Below are positions 1 to 64,000 of a stretch of DNA of 64,000 nt, in pieces. The stretch is taken from the IMG/VR virus record IMGVR_UViG_3300031673_000021, positions 1 through 64,000 of that record, one strand, 5' to 3'. The notes beneath the pieces are model-generated. The model saw only the letters and a list, made by a program, of their open reading frames with translations. It was not told the origin of the DNA and made no database searches. Positions within the stretch are counted from its first letter, which is position 1. The number at the start of each line of letters is the position of its first letter. A program made the position numbers and the translations under genes. This DNA comes from a virus.

Positions 1-255
1 GACTTCCACATTGCGTCGAACCGCACAACATCCTGTTCGTCCCAAACGAAGTTGAGATCCTCTAGTGCGGTGTATATCTTGCGCCGACTCTCAGACAGAT
101 ACCGCGACTGGATCTGCTGCTCTGCATGGGTCAACTGTTGCAAATCATGGGATAGGTTCACTCAGAGCACCCATTTCAACAACGCACAGAGTCCGATGAA
201 GATCGCCAGCACAACACCAGACCACACTACTGCTGCGTAGAGCGGGTTTCCATCC

Positions 256-705
256 TCACCGGAGCCGTCTAATCTCATCCGGTTTCACCACCTTCAGCGA
301 GATTCCGTAACGTTTCTCAAACAGTCTCAACCGAAGTGAGAAGTCACGCGCCGCATGCCCCTTGACATCCACGACTTCGACATGACCATCTGGATATGTG
401 ACCTCGAAGTCTGCGGTATACTTGATCGCCTGCCGTGCTTTACCGTCTGCGTTGCGGTACTTCTCTTGAAGCAGGTACTCTGGTTGTAGTCGAAAGTCTG
501 CAATCTCTCCTGCCTGCTTCCGTGCAAGGAGTTCCAGGTAGTAGTTTCTTTCGGCTTGACTGGCGAAGGTGATACCGTTGAATGTGGTCTTACGTGCGCC
601 GTATTTGTTCGGTTTAGGCGGCTTGGGCGGTGGCGGAGTGTTGATGATGTCCTGAACCAACCGTCCCTCTTTGGTCCACGACCGCACCAGTGATTGTCTG
701 CTCAT
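256..705 (-). CDS. DUF1064-like PD-(D/E)XK nuclease (phage resolvase-like)
   Basis: 149-aa ORF. 'GITFASQAERNYYLEL' is followed by 'ADFEV...VEVVDVKG', a D...(D/E)xK-type motif in the layout I associate with DUF1064 phage proteins. Confidence 0.55.
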   Translation of the reverse strand: MSRQSLVRSWTKEGRLVQDIINTPPPPKPPKPNKYGARKTTFNGITFASQAERNYYLELLARKQAGEIADFRLQPEYLLQEKYRNADGKARQAIKYTADFEVTYPDGHVEVVDVKGHAARDFSLRLRLFEKRYGISLKVVKPDEIRRLR

Positions 706-1073
706 ACCTCCAGTACCTCTAAGGCCGCATCCAACTCACGTTCGCAATCAACTTCCACCACGGTGCCTCGATACATCTGGAAGTTTTTGACCGCTTCCAC
801 AACTCTCTCTAACATCGCCATTCGTTTTTTTGAGTCGTGCAATTGTTGTGCCAGTTCAACCTGTTCACGCATGAGATGCAAACATTCTGCGTTTAGCTCT
901 TTGCGCGGCATGGCCTTAATCTTGTCGGTGTCACGTTGAGTGATTGTCAAGATTGATTCACTCACTTCTCCATCGCCTCCAATGCGTCGTATTTGTTGGT
1001 CATACCTCATCACCCCATGCATCCCATCCATCCACACGCTGTCTTGCGAACAATTCAATCCGTGGTATGTCAC
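702..1073 (-). CDS. hypothetical early protein (coiled-coil-like)
   Basis: 123-aa ORF, 4-nt overlap with the downstream gene. Its first 74 nt overlap the methylase gene, so the true start may be the in-frame ATG at 1031, 1022 or 1010. Confidence 0.5.
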   Translation of the reverse strand: MTYHGLNCSQDSVWMDGMHGVMRYDQQIRRIGGDGEVSESILTITQRDTDKIKAMPRKELNAECLHLMREQVELAQQLHDSKKRMAMLERVVEAVKNFQMYRGTVVEVDCERELDAALEVLEV

Positions 1074-1536
1074 CCATTAGTTGCACAATCCGGTCTCTTA
1101 TCTCATCCGGCTTGCGACTGTGCTCTCGTCGCTCGCTGATAATCACAGAGCGCACGGCAGCGGAAATTCGTTTCGGCTTGCCCCTGGTAGCCAACAAACA
1201 AGGCTCTGCGTTCGCTCGCGTCCAGTTCCCCATGCCAAGTGACAATTTCCCGTTCTTCGCTATCTTGGCCCACGTGAACGCGACGGTTTTGTAAGTGAAC
1301 CCCCATGCGTTCAGTACCTCAAATGCTTCTGACAACATCGGATAGGTCGCCCACATAAACAGCGCACAGTCATCGGCGGCTATCGACCGCATCGGCAATC
1401 CCTTTATGTCATCCAGCGACATGACCGAATATTTGAAACCTGCACCGCGTTCTCCCGCTGTGGCCTTGTCGCGATAAGACCACGGTGGATCGGCGTAAAT
1501 GACGGTATACTGCTTATCCGGAAACGGAATCATCAT
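1000..1536 (-). CDS. MT-A70-type N6-adenine DNA methyltransferase
   Basis: 178 aa. 'VIYADPPWSY' carries the DPPW catalytic motif, and the size is typical of orphan phage methylases. Confidence 0.85.
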   Translation of the reverse strand: MMIPFPDKQYTVIYADPPWSYRDKATAGERGAGFKYSVMSLDDIKGLPMRSIAADDCALFMWATYPMLSEAFEVLNAWGFTYKTVAFTWAKIAKNGKLSLGMGNWTRANAEPCLLATRGKPKRISAAVRSVIISERREHSRKPDEIRDRIVQLMGDIPRIELFARQRVDGWDAWGDEV

Positions 1537-1801
1537 AGGCCCGCAGATCCTTTCCAGTCACATCGCGAATGGACATGGCACAGTAGCCGTCTGCAAGCCA
1601 TGGACCGCCACGCAGAATATGCGTTACCTTGCGAGTGCAAAAACTACCGGTGTACTCACCAGTGTTTGGATCCCATTCCCGAAGCAGGAGAATATCACCG
1701 ACCTCAAATCCCCGGTCATCCTTGCGAAGTTCTACTCTCTTTCTGTCGTCATAAAGGTCTTGGAAGAACTCCGGCCAAACCTTCAGTTCATGTCGTCTCA
1801 C
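1514..1801 (-). CDS. ASCH/DUF3850-like small protein
   Basis: 95 aa. 'HELKVWPEFFQ...KRVELRKDDRGFEVGDILLLREW' matches my memory of DUF3850/ASCH-fold phage proteins. Confidence 0.55.
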   Translation of the reverse strand: MRRHELKVWPEFFQDLYDDRKRVELRKDDRGFEVGDILLLREWDPNTGEYTGSFCTRKVTHILRGGPWLADGYCAMSIRDVTGKDLRAYDDSVSG

Positions 1802-2172
1802 TTCTCCATCGCCTCCAATTCCGCGAGTGCATTGTCTAATTTTTTTCGCATAAAAAACTCACTTGAGGTTTCGTTGATTGGTCGATCAAGCGATTCCTTG
1901 CGATAATATTTCGCGTAATTTGCTACCCGTTCCAACGCCGCTATCCGCTTGGCTGTGGCTTCTCCTGCTGCGGAGGATTCAAGCGCAGAGGACGCCTTAT
2001 CAAACGCTTCCCGCTCAACGTCAGCAAACTGTTCCTCGTACATCTCCCAGTGTTCTAGTGCAATCTGGAAGTGCTCTCGCATCTCCACCAGTGCGGCTTG
2101 TTGCTCGGAAATCTTGCGATCTCTGTCCTCGATGATGGCTCGATACCACTCTATTTTCTGTTGCTCAGTCAT
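1798..2172 (-). CDS. hypothetical early protein
   Basis: 124-aa helical, charged ORF with a 4-nt overlap with the downstream gene. No motif recognised. Confidence 0.55.
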   Translation of the reverse strand: MTEQQKIEWYRAIIEDRDRKISEQQAALVEMREHFQIALEHWEMYEEQFADVEREAFDKASSALESSAAGEATAKRIAALERVANYAKYYRKESLDRPINETSSEFFMRKKLDNALAELEAMEK

Positions 2173-2368
2173 GATTCATCGACTCCCTCTCCGCTAATCT
2201 CGCGACACGGTCCAACGTGCCAAGGTGCTGTACCTCTCGTAGCTCACCGTCTCTGCCGTGTTTGTAGGCTACGCACAGATAGCGACCCGGTTCAACCTCG
2301 CGCACCGTTGCAGGGTCCACGTAGTACGCGGTGTCCGAGTGGTAGACGCATATGCAGGTGTCAGTCAT
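2165..2368 (-). CDS. hypothetical early protein
   Basis: 67-aa ORF packed in the operon (8-nt overlap downstream). No motif recognised. Confidence 0.45.
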   Translation of the reverse strand: MTDTCICVYHSDTAYYVDPATVREVEPGRYLCVAYKHGRDGELREVQHLGTLDRVARLAERESMNHD

Positions 2369-2371
2369 GAT

Positions 2372-2635
2372 TCATACCTCCAGTTCTAGCGCCAGCTGCA
2401 CCGGCTCACTTATCGCACTGTCCAGCTCCTCAAATGCCCATATCATTGCCGCTACCTCAGCCAACGCACCGTGTTCCTCAGCCTCTGCGTTTAGCCACTC
2501 CATGCGGTCTGTGAAGTACAGGTGCAGAAAGTGTAGGTCATCCGCTCCCTTCGCCCGCACGGCCTCGCGCGCCAACGTCAGAGCCTCGTCTAGGCGGTGT
2601 ATCTCAGCTTGCGCGACCGCGTTGTCCTCCATCAC
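2372..2635 (-). CDS. hypothetical early protein (acidic, helical)
   Basis: 87-aa ORF with a 4-nt overlap with the upstream gene. No motif recognised. Confidence 0.5.
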   Translation of the reverse strand: MMEDNAVAQAEIHRLDEALTLAREAVRAKGADDLHFLHLYFTDRMEWLNAEAEEHGALAEVAAMIWAFEELDSAISEPVQLALELEV

Positions 2636-3192
2636 TTACCACCCCTCAACAGAATCCGTACTTGCACCTGCTGTACACCGAGTTTCACGGCCTTGGCAGC
2701 ATCCCAGACAAAGACGTCGATGTGCTTGCCCTTGATCGCGCCACCTGTGTCAAGCGCCTGTAACACCTGCGTCTGCCCATCCGCAAACTTGACCTCAATC
2801 ACGCTGCCGAGTGGTATCTGCTTTGGATCGACAGCACACGTCCAGCCTTGATGCACGGTCTTACCGCTGTACGTCACCAGTCCGTCACCTTCGCCGCCTG
2901 TCGGTGCGTAAAACGTCGCCTTGAACGCCTGCCATGGCCCGGGTGACATCTGCAGGAGTCCGATGTGCCTGCTGGCTTTGATCTCCGTCCGTTGCATCGC
3001 CACCAGACTCTGTAGGTTCTGCACCTGTGCCTTTGCGGCCAATGACTGATACTGTGCCGCCTGTGCCCGCTGTGACAGCGCCAGAGCCTGCGTGTGAGCC
3101 TGCGTAAACTCATATGACAAGTAGAGTACCGACGCAATCAGTGCAGAGGCGAGAAGACCCAGTGTGTGCGTCCTGTGTGCGTTCATGGTCAC
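2632..3192 (-). CDS. membrane-anchored 3D-domain (MltA/YabE-type) protein
   Basis: 186 aa. N-terminal hydrophobic anchor 'LGLLASALIASVLYL', a Q/A-rich segment, and C-terminal 'CAVDPKQIPLGS' and 'ALDTGGAIKGKHIDVF' typical of the 3D domain. Confidence 0.7.
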   Translation of the reverse strand: MTMNAHRTHTLGLLASALIASVLYLSYEFTQAHTQALALSQRAQAAQYQSLAAKAQVQNLQSLVAMQRTEIKASRHIGLLQMSPGPWQAFKATFYAPTGGEGDGLVTYSGKTVHQGWTCAVDPKQIPLGSVIEVKFADGQTQVLQALDTGGAIKGKHIDVFVWDAAKAVKLGVQQVQVRILLRGGK

Positions 3193-4040
3193 ACCTCCAC
3201 CAGGCTGTAGTTCAGTTCGATGCCTGCCGCCCGTTCCTCCGGTGTCAATCCCATTAGCACCCGATGTCCTTCCGACCGCTCGTGAATCCTGCGCCCAATT
3301 GCTTCGTCGATGGCGAATATCTCTTGTGTTGTTCTCTCACTGCATACCATCATTGGCAGGCAATTTTGGTAGCGATAGTTGACGACACCGAACAGTTGCT
3401 CGAGCATGAAATCCGTTGGCTTCTGTCGTCCTTTGTAGAGGTCGTCGATGTACAGAACCTCCACATGTTTCATGGCTTCCGTGCGTTTTTGCAGATCGTC
3501 GAGCTTGTCCTTCAAATCGTTAAACCCTTCAACCCACGGGAAGTATTGCACCGCGACACCCTTACGCATTAAACCGTTTGCAATCGCCATGAGCAGATGC
3601 GTCTTTCCACTCCCTGGAGGTCCATAGAGCACAATGCTGTTTGCTCGAGTGCTGCGTATCTCGTCAAATCGGTTGTAGTAGTCAAGTGACGTGTCTCGAG
3701 CCTGCTTTGCACATTGGGGCCGGCTGTCTGTGATGAATCCACGAAAGCCAACGCTGCGAAACTGGTCTGTGATGTGGCTCGACCTGAACAGCCGCTCAAT
3801 ACGCTTACGCTCCACGCAGGTACATTGACGGAATGTGTGTTCGCGCTTCTGATGGTTCTCATCCCACAACCTCGAGTCGCCCATTGCAATTTCCTCTCGA
3901 GTCTCAGCAAGAACGATGACAACGCCCTGGTCACGACACTTCGCGCACTCGTACTCAGTAGGTTCCGGGTTGCGTTGGGATTCCTTTGCGTGTTCCTTGG
4001 CTATTGCTTCGACTTGTTCCACTGCGGACTTTATATTCAC
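3189..4040 (-). CDS. DnaC/DnaI-like AAA+ helicase loader
   Basis: Walker A 'GPPGSGKTHLL', Walker B 'VLYIDDL', and N-terminal Cys pairs. GTG start at 4040 with GGAGGTG 6 nt upstream. Confidence 0.85.
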   Translation of the reverse strand: MNIKSAVEQVEAIAKEHAKESQRNPEPTEYECAKCRDQGVVIVLAETREEIAMGDSRLWDENHQKREHTFRQCTCVERKRIERLFRSSHITDQFRSVGFRGFITDSRPQCAKQARDTSLDYYNRFDEIRSTRANSIVLYGPPGSGKTHLLMAIANGLMRKGVAVQYFPWVEGFNDLKDKLDDLQKRTEAMKHVEVLYIDDLYKGRQKPTDFMLEQLFGVVNYRYQNCLPMMVCSERTTQEIFAIDEAIGRRIHERSEGHRVLMGLTPEERAAGIELNYSLVEV

Positions 4041-4716
4041 GCTTTACACCTCCTGCAGCTGCTTCCACACCAGCTCGCTCAGCTTCTGATTTTTGGAGTG
4101 CTTGCAAGTCATAGATGCCTTCCTCCACAAGATTTCTCAGGGTTCCGATTGCATAATTAAGTGACTTCCCATTGATTCGTGCCTTGCGCATAACCGTCTT
4201 GACCAACTCGAGATCCGAGCCGTGATCAACGTACTGCGCAAGTTCGAGAATTTGAGTCGTATTTGCGGGTTTCCCCCACAACAGTTCATAAGTGTCGTCA
4301 ATTTCTTTTTCCGTCGTGCGCGTGCCACTACTACGACTACTGTCTTGTTTAGTTTCTTTTTCTTTAACTAATGTGCTCATACCGTGACTCGCACCGTGAC
4401 TCATGTGGTGTCCGTCCGGTGACTCATGCTGTGACTCAAATTTAACGATCAGGTATTTACCCGCTTGATTTGCCTTGCCTGATTTCTCGTACTGGATGCG
4501 GCACTTCTGAACCAAAAAGTTACGGCATCGGTCCAATTGCTGACGTGACAATCCGGTCTTGACTTGAAGCGTTAGATTGGAAACGGTGAATTCCTCGCTC
4601 CATCCCGTCCTGTTGTTTATGGCCATGAGTGTGTACCATAAGGCAACGACGCCTGTTGAACATGGATTCGACTCCAACCAATCGAAAAACGCATTAAGCT
4701 CCCGAAGATAGTTCAT
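3955..4716 (-). CDS. DnaD-domain replication initiation / replisome organizer protein
   Basis: 253 aa. C-terminal 'LELVKTVMRKARINGKSLNYAIGTLRN' is a DnaD/DnaB_2-like repeat. It sits directly upstream of the loader gene, and its last 86 nt overlap that gene. Confidence 0.7.
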   Translation of the reverse strand: MNYLRELNAFFDWLESNPCSTGVVALWYTLMAINNRTGWSEEFTVSNLTLQVKTGLSRQQLDRCRNFLVQKCRIQYEKSGKANQAGKYLIVKFESQHESPDGHHMSHGASHGMSTLVKEKETKQDSSRSSGTRTTEKEIDDTYELLWGKPANTTQILELAQYVDHGSDLELVKTVMRKARINGKSLNYAIGTLRNLVEEGIYDLQALQKSEAERAGVEAAAGGVKREYKVRSGTSRSNSQGTRKGIPTQPGTY

Positions 4717-4724
4717 GGCATCAC

Positions 4725-5282
4725 CTATTCGTCGTCGTCTTCAAAGCGTTCTGGAAAGAGCGCCATCATTACGTCGGAGTAAATATCCAGATTCCCTTTC
4801 ACAATTTCCGAACCGGAATATCTAAGAACCTTGTACCCTTTGGCCTGCAGAAACCTATCCCGCTGTTTATCTGCCGCAACCTTGTCTTTGGTTTTCTCGT
4901 GGAAGTCGTGCCCATCACATTCGATGACAAGTTTTCTCGTGGCGTTATAGAAGACCATGAAATCAACTCGATATTTTCCGATGCTGTACTGTGGGAAAAC
5001 ATCGAGTGCAATCTCTGGCTCGGCAACCACACTCCCAAACTTCACTTGCATGAGGCGGAGATACATCATGTGTTCAATTGGTGTTAAATTCAACGCATTG
5101 GCCCGACCAATGGAGCGTGAGGCAATCTCTCCAGTTAGGCGAATAACCTGTCGTACATAGTCAAATTGCTGTCGTTCAACCTCTCCGGTTAATGCCATTT
5201 CGTGAAAGTCATCGCCTAAAACGTCGTTGATTCGCTCAATCAGTTTGTGGATGTCGGGCATTTTCGTGAGCCTCCTTGTCAT
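4725..5282 (-). CDS. DUF559/Vsr-like endonuclease-fold protein
   Basis: 185 aa. C-terminal 'VIECDGHDFHEKTKDKVAADKQRDRFLQAKGYKVLRY' signature. Confidence 0.65.
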   Translation of the reverse strand: MTRRLTKMPDIHKLIERINDVLGDDFHEMALTGEVERQQFDYVRQVIRLTGEIASRSIGRANALNLTPIEHMMYLRLMQVKFGSVVAEPEIALDVFPQYSIGKYRVDFMVFYNATRKLVIECDGHDFHEKTKDKVAADKQRDRFLQAKGYKVLRYSGSEIVKGNLDIYSDVMMALFPERFEDDDE

Positions 5283-5355
5283 ACTGCTTGTACAAAATGC
5301 TTTTACGGTTTGTTCGCGAACACATCATCAGGTGCCATGCATCCTCTGTACTCGC

Positions 5356-5568
5356 TCACGGTGCTGTTACGCTCACGTCCGCTAAGTCACCTATATATCG
5401 CAGTGTTCCGGCCAAATGTTGAATAACTTCCTGCGCGTACTGGTCAATACCGTGCGAGTCCATCCATTCTTTCCGTTGCTCTGTCGTGCAATCCGATAGG
5501 CATTTGCTTCCCCATGAGCCGTCGACCTCTTGTACTCGGATATAGATGCCGTCTAAGTTGCGTTTCAT
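5356..5568 (-). CDS. hypothetical early protein
   Basis: 70-aa ORF in operon orientation. No motif recognised. Confidence 0.45.
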   Translation of the reverse strand: MKRNLDGIYIRVQEVDGSWGSKCLSDCTTEQRKEWMDSHGIDQYAQEVIQHLAGTLRYIGDLADVSVTAP

Positions 5569-5639
5569 CCAAATCCCCTCCCGCGAGCCAGAATGTGTTA
5601 CGCCATACTCAAGAGTTACAAGCGAGCAACCCTACGGAA

Positions 5640-5951
5640 TCAGTTACTCGGCACTTCAATCACTTGCCCTGGATATATCACTGCTGAGACTAACCCGTTT
5701 ACCCTCTCTATCTCCGTGTATACCGCGTCTGTACGGTCTCCCGGATCTGCCTTGGTAGCTATGACCCAGAGCGTGTCTCCGGCTACTACGGTGTACTTGT
5801 GCCATGCCTTGATATGTACACTCTCTGAGTTGATGGCTGACATGGCGGCGTTCATGAGAAGCAGGAGACCAACGAGTAACCCAATCGACCGTGCGGCCCT
5901 TCCTGTGACAGAGGAGCCGGAGCCCCTCCGCTTATTCGTTGTCGCCATCAT
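5640..5951 (-). CDS. membrane-anchored LysM-domain protein
   Basis: Start moved to ATG 5951, because the ORF-table start would overlap recT by 160 nt. Basic N-terminus, TM 'IGLLVGLLLLMNAAM', and LysM 'YTVVAGDTLWVIA...IYPGQVIEVP'. Confidence 0.6.
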   Translation of the reverse strand: MMATTNKRRGSGSSVTGRAARSIGLLVGLLLLMNAAMSAINSESVHIKAWHKYTVVAGDTLWVIATKADPGDRTDAVYTEIERVNGLVSAVIYPGQVIEVPSN

Positions 5952-6813
5952 CCTGGTCCGGTTCCAATGTTGCCCCGCTCTCAGATGCCGCTGTAGCTGT
6001 TTGTGCATCGTCCTGCACTTCGTACCCTTCTGGAGCCAGCGTGACTGTGTTACCGTCCTCCAGAGCTTGCACAGTGTGGTCATCATCGGCAAACGCCTTT
6101 TGCATTTCGACGGACAAGATGCCCCAACGTGATAGCATGTTTCGCAGTACAGTTTTCATCGCCATCGCGTCAAAGTCTTCACGCCATACCTTGCCGTTCG
6201 GCTGCTTGCTGAATCGGTTCTTGTGAGCCTCAACTTGCTCGGCTGTCCAATACACAGTCTTGTGGAATCCGTTCACCAATTCGAAGTACGCGGCATATCC
6301 GACCACCTTGTCGGACGTAGCGCAATCCTGGTCAAACTCGAGTTCTTCGGTCAGGCGGTTGAACTTTATCAACTCACCCTCGTAGACAGAAATCACATTG
6401 ATTGAGCGGTACTGACCTGTGCGCAACGCCAATTGGATGTACCCTTTGTAGCCAAGTTGGAACTGCGCCCGCAGAGTCTGTGTCTTGTTGTCTTTGTACG
6501 CAATCACCCACGCATAGCCGAGGTTCTTGTCGATTGGCAGGTTGAGTGTCGCGGCAACCATCGCTGACCCAATGACCGTCATTGGCTCCGCCTGCTGCAG
6601 ATACGGATCTCCGTTGACCAGGTTGATGATGCTTGACATGAATTGCGGTGCGCGGTCTTTCATCACGTCCTCAAACCGTTTCTTCATCGCCGGTGCATCG
6701 AGCAGTTGTTTGATGGTGTTCCCGACCGTGTTCTGGTTCTGGTGGTTACGGTTCTGAATTTGGTTTTTGACGCTTTGATTGGTGCCCATGTCAACGGACC
6801 TCCTTAATATCAA
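5932..6813 (-). CDS. recT: RecT-family single-strand annealing protein
   Basis: 293 aa. 'FQLGYKGYIQLALRTGQY' core and overall RecT pattern, adjacent to the YqaJ exonuclease gene. Confidence 0.85.
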   Translation of the reverse strand: MILRRSVDMGTNQSVKNQIQNRNHQNQNTVGNTIKQLLDAPAMKKRFEDVMKDRAPQFMSSIINLVNGDPYLQQAEPMTVIGSAMVAATLNLPIDKNLGYAWVIAYKDNKTQTLRAQFQLGYKGYIQLALRTGQYRSINVISVYEGELIKFNRLTEELEFDQDCATSDKVVGYAAYFELVNGFHKTVYWTAEQVEAHKNRFSKQPNGKVWREDFDAMAMKTVLRNMLSRWGILSVEMQKAFADDDHTVQALEDGNTVTLAPEGYEVQDDAQTATAASESGATLEPDQDDGDNE

Positions 6814-7732
6814 ATCGGCGTGATGTGCTTGGCTTGGCGTATTGCTCAGACATTTCTGGGTGTTCTGACTGAAATGTCTTGGTGTCGAATCGGTAGCTCG
6901 TGATAGTCTTCCAGTTCACCTGATACGCACCAACGAACCCCGTTTCGGCATCTTGCAGTTCTGCTTTGATTTGGTTCTCAATGGTCTTCTCTTGCGTTTC
7001 CAGAGCCTTGATTTGTGTTTTGACGGACAGTAGTTGCTCAATCTGATCCCGGTAGGATGGTGCCAGATTCACGCTCTTGCCTGTTTCACCTTTGGCATAC
7101 CGTTCTTTCACAAATCGTTCTGCGGCACTGGACCCATCCAGTACAGGAGGTTGGTTGCCAAGTACGTGAAACTCCCAAAAATGTTTCTCGGCTTCGATGA
7201 TGATGTTGATTAACTCGTCGTCGCGTTCTATCTCCTTGTACCGGAACTGGTTGCCGCCAATCAGGACTGCAATGTATGCCTTCTGTGCGCCCGTCACCGC
7301 CATGTAGTGTTGCGGTTGGATGATATAAGCGTCTGGTATCTCGTCGTCCTTCCATTCACCCTGTAACCATGCAGATGTCGTCTTGCACTCCAGGATGGCG
7401 TTCTCGGCAACGACCATGCGATCTACGTTGGCAACCATCCACGGATACTCGGAATGTTGCAGAATCGCGTTACGGCGACGGACCTTTTTCCCTGTGCGAA
7501 CCGTGAACTCGTCAGCCACTAGGTCTTCCAGTTTGGTTCCCCAGTAGGCCGCTTCGCTTGATGTTTCCTCAATGTTGATCTGGCCTGTTTTCTCCAGCCA
7601 GAGTTCAAACGGCGTTTTCCACTTGCTGAGTCCGAGGATGACCGGGGCGTCACTACCACCGACACCTTTACGACGCGCTTCCAGCCACTGTGTGCGATTC
7701 ATGTCGTTGGTGGATGTCAGGACCATGCTCAT
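6791..7732 (-). CDS. YqaJ-type (lambda-Exo-like) recombination exonuclease
   Basis: 313 aa. 'WLEARRKGVGGSDAPVILGLSKWKTPFELW' N-terminal signature and an 'ILECK' PD-(D/E)XK element. Confidence 0.85.
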   Translation of the reverse strand: MSMVLTSTNDMNRTQWLEARRKGVGGSDAPVILGLSKWKTPFELWLEKTGQINIEETSSEAAYWGTKLEDLVADEFTVRTGKKVRRRNAILQHSEYPWMVANVDRMVVAENAILECKTTSAWLQGEWKDDEIPDAYIIQPQHYMAVTGAQKAYIAVLIGGNQFRYKEIERDDELINIIIEAEKHFWEFHVLGNQPPVLDGSSAAERFVKERYAKGETGKSVNLAPSYRDQIEQLLSVKTQIKALETQEKTIENQIKAELQDAETGFVGAYQVNWKTITSYRFDTKTFQSEHPEMSEQYAKPSTSRRFDIKEVR

Positions 7733-7971
7733 TCTCCATACCTCCGCCCATTACTGAATGGAACGTCACGTCCGACGACTCCGAGAATTGGCTTGTGTTT
7801 CTCGTATCTATCCATTTTGATGATGAATTTCTGCGCCTGATCTTTGGTCATGTTGCTTAAATCCCCAGTGGGGAAGTGTTTCTTAAAGTGCTCCTCAACA
7901 AATTCCCTGCCGCGATAGTCGATAAGTCGTTGTATACGACCTAATTGCTTTTCGGTTGGTACCATGCTCAC
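7729..7971 (-). CDS. hypothetical early protein
   Basis: 80-aa ORF with 4-nt overlaps on both sides. Confidence 0.5.
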   Translation of the reverse strand: MSMVPTEKQLGRIQRLIDYRGREFVEEHFKKHFPTGDLSNMTKDQAQKFIIKMDRYEKHKPILGVVGRDVPFSNGRRYGE

Positions 7972-8294
7972 TCTGAGTCACCACCTTGTAGGGCTTCATC
8001 AATAGCCATGATGTCGCTCTCTAGGTGATACCTCACGTAGTGGGAAATCCCGTAGAGACTCACGGCTGATTCGCTTAAATCAGTGTGTCTGCGGATTCTC
8101 ACCAGAGCGGTGATACCGGCTTTGATACCTTCATCAATCAGGTTGTGGTCTTCTTCTGCATAATCCTCGATGTAATCAGAGAAGGATTCCAGGACGTCCA
8201 CCGAACCTTTGTAATGACAGATACGGTTCATATCGGACAAGTCTTCCAACCGTTCCATCACAGCTTGCAACCGTGCGTACAAGTCTTTCATCAC
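7968..8294 (-). CDS. hypothetical early protein (acidic)
   Basis: 108-aa ORF with 4-nt overlaps. The C-terminal '...LQGGDSE' is encoded by the downstream SD. Confidence 0.5.
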   Translation of the reverse strand: MMKDLYARLQAVMERLEDLSDMNRICHYKGSVDVLESFSDYIEDYAEEDHNLIDEGIKAGITALVRIRRHTDLSESAVSLYGISHYVRYHLESDIMAIDEALQGGDSE

Positions 8295-8545
8295 AATCCC
8301 TCCCTACAATCGCTGCACACGTATCTGTCGCGGTCAGGCCATGTACCATCTATCCGCTTGATGTCGTCCATGTGGTGATACTCCTCACACTTGTCACACA
8401 GGGTGTAGTCACTCAGGCAAGCGTCACAGACCCATGTGAGACTTCCGCTGTGACGGACCTTGTTACCCATGTAGTCCCATGTGTCGAACAGTTCGCCGCA
8501 ACCCGGACACGTGAATGACACCTTGACTGGTGTGTAGGTAGTCAT
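8291..8545 (-). CDS. Cys-rich zinc-finger protein
   Basis: 84 aa with four CxxC pairs (CPGC, CDAC, CDKC, CSDC). Confidence 0.55.
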   Translation of the reverse strand: MTTYTPVKVSFTCPGCGELFDTWDYMGNKVRHSGSLTWVCDACLSDYTLCDKCEEYHHMDDIKRIDGTWPDRDRYVCSDCREGL

Positions 8546-8907
8546 TCGATATCCACCCCCACAGCCTTGAGCGCGGCTAGACAGATTGCTTCGGGTGCTG
8601 TTGTCGCCACCGAATATGCAACAACGTTATTTCGTCGCTGGACATCAACTAGGTAAAAGTCGGGATGAGTGTCGATGTCAAGATACAGACCACGTGCCGA
8701 CAGTTCTTCGACGACTTCCCATGCCGCACTGATGTCGGTGGAAGGTTGAAACCTTTTGAATGATGATTCCTTCCAAGTCCGAATCGTCAGTCCGTCTGCG
8801 AAGTAGTCCCATCCATGGTCCTTACGCCAACCCATCACTTTCAAGGCAACAAGTTCATCCCGTTCCCTTGCAGATAGTTCCGACCACTTGATGGTCTCTG
8901 TAGTCAC
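8542..8907 (-). CDS. phage ABA-sandwich-domain-like protein
   Basis: 121 aa. 'RERDELVALKVMGW' and 'DISAAWEVVEEL' are as I recall for this family (not searched). Confidence 0.45.
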   Translation of the reverse strand: MTTETIKWSELSARERDELVALKVMGWRKDHGWDYFADGLTIRTWKESSFKRFQPSTDISAAWEVVEELSARGLYLDIDTHPDFYLVDVQRRNNVVAYSVATTAPEAICLAALKAVGVDIE

Positions 8908-8961
8908 CTTGATTCCCCCTTTCGTGGTATACTTCTGGTGAATGTTTACCTTGCAGCTCTC

Positions 8962-9300
8962 TCAGTGGTCCAACACTGCAGAGAGCTTTTTTACTTGTGC
9001 GTCCAGCTTCCGTTGTATCGGACCGAATGTGTCTGCGGCTCGATGGCTCATGTCTGACCATCCTGAGTACAGACCACGTAGATGCTCGGCTTGCTCTGCG
9101 GTGTCCGAAACCTCGCCGGCCTTTACGCGGTAGCCATGTACCCGGCTCTCGAACAGAGTTACAGTTGCCTGCATTTCGCCGAGCAACGTCTGCATGATCT
9201 CCAGTGCCTCCTGAATTTGTTGGTTACGAGTAGGAGACAGCAGACGGTGTGACGCGATGGTCAGTTCATCCGGCGAGAAGATTTCAATTGGTTGCATCAC
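8962..9300 (-). CDS. hypothetical early protein
   Basis: 112-aa helical ORF with a 4-nt overlap upstream. Confidence 0.5.
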   Translation of the reverse strand: MMQPIEIFSPDELTIASHRLLSPTRNQQIQEALEIMQTLLGEMQATVTLFESRVHGYRVKAGEVSDTAEQAEHLRGLYSGWSDMSHRAADTFGPIQRKLDAQVKKLSAVLDH

Positions 9301-9605
9301 TCTTCACTCCCTTCCGTGGGTTGTTGGAGAACTCGGCTCAACTTAACCGCGATCCAGTCTTCATAGCCCAAGTCGTTCCCGAGTGCTAACTGTTCATTTT
9401 GCCAAGTAAGGTATTCTTCACCATCTTGACGAGCCACATCCAGAATTCCTTCCCGCAACCGTTGGTTCGTTTCATCTGCTCCATCCAACTCTTTCATCAG
9501 ATATTCAATGTCAATCAACGCATGTGCGCTTGAGTAACTCAGCCGATTTGCGTGTCTTTTGACAATCTCCAACCGTTCGCGTATCTCATCTTTGCGCGTC
9601 ATCAC
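9297..9605 (-). CDS. hypothetical early protein (paralog set)
   Basis: 102 aa. N-terminal 'MMTRKDEI' is shared with the next gene upstream, and it contains an 'LREG' coiled segment. Confidence 0.5.
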   Translation of the reverse strand: MMTRKDEIRERLEIVKRHANRLSYSSAHALIDIEYLMKELDGADETNQRLREGILDVARQDGEEYLTWQNEQLALGNDLGYEDWIAVKLSRVLQQPTEGSEE

Positions 9606-9624
9606 TCGTTACCTCCTTGTAGGG
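9598..9624 (-). repeat. 27-nt gene-junction cassette, copy 1
   Basis: GTCATCACTCGTTACCTCCTTGTAGGG, identical to 9810..9836. On the minus strand it carries the stop, the AAGGAGG SD and the ATGATG start. Imperfect homology extends to about 45 nt. Confidence 0.9.
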
Positions 9625-9817
9625 TTTCGTACCACCTCTCGATCTGTTCTGGCGTGTAGCCATAATGTCTGTTGGCTAACATTTCCCCCAACGCTTCCCG
9701 CAACTGTTCAATCTTTTCGGTCAACAGTAGATTCTCTTTGAGCAGACGGGCGTTATCTTCAGCTAGTTTGCTGTGAGACCACATGCCTGTCGGTATCTCG
9801 TCCTCGCGTGTCATCAC
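9602..9817 (-). CDS. hypothetical early protein (paralog set)
   Basis: 71 aa. N-terminal 'MMTREDEI', and a C-terminal 'LREALGEM...LQGGNE' paralogous to 9814..10272. Confidence 0.5.
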   Translation of the reverse strand: MMTREDEIPTGMWSHSKLAEDNARLLKENLLLTEKIEQLREALGEMLANRHYGYTPEQIERWYETLQGGNE

Positions 9818-9836
9818 TCGTTACCTCCTTGTAGGG
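9810..9836 (-). repeat. 27-nt gene-junction cassette, copy 2
   Basis: Perfect copy of 9598..9624 at the next gene boundary. Confidence 0.9.
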
Positions 9837-10272
9837 CTTGCTCGGCCTGTTCCATGTACCAATGCGGATCATCGTGGTCTGTATTGGCCATCCCTTCCAA
9901 CGCTTCCCGCAACCGTTCCACTTCAGCGACTAATGCAGGGATGTCTTCACGGGCAGCGGCGATGAATTCAAAATCAAAATATCTGTCTTCATCTTCCAGA
10001 GCCTTAGCTATCGTTGTTGTTAACGGAAATGACCCGCCATCATTCCGACACCAGATATCCATATCATCGGCGTCAAAGTGCCACGGACCCGGTGTTGCCT
10101 TTTCCGCTCGTTCCCGAATCGCTTGCAGTTCCTCTGCATCCATTCCTTGCTTCCCCCTTTTGTGCAAAACCTGCACATTTTGCTGTACATCTGCACGGCA
10201 CGTGCAATCGAAGGATGTTACCTTAGGCATAGAGCAACGGTCCGACACGTTGACGACTGACATACCAGTCAT
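9814..10272 (-). CDS. hypothetical early protein with TPGPW motif (ead/Ea22-like?)
   Basis: Contains 'AEKATPGPWHFD'. The C-terminus is paralogous to 9602..9817. The 5' 50 nt overlap the HTH gene, so the start may be ATG 10230 or ATG 10143 ('MDAEEL', with a G-rich SD upstream). Confidence 0.45.
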   Translation of the reverse strand: MTGMSVVNVSDRCSMPKVTSFDCTCRADVQQNVQVLHKRGKQGMDAEELQAIRERAEKATPGPWHFDADDMDIWCRNDGGSFPLTTTIAKALEDEDRYFDFEFIAAAREDIPALVAEVERLREALEGMANTDHDDPHWYMEQAEQALQGGNE

Positions 10273-10498
10273 GCGCCGCCCTTAGTTGGTCAATCAACAT
10301 GTCGATCAACCGGAGGCCGCCGCAGACATCAATGATGGTTAGCAGCAGTTCATCCGGTACATTCGCGCCATTTTCCAAGCGCGATATGACCGACCGATCC
10401 ACGCCGATTGACTGGGCCAAACTCTCTTGAGTGTGACCGGAGCCTGCGCGAATCAACGCTTCCACCAAGTTCTTACCTCGCAGTACGCCTCGTTTCAT
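10223..10498 (-). CDS. XRE-family HTH regulator
   Basis: Start set to ATG 10498 (GAGGAGGTG upstream). Helix-turn-helix in 'HTQESLAQSIGVDRSVISRLENG'. Confidence 0.65.
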   Translation of the reverse strand: MKRGVLRGKNLVEALIRAGSGHTQESLAQSIGVDRSVISRLENGANVPDELLLTIIDVCGGLRLIDMLIDQLRAAHDWYVSRQRVGPLLYA

Positions 10499-10697
10499 GT
10501 GCTTCACCTCCTCACAATGGTTTGTCCAAATATCCCTCGGAGCGGTGTAAAATCCGCTCCCATCCCCTCCACTTAGAAAGGATGACCCTCCCCTATGCAG
10601 ACACTCTCTGTACGCGCTCAATCGATTCTCGACTTACTGGCAGATGTGATGCGTGACCTGGCTTTTGAACTTCGCAACGACTACGACGAGGTGGATA

Positions 10698-10823
10698 TCA
10701 AGCTGTCGATCTCTGCTGAGTAGACTTCTGACGCTCTGCACGAAGTGCGGCTTCGACACAGATTTTTGCGACGATGCGTTCGGACTCCGGGCGAAGTTTG
10801 ACCTGTTCTACCGCCAACTCCAT
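10698..10823 (-). CDS. possible 41-aa ORF (ribbon-helix-helix-like?)
   Basis: MELAVEQVKLRPESERIVAKICVEAALRAERQKSTQQRSTA. GAGGAGGTG lies just upstream, with better spacing to the in-frame TTG at 10817. Below the ORF-track cutoff. Confidence 0.3.
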   Translation of the reverse strand: MELAVEQVKLRPESERIVAKICVEAALRAERQKSTQQRSTA

Positions 10824-10860
10824 CACCTCCTCGTTTATGGATATGCGAATTCTGGTTGTC

Positions 10861-11118
10861 TCAATGGTCCGAAGCGCTGTTCTCCGCGACTAAGTCCGTA
10901 AAGGGAATGCCCAAGGTATTCGCGAGTTTCACAACGATGCCAACGCCTGGATTCTTGGTAACGCCTGTCTCGATGTCACTGATCACGGATTGTGCAACGC
11001 CTGACCGTTCCGCTAACTCTGTTTGCGAGTACCCGCTTTTATGCCTGAACTCGCGAAGTCGAATCATCGTTCGAGTCACCGCCCTTTCTGTAACCATATT
11101 ACCGTATCTCCGATACAT
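10861..11118 (-). CDS. Cro-like XRE-family HTH regulator
   Basis: 'YSQTELAERSGVAQSVISDIETG' HTH, divergent from the 11215 HTH gene. Start uncertain (ATG 11118, 11097 or 11067). Confidence 0.75.
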   Translation of the reverse strand: MYRRYGNMVTERAVTRTMIRLREFRHKSGYSQTELAERSGVAQSVISDIETGVTKNPGVGIVVKLANTLGIPFTDLVAENSASDH

Positions 11119-11193
11119 TAGTCAACGGATATCCGATACATTGGTTAAATTTCTGTAGGTTCCCCATGCTAAACTGATTTCGAATACATCGGA
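11109..11193. promoter_or_regulatory. divergent control region with three operator-like half-sites
   Basis: TCCGATACATT at 11109-11119 and 11132-11142, and an inverted near-copy AATACATCGGA at 11183-11193, all between the two divergent HTH genes. Confidence 0.45.
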
Positions 11194-11214
11194 AACCCGA
11201 TAGGTGGAAAATTC

Positions 11215-11526
11215 ATGGATGTTAGACAACGTATTATCGACCTACGAACCGAAACTGGAATTTCTACGAACCGGCTTGCAAAGTTGGCCTCCATCGGGCA
11301 ATCAACGTTGAGCGATATTGAGGCCGGTAATGTCAAACCAAGCATTGATTCGCTCGAAAAGATTTGCCTGGCGCTTGGAATCTCGATGGCCGATTTTTTT
11401 GAAGATGGTGTCGATGAATTCTCAATCGATGTCCGCCGTCTTCTTCAGACCATCCAGTCCCTCACTCCCACTCAGCGAGAACTCTTGGACAAGTTCCTGA
11501 GAGAAATGAAAGGAGATGCCCGTTGA
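11215..11526 (+). CDS. XRE-family HTH repressor-like protein
   Basis: 103 aa. 'ISTNRLAKLASIGQSTLSDIEAG' HTH, on the opposite strand to the early operon. Confidence 0.8.
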   Translation: MDVRQRIIDLRTETGISTNRLAKLASIGQSTLSDIEAGNVKPSIDSLEKICLALGISMADFFEDGVDEFSIDVRRLLQTIQSLTPTQRELLDKFLREMKGDAR

Positions 11527-11870
11527 CGCTAAACAATGAATACACAATGGTAGAAGCGTTCAGTGGTAATAAGTTCCCAGTCCGGTATGGGTTGAATATC
11601 GGCGCAGGGTTGATTGAATTGCCCGACCATTTATTGATGTGTATCCACGTGGAACATTCTTCCATTGCGTTCCTTGACCGAGATACAAACGGAATCTACG
11701 ACATCGCTGCTATAGTGGATATTGACCGAGAAGCAGATAATGTCCGTCTGCGTCTAGGCTCTCCCGGTATTGCATTAATTCGCGTGGATAGCGGAAGTGA
11801 AATTACGAACCAGTTTGACAGCATCAAATATGTTGACTTTCTGGTTCGCGCGGCCAAACAGCATCTTTGA
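11523..11870 (+). CDS. hypothetical protein coupled to the HTH gene
   Basis: 115 aa. TTG start overlaps the HTH stop by 4 nt. No motif recognised. Confidence 0.5.
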   Translation: MTLNNEYTMVEAFSGNKFPVRYGLNIGAGLIELPDHLLMCIHVEHSSIAFLDRDTNGIYDIAAIVDIDREADNVRLRLGSPGIALIRVDSGSEITNQFDSIKYVDFLVRAAKQHL

Positions 11871-12030
11871 ATCGCGGGTCGAATCTAATGTTAAGATTCA
11901 TCCCAAGTTCCTTAACTCGCGTTGTAGACGTAAGTACGATTCCGCACCGCGGACAACACATATACACACGCGGCCAAAGTGCTCCACAACTCGTGCATAT
12001 CGAGCCAGCCTGGATCTCCGTGTCGTTCAT
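11824..12030 (-). CDS. zinc-ribbon small protein
   Basis: 68 aa with 'CTSCG...CCPRCG'. 4-nt overlap with the HNH-AP2 gene. Its 3' end overlaps the convergent plus-strand gene by 47 nt. Confidence 0.4.
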   Translation of the reverse strand: MNDTEIQAGSICTSCGALWPRVYMCCPRCGIVLTSTTRVKELGMNLNIRFDPRFKDAVWPREPESQHI

Positions 12031-12620
12031 ACTGTCACCTCCTCTGGCGTAGCGCCCCGAATCTCCGTTCCTGCGTCCGGACTGAAAGGCATCAATTCCC
12101 GACGCGCATTGATTGCGACCTGTTCGGCTATCCGGATGTCATCGTAAAATCCCAGCCTATATCTCACTTTGTTAACCTGCATTTGAACTTCCCACTTTTG
12201 AGTTGCTTTGCTCCAACTCACACCGCGTATTCCTGTTCTGCTGTCAATGTGAGAACGGCTGATGTTTTGCAGATTTTCGGATTGAGTGACTATACGCAAA
12301 TTTGACCTACGGTTGTTTAATGGATTGTGGTCAATGTGGTCGACTATCCACCCTTTTTCCGCGCCAGTAATTAAACGGTGCAGATAAAAGCTTGTTCGTC
12401 CATATTTTCCTGGCGTATTTGCCTTAACGTAGATTCGATTCGACCTTTCCTCCCGCGCAGGTCCCGCAAACCATCTGGTGCTGATCGAACTCGCCAATTT
12501 CAAATCGGAAACGTCAATCAATGTCTCCAAACTTGGCGCACTCCTACGCTTGAGGAAAATAACTGCCACGTCTCCACGAACCTCAAAGTCATTTCGCAAC
12601 TGCCTCCACCTCACTTCCAA
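12027..12620 (-). CDS. HNH + AP2-domain homing endonuclease
   Basis: 'VDHIDHNPLNNRRSNLRIVTQSEN' (HNH_3) followed by 'TGIRGVSWSKATQKWEVQMQVNKVRYRLGFY' (AP2 DNA-binding domain). Confidence 0.8.
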   Translation of the reverse strand: MEVRWRQLRNDFEVRGDVAVIFLKRRSAPSLETLIDVSDLKLASSISTRWFAGPAREERSNRIYVKANTPGKYGRTSFYLHRLITGAEKGWIVDHIDHNPLNNRRSNLRIVTQSENLQNISRSHIDSRTGIRGVSWSKATQKWEVQMQVNKVRYRLGFYDDIRIAEQVAINARRELMPFSPDAGTEIRGATPEEVTV

Positions 12621-12993
12621 TCACAAGTCTTAGCGGGCCAAATCGTTGCTCTTGAAGCCGGATGGCTTTCTGCAGATTCTCTTCACTCGCGTGTGCCCAA
12701 TCGTGGCACTTCCAGCAGATCCACATCAGGTTCCGTTCGTCGTGAACGTGTGTGAGTGTGTACCACTCCGGGTGAACCCGATACCTGCCTCTAGGGACTG
12801 TATGATGCACTTGGTCTCCACGTCCGCCACAGACTCGACAGTAAACATCGCGCTCCGCGATGTACTCGCGTAACTCTTTGGTGTAATCGCTGTCCTTGCG
12901 CTTCGTGTGTCGTTTATTCGGTCTTGCGTATTGATTTTTCAAAGGACCAGACCGCTGTAGTTCTGTCTTGCGCTTGAGCGGCGACCGCTTCAT
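12589..12993 (-). CDS. NinG/HNH-like nuclease
   Basis: 'MKRSPLKRKTELQRSGPLK' N-terminus, with 'CRVCGG...VHHTVPRG...CWKCHDWAH' Cys/His motifs. Confidence 0.6.
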   Translation of the reverse strand: MKRSPLKRKTELQRSGPLKNQYARPNKRHTKRKDSDYTKELREYIAERDVYCRVCGGRGDQVHHTVPRGRYRVHPEWYTLTHVHDERNLMWICWKCHDWAHASEENLQKAIRLQEQRFGPLRLVIGSEVEAVAK

Positions 12994-13862
12994 CGAACGC
13001 TCAACACCCGCATGGAACCCATGTTCACTTCCTTGGCAATCGTTCGATAAATCTCTTTGAGTCGCGGGTCATTGTCGATTACGTCCATGCGGTTGGTTTT
13101 GCTGACCTGCGTTTTTGCTGCCCCTGCATCCTCCATGCGCTTCTTGAGGTTTCGGAGGCGAGCGTCAAGGTCACAATGTGCGCGTTCTTCCAGCAACCGA
13201 TAACTGCGAGTGCGCATATCTTGGTAATCCACCTGGGACCGATACGCCGCGCTTGTGATAAGTCCATTCACTTGCCTGCGCCAATCCTCATCACGTTGGA
13301 GGAATGTGTCCTGCATAACCTCGACAGCTTCCGTGACCTGTTCCAGTTTCTGTGTTGCCTCCGCTAATTGGAGTTGTGTCTTAGCAACTGACTCGAACAT
13401 CAGGTGAAACATTTGCATCTGTGGATCTAACTTCGCAATGTCGATTCCATCGGTAGCTTTGACGATGTAGTAGCCATCGACCAAGGCTTCATATGCCGAC
13501 CATGCTTGATCCGTGTTGAGTGACTTCGCATGCATCCAAGCGCCTTTTTCACTCCAGAGATACAGACTGTTGACGTTCGGAGCAATTCCGCAATTTGCGT
13601 ATTCGCGTTTGAAATCTTTGAGTTCGTCGCCTTCCAGCAGGTAAAAATGTTTAGGTGCTGTGTACCTGGCAACGTTGCGGATGAAGTTTTCAGAAATGCG
13701 TCTTACATCACTTCCAAAGGACTCGGCCAACTGCGCCGTGGTCAGGACTCGTTGCCCGCCATGCTCAATCACCATTAACTCGTTCACTGTTTCAACCCCC
13801 TCCATTGGTAAATGTTTTGAATTGTCAAGGTGCAGATGGTGACTTACGCTTAAGTGCCACAA
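12990..13862 (-). CDS. antirepressor-like protein (ORF6N/KilA-N-type N-terminal domain)
   Basis: 'IEHGGQRVLTTAQLAESFG...ISENFIRNVARYTAPKHFYLLEG...LYLWSEKGAWMHAKSL'. Start uncertain (TTG 13862 or ATG 13805). Confidence 0.65.
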   Translation of the reverse strand: MWHLSVSHHLHLDNSKHLPMEGVETVNELMVIEHGGQRVLTTAQLAESFGSDVRRISENFIRNVARYTAPKHFYLLEGDELKDFKREYANCGIAPNVNSLYLWSEKGAWMHAKSLNTDQAWSAYEALVDGYYIVKATDGIDIAKLDPQMQMFHLMFESVAKTQLQLAEATQKLEQVTEAVEVMQDTFLQRDEDWRRQVNGLITSAAYRSQVDYQDMRTRSYRLLEERAHCDLDARLRNLKKRMEDAGAAKTQVSKTNRMDVIDNDPRLKEIYRTIAKEVNMGSMRVLSVR

Positions 13863-13870
13863 ACAGCTTT

Positions 13871-14101
13871 TTATGCCGAACTTGATTGACCATGTTCATC
13901 ATGGATGACAACATCGTCAAAAAAAATGTCGTTCACAGGCGTGTTGTAATGCTTCGCGATTGCCAGCATTAGCGAACCGTTTGGGTTAACGCGTTCCTTC
14001 TCGATTTGGATAATTGCTTGGCGCGAAGCACAAACTGCATCGGCTAACTGTTGTTGGCTCTCGTCATGGTCTCTTCTGATTTTGCGAACACAATTCTTCA
14101 A
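13871..14101 (-). CDS. Cro-like XRE-family HTH regulator
   Basis: 76 aa. 'ESQQQLADAVCASRQAIIQIEKE' HTH, divergent from the CI-like gene. Confidence 0.8.
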   Translation of the reverse strand: MKNCVRKIRRDHDESQQQLADAVCASRQAIIQIEKERVNPNGSLMLAIAKHYNTPVNDIFFDDVVIHDEHGQSSSA

Positions 14102-14228
14102 AGGGTCTCCCCCTTTCTCCGTGTCATCCTTGGGTTACAAGTACAGTGTATCCCATGGATTACATGCTGTCAACCATGAAGTACAGATATTTGCGTTTTG
14201 TTTTGTAATGTTTGGTTTACAATCAGCA
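14102..14228. promoter_or_regulatory. divergent cro/cI control region
   Basis: 127-nt AT-rich intergenic region containing inverted repeat TTGTAA-N8-TTACAA (14203-14222) and several TACA-containing repeats. No promoter hexamers assigned confidently. Confidence 0.4.
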
Positions 14229-15221
14229 ATGGGGGTGCATGTAGTGAATTTTGGCGAAGTGTTGAGAGTTCTTCGTGGTAACATGAGCCTGCGCGAAGCA
14301 TCTCGTTTAACAGGTATCAGCCACACATATTTAGATCGACTTGAAAAAGGGGTCGATCCTAGAACCGGGAAACAAATCGAACCGTCTGGTTCTGTCTTAA
14401 ATGCTCTCGCAAATGCGTATAACGTACCCGCAGAGCTAATGCTTATTTTGGTTGGATATATTGACATCATAAAAACGAGTCGAGATCCTGAAATGGTCGA
14501 AATAATGGACAATCTATATCCAACCACCGATAAAGAGCAAATACTTCGATTGATCGAAATGTGGAGAATACAAACAAATGACCGAAAGTTTGATTCGGAC
14601 AGAGAAAGAACATTGGCGGAAACAGACTTCATTACCCGCAATTTATCTCGTCAAGATACCGACCAAGGAAATCAAGACGATAGCGCAGGACAAACTACCT
14701 ACATTCCAAAGGACAAAATACCCATGCCGCAGAATGCCGAAAGGAGTATGTTGGGGTTCCACCCTTCACTCAATGTCCAGCGTAACCAACAGATCGTCAG
14801 AGATGCGCCGGACAAATACACCGAGGGCTACCGTGAAAAAGCTATAATGATCCCTGTCCTCGGTGTCATCCGGGCTGGTTACGACTTATACGCAGAGCAG
14901 CAGGTGATCGACGTGAAATGGGTTCCTGAGGGTGATGTAGCGGATGGAGAATATTTTTATCTGCTGGTCACTGGTGACTCAATGTCGGGCGCGAACATTT
15001 TAGAGGGCATGCGTGTATTGGTTCGGAGACAGGACTGGGTTGACGACGGCAAGATTGGTGTCGTCCTTATCAATGGCGATGAGGCGACGCTTAAGTATGT
15101 CTTCCACGAAGATTCTTATTTCATACTTCAGGCGGCCAATGCAACATATGCACCACGCAAGGTGCCTGTGGAAGAAACACGTATTCTCGGCCAAGTCAAA
15201 GAAGTCGTGTGGTCCGTATGA
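14229..15221 (+). CDS. CI-like repressor (XRE HTH + S24 LexA-type autopeptidase)
   Basis: Start set to ATG 14229. N-terminal HTH 'SLREASRLTGISHTYLDRLEKG'. C-terminal 'LLVTGDSMSGANILEGMRVLV...ATLKYV' supplies the Ser/Lys dyad context. Confidence 0.85.
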   Translation: MGVHVVNFGEVLRVLRGNMSLREASRLTGISHTYLDRLEKGVDPRTGKQIEPSGSVLNALANAYNVPAELMLILVGYIDIIKTSRDPEMVEIMDNLYPTTDKEQILRLIEMWRIQTNDRKFDSDRERTLAETDFITRNLSRQDTDQGNQDDSAGQTTYIPKDKIPMPQNAERSMLGFHPSLNVQRNQQIVRDAPDKYTEGYREKAIMIPVLGVIRAGYDLYAEQQVIDVKWVPEGDVADGEYFYLLVTGDSMSGANILEGMRVLVRRQDWVDDGKIGVVLINGDEATLKYVFHEDSYFILQAANATYAPRKVPVEETRILGQVKEVVWSV

Positions 15222-16618
15222 CGGTCGCTCTTTATATTCGTGTGAGTACGGATGAGCAGGCAAAAGACGGATTCTCCATTGAACATCAGAAACAACGTCT
15301 TGCAGCGTTTTGTGAGTCACAAGGGTGGAATTCATACGAATTTTATATCGATGACGGATATACCGGAACGAATCTGAACCGGCCACAACTCACGCGATTG
15401 ATTCGTCATGTACGGAATCGCAGCGTCAACATAGTTCTGGTGCATCGTTTGGATCGTTTGAGCCGCAAACAGAAAGACGTGCTTTATCTTCTTGAAGATG
15501 TGTTTGACTCCAATGATGTTGCGTTTCGATCAGCCACGGAACCCTTTGACACGTCTACCCCACTCGGCAAAGCCATGCTCGGTATCCTCGCTGTGTTCGC
15601 GCAATTGGAACGAGACACTATCGTCGAGCGGGCGACATCGGGCAAACATGAGCGTATCCGACAGGGGCTATGGTATGGGGGCCCAATTCCCTATGGATAC
15701 GATTGGTCAACAGAGGAACAGCGGCTTGTCGTGAATCCGGCACAAGCGAGAATCATTCAGGAAATGTACGAACACGCATTGCGCGGACAGCCTTATACAA
15801 CTATTGCGAAATGGGCTTCCAGACGCTCTAGGGAACGTTTATTCGGGCATCACAAGACACTCCTCTATATGCTGACGAATCCTCTTTATATGGGCAAACT
15901 CAATCAGCGTGGCGTACACATCAACGGACTGCACGAAGCCATTGTAAGCGAGGAGACATGGCAGGCTGTGCAGAAGGAAATTCGGATACGCAAAAACGGT
16001 CGCGCGATCTATGGAAAGTATCTTCTCAGCGGAATCCTTGTATGTGGTGTCTGCGGCTCATCCATGAAACACATACGAATACAAGACCGTCGATTCAACC
16101 CCCCAAAAATCCGCGACTATTATTTGTGCTCCACCAAGCATTCCGGTCATTCTTGTTCATCCCGATACGTCCCACAACAGGAACTGGAGGACCGAGTTAT
16201 CAACACATTGAAGGACAAATCCGTTGATCCCGACATGGTGATACAGGAACTTTCCGCCCGACGCGAGGATATCAATAGTGTAGAGTCAACGATAGACGCA
16301 CTCAATCGACAACTCGACGAGGTAAAAGTCAAACTGGAACGATGGTACGCTGCCATTGAAAGCGGAATGGACCTCGGCAAGGTTATGCCGCGGATACATG
16401 AGCTAGAGGATGAACAGAAGGCAATTATGCTGCAACTTGATGAATTGGACGGTGCAGACTACGAAGAAACAAACACACGCATTCTTGACTCCTTACACCA
16501 AATCGGACAACAATGGGATAACATGACGAATGAAGAACGCAACGCCGTTTTACACGCTGCGGTCAAGACTATCACGGTAAATTCGGACGGTACGCTCGTG
16601 TTCACCTGGGATGCTTGA
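15218..16618 (+). CDS. large serine recombinase (integrase)
   Basis: 'ALYIRVSTDEQ' catalytic Ser motif, 'HRLDRLSR', a recombinase domain, zinc ribbon 'CGVCGSS...YYLCSTKHSGHSCSS', and a coiled-coil. ATG 15218 overlaps the cI stop (ATGA). Confidence 0.9.
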   Translation: MTVALYIRVSTDEQAKDGFSIEHQKQRLAAFCESQGWNSYEFYIDDGYTGTNLNRPQLTRLIRHVRNRSVNIVLVHRLDRLSRKQKDVLYLLEDVFDSNDVAFRSATEPFDTSTPLGKAMLGILAVFAQLERDTIVERATSGKHERIRQGLWYGGPIPYGYDWSTEEQRLVVNPAQARIIQEMYEHALRGQPYTTIAKWASRRSRERLFGHHKTLLYMLTNPLYMGKLNQRGVHINGLHEAIVSEETWQAVQKEIRIRKNGRAIYGKYLLSGILVCGVCGSSMKHIRIQDRRFNPPKIRDYYLCSTKHSGHSCSSRYVPQQELEDRVINTLKDKSVDPDMVIQELSARREDINSVESTIDALNRQLDEVKVKLERWYAAIESGMDLGKVMPRIHELEDEQKAIMLQLDELDGADYEETNTRILDSLHQIGQQWDNMTNEERNAVLHAAVKTITVNSDGTLVFTWDA

Positions 16619-16633
16619 TGTTATCACTTTATA

Positions 16634-16690
16634 GGGAAACGCTTCAGTGTTTCCACTTCAAGTGAGAACAAAGACCCTCACCGAAGTGGG
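16634..16690. other. nested palindromes downstream of int (attP candidate)
   Basis: GGAAAC-N8-GTTTCC (16635-16654). CCACTTCAAGTGAG (16653-16666) faces CTCACCGAAGTGG (16677-16689). Confidence 0.3.
16667..16690 (+). repeat. 24-nt perfect direct repeat, left copy
   Basis: AACAAAGACCCTCACCGAAGTGGG, identical to 18513-18536. Weaker similarity continues for about 15 nt. Confidence 0.9.
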
Positions 16691-16803
16691 TCCTTATCGA
16701 CATGGCATAAACTGATGACGCAAATTCAAGTTGAAGGAAATGGGTGTTTACTATCGAATATCTTTACTTGTCCAATTTTGTGAAAACGATATGAGGTGCG
16801 TAA

Positions 16804-18513
16804 ATGTCAAACATTTCATTTAAGGACCGACGATATTGGGTCACAATTGCGGCACTTGTGTATGCGGTTGCCGAGGTTGTTTTGTTTTATCCTGTCACCC
16901 GACATCCATTTTCACGCTTTATCGGAGTTCCCGGAGATGCACAACAATTCATGTGGTATCTTGGCTGGTTCTGGCATGCCGTCTTCCATGGAATGAACCC
17001 GTTTACTTCGACTTATATTAATTACCCTCACGGGATAAACCTCATGACGAACACCTCCATTATTGCTGAATCAGTCTTGTTTGGGCCGTTCGCTTATGTG
17101 TTTGGCGTAACGTTTGTATTTAATACAATGAACATGCTTAATTTGCTGGTGATTGGTGTCATTTCATTTCTTATTTTTGATGAGCTGGGAATGCGAAAAT
17201 GGATCGCTATGTTTGCTGGGCTGCTCGCCATTTTGCTCCCCTTTACAACCGCACAACTTGCCGGTCATACGCATATTGTGTTTACATCTCCTATATTTAT
17301 ATTGATATATCTGATGATTCGCGCGATAAGATACGGTGTTAGAAGGCCGATTGGGCTCGGCGTTATTATGGGCTTGGTGATTGGATTTGAGTTTTATACA
17401 TCCACCGAAGTGTTTGCGACTTCTGTGTTGGTTCTCGCGATCATGTTGGCTGCTTGGTGGATGTTGGATCAATCGCGTCTATATACGCTTGCGGCATCTA
17501 TTCCCCCCGTCGTTTATATGGTTACTGCGCTCTCCGCATCGATCATACTTCTTCCGGGATTGTGGATGCTTTTCTTTGGCCCATATCGACCATTAATAAA
17601 CCCGACGCATGACCCAAATGTATTTGTGAATGATTTTCTCAACTTCATTCTTCCCACGCCAATGTATGCGCTGCACAGCGGTGTAACAACGAATGTAACC
17701 AGTCATTTTTCGGGAAATTCCAGCGAAGATAACGGATATTTGGGACTGCCGATGCTGATTCTACTTGTGTGGTCTGTGCAGCGCATGTGGCATAGGAAGG
17801 AAATTCGAGTCATTTTTATTACGTTTCTGGCTATCATGGTTTTGTCTATGGGTCCACATCTTCACATCCTTGGATATACAACAAAGATACTTTTGCCATG
17901 GATCATTGTTGAACATCTTCCGCTCATCCAAAATGCATTACCGTCGCGCATCATGTTTTATGGGGATATATTGGCGGTTGTGTTGATAATCTTTGCATTG
18001 GATGACTTGGTGTCATCTCAGACAAAGATGTGGAGTCAATGGGCATCATTGGGCTCGTTGCTCTTAATTTCATCCACATGGTTCCCTGTTACTCCGTTTT
18101 TTAATACCAACAATCCTCCCTATCAATCCGCGATAAGCTCGAACGGAATTCTTTATGCGACCCTCAGAGGACACCCAACGATGATATTAACAGATGCGTT
18201 CGGGAATGTTATGCAATCCTTGGCTGCGGGGCATTACGCATTCCCCGTGGCAAATGTATATGGATTTTCCTACGATTCATCCGCCGACGGATCATATCGG
18301 CCTTATTCCATCGATCCAGTAATTGAGCCACTCAACCAACAGGCTGTCGATACATACATCCGGGGAATGATCCAAAATACCCATGTGCAGCGGATACTGT
18401 ATGTGGATTCAAACAACACACAGATTCCCACCAAACTTTACAATGCACTTACCATTGCTTGCGGGAATCCGACCGCAAAAAGTGGAAACTTTATCGTGTG
18501 GGCCACACACTAA
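16804..18513 (+). CDS. large polytopic membrane protein (GT-C/YfhO-like glycosyltransferase fold suspected)
   Basis: 569 aa with many hydrophobic helices, first loop 'GVPGDAQQFMWYLGWFWH', and a soluble C-terminal domain of about 130 aa. GAGGTG SD. AT-richer than the surroundings. Confidence 0.75.
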   Translation: MSNISFKDRRYWVTIAALVYAVAEVVLFYPVTRHPFSRFIGVPGDAQQFMWYLGWFWHAVFHGMNPFTSTYINYPHGINLMTNTSIIAESVLFGPFAYVFGVTFVFNTMNMLNLLVIGVISFLIFDELGMRKWIAMFAGLLAILLPFTTAQLAGHTHIVFTSPIFILIYLMIRAIRYGVRRPIGLGVIMGLVIGFEFYTSTEVFATSVLVLAIMLAAWWMLDQSRLYTLAASIPPVVYMVTALSASIILLPGLWMLFFGPYRPLINPTHDPNVFVNDFLNFILPTPMYALHSGVTTNVTSHFSGNSSEDNGYLGLPMLILLVWSVQRMWHRKEIRVIFITFLAIMVLSMGPHLHILGYTTKILLPWIIVEHLPLIQNALPSRIMFYGDILAVVLIIFALDDLVSSQTKMWSQWASLGSLLLISSTWFPVTPFFNTNNPPYQSAISSNGILYATLRGHPTMILTDAFGNVMQSLAAGHYAFPVANVYGFSYDSSADGSYRPYSIDPVIEPLNQQAVDTYIRGMIQNTHVQRILYVDSNNTQIPTKLYNALTIACGNPTAKSGNFIVWATH

Positions 18514-18536
18514 ACAAAGACCCTCACCGAAGTGGG
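18513..18536 (+). repeat. 24-nt perfect direct repeat, right copy
   Basis: Starts inside the TAA stop of the membrane-protein gene and is identical to 16667-16690. Confidence 0.9.
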
Positions 18537-18555
18537 GGTCTTAGCTTATGGAGCG

Positions 18556-18585
18556 AAAAGAAAAAGCCCGCGCATGAGCGCGAGC
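18556..18585 (-). terminator. intrinsic terminator of the MazF-like operon
   Basis: On the minus strand: GCTCGCGC-TCAT-GCGCGGGC followed by TTTTTCTTTT, immediately after the stop codon. Confidence 0.75.
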
Positions 18586-19058
18586 TATGATTGTGTGCTT
18601 GTGGTCTTGTTGACGTTGTATTCGACGATTTTCTTTAATGTTTCAAACATCTGCAAGACAATCATGAGTCGGAGATCCGTTTGAAACATATCATCTGCAC
18701 GGAGTCGTCCTTGTATTTCTCCCTCAATCGCCTCTCGTGTGATGGTGTAAATCTGGTCTAACTTTATGTATGAATCGTGCTGTAAGATGCCAGGGTAATC
18801 CGATGCCTTGAGTCCCATGTGAAACTGCTGGAGTTGTTTGTGAACCGGGTTTCCCTGTTCATCCGCTTCGATGTTTCCACTTTTGTCTTTCTTTACCCAC
18901 GATGAAATTGGAGAGACAATGACTGTTCTGTTGGGTAATGTGTCATCACTGAGGATAACGGCCATGTGTTTCCCGTTAAGCGTATAGTCCGGAGTAACCG
19001 GACTTGGCGGGAACTCCCACCAAATGACGTCGCCTCTAGAAAATGAATTCAACGGCAC
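18585..19058 (-). CDS. MazF/PemK-fold toxin-like protein with C-terminal extension
   Basis: 'RGDVIWWEFPP...GKHMAVILSDD...RTVIVSPISS...SYIKLDQIYTI' follows the MazF/PemK strand pattern. There is a central insertion and about 40 extra C-terminal residues. Confidence 0.6.
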   Translation of the reverse strand: MPLNSFSRGDVIWWEFPPSPVTPDYTLNGKHMAVILSDDTLPNRTVIVSPISSWVKKDKSGNIEADEQGNPVHKQLQQFHMGLKASDYPGILQHDSYIKLDQIYTITREAIEGEIQGRLRADDMFQTDLRLMIVLQMFETLKKIVEYNVNKTTSTQS

Positions 19059-19060
19059 CC

Positions 19061-19372
19061 TTATTCACTCTCCGTATTCTCTTTAATGGATTGATTTTGA
19101 ATTGACCCGAAAAATTGTTGGTTGAGGTCTTCGTCATCATCCGTGTCGCGGTTGTCCACGCCTCCGACCAAACACTTGACGCGGAGTTGCTTGTCATTTA
19201 CGAGGTCAAAAAAATCCACGCCAGTTTCCTTCTTGAAGCGCGACAAGCCGCTTCCAACATCAACGTGTTCGTCTCGGTCCCCAACCTGCGGTAGTTTCAT
19301 GAGATCGAACATTTTTGGTGCTCCTCCCGTTGGTCTGTACGTGTTTCGTTTTTTTTGCTCTTCATTGTCCAT
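19061..19372 (-). CDS. putative cognate partner (antitoxin position), no known fold recognised
   Basis: 103 aa, ending 2 nt upstream of the toxin-like gene start, with acidic tract 'NRDTDDDEDL'. No AbrB/RHH/HTH motif seen. Confidence 0.5.
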   Translation of the reverse strand: MDNEEQKKRNTYRPTGGAPKMFDLMKLPQVGDRDEHVDVGSGLSRFKKETGVDFFDLVNDKQLRVKCLVGGVDNRDTDDDEDLNQQFFGSIQNQSIKENTESE

Positions 19373-19506
19373 ATCGTAGTCCTCCTTTCAGTTGCTGTCA
19401 AATGCTGAATTCTCGTCTCAGACGTATGTTCTCATGCTTATGACGTTACTATTCCGTATGTGACAGTAACCATTGTGGACAAACTGCTTAAAGTTAATCC
19501 TGACGA

Positions 19507-19535
19507 ACAAAATCCCCCACCCATTCAGGTGAGGG
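19507..19535 (-). terminator. intrinsic terminator after the 19542 gene
   Basis: On the minus strand: CCCTCACC-TGAATG-GGTGGGGG (8 bp including one G-U) followed by ATTTTGTT. Confidence 0.5.
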
Positions 19536-19541
19536 ACCGCC

Positions 19542-19787
19542 TCACTTCCTCCCACCAGGCAAGACGCTGAGTGTCACTGGCAGATTCGCTGCGTCTTCCT
19601 GATCGGGCTCCAGTGTCGCCATAAGCTCTGGCAGGTATGCTGCCAACTCCAAGAACTCAAGGTCAGTGCGTGACTTCCTGATGGGACAATTATCACAATT
19701 CCATGGACTTCCGCATTCGTACTCGCAATAGGCTGACAGGTTCACGCCGATATCCACTACTGCGTCCACGAAGTTTAGTTTGCTCAC
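19542..19787 (-). CDS. Cys-rich small protein
   Basis: 81 aa. GTG start with GGAGAGGAGG 7 nt upstream. Contains 'CEYECGSPWNCDNC'. Confidence 0.55.
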   Translation of the reverse strand: MSKLNFVDAVVDIGVNLSAYCEYECGSPWNCDNCPIRKSRTDLEFLELAAYLPELMATLEPDQEDAANLPVTLSVLPGGRK

Positions 19788-20043
19788 CCAGCGCCCTCCT
19801 CTCCGGTAGCTGAATCAACTCAATCGGCGGCAGATGAATGGTGTACGTGTCGCACTTGTATCCGTCTCGCTCGACCTTATCGAACGTACGTTTGGTGATG
19901 GGCCGCTCCGTTGACCAGTACACGCTGTCCAGGTTGCGATAGGTATCCGTCGTTAGTAGCTCACGCTTGTAGTAGTAGTCGTAAGTCTGATCGCCCCTGG
20001 CATATCGTCGGCGGATATACCAGACGGTCTCACGGCTGTGCAT
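19693..20043 (-). CDS. hypothetical protein (Tyr/Arg-rich)
   Basis: Start set to ATG 20043 (TAATG coupling with the upstream gene). Its last 95 nt overlap the next gene in another frame. Confidence 0.45.
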   Translation of the reverse strand: MHSRETVWYIRRRYARGDQTYDYYYKRELLTTDTYRNLDSVYWSTERPITKRTFDKVERDGYKCDTYTIHLPPIELIQLPERRALGEQTKLRGRSSGYRREPVSLLRVRMRKSMEL

Positions 20044-20291
20044 TACTCCAGCACCTCCAGAGTCAGGCGTACCTGCGTGTAGGGTCTGACTAGTTGCAAG
20101 GCATGCTCCAGCCACTCATTGACGTCTCGGCCATTCAAGTAGCGAAAATACTCAACATCAGGCTCCGTGTGCCGTTCGTAGGAGTATGGACCCCCCAACT
20201 GATACGTGATGGTAGGTCGTAACTCGCTGATTTCGGCCACTTTCGACATCCCCTTTGTGTTAGGATAGTTTATGATATGCTCCAGATTCAT
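20043..20291 (-). CDS. hypothetical protein
   Basis: First gene of the leftward unit, divergent from the XRE gene. ATG 20291 preferred over TTG 20312 (neither has a strong SD). Confidence 0.45.
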   Translation of the reverse strand: MNLEHIINYPNTKGMSKVAEISELRPTITYQLGGPYSYERHTEPDVEYFRYLNGRDVNEWLEHALQLVRPYTQVRLTLEVLE

Positions 20292-20374
20292 AATTGTTGC
20301 CACTTCGTGCAATTATTTTTATTTCTACAGGCAGGAATTAGGGCCTAACGCGTTGAATATATAAATGAGGTGTC

Positions 20375-20578
20375 ATGATGAACCAAACACTACTCAAACA
20401 AAAAATCCTAGAAAGTGGTCTTAAGCAAGATTGGATTTCAAAACAAGTGGGGATTGCAACAAACACATTAAGCCGCATTGTGAATGGGAAGGTTACGCCG
20501 GATGTCAAAACAGCCTTGAAGATTGCGCGAGTTTTAGGGACCACCGTGGAGGAACTGTGGGGAGATGATGCGAAGTGA
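20375..20578 (+). CDS. XRE-family HTH regulator
   Basis: 67 aa. 'KQDWISKQVGIATNTLSRIVNG' HTH. First gene of a tightly coupled plus-strand operon. Confidence 0.8.
   Translation: MMNQTLLKQKILESGLKQDWISKQVGIATNTLSRIVNGKVTPDVKTALKIARVLGTTVEELWGDDAK
20560..20578 (+). repeat. 19-nt gene-junction cassette, copy 1
   Basis: GGGAGATGATGCGAAGTGA, identical to 21244-21262. Contains the SD and the GTG start of the next gene. Confidence 0.9.
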
Positions 20579-21009
20579 ACACATTCAAAAATATCCGCAT
20601 TATCAACTATTGCTGGTCATGCAATGAGCCATACGACCACACACATGCGGATGCCAACGAACGGAGCGTTAAATGCGGTAAGTGCGGCGGTTTCGTGGTT
20701 TCACCATCTGGCAAAGCGAAGATGGAAGTTATTCCTGGCACGAAGTGTTTCCTTCTTCAGGACGCAGAGAACCATTGGATAGCCGCAAATTCTGAGGAAG
20801 AAGCGAAGCGGTGCTATCGTGATACCTATGAGGATGACGAGGAGGATTACACTATACGCGAAATGACGTCACAGGAGATGCTGGAGATCATAATATTGGA
20901 AGATGATTATGACCCGGGGCATAAATCCGAAACAGGCGAGGTTCATCGGACAGTTACCACGTTGTTGTGGCGAGTTCCGTTTGGTAATCCCCAACCAATA
21001 AGACTGTAG
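20575..21009 (+). CDS. zinc-ribbon, acidic protein
   Basis: 144 aa. GTGA-coupled start. 'CWSC...CGKCGG', with acidic tracts 'YEDDEEDY' and 'LEDDYD'. Confidence 0.6.
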   Translation: MNTFKNIRIINYCWSCNEPYDHTHADANERSVKCGKCGGFVVSPSGKAKMEVIPGTKCFLLQDAENHWIAANSEEEAKRCYRDTYEDDEEDYTIREMTSQEMLEIIILEDDYDPGHKSETGEVHRTVTTLLWRVPFGNPQPIRL

Positions 21010-21023
21010 GGAGAGATGATGGA

Positions 21024-21269
21024 GTGGCGGAAATCAATGATGTCAGCGTTCCGTTCTCTATGCACCATTACGGGAATGGAGAGCGATGGTCTTGTGACGA
21101 GTGTGGAGAAGATAGCGTTCGTACATGGGGAGATACCATTCCAACGCGGAATTATGACGGCGCTATTTTTCGTATGCATGTCGAATGCACAGCATGCAAT
21201 ACCCATATGATTTTGATCCCAAACGAGCCTCCGCAGATACAAAGGGAGATGATGCGAAGTGACACCTGA
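21024..21269 (+). CDS. zinc-ribbon small protein
   Basis: 81 aa. GTG start after GGGAGAG. Contains 'CDECG...CTACN'. Confidence 0.5.
   Translation: MAEINDVSVPFSMHHYGNGERWSCDECGEDSVRTWGDTIPTRNYDGAIFRMHVECTACNTHMILIPNEPPQIQREMMRSDT
21244..21262 (+). repeat. 19-nt gene-junction cassette, copy 2
   Basis: Perfect copy of 20560-20578. Here the upstream ORF reads through it in a different frame. Confidence 0.9.
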
Positions 21270-21468
21270 TGAGGCACGAATAAGACTACAGATATACCAC
21301 GATCAACAAACGCCACTCGACCCGTCCTATGCTCGTGATTTGTATCGTCTAGCTGGATGGGAACTGACGGATGGATTGAAGGAGTCGCCCATTGAACTAT
21401 CGGAGCAGCAGAAAGCCGACTTGTTGGATGCAGAGCGGTATATGTTTATGAGGGGTGACACCGAATGA
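21259..21468 (+). CDS. hypothetical small acidic protein
   Basis: 69 aa. GTG start inside the junction cassette and ATGA coupling downstream. Confidence 0.55.
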   Translation: MTPDEARIRLQIYHDQQTPLDPSYARDLYRLAGWELTDGLKESPIELSEQQKADLLDAERYMFMRGDTE

Positions 21469-21695
21469 CATCAGAGGAAGTAAAAGCAAGGGCTGTATGG
21501 ATACTAATAGGAGATGACACGACATCTGAGGAGCGTGCCGCCCATGAACTTGCACAATGGGCGCTCGAAGCTGTGAAGGTGTTGGAGAAGATGGCGAACA
21601 ATGCGGACGTTTGCGACTACGATATCGAATACATGGGACTCGATGAGATTATGCAATTGGCGTCTGAGTTCCTCACAGGGAAGGTGAGCGGATGA
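21465..21695 (+). CDS. hypothetical small acidic protein
   Basis: 76 aa with ATGA coupling on both sides. Confidence 0.55.
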   Translation: MTSEEVKARAVWILIGDDTTSEERAAHELAQWALEAVKVLEKMANNADVCDYDIEYMGLDEIMQLASEFLTGKVSG

Positions 21696-21856
21696 TTATC
21701 TGGCGTATCAAATCGGATGAAGACGTTATTGCAGAAACTCCATATGTGCTCAAAAAGGGCGAGGTCTTAGCATTTCCCGATGGACGCGGACCCTATAAAG
21801 TGGTCAAGGTAAACCCGTGGGACTATGTATATCACGTGGAGAAGGTGAGTGAGTGA
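21692..21856 (+). CDS. 54-aa ORF missed by the 60-aa cutoff
   Basis: MIIWRIKSDEDVIAETPYVLKKGEVLAFPDGRGPYKVVKVNPWDYVYHVEKVSE. ATGA-coupled upstream and GTGA-coupled downstream, so it exactly fills the gap. Confidence 0.45.
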   Translation: MIIWRIKSDEDVIAETPYVLKKGEVLAFPDGRGPYKVVKVNPWDYVYHVEKVSE

Positions 21857-22152
21857 CACGTCAGCCAATCCACGATGATGACGGGAAAATTATCGGCTCG
21901 TATGATCCTGATTTTCTCGCCAACTTGCCTGACATACCCTATCGGCTTATAAAGTATCAGTGTGAAGAGTGTGAAGCGGAATTTCTGATGGACGTGCAGT
22001 TTGTAAAAGCAAACCCGGTGTCTTACATGAACTGCCCAATGTGCGGTAGTGAGTGCGAAGATATGTCCGCGACCAGTGATGAACAGTCTGACGAACTGGC
22101 TGATTGGGGATGTGCATATCCCAATCCTCGTGCCGCGAGCCAAAGGAGATAA
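21853..22152 (+). CDS. zinc-ribbon, acidic protein
   Basis: 99 aa with 'CEECE...CPMCGSEC'. Confidence 0.55.
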   Translation: MTRQPIHDDDGKIIGSYDPDFLANLPDIPYRLIKYQCEECEAEFLMDVQFVKANPVSYMNCPMCGSECEDMSATSDEQSDELADWGCAYPNPRAASQRR

Positions 22153-22155
22153 CGC

Positions 22156-22407
22156 ATGTCTGAGAAGACGGAAGCGAGCAACCAAGCGGATAAGAATTTC
22201 CTGAATTCACTAAGACGTTCATATGTAGAAAATAAGGATGCAGACGAAATGTATGCCGACCGGTTTATGTCTGTTTCAAATGAGGCGTTAAATGAGGAAA
22301 TCATACAGGTTTGTCCAAACTGCGGATTCCCGACAGAACAATTCAAGTGTGCCCCCTTCTGTGGGAACTGTGGATATGAGGGAGTCTGCGGCGATCCTAC
22401 AGCGTAA
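22156..22407 (+). CDS. zinc-ribbon small protein
   Basis: 83 aa. AAAGGAG SD. Contains 'CPNCG...CAPFCGNCG'. Confidence 0.6.
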   Translation: MSEKTEASNQADKNFLNSLRRSYVENKDADEMYADRFMSVSNEALNEEIIQVCPNCGFPTEQFKCAPFCGNCGYEGVCGDPTA

Positions 22408-22411
22408 ACGC

Positions 22412-22450
22412 AAAAAGGCCCCCACCCGTTAAGGGCAGGGGCTTTGTTTT
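22412..22450. terminator. bidirectional terminator between convergent operons
   Basis: AAAAA-GGCCCCCACCC-GTTAA-GGGCAGGGGC-TTTGTTTT, an imperfect GC stem with an A-run and a T-run on either side. Confidence 0.6.
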
Positions 22451-22961
22451 ACGCACTCTGTTGCGGTTGTACAGAGTCTCCAAATACGACCTTGAACCGA
22501 GCATCGTTCTTCAGGGCTTCAATGGCCTTGTCAGCCTCATCGAACACACCTTGAATCTGTGTGTCTGTCATGTTGATACCAAGTCCAGACAGAACCATGC
22601 GCAGCATGACTTCGGCCTTCACCTTCTCGTTAGGCGCGAGTTCGCTGTACAGCTTTTCAACGTTAATTAGGATGCTCTTTGCCTCGCTGACGGCTGTGGT
22701 GGAATTGAGGTGGTCGATGACATGCTGGGCAGTCAACTTTCCAACCTTCGCCTTAGCCGCGAACCAGGGGCTTTGCAGAAGGTGTTCAAACAGCTTCGCA
22801 CCGTCTTCCAGGACCGTTTTCACGCCGCCCGGAATCTTGTCCTCCACGAACTTGACTTCCTTTGGAAAGTGACTATTTAACCACTTGTAACCGGTCCAAA
22901 GAATGGCCGCCACACCTGCCGCCTGGGAACCAATGACTGTCCAATCCGTTCCGTTCCACAT
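22449..22961 (-). CDS. holin-like protein (LL-H holin family pattern)
   Basis: 170 aa. Single N-terminal TM 'VIGSQAAGVAAILWTGY', and a long hydrophilic tail with 'LSGLGINMTDTQIQGVFDEA' as I recall for LL-H-type holins. Last gene of the lysis cassette. Confidence 0.5.
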   Translation of the reverse strand: MWNGTDWTVIGSQAAGVAAILWTGYKWLNSHFPKEVKFVEDKIPGGVKTVLEDGAKLFEHLLQSPWFAAKAKVGKLTAQHVIDHLNSTTAVSEAKSILINVEKLYSELAPNEKVKAEVMLRMVLSGLGINMTDTQIQGVFDEADKAIEALKNDARFKVVFGDSVQPQQSA

Positions 22962-22973
22962 ACTATCCTCTCC

Positions 22974-24311
22974 TTATCGATTGAGTAGTTTGTTGAGATT
23001 AAACAGACTCGCGGCAAATTGACCGCGCGAAATACTTTGATCCGGCTTGAACGTCCCATCGTTGTACGCAAACATGATCCCGTTTTGCAAGGACCATTCC
23101 GCGACTTGTTGCCACTGTGTATGGTCGATGTCAGAGGGAACCGCAGGAAGCGGCGTAGGTGCCTTGGCGTTCCACTCGCACGATGCAGGCTGTGAGGTGA
23201 TCCAGGTCAGGTCAGGCTTTTGCCACCTTGCAACAGCGGTGTAGGTTCCCGGCGTATTGGTTGACCACGGCACAGCACCCTTGCCTGTGTCGTCTGTCGG
23301 CACCATACCATCTTCCCCGTCGCTCAGTTTAACCATGGGATATACAGGGAGGTTCATCGTGTTCAGTGGCTTTCCATCCTGCATGATATAGCAGCCGAAG
23401 TATCCGGTCTCTCCTACCGTGTATTGCGGCTTGTCCCAAAATGCTGAGATGGCATAGGTGTGCTGGACTTCTGATTGCGGTCCAGGGTCTTGTGGATATT
23501 GAGGCAATACCGAATCTGGATAGCCGACCACGGCGTCCCAAATATATTGCTCTGCATAGGCGAGCGACATCTTAAACGCGCCACCGATCCCCCAATTCCC
23601 CCACTGGTTCATCGCCCACACATAACCGTCACGCTTCGTGAGATCGTTCACTTCCGCGTAGAACAGATTGACCCAATGGCCACCCAAGGATTGCTCTCCC
23701 TGTGCAGGCATCGAGAGAATACCTGTGTTAGCACACTGCGCCGATTCGAGGTCAGCGAACACGTCAAACCCAATCGTGATAACAAGACCCTGCGCGAGTG
23801 CATCAAGGACATTGTTTAGAAAGTTGGTGTCCTTCGTGATGTACTTCACCTGGTCGGGTGATAACGCCAACTGCTTGAGCCATGGACCTTTCGGTTCATC
23901 CTTGAATCGCAGGGCGTAGTCTACGCCATATGGGTCCTCGTCCTCGAACTGGACGCCGAACTGTTCAAGCACCTTGATGCCATCTGCGACGGTTGCGCCT
24001 GAGTCCTGATTCACATTCCCTTCGAGGTTTCGTTCCTCCCAATACTGCGCGAGTTCCGAGAATTCCACATAGTGACCACCTGCTTGTTGCAGTAGAGCGG
24101 CGCGAAACAGTGTCGTACCAAATCCCGAACAATCCCCGAGTTGACCCTGATTGAGTGGCGTTGCCGGGAACAAATGGCGATTGTTGGGGAATACGGATGG
24201 TAGTGGTTTCCCGCTGTTGGTATAGGTCCCCCAAATTGGCGGTGCAGACGATGCAGCGAGTTTGAGATGATCAACGCGAACGATTGGAAACCGATGGGCC
24301 ATTCGCATCAC
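22974..24311 (-). CDS. endolysin: papain-like (C1) cysteine peptidase + beta-rich linker + single SLH-like module
   Basis: 'NQGQLGDCSGFG' (Gln/Cys), 'GGHWVNLFY' (His) and 'NQWGNWGIGG' (Asn-x-Trp-Gly) follow papain-family order. C-terminal 'NGIMFAYNDGTFKPDQSISRGQFAASL' is SLH-like. Confidence 0.65.
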   Translation of the reverse strand: MMRMAHRFPIVRVDHLKLAASSAPPIWGTYTNSGKPLPSVFPNNRHLFPATPLNQGQLGDCSGFGTTLFRAALLQQAGGHYVEFSELAQYWEERNLEGNVNQDSGATVADGIKVLEQFGVQFEDEDPYGVDYALRFKDEPKGPWLKQLALSPDQVKYITKDTNFLNNVLDALAQGLVITIGFDVFADLESAQCANTGILSMPAQGEQSLGGHWVNLFYAEVNDLTKRDGYVWAMNQWGNWGIGGAFKMSLAYAEQYIWDAVVGYPDSVLPQYPQDPGPQSEVQHTYAISAFWDKPQYTVGETGYFGCYIMQDGKPLNTMNLPVYPMVKLSDGEDGMVPTDDTGKGAVPWSTNTPGTYTAVARWQKPDLTWITSQPASCEWNAKAPTPLPAVPSDIDHTQWQQVAEWSLQNGIMFAYNDGTFKPDQSISRGQFAASLFNLNKLLNR

Positions 24312-25060
24312 TTCCCCGACTTGATGAGTTTGTACAAGTTTTCGAGAGACGCCGCAACTTGCCCACGTGAGACCGGCTGGTCCGGCTTGAATGTTCCGTC
24401 ATGGTACGTGAACATCACACCATTGTCGACCGCCCATGTCACAACCTCTTCCCACTGTGTTCCTTTGACATCGGATGGTACTGTCACATTACCAACTCCC
24501 CATAAGATTGATGCGTCGTACACCTCGTCGACATCCACGTTGATACCGCACAGCGTCGTGCTGACCGAGTTCTGCCACATGGCGATACCAGGGAGTCTCT
24601 TACCACCACTCCATGCACTCGGCTGGATGATGTAGTCGACCTCACTCCTGAACGCTGTGAGGACTTGTGGCGGACCATAGAGACCTGTGCGGTACATTCC
24701 ACCCATGACAGCCTTCCATGCGCTTAGATAGGCGCGTAGGCCCGCAAAATCGGACGTTGGCATGTCATAGTCGACCGATGGACAGATACCGACGCCATGA
24801 GGGATGCCGAGTGACTGTGCGTGGCCGAGTGCATCCGTGGCGTGTTGCTTCCCGAGCGCCGCGTTGAAGGTCTTACCTGCGCCGCCTTCGTGGAATAGCC
24901 CAAGCGATAACCCGGCGTCACGTATGACCCTGATACGGTCGGTGGTCAGGTGATAGCGATTCAGCAGGCCGATGTAGCCAAAAACAGCACCCACGCCATT
25001 TTTCCTGAGCGCAGATGCTGTCTGAGGAGTGATGATGTCTACGGTGTCGATGGCTTTCAA
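24308..25060 (-). CDS. endolysin: DUF1906/glycoside-hydrolase-like domain + single SLH-like module
   Basis: Start set to TTG 25060 (GAAGGAAGG upstream, TTGA coupling). N-terminal TIM-barrel-like 'GVGAVFGYIG...' region. C-terminal 'NGVMFTYHDGTFKPDQPVSRGQVAASL'. Confidence 0.6.
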   Translation of the reverse strand: MKAIDTVDIITPQTASALRKNGVGAVFGYIGLLNRYHLTTDRIRVIRDAGLSLGLFHEGGAGKTFNAALGKQHATDALGHAQSLGIPHGVGICPSVDYDMPTSDFAGLRAYLSAWKAVMGGMYRTGLYGPPQVLTAFRSEVDYIIQPSAWSGGKRLPGIAMWQNSVSTTLCGINVDVDEVYDASILWGVGNVTVPSDVKGTQWEEVVTWAVDNGVMFTYHDGTFKPDQPVSRGQVAASLENLYKLIKSGK

Positions 25061-25446
25061 TCGTACCGCCTTCCTTCGAGATCGTCTGTCAGGACGCCAT
25101 TTGTGAGCCAACCGTGCCAACCTCGAATCCTATCTCTGGAATTGTGATTGATGCTTGGCTGTACCGTTACATTCGGTACATCACCCGTGACATCCCAACC
25201 ACTCCCGTCGCTTCTTCCTGTAGCAATCCAATCCAGACAAAATGGTTGTCCATCAGGAAGGCAGACATATAGCGGGCTACGTATTCCTATCCACCTGCTT
25301 TTGTATTGCCGAGATAATTCCAAACCAGAATACCCGTCACTTTCTAGTAACATCTTCCACACTTCTGGTTTGGTCGGGTCATACCACATCGCACCCGGAC
25401 GCTTACGATCTTCTTTGGTTTCGGCGATAAAACATTGCCATGACAT
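25057..25446 (-). CDS. conserved-looking hypothetical protein
   Basis: Start set to ATG 25446 (TGATG coupling). Contains 'GWDVTGDVPNVTVQPSI...WHGWLTNGVL'. No family named with confidence. Confidence 0.5.
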   Translation of the reverse strand: MSWQCFIAETKEDRKRPGAMWYDPTKPEVWKMLLESDGYSGLELSRQYKSRWIGIRSPLYVCLPDGQPFCLDWIATGRSDGSGWDVTGDVPNVTVQPSINHNSRDRIRGWHGWLTNGVLTDDLEGRRYD

Positions 25447-25931
25447 CAGGACTTCGCCTCCTGCTCTTCTTTGCCTCTTGCAATTCGGTCTGCAAACCAG
25501 ATAGGCAGTGGAGCGTAGTGGATACCTCCAGACAACCACCTGGCAATGTTTGGGTGTAATTCTCCGGGCTTGCCCGTGTGGCACGGCTGGCAGAGCATCA
25601 TCAGATTGCGGATGTCGTCGGGATCCGTCATAGGTTCGTCACCCATCGCTTTTGCGTATCCATAGGGATCCAGTGACTTTGCCGCCCACAATGCCGATTC
25701 CCAATTCGTGTTTTCTGCTTCCGCCCATTCGACCGCGAAGTGATGACATTGGAGATCCTTCGTCTCCGTGATTCCAGCCAGTTTGCACCCAAGGCAATAG
25801 TCGTGTCCGTCATCCAGCAACTGCTGACGATTACGGTGAAACTCGGCGCTTTCTGTACGTTGCGCATGTGCAGGGACCCACTCAGGAACCGTCACAGTGA
25901 TGGTCAGTTCATGTTCCTGTACGTCTGCCAA
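25446..25931 (-). CDS. HNH-like endonuclease
   Basis: 'CLGC...LQCHH...NLMMLCQPCH' gives the Cys/His spacing of HNH nucleases, with an insertion. Confidence 0.5.
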   Translation of the reverse strand: MADVQEHELTITVTVPEWVPAHAQRTESAEFHRNRQQLLDDGHDYCLGCKLAGITETKDLQCHHFAVEWAEAENTNWESALWAAKSLDPYGYAKAMGDEPMTDPDDIRNLMMLCQPCHTGKPGELHPNIARWLSGGIHYAPLPIWFADRIARGKEEQEAKS

Positions 25932-25935
25932 TCAA

Positions 25936-26328
25936 TCACCTCCTTACGTGCTTCTCAACCACTTCAATCAGTCCGATGTGCTTGTGATGCATCTCGTCCA
26001 CAAGAGCGCGAATCTCCGCGTTTTCGTCGCGGACTTCTTTGTGCATCTGCTTAATCTCACTCAACTCGGACATGGCTGCGTCGTGTGTTTCCCGGAGCAC
26101 TCGTTCCATGCGTTCACCCTGCTTGTTACTGACGAGAGCAATCACTGGGAGGGCGATAGATTGGAACAAGATCGATACGCCCCACAGTAGCCAGCCTTGG
26201 GTGTTGGAAGGAGGGTCCACAATCGCACCAGCGACATCCAAAATGAGCAGAAGCCAAAACAAAAGCATCGTCGCCATAAACGATGCCAGCCGGTCCGCGA
26301 TAAAGTTATTGAATCTGCGCATCATCAT
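25936..26328 (-). CDS. two-TM membrane protein (DUF1003-like)
   Basis: Start set to ATG 26328 (GAGGGGGG upstream). 'ADRLASFMATMLLFWLLLIL...ILFQSIALPVIALVSNKQGER' followed by a coiled-coil tail. Confidence 0.5.
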   Translation of the reverse strand: MMMRRFNNFIADRLASFMATMLLFWLLLILDVAGAIVDPPSNTQGWLLWGVSILFQSIALPVIALVSNKQGERMERVLRETHDAAMSELSEIKQMHKEVRDENAEIRALVDEMHHKHIGLIEVVEKHVRR

Positions 26329-26335
26329 GCCCCCC

Positions 26336-26665
26336 TCACAGGTTCCATGCCCTAGCAGCCAAGCCAAGTAAAAAGCTGATGACAACCAAGCCACCGTTCC
26401 ACATATAAACACGCTTCTTGATACGTTCGAGTTCTTCTGCCGTTTCCGCCTGTTTATTCCGGAGTTCCTGCACTTCTTTCTCAGCCGTGGCGAATCGGAG
26501 ATTGACGCCTTCCTGGGAGGGGTAGCGAGCATCCAACTTCTCCATAAGTTCAGAGACGGTGTTCGCTACTTTTTCGAGACTCTTTTCCAATCTACCAATC
26601 CCCTCCTCCACACTGTTGAACTTCTGCTCCAAGGACGCCAGCCGTTCTTCCGTTGATGGATTCAT
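26336..26665 (-). CDS. XhlA-like lysis-associated protein
   Basis: 109 aa. N-terminal coiled-coil 'RLASLEQKFNSVEEGIGRLEKSLEKV' and C-terminal TM 'GGLVVISFLLGLAARAW'. Confidence 0.55.
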   Translation of the reverse strand: MNPSTEERLASLEQKFNSVEEGIGRLEKSLEKVANTVSELMEKLDARYPSQEGVNLRFATAEKEVQELRNKQAETAEELERIKKRVYMWNGGLVVISFLLGLAARAWNL

Positions 26666-26751
26666 GCGCCTCGCACCAGCGGCCCTTGAAGCACAGTGCT
26701 CCGGATACGGTCCTCATGGTCATCTAACATCTCGGTAATCTCATCTTTCAT
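26662..26751 (-). CDS. possible 29-aa micro-ORF
   Basis: MKDEITEMLDDHEDRIRSTVLQGPLVRGA. ATGA-coupled to the XhlA-like start, with an AAGGGTGAG-like SD. Confidence 0.25.
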   Translation of the reverse strand: MKDEITEMLDDHEDRIRSTVLQGPLVRGA

Positions 26752-26776
26752 TGCTTCAGTCTCACCCTTCCCACCA

Positions 26777-27295
26777 TTACTCTGCTCGCCAGTCGTAGAC
26801 CACGTAATTCTTTACGGCCTCCCACACCGCTTCAGGGTCCGGGGGCGGCCACTGGCGTATCTGTTTGAATCCAGCTTTCCGCGCGATTGCTGACGTCAGC
26901 ACAGAACAGTACGGCCAGCGACTGTTCATCCACTCGATAAACGATTTGGGCATGTGCAATCGGTCATGTGTGAGATCGCGCAACGCCTGATCCACGACGC
27001 CGATGTATCCATACAGTCGGCCCTCGCGTTTCTTGCCCCATCGGAGCGCCGCGTGTATCTTTGTGCGGTCATACGGCGGTCGGCAGATCACACAGTTGTG
27101 ATAGTCAAGAGGGCTGATAGAGACACGCGAAATGGCCTCCAGCATGTCATACGGTCCAAGCGCGATGGCGACGTGGTAGAACCACCGTTTGTGCGTACCG
27201 TCTTCCATGCGCTCGCCGTCCTCGATCAACTCTTCCAGAACGTCACGGGGCTTCTCGTATAGGATGATGTCGCCGGGGTGTGCCCATAATGTCAT
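26777..27295 (-). CDS. permuted papain-fold peptidase (YiiX/C92-like)
   Basis: Start set to ATG 27295 (GGAGG 7 nt upstream). 'HPGDIILY', His in 'FYHVAIAL' and a later Cys in 'WPYCSVL' give the permuted NlpC/P60-type order. Confidence 0.55.
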   Translation of the reverse strand: MTLWAHPGDIILYEKPRDVLEELIEDGERMEDGTHKRWFYHVAIALGPYDMLEAISRVSISPLDYHNCVICRPPYDRTKIHAALRWGKKREGRLYGYIGVVDQALRDLTHDRLHMPKSFIEWMNSRWPYCSVLTSAIARKAGFKQIRQWPPPDPEAVWEAVKNYVVYDWRAE

Positions 27296-27314
27296 GTTTT
27301 CGCCTCCAAGAGCC

Positions 27315-27338
27315 AAAATAAAAACGCCTCATCGGCGT
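27315..27338 (-). terminator. short intrinsic terminator after the fibre module
   Basis: On the minus strand: ACGCC-GATGA-GGCGT followed by TTTTTATTTT. Only a 5-bp stem. Confidence 0.45.
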
Positions 27339-27361
27339 GTCGAAACTAGGATTTAGTCGGC

Positions 27362-27961
27362 TTAATATGTAGCCTCCGTCCATACAATCGCTTGTACATC
27401 CGCTACGGTTGTCGCCGCATTGACTTGCCCAATAAGCGTCAATATCTGCTGGTGCTGTGTGTTGAAGAAAGAGGTCGCCGTAGACTTGAGACTCGTCAAC
27501 GTGGTTTGATCCGGTATGGCTACAGGGTTCCCGTAGATGTCCGAATACTGTACCGGAAACGCCATCAATGCACCTGTGATGGCCTCTTGTGTGGCGAGCA
27601 TGTTCGTCTTATCATCCGTTGACCATCCAAAGGTGTACTGTGTCGTGCCGATGGTCGCAAGAAATCCACCAGACAACGTTTGCGTGTATCCCTGACGGAG
27701 TGAGGCGATCTGTACCTGTTTTGTGGTTGCGAGCTGGATCGTGCTGTAGTTTGGATTTGCCACAAACGCGTTGTTTTGATACAGATATGCTTGCGGGTTA
27801 TCATAGGCCGCCTGAAAGTCTGTAGGCATCGGGTTTGCGTCATCATCATATGGACCGACGAGCGAAAATCCAGCAGGTGCCATCGTGGAATCCGGTGCGT
27901 GAGTTCCTGAGCTACCGCCGATTTCACCCGTGGTTGTGTTGTAGATGATCCAGTAGTACAT
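27362..27961 (-). CDS. tail-fibre assembly / DUF4376-like protein
   Basis: TAATG-coupled to the fibre gene. The 'MYYWIIYNTTTGEI' N-terminus is typical of fibre-chaperone-type proteins (recalled). Confidence 0.45.
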   Translation of the reverse strand: MYYWIIYNTTTGEIGGSSGTHAPDSTMAPAGFSLVGPYDDDANPMPTDFQAAYDNPQAYLYQNNAFVANPNYSTIQLATTKQVQIASLRQGYTQTLSGGFLATIGTTQYTFGWSTDDKTNMLATQEAITGALMAFPVQYSDIYGNPVAIPDQTTLTSLKSTATSFFNTQHQQILTLIGQVNAATTVADVQAIVWTEATY

Positions 27962-29478
27962 TACACTACCCCCCAACGATACTTGCTTAATACGTTGGTA
28001 CTGGACGCAGAACTATACACCACAAATTGTAGATATCCGCCGTTAATTTGGAAGTACCCGGTGGCGGAATAGCTTCCGTCGTACACAGTGACTAACGATG
28101 TAGTGTCGGAAGTGGCGACGGAAGAAATTGCAGCTGCTGACCCGCCACCTCCTGTCGTAGCTACACCTGCATAACTTGAACTCCAGATGCTTCCTGAAGA
28201 TGTTGTCACACCCCACATCATTTGTGGCGTTGCTACAATTCCGCTATCTGCACCCGCAAAGAACATCTTCGCCCCACTTGGAACAACCGCGACGTTGATG
28301 ACCGTACCCACCGCGACATTGAATGTTCCGCTTGCAGGTGTCCATGTACCTGATGCAGAACCGAGTTGACCAGATGAGGCTGTGACGGTGCCTGCGAATG
28401 TAGCGTTGCCGGAGTCGTTTACAGTAAACATTGGGGTTGTTGAAGATTGCCCCGAAATCCACGCGAGTTTAAAAGGAGAGATGAGATACATTGTACCTGT
28501 CGAATCGTTTCCTATTCCATATCCTGCGCTATAAGTTTGAGTTAATGGTAATGGCGCGCCAACAGGTAGAGCATTTCCATACAAACTCAAAACAACTTGA
28601 TTTTCGAGCACGGTTGGGACAACAAAACCCGCTGCACCGGAAAGTGGAGACGTGAATGTAACTGCATTCGCCACTGTCTGTGGATTCGGTGCTCCTGCAT
28701 CTGTACGGAGGTAGTTCAGGTTTGCCCACGTACCCGGACTTCCTGCGACGGTGCAGATCCAAAATGTGAGATTGGTCGTGTCAACAACCCAGTCACCGAC
28801 CGCGAATGTTCCTGTTGTGGGTGCTACACCTGATACCGCACCAACATAGCGGCTTGTTGTGGTTGCTCCTGTAAGCCCCGCGATCCCGAGTGCATTGGGC
28901 GTCACGATGCCGCCAACACCTTGCGTAGTTGTACTTGACTTGTTGGTGATAAGCACATTCGATAAAGACGAACCATCACCATAATACTTGCCACCCGTTG
29001 TATTCGTCGTTGGCATCTGTGCGCCAAGAGAAGAATCGAGTGCATTGTCTGTGATCTGTGTGGACGTATTTGCCTGCACACTTGTAAGATAATAGAATAT
29101 GCTCCCATTGGCCTGCGTCCGATACACAAGAACATTGACAACACCAGTGGGTGCAGTTGGGATCGATACATCCACCTGCTGTCCGTTCGGTGAAACTGTT
29201 ACAGACGCCGCGCCCCCACCTGTGTTTCCTTTCGTATGCAAGGTTCCAGATCCGACTGGTCCTTCCCAGTATCCAGTCTCGTATCCAAGTGCATATTGGT
29301 AATTGCCAGTCAAATTTCCTGCTGTTGTGTTAACGGCGACGGTAGGAGCGGCTGGTACACTCAATTGGGTAAACAATTGTACGTCCGCATCTTGTTGCCC
29401 AGTAAATGCATCGGTAAATTGGTTCCACAGGGACTGATCACCTGTCGTAACCCCATTTTGGACATCAAAAAGAGGCAT
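27961..29478 (-). CDS. tail fibre protein
   Basis: 505 aa from ATG 29478 (AAGGAGGG 9 nt upstream). Gly/Thr/Ser/Val-rich beta-repeat composition, positioned after the baseplate genes. Confidence 0.6.
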   Translation of the reverse strand: MPLFDVQNGVTTGDQSLWNQFTDAFTGQQDADVQLFTQLSVPAAPTVAVNTTAGNLTGNYQYALGYETGYWEGPVGSGTLHTKGNTGGGAASVTVSPNGQQVDVSIPTAPTGVVNVLVYRTQANGSIFYYLTSVQANTSTQITDNALDSSLGAQMPTTNTTGGKYYGDGSSLSNVLITNKSSTTTQGVGGIVTPNALGIAGLTGATTTSRYVGAVSGVAPTTGTFAVGDWVVDTTNLTFWICTVAGSPGTWANLNYLRTDAGAPNPQTVANAVTFTSPLSGAAGFVVPTVLENQVVLSLYGNALPVGAPLPLTQTYSAGYGIGNDSTGTMYLISPFKLAWISGQSSTTPMFTVNDSGNATFAGTVTASSGQLGSASGTWTPASGTFNVAVGTVINVAVVPSGAKMFFAGADSGIVATPQMMWGVTTSSGSIWSSSYAGVATTGGGGSAAAISSVATSDTTSLVTVYDGSYSATGYFQINGGYLQFVVYSSASSTNVLSKYRWGVV

Positions 29479-29497
29479 CTTTGAATGCCCTCCTTTT

Positions 29498-29977
29498 TTA
29501 CGCGCTATAGGTTTCTTCCCAAACTGTGGTGATGGTCTCGGTTGACCCTGGAGTAAACGGCGCACCGTACATTAAGTGTCCCCACGCCCGACCGGAACTG
29601 TCTCGCAAAAACGCCTCTGTAATCTGTGTTGTGACGACTCCAGCTGCCGTTTGGAAGACCAGAGTTGTGGTTCCGGCCTGTGGCGTATTGGCTAGGGCAT
29701 AGGACAACGATGTGAGGCTTCCGCTGATGGGTGTGAAAGGCCCAATGTCTGTCACAGCCGGTGTCCCGGTTCCACTCCCGTATTCGATTTCCGTAGGAGG
29801 AGGAACGTCGTTGTAACCAATATTTGCGACGAGTCCTGATACCCACTGTGATAGTACGGAGAACTGTCCATTACAGGGAATGTTGTGTCCTTTGAATTCC
29901 CTTGTCCGTCCCGTCACCTCATCCGTCAGAACCGTCCGCACATTTTCTACGATAAGCACATTTTCTCGTATCCGCAT
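29498..29977 (-). CDS. tail/baseplate-associated protein (unassigned)
   Basis: 159-aa ORF between the baseplate and fibre genes. No motif recognised. Confidence 0.5.
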   Translation of the reverse strand: MRIRENVLIVENVRTVLTDEVTGRTREFKGHNIPCNGQFSVLSQWVSGLVANIGYNDVPPPTEIEYGSGTGTPAVTDIGPFTPISGSLTSLSYALANTPQAGTTTLVFQTAAGVVTTQITEAFLRDSSGRAWGHLMYGAPFTPGSTETITTVWEETYSA

Positions 29978-29990
29978 GCTATGCGCCTCC

Positions 29991-30815
29991 TTAAACGGTG
30001 AATTGGCCGATGGTTAGTGAGTCCCCGACTTTCCATGCAACCTGATTGAGTGTTGAAGAAATGGTATCTGTGATGTGAATTGTGTCTTGGAGTGATCCTT
30101 CCAACGTGACGGACATGAATACGGCCGCTGCCTTAATCATGGTAATGGCATCCGCAAGTAGCGACGCAGAATAGTAAAAGCTGTTGGGTGGTTTCTTCGG
30201 AAGGATAATCGTGACAGAAAATGACCCATAGCCCGTATCGGTGACCGATGCTTGATATCCAAGTTGCTCAAGGATATTTTCTATTGCGATGTTGTTCACG
30301 TTGGGCTCAAACTTGAGCGATGTAATTCGCTGTGCATACAAGACGTCAGGTTCTCCTTGCAACCGTTCGATGCCGAATGTTATCCCCCACCAGTCAAGGA
30401 GTTTTCCTATTGCGCTTGACAGGTTGATCTGTGCCACTTGATTTCGTAGTGAGCGTTTCCGACTCTCCAGCGTTCGCGCCATAGATCCAACGATGTACCA
30501 GAGTCCATTACTTGCAATGTTCACTGTGACCGGCAATGTCGCACTGTCATACTGATAGGGCAACAGCAGTAACTCCGCCATACCATCTTGGAGTACAGTT
30601 GCAGTGATGCCACTTGGAATCTGATTTACGATAGATGATATTTTCTGGTTGTGCAGGTCAATGGTGACGTTTTGCGTCGATGTGGAGACATACATCCAGT
30701 CACCCTGGATGGCGATGTTTCCGGTTCCGCTCAGTTCAAGCGCAGGAATCTCATGTGACTGTTTGTCATATCCGGATGGGACATGGACCATGAGGCGGTC
30801 AAAGAATGCATTCAT
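29991..30815 (-). CDS. baseplate wedge subunit (gpI/XkdU position)
   Basis: 274-aa ORF immediately downstream of the baseplate-J-like gene. Called by position only. Confidence 0.5.
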   Translation of the reverse strand: MNAFFDRLMVHVPSGYDKQSHEIPALELSGTGNIAIQGDWMYVSTSTQNVTIDLHNQKISSIVNQIPSGITATVLQDGMAELLLLPYQYDSATLPVTVNIASNGLWYIVGSMARTLESRKRSLRNQVAQINLSSAIGKLLDWWGITFGIERLQGEPDVLYAQRITSLKFEPNVNNIAIENILEQLGYQASVTDTGYGSFSVTIILPKKPPNSFYYSASLLADAITMIKAAAVFMSVTLEGSLQDTIHITDTISSTLNQVAWKVGDSLTIGQFTV

Positions 30816-30827
30816 TTAGCCGCCCCC

Positions 30828-32279
30828 TCATAGGACTGCCATCTCATTCACCGTCACGGCACCAAGGACATAGGCATTCCCCTGCAGTGCGGCTGTGTTT
30901 GTGCTTGGTGGATTTGCAGCTCCGGGTGCCGGGAGTGCTGTCAAGTCAATCTGAACACCAGTTCCGTTCGCATCATAGGCGACCGTAGTGCTTCCTGCGG
31001 CCGTTGACAGGTAGTAGTTCACGCTCGCTGCACCGCTTGGGAGTGTAATGGCCGAGACCTGAATGGCTTGTCCAACTGTTATGGTGACAGATGACTGTGT
31101 TGATGCCGTGGTCTCTCCCCATTCATCCACGAACGTGGCGGAGACGTAATACGTCCCGGCTACCAAACTTGTTGATGTACCCGGTGTAATTGCAGTGAGC
31201 GTTGGTGCAGACGGTACAGAAAGGTATGGCGTAGCAGGTTGTGAAGCACTTGGTGATGTGATTTCCACGTCTGCGACACCCTGCACCGCGAGAATGGAAT
31301 AGGCGAGTTGTGTTAGCGAAACACCCTGACCAAGATCCAGATTGGCGAAGTAATCGGCAATGGCCTGTTCATCACCCGTTTGTACAGTATCCAGCGAATA
31401 CCCGTACTTTGGTAGGACACTGACGATGACATTGATGGTGGTTTCCGGTGCATCCTTGACGGTGACTGTTACGCCGGCGGCTTTTGCGCCGACAATCTTG
31501 TTGCCGTTTGTGTCAGTGTATCCGTTGATGATGTCCTGCGTTTGCGTAAGGAGACCGGACGACATCGGGCCGACTCCGTTGAACACATAGCAGTAGGCAA
31601 GCCCGTTGGTGTTGGAATCGGATACCAGCGCCTTTACAACTTGTTCTGTGGGGTTCCCGGATGCATCTACAAGTTCACTCGTAATAGCAGCAGCCTCAAT
31701 CGCGAATTCGTCGCCTTTGTGGAGACTGTTGACTTGATTTGCGACCTGCGCTTGCAGTTCAGTTTGTGTTTCTGCGTCCCGCCCTGCTACGACAGGCTGT
31801 GCCGAGGCGTTTGTGACCGTCACGTTTGTAACCGGGTTGATTAACTGGGTAATTGTGTTTGCTGGTACGTTCGTACCGGTTCCCGTCGTCGTACAAGTAG
31901 CGGTGACATTTACAGACGCTCCAGGCACAATGGTGATGCTTTGGCTGGTGTTCCACTGTAAAGCGTTGTTGGGAATCGCTACGGCCGTTCCCGAGGCCAA
32001 CGTAACACTCGATGAAGCTGACGATGAAAGTGTGAACGTGAGCAGGTAGGTAGCCCCAACGGCTCCGTTTGGTGTGATTGGAAGCAGTTGAAATACTGCG
32101 TTGACGATGGCCGTCGATACCTGACTCTCGATCTCCGTCTCCATGAGTGCAGATTCCGCCGAAAACGCATCTGCAAGGGAACGGATCAACGATCCTGGAT
32201 TGAAGTTTGTGGCTTTGTTCGTTGATGTAGAAATGGCTGCAACGAGATCCGCCGCGATTTGCGTTTGTGTTTGTGGCAT
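30828..32279 (-). CDS. baseplate J-like protein
   Basis: N-terminal 'FNPGSLIRSLADAFSAESALMETEIE' pattern of the Baseplate_J/gp47 family, plus a Thr/Val-rich Ig/FN3-like C-terminal extension. Confidence 0.7.
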   Translation of the reverse strand: MPQTQTQIAADLVAAISTSTNKATNFNPGSLIRSLADAFSAESALMETEIESQVSTAIVNAVFQLLPITPNGAVGATYLLTFTLSSSASSSVTLASGTAVAIPNNALQWNTSQSITIVPGASVNVTATCTTTGTGTNVPANTITQLINPVTNVTVTNASAQPVVAGRDAETQTELQAQVANQVNSLHKGDEFAIEAAAITSELVDASGNPTEQVVKALVSDSNTNGLAYCYVFNGVGPMSSGLLTQTQDIINGYTDTNGNKIVGAKAAGVTVTVKDAPETTINVIVSVLPKYGYSLDTVQTGDEQAIADYFANLDLGQGVSLTQLAYSILAVQGVADVEITSPSASQPATPYLSVPSAPTLTAITPGTSTSLVAGTYYVSATFVDEWGETTASTQSSVTITVGQAIQVSAITLPSGAASVNYYLSTAAGSTTVAYDANGTGVQIDLTALPAPGAANPPSTNTAALQGNAYVLGAVTVNEMAVL

Positions 32280-32293
32280 TCAACCAACCTCCC

Positions 32294-33151
32294 TTAAGCC
32301 GCCGTCAGGGTAAATGACTCATTAATGAGTTGAATCGGCGCATCCGATGTGGATACGGTCACAAGGCACGATAGGCTCACCGTTGTTCCCTGCACCGTCA
32401 CTTGTACACTGGACACACCATCTACCTCCGGTAATCTGGTCAAACAATCACTGACCACCGCCTGCCATTTCACACCTTGCGCAGGTGTTCCCACGGTTTG
32501 CCGTAGTCGGTTCCCAAGGTCCGGATATAAGGGCAAAGACCCAATGGAGGTCTGCAACGCCACGCGAATGCGTTGAATCAGGGTATTCATCCCCGATACG
32601 GTCGTAATGTCGCCGTTTGTAAATGTGATGGGATCCGCGATGTCTGAGCCGAACGTGTCCACCAGTTGCTGCTGGTTCGAAATATTGAGCGAGACATTCG
32701 TTGTCGTCAGCGGAACAAAGATGGTGTCGCCCGGAAGCAGTACGGTGTTGTTCAAAACGTATGATGCATACAACTGCAGTCGTGAACCTTGTGGATAGGC
32801 GTTTTTTGTTGGTGTTGATAACGTGATGGTTTGCCCGTCATAGGAAGACACCGCTACATTCTCTGCCACGAGTCCGGACGTTCCGGCGTAAGACAGATAG
32901 ATCTCATTGATACTCAGTGGCTGGTTCGCGATAGAGATCGTATCTGCGCCGACGGAAAGCGAAGCTGATAATGACGTATCGGCAAGTGGCGGACCGTACA
33001 CCTCACTGGCATCAAGGGTCAGGTATGGTGGTGACAGATTGTTTGCAGAAATAAGATCCGATGCTGACACACCCAAAAAGGCAGCGAGAGCAAGAATGCC
33101 CCGCTGCACATCAGTCACGGTTAGTATTCGAGGTTGCCCAATCAACGACAC
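32294..33151 (-). CDS. baseplate wedge protein with GPW/gp25-like C-terminal domain
   Basis: 'IRVALQTSIGSLPLYPDLGNRL' is the gp25/GPW signature. The N-terminal segment 'GVSASDLISANNL' is LysM-like. Confidence 0.6.
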   Translation of the reverse strand: MSLIGQPRILTVTDVQRGILALAAFLGVSASDLISANNLSPPYLTLDASEVYGPPLADTSLSASLSVGADTISIANQPLSINEIYLSYAGTSGLVAENVAVSSYDGQTITLSTPTKNAYPQGSRLQLYASYVLNNTVLLPGDTIFVPLTTTNVSLNISNQQQLVDTFGSDIADPITFTNGDITTVSGMNTLIQRIRVALQTSIGSLPLYPDLGNRLRQTVGTPAQGVKWQAVVSDCLTRLPEVDGVSSVQVTVQGTTVSLSCLVTVSTSDAPIQLINESFTLTAA

Positions 33152-33163
33152 AACCTCCTTTGA

Positions 33164-33616
33164 TTATGAAATATTGACGCCGTTCATCAGCGTATTCGCC
33201 GGTTGGTCAGGAGCGTTTGGAGTGTAATACCCCTGCACAGGATCCCATGCGTCAAGTGTGCTTAATGCTTGTTGTGCGCTCACGTCGATGGTCACCGTTG
33301 TGCTTCCATCGGCGACAATCGCAGACATGGAACAGTTGGTTGCTATGACTTGTGCGGAATGTGACAGGTTCAAAAGGTACTGACTGCTCGGGATGGACAT
33401 TGTTCTGTTGTCATGCAACCAGTCAAACACTTTTGCCATGTTGCGGGCAATTTTCGCGATGTTATGGAGCGCACCAACGGAGAGGTCGGGCATGTTATCG
33501 TTGACCTGACCGGAAAATGTGATCCATTGTTCACAGGCCGGAACCTGCGAAATCAAAGCCTGTAGTGGAGCAAGAATCACCTGTTGCGCAGGCACCTGGG
33601 ATGGGTATCGAAGCAC
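33164..33616 (-). CDS. baseplate-associated protein (unassigned)
   Basis: 150-aa ORF within the baseplate block. Confidence 0.5.
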   Translation of the reverse strand: MLRYPSQVPAQQVILAPLQALISQVPACEQWITFSGQVNDNMPDLSVGALHNIAKIARNMAKVFDWLHDNRTMSIPSSQYLLNLSHSAQVIATNCSMSAIVADGSTTVTIDVSAQQALSTLDAWDPVQGYYTPNAPDQPANTLMNGVNIS

Positions 33617-33628
33617 TTAGTCCACCTC

Positions 33629-34378
33629 CTATGCCGCCGGAATCGTCAACTTTTGATTGGGGAATATCAGGTTTGGATTCCTCAGTTTGTTGGCTGCAAC
33701 AATCTTGTTCACAAGGTTTGCCACCTGCGCATTCGTCGCCTGTTTCGGTAGATACTTCTTCGCAATGACCCACAAGTTGTCTCCGGACACTACGGTATAC
33801 TTGAATGGACTCGTCTGCTTCTGCTTCGCGGCCGTACCTGTTGCTTGACTTACCTTTTGCCCCGTTTGCGACTGAACAGACTTTGAATTCTGCCAGATGG
33901 ATTTAATCGGGTCATCAATCTTGGTCTGCGGTGCATTGGTCATGTAATCCTTGATCACGAGAAAGGTCTGCGAATAGTTGAGCGTAATCGGATCTGTTGG
34001 CGAACGTGTGAGCTGCAATTGGCCGATGGGTTTGACCTTCCATGCGCGACCAAAAGCGTCGTCGTAGATATTCAGGACAGGATTTTTCCCTTGCTGGTCC
34101 AGCGTGGCATACTGCATCAAAACGTCCTTGTACAGGTGTCGACCAGCCGTATCGCCGTCAATGGCCTGTCCATTCCACTTTCCTTGACCGCTATTGAAGG
34201 CGGTGGTTCCGGAAAGCTGGATCTGTTCAATACCAGGTCCGAAAACGTCTGTGTAAATGCCGGACAATGTCTGAACCACTGTCGTACGAAAGTCCTGACT
34301 CAGGTTTTGTGATGGATTGACAGGTAAAACCAATGTGTCATGGTTCATCTCGACGGATACAACGCCATTTGTGTTCAA
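33629..34378 (-). CDS. tail protein with C-terminal LysM domain (XkdP-like)
   Basis: C-terminal 'YTVVSGDNLWVIAKKY...IFPNQKLTIP' LysM. Confidence 0.65.
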   Translation of the reverse strand: MNTNGVVSVEMNHDTLVLPVNPSQNLSQDFRTTVVQTLSGIYTDVFGPGIEQIQLSGTTAFNSGQGKWNGQAIDGDTAGRHLYKDVLMQYATLDQQGKNPVLNIYDDAFGRAWKVKPIGQLQLTRSPTDPITLNYSQTFLVIKDYMTNAPQTKIDDPIKSIWQNSKSVQSQTGQKVSQATGTAAKQKQTSPFKYTVVSGDNLWVIAKKYLPKQATNAQVANLVNKIVAANKLRNPNLIFPNQKLTIPAA

Positions 34379-34389
34379 ACAAACACCTC

Positions 34390-35121
34390 CTAACCCGAAA
34401 AGACTTTGCTTGATCCGGTCTCAATGACTCCTGTAGATAGGTTTACCGTATCCCCTATCCTAGCCACCGCTTCTCCGCCCGATGCCGCTCCAAGGATGAT
34501 CGTTGGTGCATTCACTACAACGGTTCCCGAGAAGTTCATGGTCACATTAAATGTGTTTGCGGACGTTGCTGGTGTCCAGTTGGCGTTTTTCTGTGTCATG
34601 TCAACCGGTGTCGTACCTGGCGAAATCAGAATGTATCCGCCATCAGGAAAATGGACTTCAAAATCGCCTTCCTTGGTCGTGATGGAATAAACGCCGGATT
34701 CATGGACATCCACGCGATCCCCTACCGTATTCGACCGCGTATTCTGGTTGAGTGGATTGATAAACCCGAGTACCACGGGGCGCTGTGCGCGTCCGTTGAG
34801 GTGTCCTACAATGCACCATATATCCTGTTTCCCGCTGGTTAGAGGTTGATCGTACGTTCCCTGTGGAAATGGGATCGGGACCGCATGGTCTACGGTGGGA
34901 AAATAGGACATGCCAGTCTGAACACCCATGCTCCACGACATGACCGGGACGTTATGATACGTTCCACCCTGTCCATTCGCACCGTCGATGGCGATATCTA
35001 CCGTGCCGTTTTCCGGGTTTGAGGCGATGACTTTCCCCATGTATAGCAGGTGCGTATCCATGTACGGATTCTGGTACAGGTTCTTTCGTTGCTGCAACGA
35101 GGGGTCGATGGATGTCCTCAC
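34390..35121 (-). CDS. baseplate spike (gpV/Mu gp45-like)
   Basis: GTG 35121 with GAGGTG 6 nt upstream. 'GKVIASNPENGTVDIAIDG' OB-like start and C-terminal 'GDTVNLSTGVIETGSSKVFSG'. Confidence 0.55.
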   Translation of the reverse strand: MRTSIDPSLQQRKNLYQNPYMDTHLLYMGKVIASNPENGTVDIAIDGANGQGGTYHNVPVMSWSMGVQTGMSYFPTVDHAVPIPFPQGTYDQPLTSGKQDIWCIVGHLNGRAQRPVVLGFINPLNQNTRSNTVGDRVDVHESGVYSITTKEGDFEVHFPDGGYILISPGTTPVDMTQKNANWTPATSANTFNVTMNFSGTVVVNAPTIILGAASGGEAVARIGDTVNLSTGVIETGSSKVFSG

Positions 35122-35190
35122 AGCAAACACCTCATTCCAATGGCATAAATTCAAGAGTACAATGAGCGTGGGAAAATTTATGAAAGAAGG

Positions 35191-35649
35191 ATGATAACCG
35201 TGTCTTGGTGGGTATGGGTAATCGCAGGCACATTGATTGCGTTGTTGTTCGACTTTGCGCATAAGAACTCAAATCTTCGATATTTTTATTACGGCGGCAT
35301 TGTGACGGTAGTTGTCGCTGTTCTTGCGATGAATTATCTTGTGTTCGCACCAGTCAATGCTGAAAAGGAATTTTTGCATTTTGTCCCAAGTGGAGAACAG
35401 GGAGCTCCGCGTGATATGGAATACTTAGTTGACGAAGCCATGGCGCAATCCGGGTATTACAACACCGGATACATTCCGGGTAAAATTGTGGTAACACCCA
35501 ACGCCGATGGCAGTCACACCATTGACTGGACCATCAATGGAGAGGATTTTCGGTTCACCTTGTCTCCTGACGGGAACGGTTTGAAATACGAAAACTCTGC
35601 TGCCCAATCCATTGTGTGGTATGAATATGGAGCTACACCACCGAATTAA
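35191..35649 (+). CDS. two-TM membrane protein encoded antisense inside the baseplate operon
   Basis: 152 aa. TMs 'WWVWVIAGTLIALLF' and 'GGIVTVVVAVLAMNYLVF', then a soluble domain of about 90 aa. AAGAAGG SD (ATG 35191 or GTG 35200). Confidence 0.65.
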   Translation: MITVSWWVWVIAGTLIALLFDFAHKNSNLRYFYYGGIVTVVVAVLAMNYLVFAPVNAEKEFLHFVPSGEQGAPRDMEYLVDEAMAQSGYYNTGYIPGKIVVTPNADGSHTIDWTINGEDFRFTLSPDGNGLKYENSAAQSIVWYEYGATPPN

Positions 35650-36974
35650 CCTCCAGATGTTGCTGTGTTGCCGTGTGATGTCGGACCCGATGTATTGTTG
35701 TTGCTTTTGGACAGAGACAATGGCCTGCCACGGACAACTTGTAGTGATGTATCCCACCGCTGGAACTGTGTATATTGATGATTGACATCGGCAATGTAGA
35801 ACTCCGTATCCCAATCCTTTACCACGCCATATTTGCCGACCACATAATCCTCTCTTCCTTGCATCGTCATGTTTCCGGACTGGAACATGTTGTTTCCACT
35901 CATCACCTGTACAAGCCACTGGTTTAGCTCAGATGCAATTTGAATTGGATTCCCGCCAGTCGCTGCATTGACCCACGGCGTATCAATGATGAGCGGCCTT
36001 GTCCCATACAGGCTCTGGTTGTCCATGTTTACACCATTGCCAGAGTCGACCGCATATGCAGGCATTGTGATCTGCTGACTTTGAGACTGGTCTCCCCACG
36101 TCAGGTAATAGGTATATACATCGTTGTCGGTCCATCCGATGTTGTAGGACTGCATCTCTGCCGTTGGGAGGTTCAATTCTGGCTTCAGTTCGGTCCCTGG
36201 ACTTGGCGTGATACCAATGTAACTCCGATATGGGGTTACACGTGCATATAATGCTGGATAATCGGGATCATCACGCACAAACAATTCCCCAAACGGTGGA
36301 CTCACAAAATAGCTGAACAGGTTCCAAAAGGATCCTGTGTAACTCTGCACCATAGAACTTGACATCATGTAATCTGGCAAGTCTACGATGCGGACGAAAT
36401 TTGGGATGTTCGGAAGCCAGTGCTGGTGTAGCCCCTGAATGATTGGACCTACCATTGACCCGAACGTTTTGGTGAAAAAGTCCTGCAACGATGTCGCGGC
36501 AACAGGCAGTCCATAGTTCAGAACCAAACCAAGTCCGGCCGCTGCGTTTGCCATTTGTGGCGCATTGTTCTGCGTCCACAGGTACAACACCTGCCACTCC
36601 AACAACAACTTGGAGTAATCACGCCCCTGAATCAGCACTCGCGGTTCCATGGGACCGCCTGTATTCCCAATGCTAAAGGAGTGGCTTGCCGCATCGATGA
36701 ATCCGCGCATGATGATAGGCAATTCACCCTTGTGGGTACTTCCCGTTGCACTCGCCCGAATCTCCACATAGTCCATCGGTTGAATGTTTTGTGCCCAATC
36801 CACGCCGTTGTGCTTGGCGTCTGTCAATTGAATCGCGAAGGTGCCTTGTGGTTGAGTCAGCGACTTTGATGTCTGCCACGATATCAGGTCGCCGGTCAAA
36901 TTGTATTCTTCGCCTCTCCACGTCCATACTTTTACGGACGTTTTCGGTCGAAATTCGGTGTAGGTAAGCGTCAT
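35646..36974 (-). CDS. baseplate hub / late-control-D-like protein
   Basis: 442 aa with a 4-nt overlap with the tape-measure gene. Called by position and N-terminal pattern only. Confidence 0.5.
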   Translation of the reverse strand: MTLTYTEFRPKTSVKVWTWRGEEYNLTGDLISWQTSKSLTQPQGTFAIQLTDAKHNGVDWAQNIQPMDYVEIRASATGSTHKGELPIIMRGFIDAASHSFSIGNTGGPMEPRVLIQGRDYSKLLLEWQVLYLWTQNNAPQMANAAAGLGLVLNYGLPVAATSLQDFFTKTFGSMVGPIIQGLHQHWLPNIPNFVRIVDLPDYMMSSSMVQSYTGSFWNLFSYFVSPPFGELFVRDDPDYPALYARVTPYRSYIGITPSPGTELKPELNLPTAEMQSYNIGWTDNDVYTYYLTWGDQSQSQQITMPAYAVDSGNGVNMDNQSLYGTRPLIIDTPWVNAATGGNPIQIASELNQWLVQVMSGNNMFQSGNMTMQGREDYVVGKYGVVKDWDTEFYIADVNHQYTQFQRWDTSLQVVRGRPLSLSKSNNNTSGPTSHGNTATSGG

Positions 36975-39928
36975 GGACGAATCGCCCCCACCCCAGGAAT
37001 GACAACCTGATTGCCGGTCGCCTGCGCCTTGGTAGCATGCCTGGAAAGCGCCTGCTCAAAAGCCTGAGCCAACGCATTTACCCAACTTTGCACACCAGCG
37101 CCGTATGCTGCCGGATTGTCAGTCGCATACCCTTCCTGTGCCAGCATCTTCCCAACCACTTCTGGTGATGCACCATTCTTGGCTGCATTTCTGGCTGCAG
37201 CATACCTTGATTGATTGAGAACCTGAATATCAGCCTGCGCGAACTGATCAAGACTGCTGAAACCGGCGTACTTGCTGTCTTTCCCAGCCCCGTATTTACC
37301 AAATGGCTTAATTCCTGCGAAGTTCAGATTGTCAATGGCGGCTTGTGACTTCCCCCCATTACTTTCAAACCCCAATTCGCCGAGAATGGTGTTCGCCGGG
37401 ATTCCGGTCGCCTTAGATATTTGTTGCGCATAAGGCAGCATCTTTTTTGCAAAATCAGCCGATGATGCAGGTGCAGACCATCCCGACCCAAGCCCCAGCA
37501 TAGATGTAACACCGTTCCCGAGCACTTGGAGAATCGACGGTAATGTGGAACTGGAAAAACCACCGACAGAACCACTAGTGGGCGCATATGCAGTTCCAGC
37601 AGACAATGCATTTGACAACAAAGAACCACCCGCGCCGCCAGGCATTGTCACCTGGTTAATCTTCAGGTTGTCAATCGTCATCGTGCCGATATTGCTTGAC
37701 GAGCGTTGTTGTGATTGTTGCCGGACCTGTGATGTATGATCTGAAGCAGATGCGGCATGATGCCCGAACAAGTTGGCAATTCGACCGCCTGCCCATGAAC
37801 CAATCACGGAGCCTCCAATACTTGTAGCAACGTCAAGGCCAGGAACGGGAACCAATGCGCCAAGGAAGCCACCAATCCCGGCCCCGGCGCCAACGCCTGC
37901 TGCATGTCCCCATGTCCCACCGGTGGCCTTGTCAATACCTGCTGATGCGAGAGAACCGACAATAGGGATGCCTTTAGCCAATGGAGCAATTTTCGATAGT
38001 AGAGACGCATCGGAACCTGCCCACGAGCCGTCGAACGCCTTGAATGCTGCTCCGCCGGATGAACCAAACAGGCGACCAAGGAAACCACTCGCTGCCCCTA
38101 CATCCGATCCGGCCGTACCTGCCGCAGCACGAAGGCCGCCAGCGAGACTCCGACTTGCCAGTGTGCCTTTCAGCAAAGAACCACCATAGCGCATCCCAAG
38201 AAACATTCCGGCGATGTTCCCGAGTGGACCAAGTGCGTGTGTAGCCATCCCAAGAGGAGCTGTGGCATATCCCAGATCAGATTGACCAAGTTGATAATTT
38301 GCTGTCATCTGTTGCGACCGCCCAAACATCGAGTACCACGGAGTCTGGTTGCCTTGTGTGGAAGTGGCGGCATTGCCGAAGTTGCCACTGTTCTGCAAGA
38401 ACAGTTTTGCTTCATTGATATTTCCGCCGAAATATGGAGCAAGCATGAGAACCTGTTGATCTTGATTGAATCCGGAGTTCTTCATGTAGCCGTAGAGCGA
38501 ACTTCCGACGGTTGTGTGTGTACCTGGTACAAATGAGGATATGCCGCCCTGCTGTGCTGCAAGGATGTTTACAATGTCCTGCGAACCCAATTTCCCACCG
38601 AGTGTCTTCTGCATGGCAGCAAACAACATGCCTTGGGTATATCCACTGGCCCCCATGACGCCACTGTTCAGTTGTGAGAATAGTTGACCGCCACGCATAC
38701 CGCCCATGGTGTTGACGGATTGTGCGTACATTCCTGCGAAATATGTGGGGTTGTTCAACATTGCATTCTGAGACACAACACTGTTTGCAGACGACATCAA
38801 TCCTGTGTAGAACGGTCCCTGCCGACCTTGCATTCCCGCAGAAGTCGTCGCGTTATTCAACATCCCCTGAAACTGTGTCGGAGAAAGTGTTGCGCCATAT
38901 CCCTGCGTCAATCCGAGTGTGGCTGAAGTCGCCATAATCTGTGCAGACTGTGACGGACTGAGGCCATTCATGTACCCAAATTGTGCCGTGGAACCCACAA
39001 GACTTGCAATGTTTTGCTGTGTCAGGTTCCCAAAGGATTGTGTCAACATCTGTGCCGACTGAGCGGATTGTTGTAAAGTCTGCCCAAACTGCGCTCCCGC
39101 GGTTGAAATGGCCTGACGAAATGCTTCTACATTCGTTGCTGTGGTACTCAGTGAATGTGACAACGCGTCAATAGGACTGCTTGACTGTTGCCACAGGTTA
39201 GATCCTTGTTTGAATTGATCAACGCCGTACATTACGGCTCCGCCCATGGTGACCCACGGCAAATACTTCTTCGCGGCTCCCCCGACTGCAGCACCAAACC
39301 CCATTGCAGACGAAGGAGGAATTCCACCACCGCCACCTGCTCCACCCGCAGATGCTGGAGCACCGAGTTGTGGTCCATATTGACGATAAAAGTTACTGAT
39401 TGCCGTGTTGTCCGACTGAGAGTTAAACGCTGCCTGTGCGTAGGCGCCACGAATTTCGCCTGGCATCGTATGCACATTGGAAGACAATCCAGCAAACCAG
39501 CCATTCATAGCCGATTCGCTCATGGGTGCAGAGGTTGTTGGAACGGTTGTAAGCATGGGCCGCGGACGTCGTCCAGGACCGCCAAATAGCTTGTTCTGAA
39601 ATCCTGTCGTCATTTGCGACAATACGCCCGCTTCGGGTTCGTAGACTTGTTGATACCATTGGTACAACCCTTGCGGCGTATTGAGGTCATATTTTGGAGC
39701 ACCATTGCTGGCGCGTTGCCTTCGTTGGGGTGTGCCTGTGTTCGCTGGATTTACCGTTCCACCCCCGGAAGCGGTAGCGGTATACATGGATGCCGGTTGC
39801 ATCCGCGCAAACGTTGCGCTGATACTCCGTGCCTTGCGATCAATCTCATCAAGGAGAGTAGACATCTGCCGGAATCCCGACAAATCAGCACTCGTAGTAA
39901 CTCGGTAATTGGCCTCCACTATTCCCAC
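36971..39928 (-). CDS. tape measure protein with C-terminal GH73 glucosaminidase-like domain
   Basis: 985 aa, Gly/Ala/Ser/Gln-rich, positioned after the chaperone genes. C-terminal 'ILGELGFESNGGKSQAAIDNLNFAGIKPFG' resembles the FlgJ/GH73 motif. Confidence 0.85.
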   Translation of the reverse strand: MGIVEANYRVTTSADLSGFRQMSTLLDEIDRKARSISATFARMQPASMYTATASGGGTVNPANTGTPQRRQRASNGAPKYDLNTPQGLYQWYQQVYEPEAGVLSQMTTGFQNKLFGGPGRRPRPMLTTVPTTSAPMSESAMNGWFAGLSSNVHTMPGEIRGAYAQAAFNSQSDNTAISNFYRQYGPQLGAPASAGGAGGGGGIPPSSAMGFGAAVGGAAKKYLPWVTMGGAVMYGVDQFKQGSNLWQQSSSPIDALSHSLSTTATNVEAFRQAISTAGAQFGQTLQQSAQSAQMLTQSFGNLTQQNIASLVGSTAQFGYMNGLSPSQSAQIMATSATLGLTQGYGATLSPTQFQGMLNNATTSAGMQGRQGPFYTGLMSSANSVVSQNAMLNNPTYFAGMYAQSVNTMGGMRGGQLFSQLNSGVMGASGYTQGMLFAAMQKTLGGKLGSQDIVNILAAQQGGISSFVPGTHTTVGSSLYGYMKNSGFNQDQQVLMLAPYFGGNINEAKLFLQNSGNFGNAATSTQGNQTPWYSMFGRSQQMTANYQLGQSDLGYATAPLGMATHALGPLGNIAGMFLGMRYGGSLLKGTLASRSLAGGLRAAAGTAGSDVGAASGFLGRLFGSSGGAAFKAFDGSWAGSDASLLSKIAPLAKGIPIVGSLASAGIDKATGGTWGHAAGVGAGAGIGGFLGALVPVPGLDVATSIGGSVIGSWAGGRIANLFGHHAASASDHTSQVRQQSQQRSSSNIGTMTIDNLKINQVTMPGGAGGSLLSNALSAGTAYAPTSGSVGGFSSSTLPSILQVLGNGVTSMLGLGSGWSAPASSADFAKKMLPYAQQISKATGIPANTILGELGFESNGGKSQAAIDNLNFAGIKPFGKYGAGKDSKYAGFSSLDQFAQADIQVLNQSRYAAARNAAKNGASPEVVGKMLAQEGYATDNPAAYGAGVQSWVNALAQAFEQALSRHATKAQATGNQVVIPGVGAIRP

Positions 39929-40092
39929 CCCACTTCCTTCGGTGTGATCGGCGTTCCTTGCTGTTGTTGTTTAATCAGTTCCCGCGCCTTGGCGAGGAAA
40001 TCCTTGCTGGGCCCAAGCGGTTTATCTCCGCTCAGAATCTGCCTCAACTCAAAAAAGGCCATGACCTCCAATTCGAAGTCATAGCGAGTCAT
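39919..40092 (-). CDS. 57-aa ORF between the chaperone and tape-measure genes
   Basis: MTRYDFELEVMAFFELRQILSGDKPLGPSKDFLAKARELIKQQQQGTPITPKEVGWE. Overlaps the tape-measure GTG start by 10 nt, in the same position as the small gene in PBSX-like tail modules. Confidence 0.4.
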   Translation of the reverse strand: MTRYDFELEVMAFFELRQILSGDKPLGPSKDFLAKARELIKQQQQGTPITPKEVGWE

Positions 40093-40156
40093 ATCCCTTA
40101 GGCGTTCGTCGTGCGCGGGAACATGCCAGAGAAATCGGTACAGAAACTCCCATTCA

Positions 40157-40480
40157 CTAGCCTTGCTGTGGATCCACTGTTCCTTGTTTTGCTGCCACTG
40201 GCTTTCGAAAGGAGTCGATCCATTTGGTTACCTCTTCCGAAACCTGATCCATAACATAGGCGGGGAGTTTTCCAAAGTCCGTATCCTCCGGGCCTGCGCA
40301 CAGATGATTGAGTAGAGCAATGTTCTGCGAGTATCCGAAGCCAAACGTAAGACCTTCCGTGACTCCTTGACGAAGATTCCTTGCTTCTACGTCGATTTGC
40401 ACGTAGTCCATGGAACTCGGGTAGCGGAAGGTATAGGTGACGCCATCAAGACCGGTAATTTGTTTGCGCGTTGGATCCAT
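40157..40480 (-). CDS. tail assembly chaperone
   Basis: 107-aa ORF between the tube and tape-measure genes. Called by position. Confidence 0.5.
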   Translation of the reverse strand: MDPTRKQITGLDGVTYTFRYPSSMDYVQIDVEARNLRQGVTEGLTFGFGYSQNIALLNHLCAGPEDTDFGKLPAYVMDQVSEEVTKWIDSFRKPVAAKQGTVDPQQG

Positions 40481-40499
40481 GTGTTATCGTCCTCCTAAA

Positions 40500-40949
40500 T
40501 TAGGTCCATGCTTGTGTATCACGTGCGATCCATGACAGGTTGTAGGTGACAATGTCCGTTCCAGGCACCTGTATGGCATCCTGGTTGTACTTTGCTTCCC
40601 GTACGTAGTAAGCGGTGTCGCCGGTCTGCTGATCAACAATCGCGATGTCGTATGACCCTGCATAGACTTCATCTGCCAAAGAACCGCTTGGAGCCAGTCC
40701 CTGTGCAGCCATGGATGGTGCAGAGTTTGATTGTCCCTGAAGCGGGACCATGTTCGTTGCGGTAACTGTGACCGATGCCTGCGTCACTGGCTGATCGATC
40801 AGGAGTGGTCCACCAACGCCATAGACAGGTCGACGGTTGACGGAGCGAGTCACGGAAATGGTCTCGCAAAAGCCAACCACCTTAGCGTTGATTACGATGT
40901 ATACGTTATTGCCGGTATATACCGGTGCGTATTGCGTTTGAGTTGGCAA
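40500..40949 (-). CDS. tail tube protein
   Basis: 149-aa ORF directly after the sheath gene, with beta-rich composition. Confidence 0.6.
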   Translation of the reverse strand: MPTQTQYAPVYTGNNVYIVINAKVVGFCETISVTRSVNRRPVYGVGGPLLIDQPVTQASVTVTATNMVPLQGQSNSAPSMAAQGLAPSGSLADEVYAGSYDIAIVDQQTGDTAYYVREAKYNQDAIQVPGTDIVTYNLSWIARDTQAWT

Positions 40950-40961
40950 TTAATTCCCTCC

Positions 40962-42671
40962 TTACGCCGAGACCGACACAGTGGTCGGTGTGATGGAGAG
41001 GACAATGTAATTCACCGGCACGTCAAACGCAGCTTGAGCCGTACCAGAAATCTGGTCGCCAGAACCCTGCATATTGACATCCGACGATTGTGGCTTTGCA
41101 GCCAGATAGCCGCGGTCATACCAATACGTGAGCCGCGACAGAACCGCTGCCTTTGCACCACCGACGGTGATTACGGTCATCGGCTGGCTAACATAGGTTT
41201 TGAGAATCTGGTTGAGGTCTGTCGTGATGATGTCAGCTACGAGACCCGTAGAATTCTCCACCTTGTCGTAATTGGTGTTCTGAAGCCATGTCGTGCGGTC
41301 ATGACTAACAACCACCTTGCCCGTATCATCCGTGTAAAGAACACAGACACCGCCATTCAAAGCCGTTGATACGGTGGAAGGTGCAACCGTCTGACCCATG
41401 CCGTTCGAGTTGACTGTATGCAGCGTAAGTGATTGAGAAGCAGGTGTTGCCGCCCTCATGCCCATCAATTTTGCGGCGACGAGATACGGCGCAAACGTGG
41501 TCTGATTGCCGTTGTAGTCGACACCTTTTTGCTCAGGCCACACAATCGTTGTCCGATTGCTGTTGATGCTTGATGCATAGGACGTTTCGGTTGCAATCGT
41601 TTGACCTGTGGTATCTCCCACATACCCACGCCGTGGCTGGCCAATAGAGGCCATGTAATGGCAGTGTGTGTCATTCATTACCCACATCGACTCGGACGAA
41701 GAGACCGGGGCGATGAGTTGTACACCCGTGATACTTTGTGCGGTCGTATAGGCATTCTGCCAGTCGGAATTGGCGGCGCTTGGCGTTGTGCCTCCGGTTG
41801 CATACGTCCATGTTCCAGCCGTTGCGAGAGAGGTTGCACCCGTCTGCCTTGTGGCGGTGAAGTACGCATTCTGTTGGTTGAACCAGCGCACAGCAGCTGT
41901 CACATTGGCAGAAAAAACGGTTGGCGTAGCCGATAAGAGAGACACAACTACTGCAGACACATTGTCAAACAGGGCACCCGTTGGATCCTGCGTGTTCGGG
42001 TCAAGAACGGTCGCAGTAAATCCGAGCAACTGATTAATCTGGTTGACCAGTTGCTGCACCGTCGTGCTGCTGTCCAGCGTAATGGTAGCAATCGTGGGTG
42101 TGGTCGTGCCGTTGATGGTCAACGTCGTATCCGTGATGGTGATGGTTACGTTTGTGTCCGCACCTGTGTAGTAGACATTGAACACCGGAAGTGCAATGTT
42201 GTCCTGTGAACTCGTCGGGTACGTTTGACTGCCGGGTCCGACAAAGTCCGTTGCCTGACTGACCTTGTACCCCGCTGTCGTGCCTGCTTGTACCTGCCAC
42301 TTGGATGAATTAGCGATCGTTCCGTAACTCATCGTGGTTAGTGCGATCTGCGCCACTGCACTACCGTTGTTAATGCTGCTGGTGGCCTGTGTTGCCAGTT
42401 CGGGGCGAATGGCCACCAACTGGCTTGGACCCGACGTTCCCGCGCCATCAAATGCGTTCAGCACAGCCTGCAGCAGGTCTCCGCCCTTAAGGACAGATAC
42501 TGCTTGTCCGGGGCTAGAGAGAGTCAACTGCGTATTTGGCTGTCCATCGGTAGCGGGACCAATAAAAATGACCCCGAGTCCACCTACGTTCGTCTGACCG
42601 CTGAATCCCTGGTCATTGACGACGACAGATGTTCCCGGAGCCGACATGTACACACCATTAATGTACGGCAT
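40962..42671 (-). CDS. contractile tail sheath protein
   Basis: 569 aa. The N-terminus 'INGVYMSAPGTSVVV...VIFIGPATDG' resembles sheath proteins, and it sits upstream of the tube gene. Confidence 0.75.
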   Translation of the reverse strand: MPYINGVYMSAPGTSVVVNDQGFSGQTNVGGLGVIFIGPATDGQPNTQLTLSSPGQAVSVLKGGDLLQAVLNAFDGAGTSGPSQLVAIRPELATQATSSINNGSAVAQIALTTMSYGTIANSSKWQVQAGTTAGYKVSQATDFVGPGSQTYPTSSQDNIALPVFNVYYTGADTNVTITITDTTLTINGTTTPTIATITLDSSTTVQQLVNQINQLLGFTATVLDPNTQDPTGALFDNVSAVVVSLLSATPTVFSANVTAAVRWFNQQNAYFTATRQTGATSLATAGTWTYATGGTTPSAANSDWQNAYTTAQSITGVQLIAPVSSSESMWVMNDTHCHYMASIGQPRRGYVGDTTGQTIATETSYASSINSNRTTIVWPEQKGVDYNGNQTTFAPYLVAAKLMGMRAATPASQSLTLHTVNSNGMGQTVAPSTVSTALNGGVCVLYTDDTGKVVVSHDRTTWLQNTNYDKVENSTGLVADIITTDLNQILKTYVSQPMTVITVGGAKAAVLSRLTYWYDRGYLAAKPQSSDVNMQGSGDQISGTAQAAFDVPVNYIVLSITPTTVSVSA

Positions 42672-42687
42672 CTAGCACGACACCTCC

Positions 42688-42924
42688 TTACTTGGGTATG
42701 AAGTTTTCAAACTGGAGCAGGTCTGCTTTCCATTCTTCGAGCGTTTTCTTGAATTCGTTCACCTTCTTCTTGGCGTAGGCAAATGCAGCGAGAAGTTCAC
42801 GCTTACTTTTTGCCTCCATTGCGTTCAAAAAGTCGTCGAGGTAGATTTCATCCCGAACCACAGATGGCTTTGCAGAGGTCTTCTGCACGTCTGTTTCCGT
42901 GGTCTCAGGTTGCGTCTTTGGCAT
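42688..42924 (-). CDS. hypothetical virion-module protein
   Basis: 78-aa lysine-rich helical ORF upstream of the sheath gene. Confidence 0.45.
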   Translation of the reverse strand: MPKTQPETTETDVQKTSAKPSVVRDEIYLDDFLNAMEAKSKRELLAAFAYAKKKVNEFKKTLEEWKADLLQFENFIPK

Positions 42925-42943
42925 CTCTCACCAACCTCCTTCC

Positions 42944-43546
42944 CTAATTGTTGGCGGTAAGCGTTACAGTAGCGCTGGTTACGGATGCAACAGGAAGAGG
43001 TGTCCATGTATCCATGTGCTGACAGGTTACGTTGACGGTACGTTCAAACGGAAACACGATGTCTTTCATACTGTCCGGAACTGGCCGCAGGGCGCCCATC
43101 GACAAACGTTGATTCATCAGTCCATAGGTGTTCTCCAGCGTCTGTCGCTGCATTTCAAGCGCCCACCGCACAAGTGCCTGCATCCATAAAAGCCAATTCT
43201 GATTTGGGCCAAACACATGCACTGCGTACAATGCTTCGAATGTTGTCCCATACTCATAGTTGGTGGATGTCTGCTGCATGACGGTGCCAACAAACCTTCG
43301 TGTAGCTACTTCCTGACTTGGCTCCATCGTGATGGCAATCTGCGGTGCCTTGGTGGGAGAGAGACTATACCCTACCTGAATCGCTACCTGATTGGCAGCA
43401 TTTGTCCACCAGTCGGTGATCTGTGTCTGGTTTGTCGTAGTCTCCTGTGCATAGATGTCTGGCACAAACGCGCTCAGGTTCTGACGAAATAGAGTCAGAG
43501 CATCGCTGATGACGGTCTCTATCGAGCGTTCGGCGAGAATAACCAT
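42944..43546 (-). CDS. neck/tail-completion protein (unassigned)
   Basis: 200-aa ORF in the head-tail joining block. Confidence 0.5.
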   Translation of the reverse strand: MVILAERSIETVISDALTLFRQNLSAFVPDIYAQETTTNQTQITDWWTNAANQVAIQVGYSLSPTKAPQIAITMEPSQEVATRRFVGTVMQQTSTNYEYGTTFEALYAVHVFGPNQNWLLWMQALVRWALEMQRQTLENTYGLMNQRLSMGALRPVPDSMKDIVFPFERTVNVTCQHMDTWTPLPVASVTSATVTLTANN

Positions 43547-44295
43547 GCATCAAACACCTTCCCCCACGCTTCCCCAATGTGTGCCTCAACGAGTGGTATC
43601 ATAAAGTTCCAGACGGACTCCGATACCGGATTTCCCTGCTGACCAGGATTCCACCAGGACTCCGCTGGTGACTTGTCCGACACTGTGCGGAATGTCATGT
43701 ACCCGACACCCCGCATTTTGACCATGCCGCTATATCTCGTTGTTTTCCGCACATACCCCGTTGACGAGACATTCAAGGACAGAAGCGACAGGTTTGATGT
43801 GGCTGGAATCTGCCACAGCCCCTGACGTCCTTCACCCCATCGGTAGACATTGCGTGTGACTCCGAGAGAATCCATGTAATGCCCGATGATGGCGGAGGTT
43901 TCAAGTTGGTCAGCCATTGCCTGGATATGTGATGGCATCGAATCGCGGTTATGAGTGAAGGGGATGATGTTGTACCGCGATCCATCCTTCGCTATGCGGT
44001 GTCTTGGACCGTTTAGTAGACCCGGTTTCATATCCCATGGCTTGATACCCTCTTCGATGTTCCCGAGGTCTGGACCGGTGACCGTGAATTCAAACTGACC
44101 CAAGGTCTGATAAGATACAGTCGGCTCATCCAACGTCACAGGACCCGTCATGCCAGGAAATACCGAACCTTGCAAAGCACCCTTTAATGCACCCTTAAAC
44201 GCACCTGCGGCTTCTTCCATTGCGTCACCGATGATGCGGTAGTCGGGTTCGACGGGTGAAACATGAGGCGACCACTCAAAGTTGACGGTAAGCAT
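43519..44295 (-). CDS. neck/head-completion protein (unassigned)
   Basis: 258-aa ORF in the head-tail joining block. Confidence 0.5.
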   Translation of the reverse strand: MLTVNFEWSPHVSPVEPDYRIIGDAMEEAAGAFKGALKGALQGSVFPGMTGPVTLDEPTVSYQTLGQFEFTVTGPDLGNIEEGIKPWDMKPGLLNGPRHRIAKDGSRYNIIPFTHNRDSMPSHIQAMADQLETSAIIGHYMDSLGVTRNVYRWGEGRQGLWQIPATSNLSLLSLNVSSTGYVRKTTRYSGMVKMRGVGYMTFRTVSDKSPAESWWNPGQQGNPVSESVWNFMIPLVEAHIGEAWGKVFDAWLFSPNAR

Positions 44296-44301
44296 CGTTT
44301 C

Positions 44302-45000
44302 TCACGACTCCTGCAATGTTGGCGCATTCGGAAGGATGATGTGACGCTTACGGAGTACGGCGCGTTGCCCCAAGTCCTGTCCAAACGCCAAACGCGGACT
44401 CGGCGGATTAAACGCCACCCACTCAAACTGAGCACCATAGCGGATGGAGTAGACATCTCCGGTTATCGGTGTGTTTCCGACCCACGTGATGGTCTTCCCG
44501 GAGTACGTAAAGTCAGTTGGTGGATTGTACTCCGTCGCTATTCCTGTGTTTGGATCGACTGTCCATGCCGCTTCTGCGACTGCAATGTTGTAATCCGCAT
44601 TGTCCGTAGTACCGGAACCACGCGTTAGAACCTGGCTGTAGGTCGGTACGCCAATCGGCCACGGTAGCATCACCAGATCGTAATCGTCCAAGTGGATGGC
44701 TCCGGGCATTGGGGACAGAACCATATCGCCATATTCCATGAGGCCGTACTGCACCAGATCAAGGTTCTGATCAATGTTTGATACAAGCGCGAGCACAAAC
44801 ACCGGCGCATTAGGATACAGAACACCAAAACCACCACAAGCTGCACAGTTGATGTTGTTTGGGCTCTCCGGTGTATTCCCACACGGACATGAGGCTGACT
44901 TGTAAACGGTGACCTCATAGGCAAAACCACCTTGGTCTTGTGCCTGCCACAACTGGTTATAGAGCCATGGAATGGGTGCGACAATCGGGTTATTCGCCAC
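44302..45000 (-). CDS. virion structural protein (unassigned, Cys-cluster)
   Basis: 232 aa with 'CPCGN...CAACGG'. In the structural block. Confidence 0.5.
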   Translation of the reverse strand: MANNPIVAPIPWLYNQLWQAQDQGGFAYEVTVYKSASCPCGNTPESPNNINCAACGGFGVLYPNAPVFVLALVSNIDQNLDLVQYGLMEYGDMVLSPMPGAIHLDDYDLVMLPWPIGVPTYSQVLTRGSGTTDNADYNIAVAEAAWTVDPNTGIATEYNPPTDFTYSGKTITWVGNTPITGDVYSIRYGAQFEWVAFNPPSPRLAFGQDLGQRAVLRKRHIILPNAPTLQES

Positions 45001-45006
45001 TCCAAC

Positions 45007-45933
45007 TCACCTCCCGAGTTGAGCAAACACAGGTCCGTTATGGGCGGCCCGCCACGATTTAATGTAGTCGGAGGCGCGTGTTTCGAACTTTTCAATCGCT
45101 CGCGAAAACGGTCCATCGGTGCGAAGATTCACACTCTGATCAAATCCGTCCACGTTATGCGTAAACGACTGAACACCCGGATAAAAAGCATTGTTGAATA
45201 CCTCAAGGATCTTGGCTGCTGCAAGGCAGGCAATCGCATCTACCATATCCTCCGGGATCGGATAGATCCCCGCCGTGTATGTGATCTGCGTGAACTGTGG
45301 CACATGATTCATCTGCCCCATCGTGAAGAAGGGAAGCCACATGCCAGCACCAGGACTAGTCACCGCCATGGCACCTTCCACCGGAACAATCTGTACGATC
45401 CCGGCATTAGGTCTGGTTGTGATCCATGGCTGCGGAACCTGCAGAATCCCAAAGTTCGGAGGTAATGCGAACAGGATGTTTGACACGTTGATAACAGGTT
45501 TGTGCTTGACCTTGATTGTCGACCATTTCTCAAACCGTCTCGTCGTGTAGTCATAAGGGACTTCCAGCATGTCGTAATCCTGCCCCGCTATTGCAGGTTG
45601 CCCGGAGACCATCCCGGTCGAATTGCCAGCTGTCGAGAGACTCGTAATGATCTGCGGTGGCTGTCCAACGACACAAGCCAGAATCACACGTGGAACGACG
45701 AACGAGTCAAGTTTTGTTTCGAACTCGCCGACGGCCGCATCAATCTTCTGCTGAGCAATCGTACTGACATCCGTTCCTGTTGCCGTCGCCGTAAGTGGGA
45801 TTCCAGCGAGATAGTTATTTAACACCAAAGTGGAAGTGACCAAAGTCGTAATGGGATTGCCATTGACAAACGTCTGGTCACTTCGGTATGAACTCTGGTA
45901 TGAGGAATAGGGAGGACTCGCGAAGTTCGTCAA
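45007..45933 (-). CDS. virion structural protein (unassigned)
   Basis: 308-aa ORF in the structural block. Confidence 0.5.
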   Translation of the reverse strand: MTNFASPPYSSYQSSYRSDQTFVNGNPITTLVTSTLVLNNYLAGIPLTATATGTDVSTIAQQKIDAAVGEFETKLDSFVVPRVILACVVGQPPQIITSLSTAGNSTGMVSGQPAIAGQDYDMLEVPYDYTTRRFEKWSTIKVKHKPVINVSNILFALPPNFGILQVPQPWITTRPNAGIVQIVPVEGAMAVTSPGAGMWLPFFTMGQMNHVPQFTQITYTAGIYPIPEDMVDAIACLAAAKILEVFNNAFYPGVQSFTHNVDGFDQSVNLRTDGPFSRAIEKFETRASDYIKSWRAAHNGPVFAQLGR

Positions 45934-45945
45934 TCCAATTCCCCC

Positions 45946-46440
45946 TTATCCGAGTCGTTCCAGCCACCCGCTCAGAATGCCGCTGGTAGGAGCTGTCGAA
46001 CACGTTGCTTGTATTCCGACATAGGGCAGGTACTGGCTTGGTGTCGACAGCGCAATGATGCCCGTTTCGGGGTTGCCAGTGCCGCTATAGGCAGAGACGC
46101 TGGTTGCTGTTCCGAACGGATACCAGCTCACACGGTCCCGAGACCACATTGGCTGTAAACTCACTGCCTGGTTGAGTGTCGAAGTAAAGAGCGCCGTCTT
46201 GTAGGGTGCATAGACCTGATCAAACGGTACACCGGTCGGGTTAGCGCCGGACGGTGCAAGGCTCATATGGGCGGTTGTGTCCGTGATGGGAAGGTCCTCA
46301 AAAAGAATAGACTCGCCATACGTGAGCATGACGAGTCGTCCTCCCTGCGAACCACCACCATTGACATCCGGATCGCGTGGAATCCAGTCCCATTGTGCCT
46401 TGGAAACATTATCTACAGGTTTCCCGAAGGATTGACCCAT
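45946..46440 (-). CDS. virion structural protein (unassigned)
   Basis: 164-aa ORF in the structural block. Confidence 0.5.
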   Translation of the reverse strand: MGQSFGKPVDNVSKAQWDWIPRDPDVNGGGSQGGRLVMLTYGESILFEDLPITDTTAHMSLAPSGANPTGVPFDQVYAPYKTALFTSTLNQAVSLQPMWSRDRVSWYPFGTATSVSAYSGTGNPETGIIALSTPSQYLPYVGIQATCSTAPTSGILSGWLERLG

Positions 46441-46453
46441 CCGTCAAACCCCC

Positions 46454-46825
46454 TTAGTTGTTGCCGGGGCCGTTTGTGACGATCTCCCATGCAAACGTGA
46501 GACTCGCGACACTCCCCAGCACGTTAAATGTGGTTGCTGTGGGTGCGTTTGTGGTGTCCAAATACACCACACCATTGGAAGTGGGTGTGATATGAATCTG
46601 GTAATCGGCCGGAATCACACCGAGATTGTGCGTAATGGCCTCCGTGGTGCCGACTGTGGCGTTCGTTGTGCCCGTGCCGGACGTACCAAACAGGTTATCC
46701 GAGTTGACACCGCCTTGCGGTAGTGCCATATCGTTGACGAGATTTCCGTTCACACCTTGCTTGGTAAACGGGTACACGTCCGAAAAGCGTTGTCCGCGAG
46801 TAGGTTGCTGATAATTTTGTGGCAA
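46454..46825 (-). CDS. virion structural/decoration-like protein (unassigned)
   Basis: 123-aa Thr/Asn/Gly-rich beta-type ORF. Confidence 0.5.
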   Translation of the reverse strand: MPQNYQQPTRGQRFSDVYPFTKQGVNGNLVNDMALPQGGVNSDNLFGTSGTGTTNATVGTTEAITHNLGVIPADYQIHITPTSNGVVYLDTTNAPTATTFNVLGSVASLTFAWEIVTNGPGNN

Positions 46826-46836
46826 GATGAATCACC

Positions 46837-47169
46837 TCACTCTGATTTCTTGGCCGTGCGCTTGCGTTTGGGTTTTTCTTCAGATGCTTCCATGGTTTCA
46901 TTACCGGTTGCATCATCCGCCGGCGCATTGTCGGAATCCGATTCTTCATCCGAAGAATCAGGTGGCTCGTCATTGACTTTCGCAGAACTTTCTACCTGTT
47001 CGCTTTCTTTCACATCCTCCACAAGGAAGTGAAAACGGCGAAGCCGATCAAGTTCTGCAGTAGTTAGTTTCGAACCGTCCGCCCATCCGTCTGCACCAAA
47101 CGTGATTTCGTTCTCCAATACCACCAAACGGTCAAGTTTCGCACCGTTTGCAGGTCGAATCCGTACCAT
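46837..47169 (-). CDS. hypothetical protein with acidic disordered tail
   Basis: 110 aa. AAGGAG SD. C-terminal 'DEPPDSSDEESDSDNAPADDATGNE' followed by basic 'KPKRKRTAKK'. Confidence 0.5.
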   Translation of the reverse strand: MVRIRPANGAKLDRLVVLENEITFGADGWADGSKLTTAELDRLRRFHFLVEDVKESEQVESSAKVNDEPPDSSDEESDSDNAPADDATGNETMEASEEKPKRKRTAKKSE

Positions 47170-47185
47170 GTCATCCGCTCCTTAG

Positions 47186-47214
47186 AAAAAGGGCCAGCAC
47201 TCATACGCTGACCC
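47186..47214 (-). terminator. intrinsic terminator just after the major capsid gene
   Basis: On the minus strand: GGGTCAGC-GTATGAGT-GCTGGCCC (one G-U) followed by TTTTT. Confidence 0.6.
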
Positions 47215-47229
47215 TTATTTCGTTATTGA

Positions 47230-48762
47230 TTAGGTTAACTGAACAGGAGCAGTTGACCCCCCGGGAATCTGGATGTTCTTGATCAACACACAACGGCTTG
47301 GCACATAGATGATCGGTGCGCCGATAAGCGCTACTGCGAAGTACCGGGCGAGTGCCGGGATAGGTAGCGGCCATTTGAAGAATGGTAGCAGTTGCTTAAA
47401 CACTGCGCCTTCTTCAGGGTCGTGGTTAATCAAGAACACATCATAGGTCCCTGCAACAGTCGTGTTCTCGTCGGTAAAGCTCTGCGTGGTGCCAGTTCCT
47501 GCATCGACAACCTTCAGCACGGGCAGGTATGCACCGCCGTTCATGCTACGGTAAATCTGGTAATACGATGCTCCGTTCGTGCCCGTTACACGATTCCATG
47601 TCACAGTCACCGACTCACTGGCTCCCACAGTAACGCTGGTCGTCGCTGCAGACAGTTCTGACGGACCATAGCTGTTGACAGCTTCCACCTTGTAGGTCAC
47701 AGGGCCGCCATTGTACCCAACACCATATTGGTTGGCGTTGGCCGGGGTCTCCCACTTCGATGTGGCAATGTTCGGATCCTCAACAGAAGTGGTATTCAGT
47801 GCCGAACCTACACCCGTCGCGATGGACGGCGCGTTCTGGATGGTTGTCGTGACTGGCTGGTCGACATTCAGGAAAATATCGTTCTCAAACGGGATGTGAC
47901 CATAGGTGGAATTGTACCCACCAACGGGCGTACCAACGTTGAGCGAACCTTCCCGCATCAGCGCAACCTGGTCAATACCATAGCGCTGTGCTGGGGCATA
48001 CGTCTTGCTCCAGTAAGACTGAACCACAGGGGCCATGTATGTCTTGTACATACCGGATGTGATGTCGCCAGCATTGTCCTGCACAGCCTGCGCTGCATTT
48101 TCCAGCAGATCCGGTGTGAGCGGGCCTGCTTCGGCGTCAATCACAACGTTCGAGAAACCGTTGTTAGAGGCGAAGTCGGTGATGATCTTCTTCCATCCGT
48201 CAAACTCGGTTGCCATTATGGAGGAATCTCCGTAGTAGATCAGACGGTTTACTCCACCAAGCAGGAACCGGGTCGCGTTGTTGATCTGCAGGGCTTCTGC
48301 GGATCCGCCAACCACTTCCGTGGCCATGATCGCGATGTCCGTGCTGTATGCGGTCGACAGATACTTCATCGGAACCTGCAGACGGCTAAAGGTCGAGTCA
48401 TTGCCAGCCGGGGTGCCCATGGCGGAAGTTGTGACACCACCACGAGTACCATAACTGAGCAGTTGATCATACTCTTCATTCATCGCGTAGGCTTCCTGCT
48501 TCGCAATGTTGCGCCACGCTTTGACGTTCCGCATTTTGAAGGAGACATTTTTGAGCGTGCGAGCCAAGGATTGCGGAATCAGGGAGCTACCATCTCCAGG
48601 GCCACCAGGGGTCGAAGGAGATGCGACAAGAGCTTTTTGCAGACGATCAAACGTCTGATTGGACAAGTTGCCGCCCATGTAGTTCCCGGTCAACAAGCCG
48701 CCATTGTCCATTTGCAGAGATTTAACAAGTTCTGGTGCCATTACGGTCAACGAGGCCACCAC
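47230..48762 (-). CDS. major capsid protein with FN3/Ig-like insertion
   Basis: 510 aa, following the scaffold gene and followed by a terminator. Residues about 353-446 ('VTVTWNRVTGTNGASYYQIYRS') look FN3-like. Confidence 0.7.
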   Translation of the reverse strand: MVASLTVMAPELVKSLQMDNGGLLTGNYMGGNLSNQTFDRLQKALVASPSTPGGPGDGSSLIPQSLARTLKNVSFKMRNVKAWRNIAKQEAYAMNEEYDQLLSYGTRGGVTTSAMGTPAGNDSTFSRLQVPMKYLSTAYSTDIAIMATEVVGGSAEALQINNATRFLLGGVNRLIYYGDSSIMATEFDGWKKIITDFASNNGFSNVVIDAEAGPLTPDLLENAAQAVQDNAGDITSGMYKTYMAPVVQSYWSKTYAPAQRYGIDQVALMREGSLNVGTPVGGYNSTYGHIPFENDIFLNVDQPVTTTIQNAPSIATGVGSALNTTSVEDPNIATSKWETPANANQYGVGYNGGPVTYKVEAVNSYGPSELSAATTSVTVGASESVTVTWNRVTGTNGASYYQIYRSMNGGAYLPVLKVVDAGTGTTQSFTDENTTVAGTYDVFLINHDPEEGAVFKQLLPFFKWPLPIPALARYFAVALIGAPIIYVPSRCVLIKNIQIPGGSTAPVQLT

Positions 48763-48832
48763 CTATTCTTGAATTTGTGGATCAAAAAAAGCGCCCATTA
48801 TGGACGCTTGGGTAAAACTTGTGGGTGAAATG

Positions 48833-49930
48833 TTAGATCAGCTTTTCCTTGTGCAGGAGTTCCTGAGCTGCGTTGCTGGTATTTGTCCAATCGCGGTCAT
48901 TCTCCAGAATCGTCAGGTCGCGCATACTGATGCCTTCAAGACCCTTCTGGAAAGCGTCTTCCACAACATCAAGCGCCTTGGCAAGGTTGAACTCCTGCTG
49001 TACGGCGCGTTGGGAAGTGGATACCGGCATACCGTAGCCCTTACGAATCGGCTGTGCCTGACCCCGTGGAGCCGCGGCTGATTCCATCTGCCCGAAGCCC
49101 GTAAACTGAGCCTGCGCCGCCACGAGAGACTTAGCCATCTGGCGGTTCTCGTTCTTGATCATCTTCTTCAGTTGGCGATTCTCCAGACGAAGGGCGCGAA
49201 CTTCGGCCACAAAATCGTCTTTCATGTCAAATACAGCGTCGGTGAGAGACTTGATGAACTCATTCCCGTCGACGTACTTCATGGCATCAGCTCCCAGTGC
49301 TTTTCTGACCTTGCGACGGCGCGTTTCGGTCTTTTCATCCGCCTTGGAAGACTTGCGGTGACGTTCGTCGCCTTCTTCGTCGTCCTCGTCTTCGTCCTCA
49401 TCAAGGTCGTCGTCGTCGTTGGAGAGATCGGAAAACTCTTCATCCATGTCGCCACGTGCGGGCGCATTGGACTTCTTCACCTTGCGACGTTTGTGACCAC
49501 GAACCGCCACATACTCGTCGTCATCCTCTGGCAGTTCCAGAGACTCCAGGTCTTCTTCGTCAAGGTCGTCGTCATCCCCCAACGGATCGTAAACGTTCGC
49601 GCCGCGATTGTCCTCAAAGTCTTCGTCATCCGGGTCTTCCGACGTGTCGTCGTCATCATTGACGAAGTGTTCCGGAGACTGAGTCGTTGCGTTGGTGTCC
49701 TCCATCCAGTCGTCCAACTGGTCGTCAGACTGTCCAGATTCACGGTCGAACACGGCCATGTAGTCGGTCTTACCAGCACGTTTCCGGCTGGGAGCGTCCT
49801 TTTGGCGCTTCGGCAGTTTGGCACCGCCATTTGGATCGCTCGGTGCCGTGACAACAGACTTTTTAATTTGCGCCTGTACGATCCGGTCGAAATCCGACAG
49901 GGTCGCTGTAGCCTTTACATTTTTCGGCAC
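48833..49930 (-). CDS. scaffolding protein (poly-acidic)
   Basis: GTG 49930 (AAGGAGG upstream). Long D/E tracts and a helical C-terminus, between the protease and capsid genes. Confidence 0.6.
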   Translation of the reverse strand: MPKNVKATATLSDFDRIVQAQIKKSVVTAPSDPNGGAKLPKRQKDAPSRKRAGKTDYMAVFDRESGQSDDQLDDWMEDTNATTQSPEHFVNDDDDTSEDPDDEDFEDNRGANVYDPLGDDDDLDEEDLESLELPEDDDEYVAVRGHKRRKVKKSNAPARGDMDEEFSDLSNDDDDLDEDEDEDDEEGDERHRKSSKADEKTETRRRKVRKALGADAMKYVDGNEFIKSLTDAVFDMKDDFVAEVRALRLENRQLKKMIKNENRQMAKSLVAAQAQFTGFGQMESAAAPRGQAQPIRKGYGMPVSTSQRAVQQEFNLAKALDVVEDAFQKGLEGISMRDLTILENDRDWTNTSNAAQELLHKEKLI

Positions 49931-49934
49931 GGTT

Positions 49935-50930
49935 TTATTCCTCCTTCGTGAGTAGGCCAGAACCTTTGAGCAGAGACAAAATGGCATTTACTTCGGCTCC
50001 GTTCCGGTGTTCACAGCCATAAAAATGACGGGCCGCTGTGCGCAGTCCGCCTTTGACAGTTCCGTCCGCATTAATGTGCGGGCAGTGTGGATTATTGCGT
50101 ATATGCTCACGCAGATGGTCGCGAATGACATCGAGTGGATGCCCTCTTGACCTCTGATGTAGCTGGGTCAGTCTTTTATCCAGGGATTTCATCACAAGTG
50201 GCTCCCGACTGAGTGCATATCTTGCACACCATGTCGCCTGGTTCTCTGGGAGTCCATGAACATCCATGAAATATGCAACGTCCATGTCATGCTTGAAGGT
50301 TCCGACCGGATCGAAGTACGGATTGTTTGATTTCACAATAAGGTTCCCACTGTGAATATCCGTAATATCTGCCGCCCATCGACTTATTGCTATTCGTCGC
50401 GTATCCATCGGACGATATTCCACACTTGCTCCCGCTGCGAGGCTCTTTGCAAAATCCACGAACGTACCCGGATGAACCGGTGTGGGTGTTAGCGCCACAT
50501 TGCGGATAAATGCTTTTAGAATACGCGTCGGATCTTGTGGGTCATATTGCTTCACAACACCCTCGATAGACATTCCATAGCGCCGTGGCCACCCCGCTTC
50601 TTTCAGCGCCTTCATTTGCTCAATGATCTTCTGCATCAGTGGCGTTTTTAGTGCCTTCCACTTGAGCCAGAACCCCTGCGGTGTAATCTTTCCTTCGAGA
50701 GGCACACCGACAATGGTCTCAGGTTGATGATCGTAGTTCACGAACCCACCACTACCTGGCGGGAGCCCTTTGCCGAGTAGATAGTCAATCTCAAGACCGT
50801 TTGGCAGGACTTCTTCACCTTGTAGGTCTCGACCCGACAATGAGGCGATCCCTTCGAAGATCCAATCACCGTTTGCATCCTGTTCGGACTTTACAATCTC
50901 AGCGCCGAAGTGGAATGACTTTTCTACCAA
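49935..50930 (-). CDS. prohead serine protease (S78/HK97-like) with C-terminal extension
   Basis: N-terminal about 175 aa: 'GRDLQGEEV...FVNYDH' (His) and 'YGMSIEGVV' (Ser), as in HK97-type proteases. The C-terminal about 155 aa are unassigned. Confidence 0.55.
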   Translation of the reverse strand: MVEKSFHFGAEIVKSEQDANGDWIFEGIASLSGRDLQGEEVLPNGLEIDYLLGKGLPPGSGGFVNYDHQPETIVGVPLEGKITPQGFWLKWKALKTPLMQKIIEQMKALKEAGWPRRYGMSIEGVVKQYDPQDPTRILKAFIRNVALTPTPVHPGTFVDFAKSLAAGASVEYRPMDTRRIAISRWAADITDIHSGNLIVKSNNPYFDPVGTFKHDMDVAYFMDVHGLPENQATWCARYALSREPLVMKSLDKRLTQLHQRSRGHPLDVIRDHLREHIRNNPHCPHINADGTVKGGLRTAARHFYGCEHRNGAEVNAILSLLKGSGLLTKEE

Positions 50931-51008
50931 CCGTTCTCACCACCCTTCATTGTGAAATGGTCGGATGTCCGCATAAAAATAGCGCCTTGGCTCACTCGCC
51001 TTGGCGCA

Positions 51009-51296
51009 TCATTCGTTGCCCGTGATCCGTGATTTCCGTCGACCTTGAGATACCCGAAGGGCTTTCTCTGGAAGTGTTTCGTCACGTTCATTTTGTCTGT
51101 CATCGTCTGGTTCATCCAGCGACAACCTTGACTGCCTGGTTCGTTCGTCCTTGATTCCAAAGGCCCGCCTCACTGCGGTTGATACGTCGTCATCGTCATC
51201 TGAGGTGTCCTCGTAATATTGGAACATGCGGGCAATAGCTCTGACTTCTTCCTCAGTCGCTTCAAATCGGAATAACTTGATTGCTTTGATTTTCAC
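51009..51296 (-). CDS. hypothetical acidic protein
   Basis: 95-aa ORF between the cargo-like genes and the protease gene. Confidence 0.45.
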   Translation of the reverse strand: MKIKAIKLFRFEATEEEVRAIARMFQYYEDTSDDDDDVSTAVRRAFGIKDERTRQSRLSLDEPDDDRQNERDETLPEKALRVSQGRRKSRITGNE

Positions 51297-51319
51297 GGTT
51301 CATGCATCTCCTTTTTTGT

Positions 51320-53407
51320 TCACTTGGCAATGGGAAATACGATGGTAAAGGACTTTTTCATTTCTGCGTCCTTCAACACAAGGCCAAAGTGTTTCTTGGC
51401 AAAGCGACGAATTCTCGCCTCAACACGTTCTAGGTCTTCCTTGCTGTACTTGGAACGGTCCTCTTTGGTATGAATGTATCTCCATGCTGCAAGTGTGCGT
51501 TCGCGGCTTGGCTTGCCATTCTTCGTGAGTGGGTAACTGTCATGTCTGGGATCAGCAAACACTTCGTCGGCTCCATAACGATCTCGTTTGGAACGTTTGA
51601 CTTCACGCCATTCGGATTTGGTACGCATGGACTTTGACACCTCCTCGCCTCCCGTTACTCGTTGTGCGATTCGCATGGCTTCAGGAGACCTCATTCTTTG
51701 CCATGCGCCTTTTTCACCGTTTGGACCAGCGGCAGTCGGTGACCAATGAAACCCGCGAGATTTAAGTTTTGCACGAGTTTCTGCATCCGGTTTTCCGTCG
51801 AAGAAAATTTGCACACGGTTGTCATCTACATTGTCGTGGATGATGCCGCCGTCAAACTCGTGGGAAGTGGATGTGTCGGAACGCTTACGGCTCAGTTCCT
51901 CAACGCGGGCTTTCATGCGTTTGACGTTGGCGAGGTTGTTTTGGAGCATGTAACTTGGAATACCTATACGACCCATATAGTCTGGTTCCAGCGCTTGACG
52001 AGCCAGCTTTTCACCAATACCGAGCTTCATCATCTCTTCAACTTTTTGGTCGTCCGTCAATTTCTTCTTACGGAAAACAGAGTTAATTTTCTTGTATTTC
52101 TCTTGCATCTTCTCAGCCTCGTCGATTTTGGCTTGGAGTTGTTGCACTGCGTCGTGCTCATCGGCAGAAACGGGACGATTTGGACTATATTGTTTCAATG
52201 TGTGCCCTAAATGCTTCTTTGCATTTTCAACTTTCTCTATTGCGTTTCGTGTGATAGCATCCGCCTTATCTGGTCTTCCGTTGTATTTGGCACGTCCGGT
52301 AACTGTCCACGGCGGTGCAACTTCACGCGAACGAATTTGCTCACGCATAAAATGTTCGTGTGCTCCTGCGAGCCGCTTTAACGCATCTCGCACATCGCTT
52401 GGCATTCCATCTACACCGTAGCGTTTGAGTTGCGCCATTGCGCGTTCACGGTCGGTTTGAACTTGCTCACTGTGTTGTTGGTTGAGTTTGTCTGCTGTGG
52501 TCGGCCAGTGAGTTGTATTGTTGTATCGACTGGCATCCATTTCACTGAATGGACCTGCAATTTTCGGCTTCGGTTGTTCCTGTTTTGATTGGGCTTCCGA
52601 ATCTCGTTTTGCACGTTGCTCATCAAGAAATTTGCGATTCTTTTCTTCTGCCTCTTTTCTCAATCGCTCTCTCTCTTTATCGTGAGTGTCCTTTGGCAAA
52701 AAGCGTGTGCCGGCACGTTTTTCGTCGTGAATCTGATATTCACCCACACGATTAAAACGGCGTCCTCCACCAACTTCCTTCAGATCGTAATAAGGATTCC
52801 CTTCAAAGTGATGTACCTTGTCCACTTCAAATGTTCCAGAATGATTCGCTTGATCCCCTGTATAGTGAATCTGCGTCCCAACCTTGTGTTTTGGCGTTTG
52901 TGGCTCAGGCGCATTCTTGCGGTGTGTATCGGGCACCTTGTCGGCTTCTGTCCATCCGCCAGGAGGTTCATTGTTAAACGGATTTCTGGGTGCTGTCATA
53001 CCTGATGGTGCGCTCGTTTGATGTCCCGGCATCACATGACTGACAGGAACCTTTACATTGGAACCCTTGACATCGACCGTCAATGTATCACCATACACAT
53101 GCTTGACGGTGCCTGAGAGCTTCTTGTTACTTCCCGGCCGTTGATAAGTTACGGTGGACCCAACATGATATGGATGTCCTTCGACAATCTTCCCAATCTT
53201 GTCCACCGAGTTCCCGTGCCAGTGCTTGGGTACATCACCACCGACAATCCGTCCACTTTCGTCGATTAAGATACGCCTATAATCGCTGTGCTCTGTCGTC
53301 TTGCCGTTCTTCTTCCCAACGATTTTCCCTGCCCCGTTTGGATGAATCGTGATCCATCTCGTTCCGGATGCACTGTTGGCCTTCGCCAATTCAAACATTA
53401 CCCTCAC
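51320..53407 (-). CDS. large multidomain protein with DUF3560-like region
   Basis: 695 aa. 'DNRVQIFFDGKPDAETRAKLKSRGFHWSP...GAWQR' and the preceding helical region match my memory of DUF3560. There are N-terminal SH3/KOW-like repeats and a basic C-terminus. Confidence 0.55.
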   Translation of the reverse strand: MRVMFELAKANSASGTRWITIHPNGAGKIVGKKNGKTTEHSDYRRILIDESGRIVGGDVPKHWHGNSVDKIGKIVEGHPYHVGSTVTYQRPGSNKKLSGTVKHVYGDTLTVDVKGSNVKVPVSHVMPGHQTSAPSGMTAPRNPFNNEPPGGWTEADKVPDTHRKNAPEPQTPKHKVGTQIHYTGDQANHSGTFEVDKVHHFEGNPYYDLKEVGGGRRFNRVGEYQIHDEKRAGTRFLPKDTHDKERERLRKEAEEKNRKFLDEQRAKRDSEAQSKQEQPKPKIAGPFSEMDASRYNNTTHWPTTADKLNQQHSEQVQTDRERAMAQLKRYGVDGMPSDVRDALKRLAGAHEHFMREQIRSREVAPPWTVTGRAKYNGRPDKADAITRNAIEKVENAKKHLGHTLKQYSPNRPVSADEHDAVQQLQAKIDEAEKMQEKYKKINSVFRKKKLTDDQKVEEMMKLGIGEKLARQALEPDYMGRIGIPSYMLQNNLANVKRMKARVEELSRKRSDTSTSHEFDGGIIHDNVDDNRVQIFFDGKPDAETRAKLKSRGFHWSPTAAGPNGEKGAWQRMRSPEAMRIAQRVTGGEEVSKSMRTKSEWREVKRSKRDRYGADEVFADPRHDSYPLTKNGKPSRERTLAAWRYIHTKEDRSKYSKEDLERVEARIRRFAKKHFGLVLKDAEMKKSFTIVFPIAK

Positions 53408-53420
53408 GTCGTCACCTCCT

Positions 53421-55145
53421 TTACCATGGTTTCACGGCCGGGGTATCGTTGCGGCCCAATGACTGATGCCCCCCGACCCAATCCTCACTCGTCTGCATTT
53501 CACGCAACTTTGCAAGAATGAGTTGGAACACATATCGCGCATGCCGACCGCTGACAGTGACACGGTTCCCACGCACATCCACTTTGCAACCGCCATACTC
53601 AGCAACGCCGTTATGTGGTTCGAACTCATACCCTGCATGGTGAAGGATGCTCCATACACTGTTGGAAGTCGGTGTATAGGTCGTGAGTGCCTTTAGGAGA
53701 CGTAGCGGCCCATTCTTCGGCACATACACGTTAAACGCTGTCTGATCGTCTGAGACGCGGTAATGGGTTCCTTTTGTATCACTCTCGGTTGCCTTCACGC
53801 TCACGCTGTCACGCGCCTTTGTGCCCATGACGCGGCGGTAAAAGGTGTATACGTCTTGTGGGCCACTCGCGTGTGTATCTGCACCCCAGGATTCGAGCCA
53901 GTCGTCTGCACGAGACTGTTTCCCTGGCATCGTGGCGAATGGAGAGGGAGTGCGATAGTCGCCGGAGTCAATGGACTTCTTCACGTTGCCGCTGACAAAC
54001 TTTCGCATGAGTGCATCCCATTTGTTATCGCCAAATCCGAGCTTGTCTTTGAAGGTGTTGCGTGTGATGCCTTGTTCCTTGACAAACTCTTTGAGTGGCG
54101 GATTGAAATGATAGGCGGACACGTCTGACATGCGTGTGGCAATACATGTAGCCTTCGTACCACGAAGAAGGAAGTACCACTCTCCCCACCCGTCTGATGC
54201 TCGCCATACCTCGCCTTTAATGCCTTCCGCACGTTTAGACCAACGCGGACGATCTGGTTTCTCGTCTTTGTCGCTCACAAAGTCTCTGTAGGCACGCTCA
54301 TAAGCGCGTTGTAAGGCTGGACGAATGGTTTTCTGATCTGTGTGCCCATCATTGGTTCTGAGTGCTTTGGAAACGGTCTCCTGTGGCGCGTGACGGTCTT
54401 TCATCGTGTCAATGATGGTGCCAATGATTTGACGCGCAAACACGCGGTCCTTTTCCTTTTCGTCCTCGCTCAGTTCCTCATACGGGACATACATGGACTC
54501 CCACGCTTCTGCATGGGCTTCTGGCATCTCAGGTGCAACCTTCTTGGCAAAGTCCACCCATTGATCGTGGACATCGGCAGCAATCGCTTCGAGTAACAGG
54601 CCCGATTCTGTATTCAGGGTAGAGACGAAGTCGTAGAATGCATCCTTCATCGGGTCAGCGATGGATTTTCCACGCATTTTATCGCCTTCCTTCCGGAGTT
54701 CATTCATGGTAAACACGGACTTATTGAGCTTGCGCCGATGCATCTCGGCGTCCCAAGGGCCATCGCTATGTTTACCCGTTGCCACCCATGCTTGAATTGA
54801 CTTCTTACCGGCATGTTGGAACGCCAATGTGCGATGGTAGCCGTCTGCGATTTTGTATCCACCCTTAACCTGCACCAGAACGACGGGCTCCATCTTCTCG
54901 CCTGATTTGATTGCTTCCGCTATCCGTTGCACCTTGTCTGGATTGCGACCGCCAGGTCTACGTGCCATTTTGATGTTGGAGAGGGGCACACGTTTCAACT
55001 CCCAATTTTCGCCCTTTACCCATTTCAGGACATCGGCGGGGTAATTCTCACGCAGGTAGGCATAGACATCTTCTCCTTTGTGACGGCTTTGCGTCTGCAA
55101 ACCCTTGCGAATGGGCACGATAAATTTGTCTGCCATGCGAATCAC
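53421..55145 (-). CDS. ParB/Srx N-terminal-domain protein with RyR-like segment
   Basis: 574 aa. 'PVVLVQVKGGYKIADGYHRTLAFQHAG' is the ParB-type motif. 'HDQWVDFAKKV...YVPYEELSEDEKEKDRVFARQI' resembles the bacterial/phage RyR domain. Confidence 0.6.
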   Translation of the reverse strand: MIRMADKFIVPIRKGLQTQSRHKGEDVYAYLRENYPADVLKWVKGENWELKRVPLSNIKMARRPGGRNPDKVQRIAEAIKSGEKMEPVVLVQVKGGYKIADGYHRTLAFQHAGKKSIQAWVATGKHSDGPWDAEMHRRKLNKSVFTMNELRKEGDKMRGKSIADPMKDAFYDFVSTLNTESGLLLEAIAADVHDQWVDFAKKVAPEMPEAHAEAWESMYVPYEELSEDEKEKDRVFARQIIGTIIDTMKDRHAPQETVSKALRTNDGHTDQKTIRPALQRAYERAYRDFVSDKDEKPDRPRWSKRAEGIKGEVWRASDGWGEWYFLLRGTKATCIATRMSDVSAYHFNPPLKEFVKEQGITRNTFKDKLGFGDNKWDALMRKFVSGNVKKSIDSGDYRTPSPFATMPGKQSRADDWLESWGADTHASGPQDVYTFYRRVMGTKARDSVSVKATESDTKGTHYRVSDDQTAFNVYVPKNGPLRLLKALTTYTPTSNSVWSILHHAGYEFEPHNGVAEYGGCKVDVRGNRVTVSGRHARYVFQLILAKLREMQTSEDWVGGHQSLGRNDTPAVKPW

Positions 55146-55146
55146 C

Positions 55147-55782
55147 TCACTCGTTGTCTTGAAACAGAAGTTCGCCCCATCGTTTCTTATCTACACTTTT
55201 ATAGTTAGACATTGGAATGGTCGTCCATAAAATCGGCTTGTTGTCGCGGAATCCAACCATCACAACTACGCTTTTATCGCGTTCACCCATGACGTGATAG
55301 CCTGCGATAAAAACGCGACCATCTTCATTCCCTTTTCCGACAGGTTGCTTCCAAACTTCCCACGGCTGAATCAAAGTTTCTACTGCGGCACGAAAATAAC
55401 GGATACGATTGTCTGCCTCAATGCGTGACTTTTCATTTTCCCAATGTCCGTAATACTTTCGTTCAATACTGATGTACATGTTTCCGTAACTTGATGGCAG
55501 ACTGACCCATCCGTTTTTGTCGGTGTGGAATATCTCTTTTAGGCTGTGCAGAAACGAATTCAAATCTTCGACTGTTTCAATGGGCTTGACCAATCGGCTT
55601 GCTTTCTTCCGCATAACTTCATCCCACCTCGGAAGGTTATATTCCTTCCATGTTTTCTTGCTTGTCACAGGTTCTTTGTCTGGTTTCCAATGGCCCGACA
55701 CTTTGTGGATGTGTCCATTCTTGCTTCGCCGGTAATATTCGCGCGTCCACCCCTTCTTGATGGGAATCAGGAACAGGATCAT
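55147..55782 (-). CDS. MuF-coupled protein (possible PBECR-type nuclease module)
   Basis: 211 aa from ATG 55782 (ATGA-coupled to the MuF-like stop). The family call rests only on position and a His/Arg-rich core ('YYGHWENEKSRIEADNRIRY'). Confidence 0.35.
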   Translation of the reverse strand: MILFLIPIKKGWTREYYRRSKNGHIHKVSGHWKPDKEPVTSKKTWKEYNLPRWDEVMRKKASRLVKPIETVEDLNSFLHSLKEIFHTDKNGWVSLPSSYGNMYISIERKYYGHWENEKSRIEADNRIRYFRAAVETLIQPWEVWKQPVGKGNEDGRVFIAGYHVMGERDKSVVVMVGFRDNKPILWTTIPMSNYKSVDKKRWGELLFQDNE

Positions 55783-56684
55783 ACACTCACCAATTCCCGT
55801 TTCGGTGCCATATAACTGTATGGATCCCCGCCGCGATACTTTACAATCACATGCCTGCATTTCGGATGAAGTGGCAGACAGGGTATCCAGTCTTCGCGTT
55901 TGCGCCCAACGTTACTTTTCCCAGGCCATAGATATTGCTCGCGCTGTTGTTTTGTCGGGTTCTCGATTTTCACCGGTGAAACGTAGAATACTTTCCCCTC
56001 AAGAAGATGTTTGCAAGCGGAGCAAACTTTGCCGTCCCCAATGACAGGCACAACCACATGCTTCCCTGCGAGCATCGTCAATGTGGCATCGTTATACGCC
56101 ATGCTCATCTCGGTCGCAGCGATGGTCTGAAAGTGTTGACCGTAATGGGCCCACCGTTGTTCCAGCCGTTCTGCCAGTTCGTTTGCTGTGATACTTTCGC
56201 GAATGGCTTGTACGACTTGCCAGCGTACATCCTCGCGCATTCCGCCTGCCCATTCACGCATCTTTGACGCAGCGGATTGACGGGCGATCCATTCGGCCTG
56301 CTTTGGATACTTCGGTATGTTGACCACATGTAGAGTCCCGGGTGCTTCCGGAACGTTGATCCACGGTCCCTTTTCAGGCAAACGATCAATATGCTTGACC
56401 CTGCGTTCTGCAAGTTGAATCACATTCGATATTTCTTCTGCTACATGATCCACATTTAACGGATCATCTTCCGTTACATCCTTGACACGCTGATACGTGC
56501 GAAGCGATGGTTTATTTAACGCATCCCTGGTGACAGCCCAGGCATCCTGCATCCATGTGGCTGCAAACCCACTCGCATATTTCAAGATTCGTTCTTCCGC
56601 TTGTTGCAGATTCGGATCAGGCCACGCTTCGGAGGTGTCGCCAGACAGTTCCTTTAACCGCTGTTCCCAATTCAGCCAGTCCAT
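55779..56684 (-). CDS. head morphogenesis protein (SPP1 gp7 / Mu F family)
   Basis: 301 aa. C-terminal 'CSACKHLLEGKVF...LPLHPKCRHVIV' signature. Directly downstream of the portal gene. Confidence 0.75.
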   Translation of the reverse strand: MDWLNWEQRLKELSGDTSEAWPDPNLQQAEERILKYASGFAATWMQDAWAVTRDALNKPSLRTYQRVKDVTEDDPLNVDHVAEEISNVIQLAERRVKHIDRLPEKGPWINVPEAPGTLHVVNIPKYPKQAEWIARQSAASKMREWAGGMREDVRWQVVQAIRESITANELAERLEQRWAHYGQHFQTIAATEMSMAYNDATLTMLAGKHVVVPVIGDGKVCSACKHLLEGKVFYVSPVKIENPTKQQREQYLWPGKSNVGRKREDWIPCLPLHPKCRHVIVKYRGGDPYSYMAPKRELVSV

Positions 56685-56699
56685 GCGACACCATCCTTT

Positions 56700-58208
56700 C
56701 TATGCTAGTTTCAGTGCCCTCCACGCCTTTTCCACGGCCTTTTCGTCTTCTGATGTATTGAGGGGCACATCCTGCGCTCCGACGCCTTGTGGACCGTTTC
56801 CGGGTGCTTGTGGCTGACTAAATCCATTCTCTTGCATCCATACCTGCAGTAAACGTGGATTAGCCGGAGCATCCAACCACTTTACATCCGCCGACGTTCC
56901 TGGGGGGGCTTCTTCAAGCCCCATAGCTTTGCGCCATTCCCGGCCAGTTAGGGCACCCTCGTTTAATTGCTTGTCAAGATAGGTGACTTTCGCCTGCTCA
57001 TCCTCTGCATTGATGCCGGTCCAACGGAACATGTAACCAGGAGCAAGATATGGCATGATATGCTGATTGATCGACATTTCCACGAGGTCGAGAATCGGCA
57101 GCAAACCTTTATCCCGCGACAGGTCAATCTTCGCCTCAGTGTTATCCGATGCGCTGATACCACCGCTATTGCTCGCGGTTCTCTGCCCGATCTCTACAGG
57201 ATCGGTGAGAAACACGCCCGCAATCTTCGTGGAAATTTTGTCGAGGAAGTCCCCCATTTCCATATCGCGGTTTGACTGTTTCATCGGAATCCACTGAATG
57301 GAGGACCCGCCATTTGGGGAAGGTTCGACCGCTAGAGCCACGGGCTTATGCTGACCCACAACACCCTTTACGTCCGTATCCCACATGGTATTAAGGGATT
57401 CCATGGTATCCTCCGACATATTACCGATAAGCGCAAGAATGCCGGGTGGTACGCTACCATGGTCGAAATAGTTGGAGTTATACTGGAGTGCCAACACTTC
57501 AGCGGCAATCCAGTCGGATGAACCCTCGGTCGGAGAAATGGCATAGCCGCCATTTTCGATGTCCGTCACAGGATCCGCCTGCATGTACATGAGTTCGTCC
57601 TGTGCATACTCGGTTTCGATCTGACCGTCAACCACCTGCACATAGCGCACCGGCTGTTCGAGTTCGCGGCCGTATCGAGTCGTAGGGATGTATCGCTCTG
57701 CCCATTGCAATTCAATCGTGGCGGAGTCAATGCCCCAATACTCTGACAACCGGCCTTCCTCGTCGTACACGAGTTCCGTTGCGCCAGCCCCGATGATTAG
57801 GATGTCTCGTATTGTGGACTTCAACCACTTGCTGAAGTCTTTGCGATCCCACGACTTCTTGTTGCCTGCACCCATGATGAAGTTGTAGGCATATGCTGCA
57901 ACCTTCTCGTCATGCGCTGTTTTCTTCCCTGGATCGTCGATACGAACAATCTCAAATCCGCGATCTCCTTTATGCCTTGGGGCACGTGCGAAACTCGCCA
58001 CTTGGGACTGTCGCAGACGGATGATAGCTTGTACCGTCGGAGACAGTTTTGCAAGCTGACGGAGCTGAGTCCAGGATAGGGAAAATCCCCCCCAACGGCT
58101 GCCCGGCGGTGAAAACGCCCAACTCGGCGAGACAATAACGGATCTCCTACGATGCGGCTTATCTTCAAGACTACGCTGTCTGGTATCGATGGTAGGCATG
58201 GGCATCAC
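56700..58208 (-). CDS. portal protein
   Basis: 502 aa, upstream of the MuF-like gene. Overall portal-like pattern. Confidence 0.7.
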   Translation of the reverse strand: MMPMPTIDTRQRSLEDKPHRRRSVIVSPSWAFSPPGSRWGGFSLSWTQLRQLAKLSPTVQAIIRLRQSQVASFARAPRHKGDRGFEIVRIDDPGKKTAHDEKVAAYAYNFIMGAGNKKSWDRKDFSKWLKSTIRDILIIGAGATELVYDEEGRLSEYWGIDSATIELQWAERYIPTTRYGRELEQPVRYVQVVDGQIETEYAQDELMYMQADPVTDIENGGYAISPTEGSSDWIAAEVLALQYNSNYFDHGSVPPGILALIGNMSEDTMESLNTMWDTDVKGVVGQHKPVALAVEPSPNGGSSIQWIPMKQSNRDMEMGDFLDKISTKIAGVFLTDPVEIGQRTASNSGGISASDNTEAKIDLSRDKGLLPILDLVEMSINQHIMPYLAPGYMFRWTGINAEDEQAKVTYLDKQLNEGALTGREWRKAMGLEEAPPGTSADVKWLDAPANPRLLQVWMQENGFSQPQAPGNGPQGVGAQDVPLNTSEDEKAVEKAWRALKLA

Positions 58209-58226
58209 CTCCTGTCATCAGTGGTG

Positions 58227-58487
58227 TCAGTTCACACCTTCGGCCACCGGCGTATTTGCCACTTCCGCCTGCATCCGGTCCCATTCTTTCTGCACCTGTT
58301 CGCCAAGCTGTACCCGCCGCTTTTCCAGTGATTCCTGTGTCACTGGCTTGCCGGTTACACTTGCTTCGCAAACGGCTTCCTGCAAGGCCGTTAGGTAAAT
58401 GTTCATCAGCAGTAGTTCGTCCTGAAGTTTCTGCACTTGATTAGCGAGACTCACAATCGCTTCATCTTTCTCCTTGCTGGTCATCAT
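58227..58487 (-). CDS. hypothetical coiled-coil protein
   Basis: Start set to ATG 58487/58484 (GGGAGG upstream). Helical heptads. Confidence 0.5.
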   Translation of the reverse strand: MMTSKEKDEAIVSLANQVQKLQDELLLMNIYLTALQEAVCEASVTGKPVTQESLEKRRVQLGEQVQKEWDRMQAEVANTPVAEGVN

Positions 58488-58741
58488 TCGTCCTCCCTTT
58501 GTACGTCGCATACGACAATGGAAAATTCCTCGCCAACTTCCTTGTCCACACGCTCAATGTGGACGCGAACACTCGGTATGGCCGTTAGGGCGTCTAGACT
58601 TGCAATGCCCATCAGCATGACGTAACAGGCTTCCTTGCCTGCGGCTGTGACCTGTACCTCGTTGTCGTTACGGAGCGCAATCGAAATGGACTGCGCGAGT
58701 CGGGCAATGTTTGTGGTCTTGGCTACTTTGATGCGTTGCAT
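58484..58741 (-). CDS. SpoVS-like (Alba-fold-like) small protein
   Basis: 85 aa. 'IKVAKTTNIARLAQSISIALRNDNEVQVTAAGKEACYVMLMGIA' parallels the SpoVS pattern (KVS..S......AGA....R......I.AIG.GA.NQA.KA.AIA). Confidence 0.45.
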   Translation of the reverse strand: MQRIKVAKTTNIARLAQSISIALRNDNEVQVTAAGKEACYVMLMGIASLDALTAIPSVRVHIERVDKEVGEEFSIVVCDVQREDE

Positions 58742-58781
58742 AGTGGGTTAGCTCCTGTTCGTGAGAAAGTCTTATAAACAC

Positions 58782-58851
58782 AAAAAAGGCGGTCACCAAC
58801 GCACATCGGACTGCACAGTTTCGTGCAATCGTCAATGCATCAGCGACCGCC
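58782..58851 (-). terminator. long strand-specific hairpin + U6 (terminator/attenuator)
   Basis: Hand-paired on the minus-strand RNA: 17 contiguous pairs, a 4x4 internal loop, 8 pairs and a 6-nt loop, then UUUUUU. Six G-U pairs would be A-C mismatches on the other strand. Confidence 0.6.
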
Positions 58852-58931
58852 TGTTATCAGGTGGGTCCAAAACAACTGTTACAGGATATTTAGAACTCTG
58901 GATCTAGCGAGGAAGATTTATAACACTGTTT

Positions 58932-59231
58932 CTAATTTAACGTTGTCTGGTGCCAAGTGGCGGCAGTCTCAGCAAACTGTTTTTGTCCCTCGGAAGTGCT
59001 AGTATCAAATAACCTGAAGCCAGCAGGATTGGTATCCCAATCGTAATCGCGCAAATCTATAATCTTTGTAAAAACCCCATTATTTAACATGAAATTGTGC
59101 CACTCGATGGCTGCTTCTGATGTCAGCAACCCGATGCCAACATGATCTGATACAACATAGTACACGGGCCTGTAACCTTCCCGAACCTTGTCGCTTTCCT
59201 CACGGATGCGGTCCATGCCGATGGTCACCAT
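58932..59231 (-). CDS. hypothetical protein
   Basis: 99 aa with GGAGGA SD 7 nt upstream. Confidence 0.55.
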   Translation of the reverse strand: MVTIGMDRIREESDKVREGYRPVYYVVSDHVGIGLLTSEAAIEWHNFMLNNGVFTKIIDLRDYDWDTNPAGFRLFDTSTSEGQKQFAETAATWHQTTLN

Positions 59232-59256
59232 TTCGTCATCCTCCTGTCATTCGGTC

Positions 59257-59421
59257 TCACTTCCACTTGCGATATGACATGTGCCACTGGCATTTCTGAC
59301 AGGTGATGGACACGCTCGTGTTTTCTCTTCCACCACCCGAACGATAAACTGGGTCCTCTTCATATTTCCACTCATGTTTGCAAAATGCAGATCGTATCAC
59401 CCACGTGATATACCGCACCAT
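59257..59421 (-). CDS. 54-aa Cys/His small ORF
   Basis: MVRYITWVIRSAFCKHEWKYEEDPVYRSGGGRENTSVSITCQKCQWHMSYRKWK. GGAGG upstream, ending 25 nt before the next gene. Below the ORF-track cutoff. Confidence 0.35.
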   Translation of the reverse strand: MVRYITWVIRSAFCKHEWKYEEDPVYRSGGGRENTSVSITCQKCQWHMSYRKWK

Positions 59422-59486
59422 ATATCCTCCTATCACTCAGGTTTGTACTGATTATCACTAGCCGCGATAGACGTGCATGATTTTTG

Positions 59487-59516
59487 TTGCCAGTACGGTT
59501 CATGCGCCTGTATAAT
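59487..59516 (+). promoter_or_regulatory. sigma-A-type promoter (TTGCCA-18-TATAAT)
   Basis: -35 TTGCCA at 59487-59492, an 18-nt spacer, and -10 TATAAT at 59511-59516, about 35 nt upstream of the small plus-strand ORF. Confidence 0.55.
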
Positions 59517-59550
59517 CTAGGCAAGTCCACAAAGAAGGGAGGAATCCGCG

Positions 59551-59718
59551 ATGTCAACCCCAAACACCATGGACGTGTTAACAGTTGGTCTGGTCATTCT
59601 CGGTCTGTACCTCATGATCGACGCCATGACCACCAACAATCCAGCACGCCGACGCAGAGACGAACGAGACTTACGCATCATTGGGGAGGGAGCCAGTGTA
59701 TTCAAGAACGTTCTATAA
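59551..59718 (+). CDS. 55-aa single-TM peptide (type I toxin-like architecture)
   Basis: MSTPNTMDVLTVGLVILGLYLMIDAMTTNNPARRRRDERDLRIIGEGASVFKNVL. GGGAGG SD 8 nt upstream. Its stop overlaps the convergent gene by 6 nt. Confidence 0.5.
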   Translation: MSTPNTMDVLTVGLVILGLYLMIDAMTTNNPARRRRDERDLRIIGEGASVFKNVL

Positions 59719-60042
59719 GCTCGTCGACATGTAACCACCTCGTTCTAGGGACGGGGTGGTTCTTGGCCACTCCACAATCTCATACCATCCATGCTCAATG
59801 ACTGTCCAACCTACACTTGGCAGTTTAAACATCGGAGGATGGTCACGGTTTGGATACAACTGTTCCACCACTAGATATGTTCCATCCAGTGCGCGATAGT
59901 CAGCCGCCAATGGTGAGTTATATGGTGCAAAACTTAATATTGGCTGAAAGTAATGCTCCCACGCATAATCTGTAATGCGGATGACGTCGCCAACCTTTGC
60001 CCTTGGCGCATCACGCTTCGTTCGCTTTTGGAAAGGCCACAT
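59713..60042 (-). CDS. hypothetical protein
   Basis: 109-aa ORF in a minus-strand small-gene run. Confidence 0.5.
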   Translation of the reverse strand: MWPFQKRTKRDAPRAKVGDVIRITDYAWEHYFQPILSFAPYNSPLAADYRALDGTYLVVEQLYPNRDHPPMFKLPSVGWTVIEHGWYEIVEWPRTTPSLERGGYMSTSL

Positions 60043-60046
60043 CTTC

Positions 60047-60289
60047 TCATCTCCTGTTATCAGGTTTCACAACCGAAAACTCATAAATATCCATTCCATC
60101 AATGACCTTATTTCCATCCTCATCATAGTGATAGGACGTAATCACACCATTGGGTTCAAACGTTAATAGGGCAGAACTCAACTTCGGATGCAGCATATCT
60201 CTGAACGGCGTCTTTATCGGCCTGTGGAACGATTCAACTGCATCGAAGTTAATCTGTCCAATTGGTTCCCAATGTTTATAATTCATCAC
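60047..60289 (-). CDS. hypothetical protein
   Basis: 80-aa ORF with a 4-nt overlap upstream. Confidence 0.5.
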   Translation of the reverse strand: MMNYKHWEPIGQINFDAVESFHRPIKTPFRDMLHPKLSSALLTFEPNGVITSYHYDEDGNKVIDGMDIYEFSVVKPDNRR

Positions 60290-60498
60290 TCCACCTTCCT
60301 CTTCGTGCCCGTTTCCACAAACGTCACTTTTGCCCCATGCGTGACAATCTTTGTCTCACCGTAATCCGGCAATGTCACTTCCTCGATCACGTTATCCCCA
60401 CGCATGAGAATAGCGCGAATGCTTGATCCCGCGGTAGCCATGACACTCTTTTGTGCGGCATCGCGGGACTTTACCGTCTGCTGATTCGCGTGGGTCAA
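60286..60498 (-). CDS. hypothetical protein
   Basis: 70-aa ORF with 4-nt overlaps on both sides. Confidence 0.5.
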   Translation of the reverse strand: MTHANQQTVKSRDAAQKSVMATAGSSIRAILMRGDNVIEEVTLPDYGETKIVTHGAKVTFVETGTKRKVE

Positions 60499-60722
60499 TC
60501 GCTCATCTCCTTCACGTCATCGCGTTGAACCATGAAGTCTCGAATTTCCGTGAGTTCTGTAATGATAGTGTTTAGAGAATCGATTGACACAGCTACGCCA
60601 CTTCCACCGACCCAACTCCAATTGTTCAAAGATCGTATATGATCCCATTGAAATTTATTCGAGCTAACTACCACTCCTCGAATAACCTCTGATTCCACTG
60701 TGTAATGTGCAGATATTTTCAT
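60495..60722 (-). CDS. hypothetical protein
   Basis: 75-aa ORF with a 4-nt overlap downstream. Confidence 0.5.
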   Translation of the reverse strand: MKISAHYTVESEVIRGVVVSSNKFQWDHIRSLNNWSWVGGSGVAVSIDSLNTIITELTEIRDFMVQRDDVKEMSD

Positions 60723-60726
60723 GCCA

Positions 60727-61116
60727 TCACCTCACGTTCAGTTTGGTATTGGACGCTGTATACCCCCAGTCAAATACATTTTTGCAGACATTATGCCACG
60801 CAGTATCTCGCGTAATCGTAATGTCTTCAGAACCAAGTGGCTTCTTGCAATACATACAAACGACTTCGGTTATCTCCTTTACTTTCGCCACAAACTCAGA
60901 CGACGGTCTTTTCGGATATCGTTGCAACTGTACGCCGAGCGCTTCTCCGAGGTCCCGGATAAAATCATCGAGTTCCCATACCTGAACCGAATTTACTTCT
61001 TCCTCATCCCAAACGACCGCCGCAACCTTTTCTCCCTTTTCGTGATGGACCACACGGATGATTGATACGGCCACCTTGTCTCCTGCGGATATCGTAAATG
61101 CGTTCACTCTTCGCAC
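60727..61116 (-). CDS. hypothetical protein
   Basis: 129-aa ORF with a 13-nt overlap with the upstream gene. Confidence 0.5.
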   Translation of the reverse strand: MRRVNAFTISAGDKVAVSIIRVVHHEKGEKVAAVVWDEEEVNSVQVWELDDFIRDLGEALGVQLQRYPKRPSSEFVAKVKEITEVVCMYCKKPLGSEDITITRDTAWHNVCKNVFDWGYTASNTKLNVR

Positions 61117-61373
61117 ACCTCATTTCCCTCGTCGTCTACCTGTTCCCATACGTAATAATCCAATGTTGCGTCGGAAGGCACTACAAGTACCGGCGGCTGT
61201 TTTTCGACAGCACACAACGCCTCCCATTGATCTATGAAAGCCTCCAAATCGCTAGGACTAAATTCTCCTCTCAACACTAGCAATCCAGACTCTCCGGCAG
61301 GAACTTCAACGGCAGTCTCACCAAATACATCACGCTCTTTTGGCTCTGGCTTGACGAGTCTGTAGCGTTTCAT
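61104..61373 (-). CDS. hypothetical protein
   Basis: Start set to ATG 61373 (AAAGGAG SD). The longer ORF-table N-terminus would run into the IS left-end hairpin. Confidence 0.5.
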   Translation of the reverse strand: MKRYRLVKPEPKERDVFGETAVEVPAGESGLLVLRGEFSPSDLEAFIDQWEALCAVEKQPPVLVVPSDATLDYYVWEQVDDEGNEVCEE

Positions 61374-61389
61374 CACCACTCCTTTAGCG

Positions 61390-61421
<32 letters not shown>

Positions 61422-61467
61422 GCGCGTTTTTATTGATTCATTGAGCATTTTATGCTATGCTTTTAAC

Positions 61468-62541
61468 ATGAACATAACTTTGATGGTCAAGCTCATGCCG
61501 ACAACCGAACAACATAACGCTTTGCTTGGGACGATGGAGCGATTCAACGCGGCCTGTGGTGCGATTGCGGCGGTTGCGTTTGAACTGCACACGGCGAATA
61601 AGATTCGTTTGCAACAGGTGGTCTACGATGACATCCGCAAACGCTTCGGATTGTCCTCACAAATGACCGTCCGAGCCATTGCTAAGACCTGTGAAGCGTA
61701 CAAACGGGACAAGTCGATTCTGCCAACCTTCAAACCACATGGAGCCATGGTCTACGACCAACGTCTGTTGTCTTGGAAGGGGCTTGACCGCGTTTCCATC
61801 CTGACTTTGGATGGACGAATTCTGGTGCCAATTGTCTACGGTGCATACCAAGCTGCGAGACTCAAACGCATTCGCGGGCAAGCAGACCTCATATATCGCG
61901 ATGGCACGTTCTATCTGGCCGTCGTGGTTGATGTTCCCGAACCACCTAAGGGAACACCAGATGGCTGGCTCGGCGTGGATCTCGGCATAGCCAACATTGC
62001 TGTTGACTCTGATGGCGAATCATTCTCTGGCGCCCAAGTGAACGGCTTGCGGCATCGCCACGCGCGCCTTCGCCAGCGTCTTCAATCGAAAGGCACAAAG
62101 TCAACCAAACGACTACTCAAAAAGCGCCGCCGCAAAGAAGCGCGGTTTGCCGCAAATGAAAATCATCGAATCGCCAAGAAAATAGTGACGAAAGCCAAAG
62201 ACACCGGGCGCGGAATCTCCCTTGAAGATTTGAATGGAATCCGTGATCGGGTAACGGTTCGCAAGGCGCAGCGTCGTCAACATCATTCTTGGTCGTTCCA
62301 TCAGCTTCGCTCCTTCATCGAGTACAAGGCGATTCTTGCAGGTATACTTGTGCGTTCAGTTGATCCACGTAACACCTCTCGCACTTGCCCTGCTTGTGGA
62401 CACGTGGACAAAAAGAACCGTCCCACGCGAGATAAGTTTGAGTGTGTCGAGTGCGGATTCGCTGGTCCGGCTGACCACATTGCTGCGATCAATATTGGTC
62501 GCAGGGCAGCAGTCATACTGCCGTACGCGGGCGTAATTTAG
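61468..62541 (+). CDS. tnpB: TnpB (OrfB) RNA-guided-nuclease-family protein
   Basis: 357 aa from ATG 61468. 'WLGVDLGIANIAV' (RuvC-I Asp), 'ISLEDLNGIR' (Glu), zinc finger 'CPACGH...CVECGF', and 'ADHIAAINI' (RuvC-III Asp). Confidence 0.9.
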   Translation: MNITLMVKLMPTTEQHNALLGTMERFNAACGAIAAVAFELHTANKIRLQQVVYDDIRKRFGLSSQMTVRAIAKTCEAYKRDKSILPTFKPHGAMVYDQRLLSWKGLDRVSILTLDGRILVPIVYGAYQAARLKRIRGQADLIYRDGTFYLAVVVDVPEPPKGTPDGWLGVDLGIANIAVDSDGESFSGAQVNGLRHRHARLRQRLQSKGTKSTKRLLKKRRRKEARFAANENHRIAKKIVTKAKDTGRGISLEDLNGIRDRVTVRKAQRRQHHSWSFHQLRSFIEYKAILAGILVRSVDPRNTSRTCPACGHVDKKNRPTRDKFECVECGFAGPADHIAAINIGRRAAVILPYAGVI

Positions 62542-62549
62542 ACCCGCAA

Positions 62550-62571
62550 GCCCCCGGCTTTAGCCGTGGGG
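62550..62571 (+). repeat. IS right-end (RE) hairpin
   Basis: GCCCCCGGC-TTTA-GCCGTGGGG has the same 4+4 bp, bulged-T, TTTA-loop architecture as the LE. Compensatory changes occur in the loop-proximal 4 bp. Confidence 0.7.
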
Positions 62572-62572
62572 T

Positions 62573-63088
62573 CTATGACGCAAACTCCCATTCAAAGCCG
62601 AGTCCATGACATCGTTCATCGTACTTGGGCTTAATGGCACGCAATTGGCGCGGTTCCGCGTCTTTGTCCATCCACACACCATAGACGAAGGTCAACGCCT
62701 CTGCGACCGCATATGAACCGTCAGAACTCTTCTGTTGTGTCGTTACTTGCACAATGCACCCACCAGGCACGTTGCAGACCTTCGTGGATTTCATCCAACC
62801 TTGCTCTTGACTCGATGCCTTGCAGAGCAGTGCAAACGTATCTCCATCGCCGTAGACTTGCAAATCCGAGATGTTCGTCTTTGCACCGCGAACCTCTGTG
62901 ATTCCCATGTTCTTTTCTATAGTGGAATTGAGTTTGAGTTGTGGCGTCAGGCTCCCGCTTGCGATTGCCTGTTCAATCTGATCTGCCATGTCCCATGCCG
63001 AGTTTTCAATAGTCACGCCTTGATTGTCAATCATCCGGTCATGAATCAACTTCTGCAAGTCTGATCGAAATTGCGTACACTTATACAC
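62573..63088 (-). CDS. hypothetical protein
   Basis: 171-aa ORF whose TAG stop abuts or overlaps the IS right end. Confidence 0.55.
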   Translation of the reverse strand: MYKCTQFRSDLQKLIHDRMIDNQGVTIENSAWDMADQIEQAIASGSLTPQLKLNSTIEKNMGITEVRGAKTNISDLQVYGDGDTFALLCKASSQEQGWMKSTKVCNVPGGCIVQVTTQQKSSDGSYAVAEALTFVYGVWMDKDAEPRQLRAIKPKYDERCHGLGFEWEFAS

Positions 63089-63106
63089 TTTTCATCCACC
63101 TCTCTA

Positions 63107-63424
63107 TTACTTCAACGATTTCAGTGTGATGTTCTTGTTGGTCAAACCTTCCAAGATACCCATGAGCGTTTCCGTGGCACGGTCCGCATGGTCTAGCGCA
63201 TCGTCAACCGTGGTTTTGATGGATGGCACTTCGTCAAGCATCGAATCTTTATCAGGGCCAACAGGGACGAATGTGCCAAAAAGGATGTTGCGAACTTGGT
63301 TCGACATCAGTTCCAGGTTGTTACATACGTGTTCGAGTTCACCCACGCGCACTTCCAGTGTTCGACGTCCGTCAAAGTCATCGTCGCCATCGTTTATGGC
63401 CTTTTTCATTCCGTAACTACTCAT
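63107..63424 (-). CDS. hypothetical protein (helical)
   Basis: 105-aa ORF in the same operon orientation. Confidence 0.5.
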   Translation of the reverse strand: MSSYGMKKAINDGDDDFDGRRTLEVRVGELEHVCNNLELMSNQVRNILFGTFVPVGPDKDSMLDEVPSIKTTVDDALDHADRATETLMGILEGLTNKNITLKSLK

Positions 63425-63562
63425 CTTTCATCCACCTTTCCAAACAGTGTCCACCATGCTTGCTCATCGGTCAGCCAACCTTAGCCACCGCTTCGCCTTA
63501 CGGTCCATGCAGACCTGCTTGTTCATCTAATGTACCAAGTTCGTTTCTCAGGTCGTATCGTT

Positions 63563-63886
63563 TCACTTTTTGTCAGCCATTTTCCGGGTAAGCAAGAAGT
63601 CTGCTTCAATTTTCACCGTTGGATCTTCTCGTTCCGCAATTAGAACCATTCGCTTAATCACGTCCGCCGGAATGTTGAATCCAAAATGATACAATTCATC
63701 GAGAAGATTCCTGACCTGTAATGGCGTGACCTCTAGTTCACCCGCGCTCTCTCCATCGCTAAACATGACGGTGGAGTCCAGTGGTTTCAGGAAAAGTTTC
63801 GCAATAACCGCATCCTCTGGCAGTCGAACCGTTCTATGCAGGATATCAAAGACTTCGTTTGAAACATCCGTGTTGAATACTTTCAT
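63563..63886 (-). CDS. hypothetical protein
   Basis: 107-aa ORF in the same orientation. Confidence 0.5.
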   Translation of the reverse strand: MKVFNTDVSNEVFDILHRTVRLPEDAVIAKLFLKPLDSTVMFSDGESAGELEVTPLQVRNLLDELYHFGFNIPADVIKRMVLIAEREDPTVKIEADFLLTRKMADKK

Positions 63887-64000
63887 CGTTCATCCGCCTT
63901 TCGTTCTCATATTCAATCCAAACAAAAAACGAAGCCACATGGCCACGCTGGATTGTATCCATAAATGTCCATTGAAAATTACCGAACAAACTCCTTCGGC

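Follow-up and report, generated by a model that had tools for sequence, protein, structure and literature searches.

The locus described here raises the question of what a temperate phage encodes in an operon of small acidic and zinc-ribbon proteins, and whether such proteins are directed at the host. The window analyzed is a 64,000-nt stretch (positions 1 to 64,000 of IMG/VR virus record IMGVR_UViG_3300031673_000021). The phage is a temperate myovirus with a genome of roughly 73.5 kb and a Gram-positive (Bacillota) host; differently permuted assemblies of the genome measure 73,638, 73,624 and 73,527 bp. Its genes also include an S24 (LexA-like) repressor, MazF, SLH lysins, and baseplate and sheath genes. 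An earlier note on this DNA described an XRE-led operon of seven small ORFs (54-144 aa) between the integrase and lysis modules and proposed it as a candidate island for anti-defense or host takeover. The operon is present at the positions described, as are a recombinase and a lysis cassette on either side of it (Table 1). We give about even credence to the reading that it is a moron-type accessory operon in a hypervariable lysis/lysogeny slot, assembled by recombination, whose products would be host-takeover binders or modulators.

Table 1. Features of the operon and its surroundings, in window coordinates.
Feature	Position	Strand	Description
Large serine recombinase	15209-16618		
Divergent intergenic region, presumed promoter/operator	20292-20377	.	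separates the XRE gene from the - strand gene whose start is at 20291
XRE/Cro-C1-type HTH regulator, first operon gene	20378-20578 (20375 alternative start)	+	66 aa (67 aa from 20375)
Junction motif GGGAGATGATGCGAAGTGA (SD + GTG start + TGA), copy 1	20560-20578	+	HTH/o2 junction
o2	20575-21009	+	144 aa; N-terminal zinc ribbon C13xxC16...C34xxC37, C-terminal alpha/beta domain
o3, putative zinc ribbon C24xxC27...C55xxC58	21024-21269	+	81 aa; frame uncertain
Junction motif GGGAGATGATGCGAAGTGA, copy 2	21244-21262	+	o3/o4 junction
o4, acidic orphan	21259-21468	+	69 aa, pI 4.5
o5, orphan	21465-21695	+	76 aa, pI 4.2, net -10; second in acidity to o7
o6, orphan	21692-21856	+	54 aa, pI 5.7
o7	21853-22152	+	99 aa; conserved N-terminal segment, zinc ribbon C37xxC40...C61xxC64, acidic linker, WGCAYPN motif
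Horizontally exchanged cassette RBS + o8 + terminator	22133-22447	+	315 bp, 95% nt identity to L030/L031/L032
o8	22156-22407	+	83 aa; acidic N-terminal half, C-terminal Cys cluster C53xxC56, C65, C69xxC72, C78
Bidirectional intrinsic terminator shared with convergent lysis cassette	22402-22454	.	hairpin -28.3 kcal/mol, z=-4.4
Lysis cassette with SLH domains	22449-25120	-	

The XRE gene and the seven small ORFs (o2 to o8) form an eight-gene operon on the plus strand that ends at 22407. Independent coding support was obtained for six of the seven small ORFs, and a Shine-Dalgarno (SD) site is present at all eight gene starts. GTGA or ATGA overlaps had been claimed throughout, but they occur at only four of the seven junctions, with 4-nt GTGA overlaps at HTH/o2 and o6/o7 and 4-nt ATGA overlaps at o4/o5 and o5/o6; the other three consist of an 11-nt overlap (o3/o4) and gaps of 14 nt (o2/o3) and 3 nt (o7/o8). 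The smallest ORF, o6, was said to have been missed by the ORF track; it is a coding ORF with clear codon bias, scoring highest in the operon for codon usage, and public gene callers do call it. The products are small and soluble, all under 145 aa, and contain no enzymatic domains. Paired CxxC motifs can be read in four of them as proposed (o2, o7, o8 and, with its frame uncertain, o3), and the predicted acidity is likewise present, with a pI of 4.2-4.9 in six proteins and 5.7 in o6. Convergence on the lysis cassette at a bidirectional terminator was confirmed, the hairpin having U/A runs on both sides. A search of Rfam over 18000-23000 returned no RNA family; the single match in that interval was a sub-threshold Leu leader at 18560-18664.

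Small acidic proteins encoded by coupled genes had been offered as a sign of anti-defense function, an argument that fails within this phage. Among its 34 other small early genes the median pI is 5.1, 47% fall below pI 5, and -4/-1 overlaps are frequent. Acidity and translational coupling are the norm in the small early genes of the phage and are not distinctive of the operon. Zinc-ribbon enrichment is distinctive (four of seven operon ORFs versus three of the 34, p=0.01), and nothing else that we found sets the operon sharply apart.

The manner in which the operon was assembled is most evident at its 3' end. Three samples contain a 96%-identical o8 protein whose gene context there is a different one. 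The shared segment covers the RBS, o8 and the terminator and has flanks unrelated on both sides to those of its counterpart, which sits in a ParB-led operon. The two o8 copies differ by 11 nucleotides, eight of them at third positions, and by three amino acids, a substitution pattern that indicates purifying selection on o8. The left edge of the cassette lies inside the 3' end of o7, and it is precisely at this edge that the C-terminal tail of o7 departs from every homologue; judged from this alignment, the tail is a replaced one. For o8 and its terminator, recombination at gene boundaries is thus shown at the level of sequence comparison.

Repeats at other junctions point to the same process. 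The exact 19-nt direct repeat GGGAGATGATGCGAAGTGA, for which zero occurrences are expected by chance in the window, is present in two copies that bracket o2 and o3 and is absent elsewhere in the window, and a 16-nt direct repeat (D6, 81%) flanks o6 at its two junctions. From these flanking repeats we infer that o2+o3 and o6 were also exchanged by recombination at gene boundaries. A related phage, L033, which has tail and holin-like genes in common with this phage, carries the same 21-nt junction at a gene start in its equivalent post-lysis slot, a convergent slot that in L033 contains other small and zinc-ribbon genes. Variants of GGGAGATGATGCGAAGTGA are found at gene starts in L030 and L023, and an 86-aa protein of L030 is 85% identical to an 80-aa protein of L033. 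A metagenome scan for the 19-nt junction returned two matches, one eukaryote-like and one in a bacterial metabolic locus; as both are unrelated, the motif is not a widespread element. On a rough estimate, a 19-nt match in a collection the size of IMG/VR is close to what chance would give; with the unrelated metagenome matches also in view, SD constraints may account for the motif as much as common descent does. It is essentially an extended SD with a GTG start, so translational constraint rather than recombination may explain part of its conservation.

Short gene-boundary 'linker' sequences were reportedly proposed by Clark et al. in 2001 and Juhala et al. in 2000 to promote module exchange among lambdoid phages. 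The junctions described here are likewise short identical sequences flanking exchangeable genes (19 nt twice in this operon, 21 nt in L033), but they differ from lambdoid linkers in being an extended SD plus GTG start and in having chance-level matches in unrelated metagenome contigs. On these comparisons the operon is a mosaic of swappable gene cassettes, a construction that makes it a plausible host-manipulation or anti-defense locus.

Several of the small proteins lack detectable relatives. The operon region had no match to INPHARED phages by blastn; the o2-o8 concatenate yielded only weak matches to the o2 ribbon in tblastn against phages, and nothing against plasmids. IMG/VR scans with single proteins found no relatives of o2, o3, o4 or o7, nor of the 170-aa holin-like neighbor, and a tail-fiber query returned one locus (L036), related in one domain only. 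In-frame codon bias is present in o4 and strong in o5, and neither has a Pfam, PHROG or PDB match; among 5.8 billion clusters o5 matched only itself. In the Pfam, PHROG and PDB searches neither protein showed sequence homology to DNA-mimic anti-restriction proteins of the Ocr/ArdA type. The products o4, o5, o6 and probably o3 are without detectable relatives.

The reading frame of o3 deserves separate consideration. The public caller chose 21019-21210 (63 aa), the two frames score nearly alike in codon usage (0.029 versus 0.040 per codon), and neither has homologues. It is therefore conceivable, if somewhat unlikely, that our gene model is partly wrong, that o3 is the 63-aa frame or is non-coding, and that the operon encodes only three zinc-ribbon proteins. 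Against this, the two CxxC motifs are 27 residues apart, and of off-frame ORFs of comparable size only about 3% contain at least two CxxC motifs; the start of the zinc frame has the geometry GGGAG-N10-GTG, the 10-nt SD-to-GTG spacing being identical to that of o2 and o4; and the 3' tail unique to this frame scores well in codon usage. The frame also couples to o4. We favor the zinc-ribbon frame over 21019-21210 on the basis of the rare paired CxxC, the SD spacing shared with o2 and o4, and the well-scoring tail.

The claim that none of the proteins matches a known family holds insofar as no characterized match was found, but o2 falls in an uncharacterized Bacillales-phage family. Among 1.84 billion proteins, the family comprises 43 cluster representatives at E<=1e-3, with full-length relatives at E=3e-23 to 1e-14 and occurrences in Paenibacillus, Neobacillus and Salibacterium prophages. 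Homology extends over the full length of o2, and all four ribbon cysteines are kept, as are the PSG motif and the ExxxxAA motif; the conserved family motifs are CWxC...CxxCGGYVVSPSGK and DDGExHWIAA, and the invariant positions in our alignment (A2) are C13, C16, C34, C37, P44, S45, G46, E65, A70 and A71. Full-length relatives with the same two-domain fold include a protein of Bacillus phage Stahl (A0A0E3JJ68), and there is a weak match to PHROG 19413; the C-terminal end of o2 in the window diverges from family members. A fold search, which the earlier note had proposed as a check, lent its hypothesis no support: the AF2 model of o2 (pLDDT 87) had no significant match among PDB folds (best E=0.6), and its matches in BFVD were uncharacterized Bacillus phage proteins (E 1e-9 and 2e-8, TM about 0.6). 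Elsewhere the family occurs alone in early regions, with no other operon genes nearby. Its members belong to the main early operon, with replication genes on one side, sigma-like late regulators or portal genes on the other, and Mom and DNA methyltransferase genes nearby, whereas here o2 is part of a separate XRE-led operon. The match of o2 to an ordinary, if uncharacterized, early-gene family goes part of the way toward what the earlier note had named as refuting its reading.

For o7, only three homologue clusters were found (55-78% identity). The homologue in L023 lies behind an XRE gene related to that of the operon and among small Cys-rich genes, one neighbor having a weak match to PF14354 Lar (E=1.6e-3). 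Another homologue, in an Alicyclobacillus MAG, has RadC nearby and precedes an ArdC-N/MPTase gene by about 0.5 kb; among the homologue contexts examined (L021-L029), this ArdC association is a single locus. Like the Lar restriction-alleviation proteins of the Rac prophage (PF14354/TIGR03655/PHROG 6422), o7 is small and phage-encoded and has a CxxC...CxxC ribbon. It matches Lar-like PHROG 6422 at E=1e-4, but the similarity is confined to the ribbon and o7 scores far under curated cutoffs (15.6 bits against TIGR03655, cutoff 39.6; no match to PF14354 at E<=1), and it carries additional conserved motifs at both termini. A zinc-ribbon match to PADLOC PDC-M14A covers 45 residues (1.2e-5). The AF2 model of o7, built from four sequences, was unusable (pLDDT 55).

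The first gene is a clear member of PF01381 HTH_3 (E=6e-12; 45.9 bits versus a gathering cutoff of 23), residues 7-61 covering profile positions 1-55 of 55. ATG 20378 has better SD spacing than 20375 and is also the start in the public gene call. The protein matches PHROG transcriptional repressor/regulator families and otherwise has generic HTH_3/XRE matches only, as are those in PADLOC-DB v2 (PDC-M69A at 1e-7, RmrA and capH). It is 41% identical to the 66-aa XRE protein that heads the L023 operon, versus only 26-33% to the other HTH proteins of this phage, and the region upstream of its gene has patchy similarity to the corresponding region of L023. No sigma-70-like promoter was found in the divergent intergenic region, where direct reading reveals TATAAA at 20360-20365 without a -35 element. 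A search upstream of the XRE gene for repeats with a seed of at least 6, inverted ones included, returned none; the sole inverted-repeat candidate (8 nt, one mismatch, ATAATTGT/GCAATTAT at 20290-20316) overlaps the start of the divergent gene. When operators common to the operon, the CI/Ant region and the second switch region were sought, only the 9-mer TAACGCGTT was recovered, which is not convincing. A type II toxin-antitoxin pair formed by the HTH protein and o2 was considered and rejected, as o2 has no toxin-family match and no HTH gene precedes its homologues in other genomes; the score against HigA TIGR02607 was 29.7 bits (cutoff 47.7). Likewise rejected was a satellite or integrative element at 16.6-22.4 kb, a block without its own recombinase or replication gene.

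We hypothesize that the 66-aa XRE/Cro-like protein would be made first and would probably autoregulate the unit. As the sequence shows, the seven downstream cistrons are translated from one mRNA through coupling or closely spaced strong SD sites; sequence and folding show that transcription stops at the strong bidirectional hairpin, which also insulates the convergent lysis genes. On infection or induction, the o2-o8 products may bind stoichiometrically to, or modulate, proteins or nucleic acids of the host or of competitors in the service of host takeover, with anti-defense as one sub-case.

Such a unit resembles the moron, a concept reportedly introduced by Juhala, Hendrix and colleagues in 2000, in its post-lysis lysogenic-conversion slot. 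As in that model, the operon is discrete, has its own terminator, occupies the interval from the lysis genes to the integrase/att end, and has a slightly lower GC content (47-48% versus about 52%); gene replacement between related genomes (different genes at the same position in L033) and cassette sharing with an unrelated context (o8) are further parallels. It departs from morons in being eight genes with their own regulator rather than a single gene, and in the negative promoter search. The operon also resembles acr-aca operons and anti-defense islands in combining small, mostly acidic orphans and a small HTH regulator in one transcription unit within an accessory region. In characterized acr-aca operons the aca gene is usually downstream of the acr genes. 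Here the HTH gene is first, searches of Pfam, PHROG and PDB sequences revealed no homology to known Acr or Aca proteins, and no convincing operator palindrome was found; to this extent the Aca-like logic that had been proposed lacks support.

A dedicated anti-defense island, in which at least one of o2-o8 blocks restriction-modification, CRISPR-Cas or another form of host immunity while the XRE protein damps a strong early promoter as an Aca-like repressor, is in our judgment unlikely. Small acidic proteins, a dedicated HTH gene and an accessory slot are consistent with it, as are loose anti-restriction neighborhood links in two gene families (ArdC-N/MPTase for o7, Mom and methyltransferase for o2) and the weak Lar-like similarities of o7 and of its neighbor in L023. 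However, no known Acr, anti-restriction or defense family in Pfam, NCBIfam, PHROGs, PADLOC or PDB sequences was matched above threshold, no validated anti-CRISPR homologue was found in Pfam, PHROG or PDB sequences, and a literature search for zinc-ribbon anti-defense proteins returned nothing pertinent. The unmatched o2 fold, the single ArdC locus, the commonplace acidity and the leading position of the HTH gene argue in the same direction. What stands of the original proposal is a discrete, separately regulated accessory unit of small mobile orphans in the variable slot between the lysis and lysogeny modules; the features offered for its function are not diagnostic here. A more elaborate version, rather less probable, would be a counter-defense or host-takeover cassette array, in which o7, o8, o5 and perhaps the o2 family represent new families of zinc-ribbon and acidic inhibitors that related temperate phages swap at the conserved 19-21-nt RBS-GTG junction, with expression restrained by a dedicated XRE lineage shared with L023.

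Alternatively, the products may be ordinary phage-development proteins, that is, zinc-ribbon regulators or accessories of replication, transcription or packaging, encoded in a second early operon with no role in host conflict. The presence of o2 relatives in ordinary early operons means that the operon genes could be routine development factors rather than host-directed ones; zinc ribbons are common nucleic-acid- and RNAP-binding modules, weak matches to Elf1, S27e and RpoP-type ribbons were seen, and the properties of the operon are like those of the main early region. The extremely patchy presence of the genes (an orphan in o5, three homologue clusters for o7), the cassette turnover and the different genes in the L033 slot argue against core developmental roles, and we regard this explanation as unlikely, to about the same degree as the dedicated anti-defense island. 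Least probable is a lysogen-expressed exclusion or defense unit, transcribed from the prophage and protecting the lysogen against other phages. The operon does adjoin other moron-like units (a MazF-type toxin module and a 569-aa membrane protein with an exact 24-nt repeat on either side), shares a strand with the repressor and integrase genes, has its own terminator, and includes the two weak PADLOC matches noted above. These matches, however, are to a generic HTH and a zinc ribbon only, the soluble products lack any effector-type domain (nuclease, NTPase, TIR or membrane toxin), and the o2 family lies within the lytic early operons of other phages.

Phage genomes contain thousands of orphan-gene clusters like this operon, which is in that respect fairly ordinary phage "dark matter". 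The value of the operon lies in being a clean, small example of a phage accessory operon assembled cassette by cassette at gene boundaries. If any of its proteins inhibits a defense system or a core host machine, that protein would found a new family, and proof of the operon's function could give the o2 family of Bacillales phages its first function.

The XRE-led operon is an accessory (moron-type) orphan operon, of a kind that would not surprise a phage specialist. It is a coupled polycistron that has a regulator gene and a terminator to itself, occupies a hypervariable accessory slot and has been put together from exchangeable cassettes.

The earlier description of an HTH gene leading seven short plus-strand ORFs (o2 to o8) was borne out. 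The lead gene encodes a clear XRE/Cro-C1 HTH protein (PF01381, E=6e-12, well over the cutoff), which also matches PHROG repressor/regulator families and has no close paralogue among the phage's four other HTH proteins (26-33% identity). The public gene call starts at ATG 20378, which is also the better spaced from its Shine-Dalgarno (SD) sequence; SD sequences are present at all operon starts. The genes had been described as joined by GTGA/ATGA overlaps, which holds for four of the seven junctions (4 nt at HTH/o2, o4/o5, o5/o6 and o6/o7), whereas o3 and o4 overlap by 11 nt and gaps of 14 and 3 nt lie at o2/o3 and o7/o8, respectively. A hairpin at 22402-22454 (-28.3 kcal/mol, z=-4.4) closes the operon; it has an A-run on its 5' side and a U-run on its 3' side and can therefore terminate both the operon and the convergent lysis cassette, as had been proposed. 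The GC content of the operon is 47-48%, versus ~52% phage-wide. Neither a sigma-70-type promoter nor a convincing operator was found upstream, so the timing of the operon and its autoregulation by the XRE protein stay inferential.

Features of the operon and its surroundings
Feature	Position	Strand	Description
HTH	20375/20378-20578	+	XRE/Cro-C1
o2	20575-21009	+	144 aa
o3	21024-21269	+	81 aa
o4	21259-21468	+	69 aa
o5	21465-21695	+	76 aa
o6	21692-21856	+	54 aa
o7	21853-22152	+	99 aa
o8	22156-22407	+	83 aa
Repressor	14082/14208-15221		S24/LexA-like
Large serine recombinase	15209-16618		
MazF/PemK toxin and upstream partner	18585-19372	-	PF02452, E=1.6e-13
Two or three small genes	up to 20291	-	
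Lysis cassette	beyond operon	-	170-aa one-TM protein and two SLH-domain lysins

In-frame codon bias is clear for o4, o5 and o6. The top score belongs to o6, which was thought to be a missed ORF and is in fact called in public collections. Homologues of o7 share 55-78% identity with 39 invariant columns, and comparison of o8 with another natural copy shows 11 nt differences, eight of them at third-codon positions, that together give only three amino-acid changes. The coding status of o2 is backed by an existing protein family, and antisense ORFs over the operon score as non-coding. The single weak point of the gene model is o3, for which a public gene caller picked an alternative frame (21019-21210) that codon statistics do not distinguish from the zinc-ribbon frame. 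On sequence grounds we favor the zinc-ribbon frame, because among off-frame ORFs of this length across the window only ~3% contain paired CxxC motifs, its GGGAG-N10-GTG geometry is the same as that of o2 and o4, and the 3' tail unique to it has a coding score and is coupled to o4. As reported earlier, four of the proteins (o2, o3, o7 and o8) have paired CxxC motifs, o3 in the frame favored here.

The window covers nearly the whole of a temperate myovirus-type phage, with baseplate J, sheath initiator and tail-tube genes and a portal ~28-30% identical to those of large Bacillus and Lysinibacillus myoviruses. The same genome has been assembled at 73,638 bp (ENA ERZ27256810), 73,624 bp (JGI) and 73,527 bp (Logan SRR8554505) with differing start points, and the window spans the end of the ENA contig, which suggests a complete, circularly permuted genome without host flanks. 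Rightwards, the order is repressor and recombinase (both plus strand), a 569-aa membrane protein, the MazF/PemK block, small genes, operon and lysis cassette. The operon thus lies between the integrase and lysis modules, as first read, in the variable slot that classically separates lysis from lysogeny functions, and beside other moron-like units. The host is probably within the Alicyclobacillaceae/Paenibacillaceae part of Bacillota, based upon the SLH lysins, an o7 homologue in an Alicyclobacillus MAG, and o2 relatives in Paenibacillus, Neobacillus and Salibacterium. The two adjoining lysin-like genes (22974-25120, minus strand) each end in S-layer-homology (SLH) domains, and one carries an Rv2525c-type glycoside-hydrolase-like domain; the pair points to an S-layer or SCWP-anchored wall in the host.

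Several other features of this region were observed. An exact 24-nt direct repeat, AACAAAGACCCTCACCGAAGTGGG, flanks the membrane-protein gene (16804-18513), with one copy just past the recombinase gene (16667-16690) and the other directly after the membrane gene's stop (18513-18536); the arrangement resembles a moron insertion in which a hairpin was duplicated, or else an att-like site. Ahead of the MazF/PemK toxin comes an acidic partner of 103 aa that matches no family, and just upstream of this pair is the sole good sigma-70-like promoter of the region (19401-19373; TTGACA, 17-nt spacer, TACGAT). Terminator-like hairpins at 19503-19535 and 22408-22440, 76% alike over 33 nt, enclose the entire divergent unit 19542-22407. 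They have a common stem, CCCCCACCC; the stem 9-mer occurs just three times in the window. An 81-aa Cys-rich ORF (19542-19787, minus strand), absent from the public gene call, overlaps the 3' end of a called 116-aa gene (19693-20043) by 95 nt; 19373-19692 is otherwise without annotation. The phage has two switch-like regions, at about 11098-11526 and 13788-14207. One has an S24/LexA-type repressor opposite an ORF6N/KilAC anti-repressor across a 420-nt gap, and the other a classic divergent HTH pair (103 and 78 aa) followed by a 91-aa HTH gene.

Evidence for mosaic assembly begins with the 19-mer GGGAGATGATGCGAAGTGA (SD, spacer, GTG start, TGA), which has exactly two copies, at HTH/o2 and o3/o4, enclosing o2 and o3; none would be expected in the window by chance. 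A close variant lies ahead of o3, a 16-nt repeat (81% identity) flanks o6, and the motif is absent among the phage's ~40 other early genes. It is largely an extended SD (GGAGaTGAT versus the anti-SD complement GGAGGTGAT) plus start codon, and by rough estimate an exact match of 19 nt is close to what chance would give at the scale of the database. Two metagenome matches to it were both unrelated. The sole IMG/VR match to the motif was in a related phage (L033) with a tail-fiber region and holin-like gene homologous to the window's, where an identical 21 nt is found at a gene start in a convergent operon that likewise follows the lysis genes. That slot holds different genes, encoding proteins of 177, 80, 77, 200, 153 and 189 aa, several of them Cys-rich. 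The last gene of the L033 operon (8709-9278, minus strand) is CxxC-rich and runs 17 nt into the 3' end of the holin-like gene; no terminator separates the two, in contrast to the window. Motif variants are found ahead of the 109-aa gene of a ParB-led operon containing o8 (L030) and ahead of the o7 homologue of a second XRE-led operon (L023), and the 86-aa protein of L030 shares 85% identity with the 80-aa protein of L033. From the common motif and this protein pair, it follows that the window, L030, L033 and L023 loci form a small network of elements swapping small-gene cassettes. Recombination may occur at the junction motif itself.

The o8 cassette (22133-22447; RBS, gene and terminator; 315 bp) is 95% identical to a segment in three other samples, where it comes after ParB-like, 86-aa, 109-aa and 57-aa genes and different genes face its far side. 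Its left breakpoint falls within the 3' end of o7, at the very point where the o7 tail diverges from its homologues. For o7, only three homologue clusters were found among 5.8 billion. The L023 homologue (78% identical) is in an operon led by a 66-aa XRE protein, 41% identical to the window's, with further Cys-rich small genes; in L024-L029, the homologue is within a string of coupled small genes. o5 matched only itself, and o3, o4 and o6 form singleton clusters or none, with no match in Pfam, PHROG, NCBIfam, PADLOC or PDB, or by tblastn against phages and plasmids. Four of the proteins are essentially without relatives, and the operon is genuinely uncharacterized.

None of the products had earlier been matched to a known family. 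An exhaustive HMMER comparison with 1.84 billion representatives placed o2 in an uncharacterized phage family of 43 proteins (E<=1e-3; full-length relatives E=3e-23 to 1e-14). Its members combine an N-terminal ribbon (CWxC...CxxCGGYVVSPSGK) with a C-terminal alpha/beta domain (DDGExHWIAA..EEA), and each domain is also found alone. Structure prediction and a fold search, as previously suggested, gave a good AF2 model (pLDDT 87) with no significant match in PDB and full-length matches to uncharacterized Bacillus phage proteins in BFVD (E 1e-9 and 2e-8, TM about 0.6). Elsewhere, o2 homologues sit in the main early/middle region of phages, near a DNA methyltransferase and sigma-r4 protein (L002, L018), Mom and MT-A70 genes (L019) or a portal gene (L004); no other operon gene was found beside them.

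It was proposed that the operon is an anti-defense island, which we consider unlikely. The neighborhoods of homologues lend it some support, including the methyltransferase and Mom genes near o2 relatives and, in the Alicyclobacillus MAG (L021, JAIMBS010000180.1, 1-7827), an o7 homologue between RecU and an ArdC-N/MPTase-PolyVal gene, with Arc and RadC farther on and DUF5131 also present; this locus resembles an anti-restriction or leading-region-like part of a mobile element. Lar-like ribbons add to this support. The o7 ribbon resembles Lar-like PHROG 6422 (1e-4), PADLOC PDC-M14A (1e-5), TIGR03655 (15.6 bits; cutoff, 39.6) and Elf1; the likeness is confined to the zinc ribbon and lies under membership level in every case. 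No product reached membership of a known anti-defense family. Most of the proteins are indeed acidic (pI 4.2-4.9 in six of seven; o6, 5.7), yet acidity is not distinctive in this phage. Among 34 small genes (<=150 aa) of its early region, the median pI is 5.1, 47% are under pI 5 and -4/-1 overlaps are frequent, so that acidity is not significantly enriched in the operon (6/7 versus 16/34, p=0.10). Paired-CxxC proteins are enriched (4/7 versus 3/34, p=0.01).

A lysogen-expressed exclusion unit is quite improbable, as the proteins are without effector domains and o2 has an early-lytic context in other phages. That these are ordinary phage-development genes, as the early/middle location of o2 relatives might imply, is doubtful given their extreme patchiness and turnover. 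Most likely, on infection or induction the o2-o8 products would bind macromolecules of the host or of competitors stoichiometrically, since they lack enzymatic domains and are of too small a size for effectors, and the XRE protein would autoregulate the operon. With its cassette boundaries and repeated junction, the operon is a neat example of mosaic assembly.

Follow-up and report, generated by a model that had tools for sequence, protein, structure and literature searches.

Results

The window analysed here, a stretch of 64,000 nucleotides, comes from an uncultivated temperate phage known from metagenomes alone, a myovirus that probably infects an Alicyclobacillus-like Firmicute. Its head genes lie on the minus strand in the order portal, MuF, a 211-aa gene, a 571/574-aa gene, a 695-aa gene, a 95-aa gene, prohead protease, scaffold and capsid. 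The portal protein (502 aa; 56700-58208) matches Pfam Phage_portal (E=7.6e-21) and phrog_12 (E=2.1e-40), the prohead maturation protease (331 aa; 49935-50930) matches phrog_1028 (E=1.9e-33) and the major capsid protein (47230-48762) matches phrog_752 (E=2.4e-59); the acidic scaffold-like protein (365 aa in the public gene call; 48833-49930) is assigned by position and composition, and is 42-59% identical in relatives. The three ORFs that the sequence-only reading had placed between MuF (55779-56684) and the protease are all present on the minus strand. They are referred to here as p211, p571 and p695, and they are genuine genes and not chance ORFs, because homologues of each are kept at syntenic positions in other contigs. 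A small acidic protein that the sequence-only reading left out, encoded directly upstream of the protease, p95 (51009-51296, minus strand), has counterparts at the same position in three related contigs, L003, L004 and L006 (40-44% identity), and found no family in Pfam and PHROG profile searches; it is probably part of the same cargo block. Spacing within the block is tight, from a 4-nt overlap up to 23 nt, and a scan of the operon sequence found no convincing internal promoter or terminator. The block is thus one operon. The large terminase of L003, used as a query, matched nothing within the 64-kb window and the terminase gene must therefore lie outside it. Moreover, no near-identical DNA was found among GenBank phages, and a tblastn search with p571 against 50,697 GenBank phage records gave no match, so that no characterised relative could be used.

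The MuF/SPP1 gp7-type head morphogenesis protein (301 aa, minus strand) carries no fused C-terminal effector. It scores below the cut-off for Pfam Phage_Mu_F (26.4 against 29.6 bits) and is matched by TIGR01641 (E=2.7e-5) and by a PHROG head morphogenesis family (E=1e-4). It is 55-58% identical to the syntenic MuF proteins of L003, L004 and L006, and its C-terminal region contains a Cys/His-rich segment (VCSACKH...PLHPKCRH). The p211 gene (55147-55782, minus strand), extended to 237 aa by an upstream in-frame ATG in the mechanical ORF list, is coupled to MuF through an ATGA, as had been claimed: its ATG overlaps the MuF stop codon. An N-terminal region of about 100 aa is followed by a PBECR2 domain, of the BECR-fold RNase type, at aa 105-208. 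This match passes the Pfam cut-off (PF18810, 29.7 against 27.1 bits) and spans model positions 26-120 of 120, leaving the first 25 unaligned. Residues H113, R126, R128, R131, W186-T187 and S192 are invariant in five of five homologues, which at 52-66% identity are too similar for this invariance to prove constraint.

The coupling to MuF, together with a domain of an RNase type that also occurs in toxins and the MuF-toxin fusions described in the literature (PMC5512222), brings up a MuF-associated polymorphic toxin: p211 would have been split from MuF and would kill or arrest competitors, with lysogens guarded by a cognate immunity protein. The gene arrangement speaks against it. None of the five close PBECR2 homologues is fused to MuF, all being stand-alone; in L003 the p211-type gene lies upstream of MuF; and p211 is followed by no small immunity-like gene, the next gene being that of the 571-aa ParB protein, which starts 10 nt downstream. 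Membership of the MuF-fused polymorphic toxins was rejected on these grounds, and we regard a toxin role of this kind as highly improbable.

For p571 (53421-55136, minus strand), the ATG at 55136 (571 aa) is a likelier start than the GTG at 55145 (574 aa), because a GGTGA motif stands 5 nt before the ATG and the public gene call agrees; residues are nevertheless given in the 574-aa numbering. The ParB/Srx-type domain proposed for the start of the protein is there, at aa 20-145 (54711-55088). It contains GGYKIADGYHRTLAF and the invariant motifs ARRPGGR and ADGYHR, and the region matches phrog_1033 (E=4.9e-7). The AlphaFold2 model of the domain has a pLDDT above 90, and Foldseek retrieves ParB-CTP and sulfiredoxin structures with a probability of 1.0 (ParB-CTP 7bnr, E=2.3e-5; also Noc and KorB; sulfiredoxin with a TM-score to target of 0.6-0.69). 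ADGYHR is invariant in alignments of 25 and of 29 sequences and supplies the conserved active-site Arg (DGxHR/GERR position). The modelled alpha+beta fold and this Arg place the domain in the ParB/Srx superfamily. Two narrower assignments were rejected. A canonical partition ParB is not indicated by ParB_N (PF02195, 14.6 against 26.3 bits) or by TIGR00180 (21.5 against 58.45), and the block contains no ParA gene, its context being a head operon. A DdrB-like ParB is not indicated either, since PF18763 was unmatched at E<=5 although the same tool detects that family in other proteins. 

The RyR-like segment of p571 (aa 177-245; 54411-54617), which includes VPYEELSEDEKEKDR, falls under the PF02026 cut-off (22.9 against 27.4 bits; E=1.1e-4); the assignment is carried by two relatives that pass it, P0015 (29.0) and P0069 (29.4), the former aligning to p571 aa 193-246 at 37% identity. 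The remainder of the protein, two uncharacterised regions within aa 261-574 (53424-54365), has no Pfam or PDB sequence match, and its C-terminal part is kept in L003, L004 and L006 at 46-64% identity. Over their whole length, the models of p571 and p695 reach a moderate mean pLDDT of 68 and 60, respectively. About half of p571 and the first third of p695 gave no functional assignment.

p695 (51320-53407, minus strand) comprises a leader motif, two small beta-barrels, a DUF3560-family core and a DUF6582 tail. The leader, of about 55 aa (aa 12-68; 53204-53374), reads RWITIHP...RRILIDESGRIVGG..P..HG and follows the pattern HW[IV]T[IV]...GRH[IV]LID..G.I[IV]GG..P...HG. A local HMM finds it ahead of the modules of relatives, with two to three copies per protein in P0049, P0004, P0050 and P0059. 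The SH3/KOW-like repeats announced for p695 are tentatively placed in two SH3/Tudor-like segments (aa 80-127 and 175-225; 52733-53170), on a RimP-SH3 match (E=0.033), a tandem Tudor match by Foldseek (E of about 0.03) and a model with pLDDT 45-69. The core (aa 283-592; 51632-52561), a helical region followed by a small alpha/beta C-terminal domain, matches phrog_6744 (E=2.9e-42), and the region of that match contains NRVQIFFDGKPD...GAWQR (aa 530-571); all the motifs quoted for p571 and p695 are thus present, each inside a profile-matched region. The basic tail is also confirmed and corresponds to DUF6582 (aa 608-673; 51389-51586; PF20223, 33.8 against 27.3 bits).

The DUF3560 label itself needs some adjustment. 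p695 has no direct match to Pfam DUF3560 (PF12083), and that model maps to aa ~320-446 and not to the segment on which the label had been based; the segment is, however, covered by homology to plasmid 'DUF3560 domain-containing' proteins, which align by tblastn to aa 378-578 (36% identity, E=1e-28). PF12083 is matched by relatives of p695 (P0005/P0006, 2.5e-5; P0053, 27.4 against 27.2; one giant protein, 1.2e-34), and the core has a structural match in BFVD to a viral 'DUF3560 domain-containing protein' (E=2e-10). By this clear sequence homology we assign the core to the DUF3560 family. Arg, Lys, Asn and Gln predominate among its conserved residues. The p695 model, searched against the PDB with Foldseek, gave nothing below 1e-3 and weak Tudor/SH3-like barrels only, with no fold assigned to the core or to its alpha/beta domain, and a PDB sequence search with profiles of the p571 and p695 families gave nothing meaningful. 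A primase, the label of phrog_19458 and of the FP_Toutatis gene, was rejected as a description of p695, since no primase domain was detected in the protein or its family.

Comparison with related contigs suggests a fixed slot with variable contents. L003, L004 and L006 keep the head genes (MuF 55-58%, protease 65-68%, capsid 73-75% identity) and differ in the cargo modules, which are reshuffled, split, fused or replaced. Both fusion and fission, for which the sequence-only reading had proposed a comparison with relatives, are seen directly: in P0002 the p695 modules are joined to a ParB-like domain in one protein, in L003 the DUF6582 tail is a 173-aa gene of its own, and in L004 the ParB protein is longer by 300 aa. 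In L003 and L006 the frame formed by the leader and DUF6582 holds either no payload or another one of about 450 aa. Neither a ParB domain nor a DUF3560 core occurs in L003, so that head function does not depend on them.

The p571-type ParB clade is repeatedly linked to head proteins. Fusions of the clade include Portal_Mu+ParB, Phage_portal+ParB, MuF+ParB+ATLF peptidase and ParB+S78_2 protease. Among the 29 ORFs of the clade in IMG/VR viral contigs, the fusion partner is a portal in 11, MuF in one and a prohead protease in another, and many of the others have a terminase, MuF or portal gene immediately upstream. At 13 of 29, the fusions make a strong sequence-based case for a head association of the clade. 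A portal fusion denotes a location in the capsid interior; it does not by itself show ejection. 

This leaves room for packaging or ejection accessories of the capsid interior: ParB/Srx, and perhaps DUF3560 and DUF6582, would bind the packaged DNA, or the DNA end located at the portal, and would have no host-directed activity. Candidate roles would be to retain DNA, to sense a full head or to control ejection, as SPP1 gp7 is proposed to do. The clade forms a C-terminal extension of the portal in those 11 ORFs, at offsets of about 550-700 aa. At its C-terminus the portal is exposed to the lumen of the capsid, and its subunits would be expected to stay in place during ejection. Moreover, ParB domains, as represented by the PDB matches, bind DNA and nucleotides, and the Arg, Lys, Asn and Gln bias of the p695 core also fits. 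On the other side, the block varies among phages whose head proteins are 55-75% identical, to the point of lacking ParB and DUF3560 core in L003, and its partners in relatives look like effectors (PBECR2 RNase, 2H phosphoesterase, ATLF peptidase, HipA-like kinase, NUDIX and ART). We consider a role of this kind possible but rather unlikely.

The 310-aa core of p695 has 6,066 relatives in the library, either stand-alone or, in many cases, within proteins of 1,000-5,000 aa. In a set of 15 such giants, LPD38 occurs in four, ART-PolyVal in three, ddrB-ParB, Zeta toxin, 2H and RadC in two each, and PBECR2 in one; hallmark Pfam domains of polyvalent proteins are among these, in agreement with the suggestion that the domain types of the block are of the polyvalent kind. 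Moreover, p571 and p695 each combine several unrelated modules in one polypeptide, as polyvalent proteins do, while being small and split across genes. Stand-alone genes of the DUF3560 family have other surroundings: in the phage-plasmid E. coli RCS82_pI and in Yersinia phage vB_YpM_39 they adjoin early or recombination genes, not head genes, so that the module need not be packaged to work, and the FP_Toutatis gene, annotated 'primase', has the same kind of neighbours. 

Such surroundings would fit late-expressed accessory proteins that landed in the head operon, remain unpackaged, and function in the cytoplasm, either at a late stage of infection or when expressed from the prophage, for example in degradation of host nucleic acids, superinfection exclusion or support of recombination and replication. 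The G+C content of the block, slightly below that of the flanking head genes, its more pronounced AT skew, and a nearby TnpB insertion, which marks the region as tolerant of insertions, can be read the same way. Against this, the genes are translationally coupled in the operon and lack a promoter of their own, four relatives keep the MuF-protease slot, and fusions of the ParB clade with portal, MuF and protease recur. An unpackaged role is, in our judgement, unlikely.

Discussion

On balance, we favour the view that p211, p571 and p695 form a variable cargo region within the head-assembly operon and encode relatives of polyvalent proteins that are loaded into the capsid and act early. The cargo proteins would be produced alongside the head proteins, loaded into the procapsid at the portal/MuF vertex or close to it, and would exit the capsid with the DNA; they would then act on host RNA, nucleotides or DNA in the first minutes, ahead of phage gene expression. 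The set is composed of a PBECR2 domain of endoRNase type, a sulfiredoxin-like ParB nucleotide-binding domain with RyR, and a DUF3560-family module set between leader and DUF6582. Encapsidation is suggested by the fusions and by the operon position; ejection, all activities, the presumed targets and an anti-defence role are inferred. The leader motif, alone or with the DUF6582 tail, might serve as a transferable signal for loading or processing, a proposal that we regard as doubtful. If the leader did target the procapsid or mark cleavage sites for the prohead protease, phages would possess a natural cassette system for bringing arbitrary proteins into their heads.

In the phage P1 Dar system (DarA, DarB, DdrA and DdrB), and in the case of the T4 internal proteins and Alt, proteins are packaged in the capsid and injected with the DNA. 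The mode proposed here is alike, with loading of the head during assembly and action at entry; unlike in those phages, the ddrB-ParB family is unmatched in the block and the lineage is known from sequence alone. The ParB-superfamily domain of P1 DdrB was described with the polyvalent proteins of phages and conjugative elements (Iyer, Burroughs, Anand, de Souza, Aravind 2017; PMC5512222), in a study that predicts a role as injected effectors for solo or fused ParB, PBECR and 2H domains adjoining virion genes, with MuF-PBECR and portal-PBECR fusions as the simplest architectures. The block resembles these proteins in its PBECR2 and ParB superfamily domains, in the 2H domains of relatives, in the presence of the p695 core within giants carrying LPD38, ART-PolyVal, ddrB-ParB and RadC, in its location among late virion genes, in the fusion of relatives to MuF and portal, and in the shuffling of its modules. 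It differs in that three neighbouring genes (211-695 aa) encode the modules in place of one giant of 2-15 domains, and in that the p571 ParB is not of the DdrB-like clade. The terms RyR, DUF3560 and DUF6582 are absent from the main text of that paper. With the MuF proteins (Mu gp30/SPP1 gp7) that bear a C-terminal PBECR or toxin domain, the block shares a MuF gene directly coupled to a PBECR-family domain, but PBECR2 is here a separate ORF, as in its stand-alone homologues, and the order is inverted in L003.

The DUF3560 proteins of plasmids and phage-plasmids are similar to p695 over about 200 aa, and the match extends to 423 plasmid records, of which 222 are conjugative. They stand alone, however, with lengths of about 300-355 aa, in early/recombination neighbourhoods, whereas the p695 module is framed by leader, beta-barrels and DUF6582 in a head operon. 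Measured against these systems, the block is a well-supported but expected case: the idea and most of the reasoning on the domains have been available since 2017, the current picture is unchanged, and the repeated leader motif is possibly the sole new detail. What the block offers is a compact example, from an unsampled phage lineage, of polyvalent-type modules encoded by individual, exchangeable genes at a constant position in the head operon. It ties the widespread, uncharacterised DUF3560, DUF6582 and RyR modules to a predicted capsid-delivery strategy and, together with the ParB-clade fusions, provides testable candidates for early effectors delivered by the capsid.

Results

On the minus strand of the window, the genes for the three cargo proteins p211 (211 aa; 55147-55782), p571 (571 aa; 53421-55136, or 574 aa with a GTG start at 55145) and p695 (695 aa; 51320-53407) follow those for the portal (56700-58208; Pfam Phage_portal, E=7.6e-21) and a MuF/gp7-type protein (55779-56684). 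Next come the gene for an acidic 95-aa product, p95 (51009-51296), which adjoins the upstream side of the prohead protease gene (49935-50930; phrog_1028, E=1.9e-33), and then, on the same strand, the genes for a scaffold-like protein and the major capsid protein (phrog_752, E=2.4e-59). As the sequence-only reading had claimed, p211 is coupled to MuF, the overlap of the MuF stop and the p211 ATG (ATGA) being read directly. Since, moreover, the remaining gaps within the block are of 10, 13 and 23 nt, and promoter-like and terminator-like sites are rarer than in shuffled sequence (consensus scan of the region), the cargo block is part of one late operon. Only one good hairpin is present in the head operon, a terminator-like 9-bp stem followed by a T-run (48789-48809, minus strand) in the interval that separates the scaffold gene from the major capsid gene; it may act as an attenuator and thereby set the ratio of capsid to scaffold. 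p95 matched no protein family; counterparts with 40-44% identity occupy the same position upstream of the protease in L003, L004 and L006, three loci with related head modules.

At 14082-16618 on the plus strand, the window encodes a large serine integrase (phrog_95, E=5.7e-129) and a repressor of CI/LexA type that matches phrog_4 and contains a UmuD-like peptidase portion. These show that the element is temperate; together with the tail sheath and baseplate genes elsewhere in the window, they identify the source phage as a temperate myovirus. The source sequence is a 73.6-kb metagenomic contig, and no near-identical DNA was found among GenBank phages. At the site expected for the terminase, some 3 kb upstream of the portal gene, a TnpB/IS605 OrfB-type gene (61411-62541, plus strand; Cas12f1-like TNB domain) adjoins a 'Lockin' (PF26760) gene (62573-63088, minus strand); a search for the large terminase of L003 found no counterpart within the window.

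p211 is a PBECR2 protein (Pfam, 29.7 bits; cut-off 27.1). Across five homologues, H113, three Arg residues and Thr/Ser positions near the C-terminus are invariant and, as judged from these close homologues, would fit the published BECR RNase site (PMC5512222). That p211 is a split MuF toxin, as its coupling to MuF might suggest, is very improbable; in L003, PBECR2 is encoded upstream of MuF.

The ParB/Srx-type domain proposed for p571 is weak by sequence profile (Pfam ParB_N, 14.6 bits; phrog_1033, E=4.9e-7). Residues 20-130 are modelled by AlphaFold2 with pLDDT >90, and the model matches CTP-bound ParB, Noc, KorB and sulfiredoxin with probability 1.0, the match to sulfiredoxin (TM 0.6-0.69) being the most compact. 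The motifs ARRPGGR and ADGYHR do not vary in either the 25-member or the 29-member set of the family. The domain is thus a member of the ParB/Srx superfamily. Assignment to the partition ParB proteins was rejected, as was assignment to the DdrB-like clade, because PF18763 gives no match. The RyR segment (aa 177-245), also proposed earlier, scores slightly under the cut-off in p571 itself (22.9 against 27.4 bits), while the homologous segments of two other proteins, P0015 and P0069, pass it. The other 310 aa of p571 received no family assignment from profile or sequence searches.

p695 consists of five parts: a leader, two beta-barrels, a coiled linker, a 310-aa core and a basic tail. The tail, noted in the sequence-only reading, is a DUF6582 domain (33.8 bits, cut-off 27.3), and the SH3/KOW-like repeats described there correspond to the two beta-barrels, which are poorly modelled and only weakly similar to SH3/Tudor folds. 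The core (phrog_6744, E=2.9e-42) has no direct match to Pfam DUF3560; however, its relatives do, a viral 'DUF3560 domain-containing protein' matches it structurally (E=2e-10) and plasmid proteins labelled DUF3560 share 36% identity with it (E=1e-28). The DUF3560 assignment therefore stands by homology, although the Pfam model falls on residues ~320-446, upstream of the segment originally quoted. The leader (aa 12-68; 53204-53374, minus strand) has the pattern HW[IV]T[IV]..G..GRH[IV]LID..G.I[IV]GG..P..HG over ~55 aa and matches no Pfam family. It also occurs in P0049, P0004, P0050 and P0059 and at loci L001, L003, L004, L006 and L008; in relatives it precedes each module, with up to three copies per protein. 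It might serve as a leader for modules or as a packaging/processing signal; a role of the repeated leader in loading or processing is a doubtful candidate.

L003, L004 and L006 have the same head module (MuF 55-58%, protease 65-68% and capsid protein 73-75% identity), with differing cargo. L003 encodes a 569-aa protein (6988-8697), syntenic to p571, in which the RyR and C-terminal regions are kept and the ParB and middle regions are absent, and a separate 173-aa leader-DUF6582 protein. Its replacement segment carries FTHNHPNRLSFSPEDI, a JAB/RadC-like HxHx7Sx2D metal-site motif (HNHP...S..D), and has no Pfam match. In L004, MuF is followed by a ParB-RyR-C protein with a 300-aa extension and by a single protein that combines beta-barrel and core without DUF6582. 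In L006 (an Alicyclobacillus MAG), MuF is followed in turn by a gene of 136 aa, by a ParB-RyR-C protein and by one in which ~450 aa of other sequence, with a weak zinc-peptidase match, separate leader and DUF6582. The p695 homologue of L001, a more distant locus, is 72% identical and ends in a ParB-like domain. The comparison of fusion and fission suggested earlier thus shows that the slot between portal/MuF and protease is conserved in position and modular in content. As L003 has neither the ParB domain nor the DUF3560 core, both would be dispensable for head assembly.

Homologues of the p571 ParB domain (45-70% identity over ~120 aa) have many architectures: ParB is C-terminal to a Mu-type portal (P0022) or an HK97-type portal (P0042), lies between MuF and an ATLF-type peptidase (P0035), precedes an XkdF-type prohead protease (P0026), or occurs with 2H and RyR (P0015) or with RyR and DUF6582 (P0014). 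The IMG/VR contigs yielded 29 non-redundant ORFs with this domain, of which 11 are fused to a portal, one to MuF and one to a protease; further partners (L015-L051) are HipA-like and PI3/PI4-type kinases, NUDIX and peptidoglycan-binding domains. The commonest upstream neighbours of unfused ORFs are large terminase, MuF or portal genes. One ORF among these IMG/VR loci (L015-L051) contains a Hint/LAGLIDADG intein. A family-4 glycosyltransferase of 'GT4-conflict' type (L001, 9029-9997; L014, 4277-5515) immediately precedes the p695 homologue in L001 and a ParB-clade gene in L014, adding a further conflict-type gene to this slot. The C-terminal end of the portal faces the capsid lumen, so that fusion there would place the ParB domain inside the head; ejection does not follow from location alone. 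The portal fusions could also point to a packaging or ejection role of the cargo proteins at the portal, which we consider unlikely; the ParB domain is missing from L003.

Discussion

The cargo proteins are probably best explained as capsid-loaded, early-acting accessory proteins, as the sequence-only reading proposed; packaging, ejection and a counter-defence role are inferences from their position in the head operon and the fusions to head proteins. An exhaustive profile search found 6,066 cluster representatives related to the p695 core (1,218 at E<=1e-30), either stand-alone proteins of ~300 aa or segments of proteins of 1,000-5,000 aa. Fifteen of these giants, scanned with Pfam, carry LPD38 (4/15), ART-PolyVal (3/15), ddrB-ParB, Zeta toxin, 2H phosphoesterase and RadC (2/15 each), and PBECR2 and DUF3560 (E=1.2e-34; 1/15 each). 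LPD38, ART-PolyVal, ddrB-ParB and PBECR2 are polyvalent-protein names, and 2H and RadC domains are discussed in the same work (Iyer et al. 2017, PMC5512222); the statement of the sequence-only reading that such domain types belong to polyvalent proteins was therefore correct.

Stand-alone DUF3560-family genes (355 aa) in E. coli plasmid RCS82_pI (NZ_LT985302.1; 5557-6624), a phage-plasmid, and in the similarly phage-plasmid-like Yersinia phage vB_YpM_39 (4557-5624) sit among early/recombination genes (Ref nuclease, DUF1064), not in head modules. These contexts weaken the link between DUF3560 and packaging, and are compatible with an early function reached through early expression or pre-packaging. 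That the cargo proteins are late cytoplasmic proteins, left unpackaged, is nevertheless quite improbable in view of the head-protein fusions.

The concept of capsid-loaded, early-acting proteins has been published: ParB, PBECR and 2H domains, free-standing or fused, in the vicinity of virion genes, MuF and portal fusions, and module mosaicism all belong to that framework (PMC5512222), to which this locus adds an example from a lineage without an isolated representative. New relative to it are a non-DdrB ParB/Srx clade with strong ties to portal, MuF and protease, the recruitment of RyR, DUF3560 and DUF6582 into the same head-operon slot, and a repeated leader motif that heads the modules.
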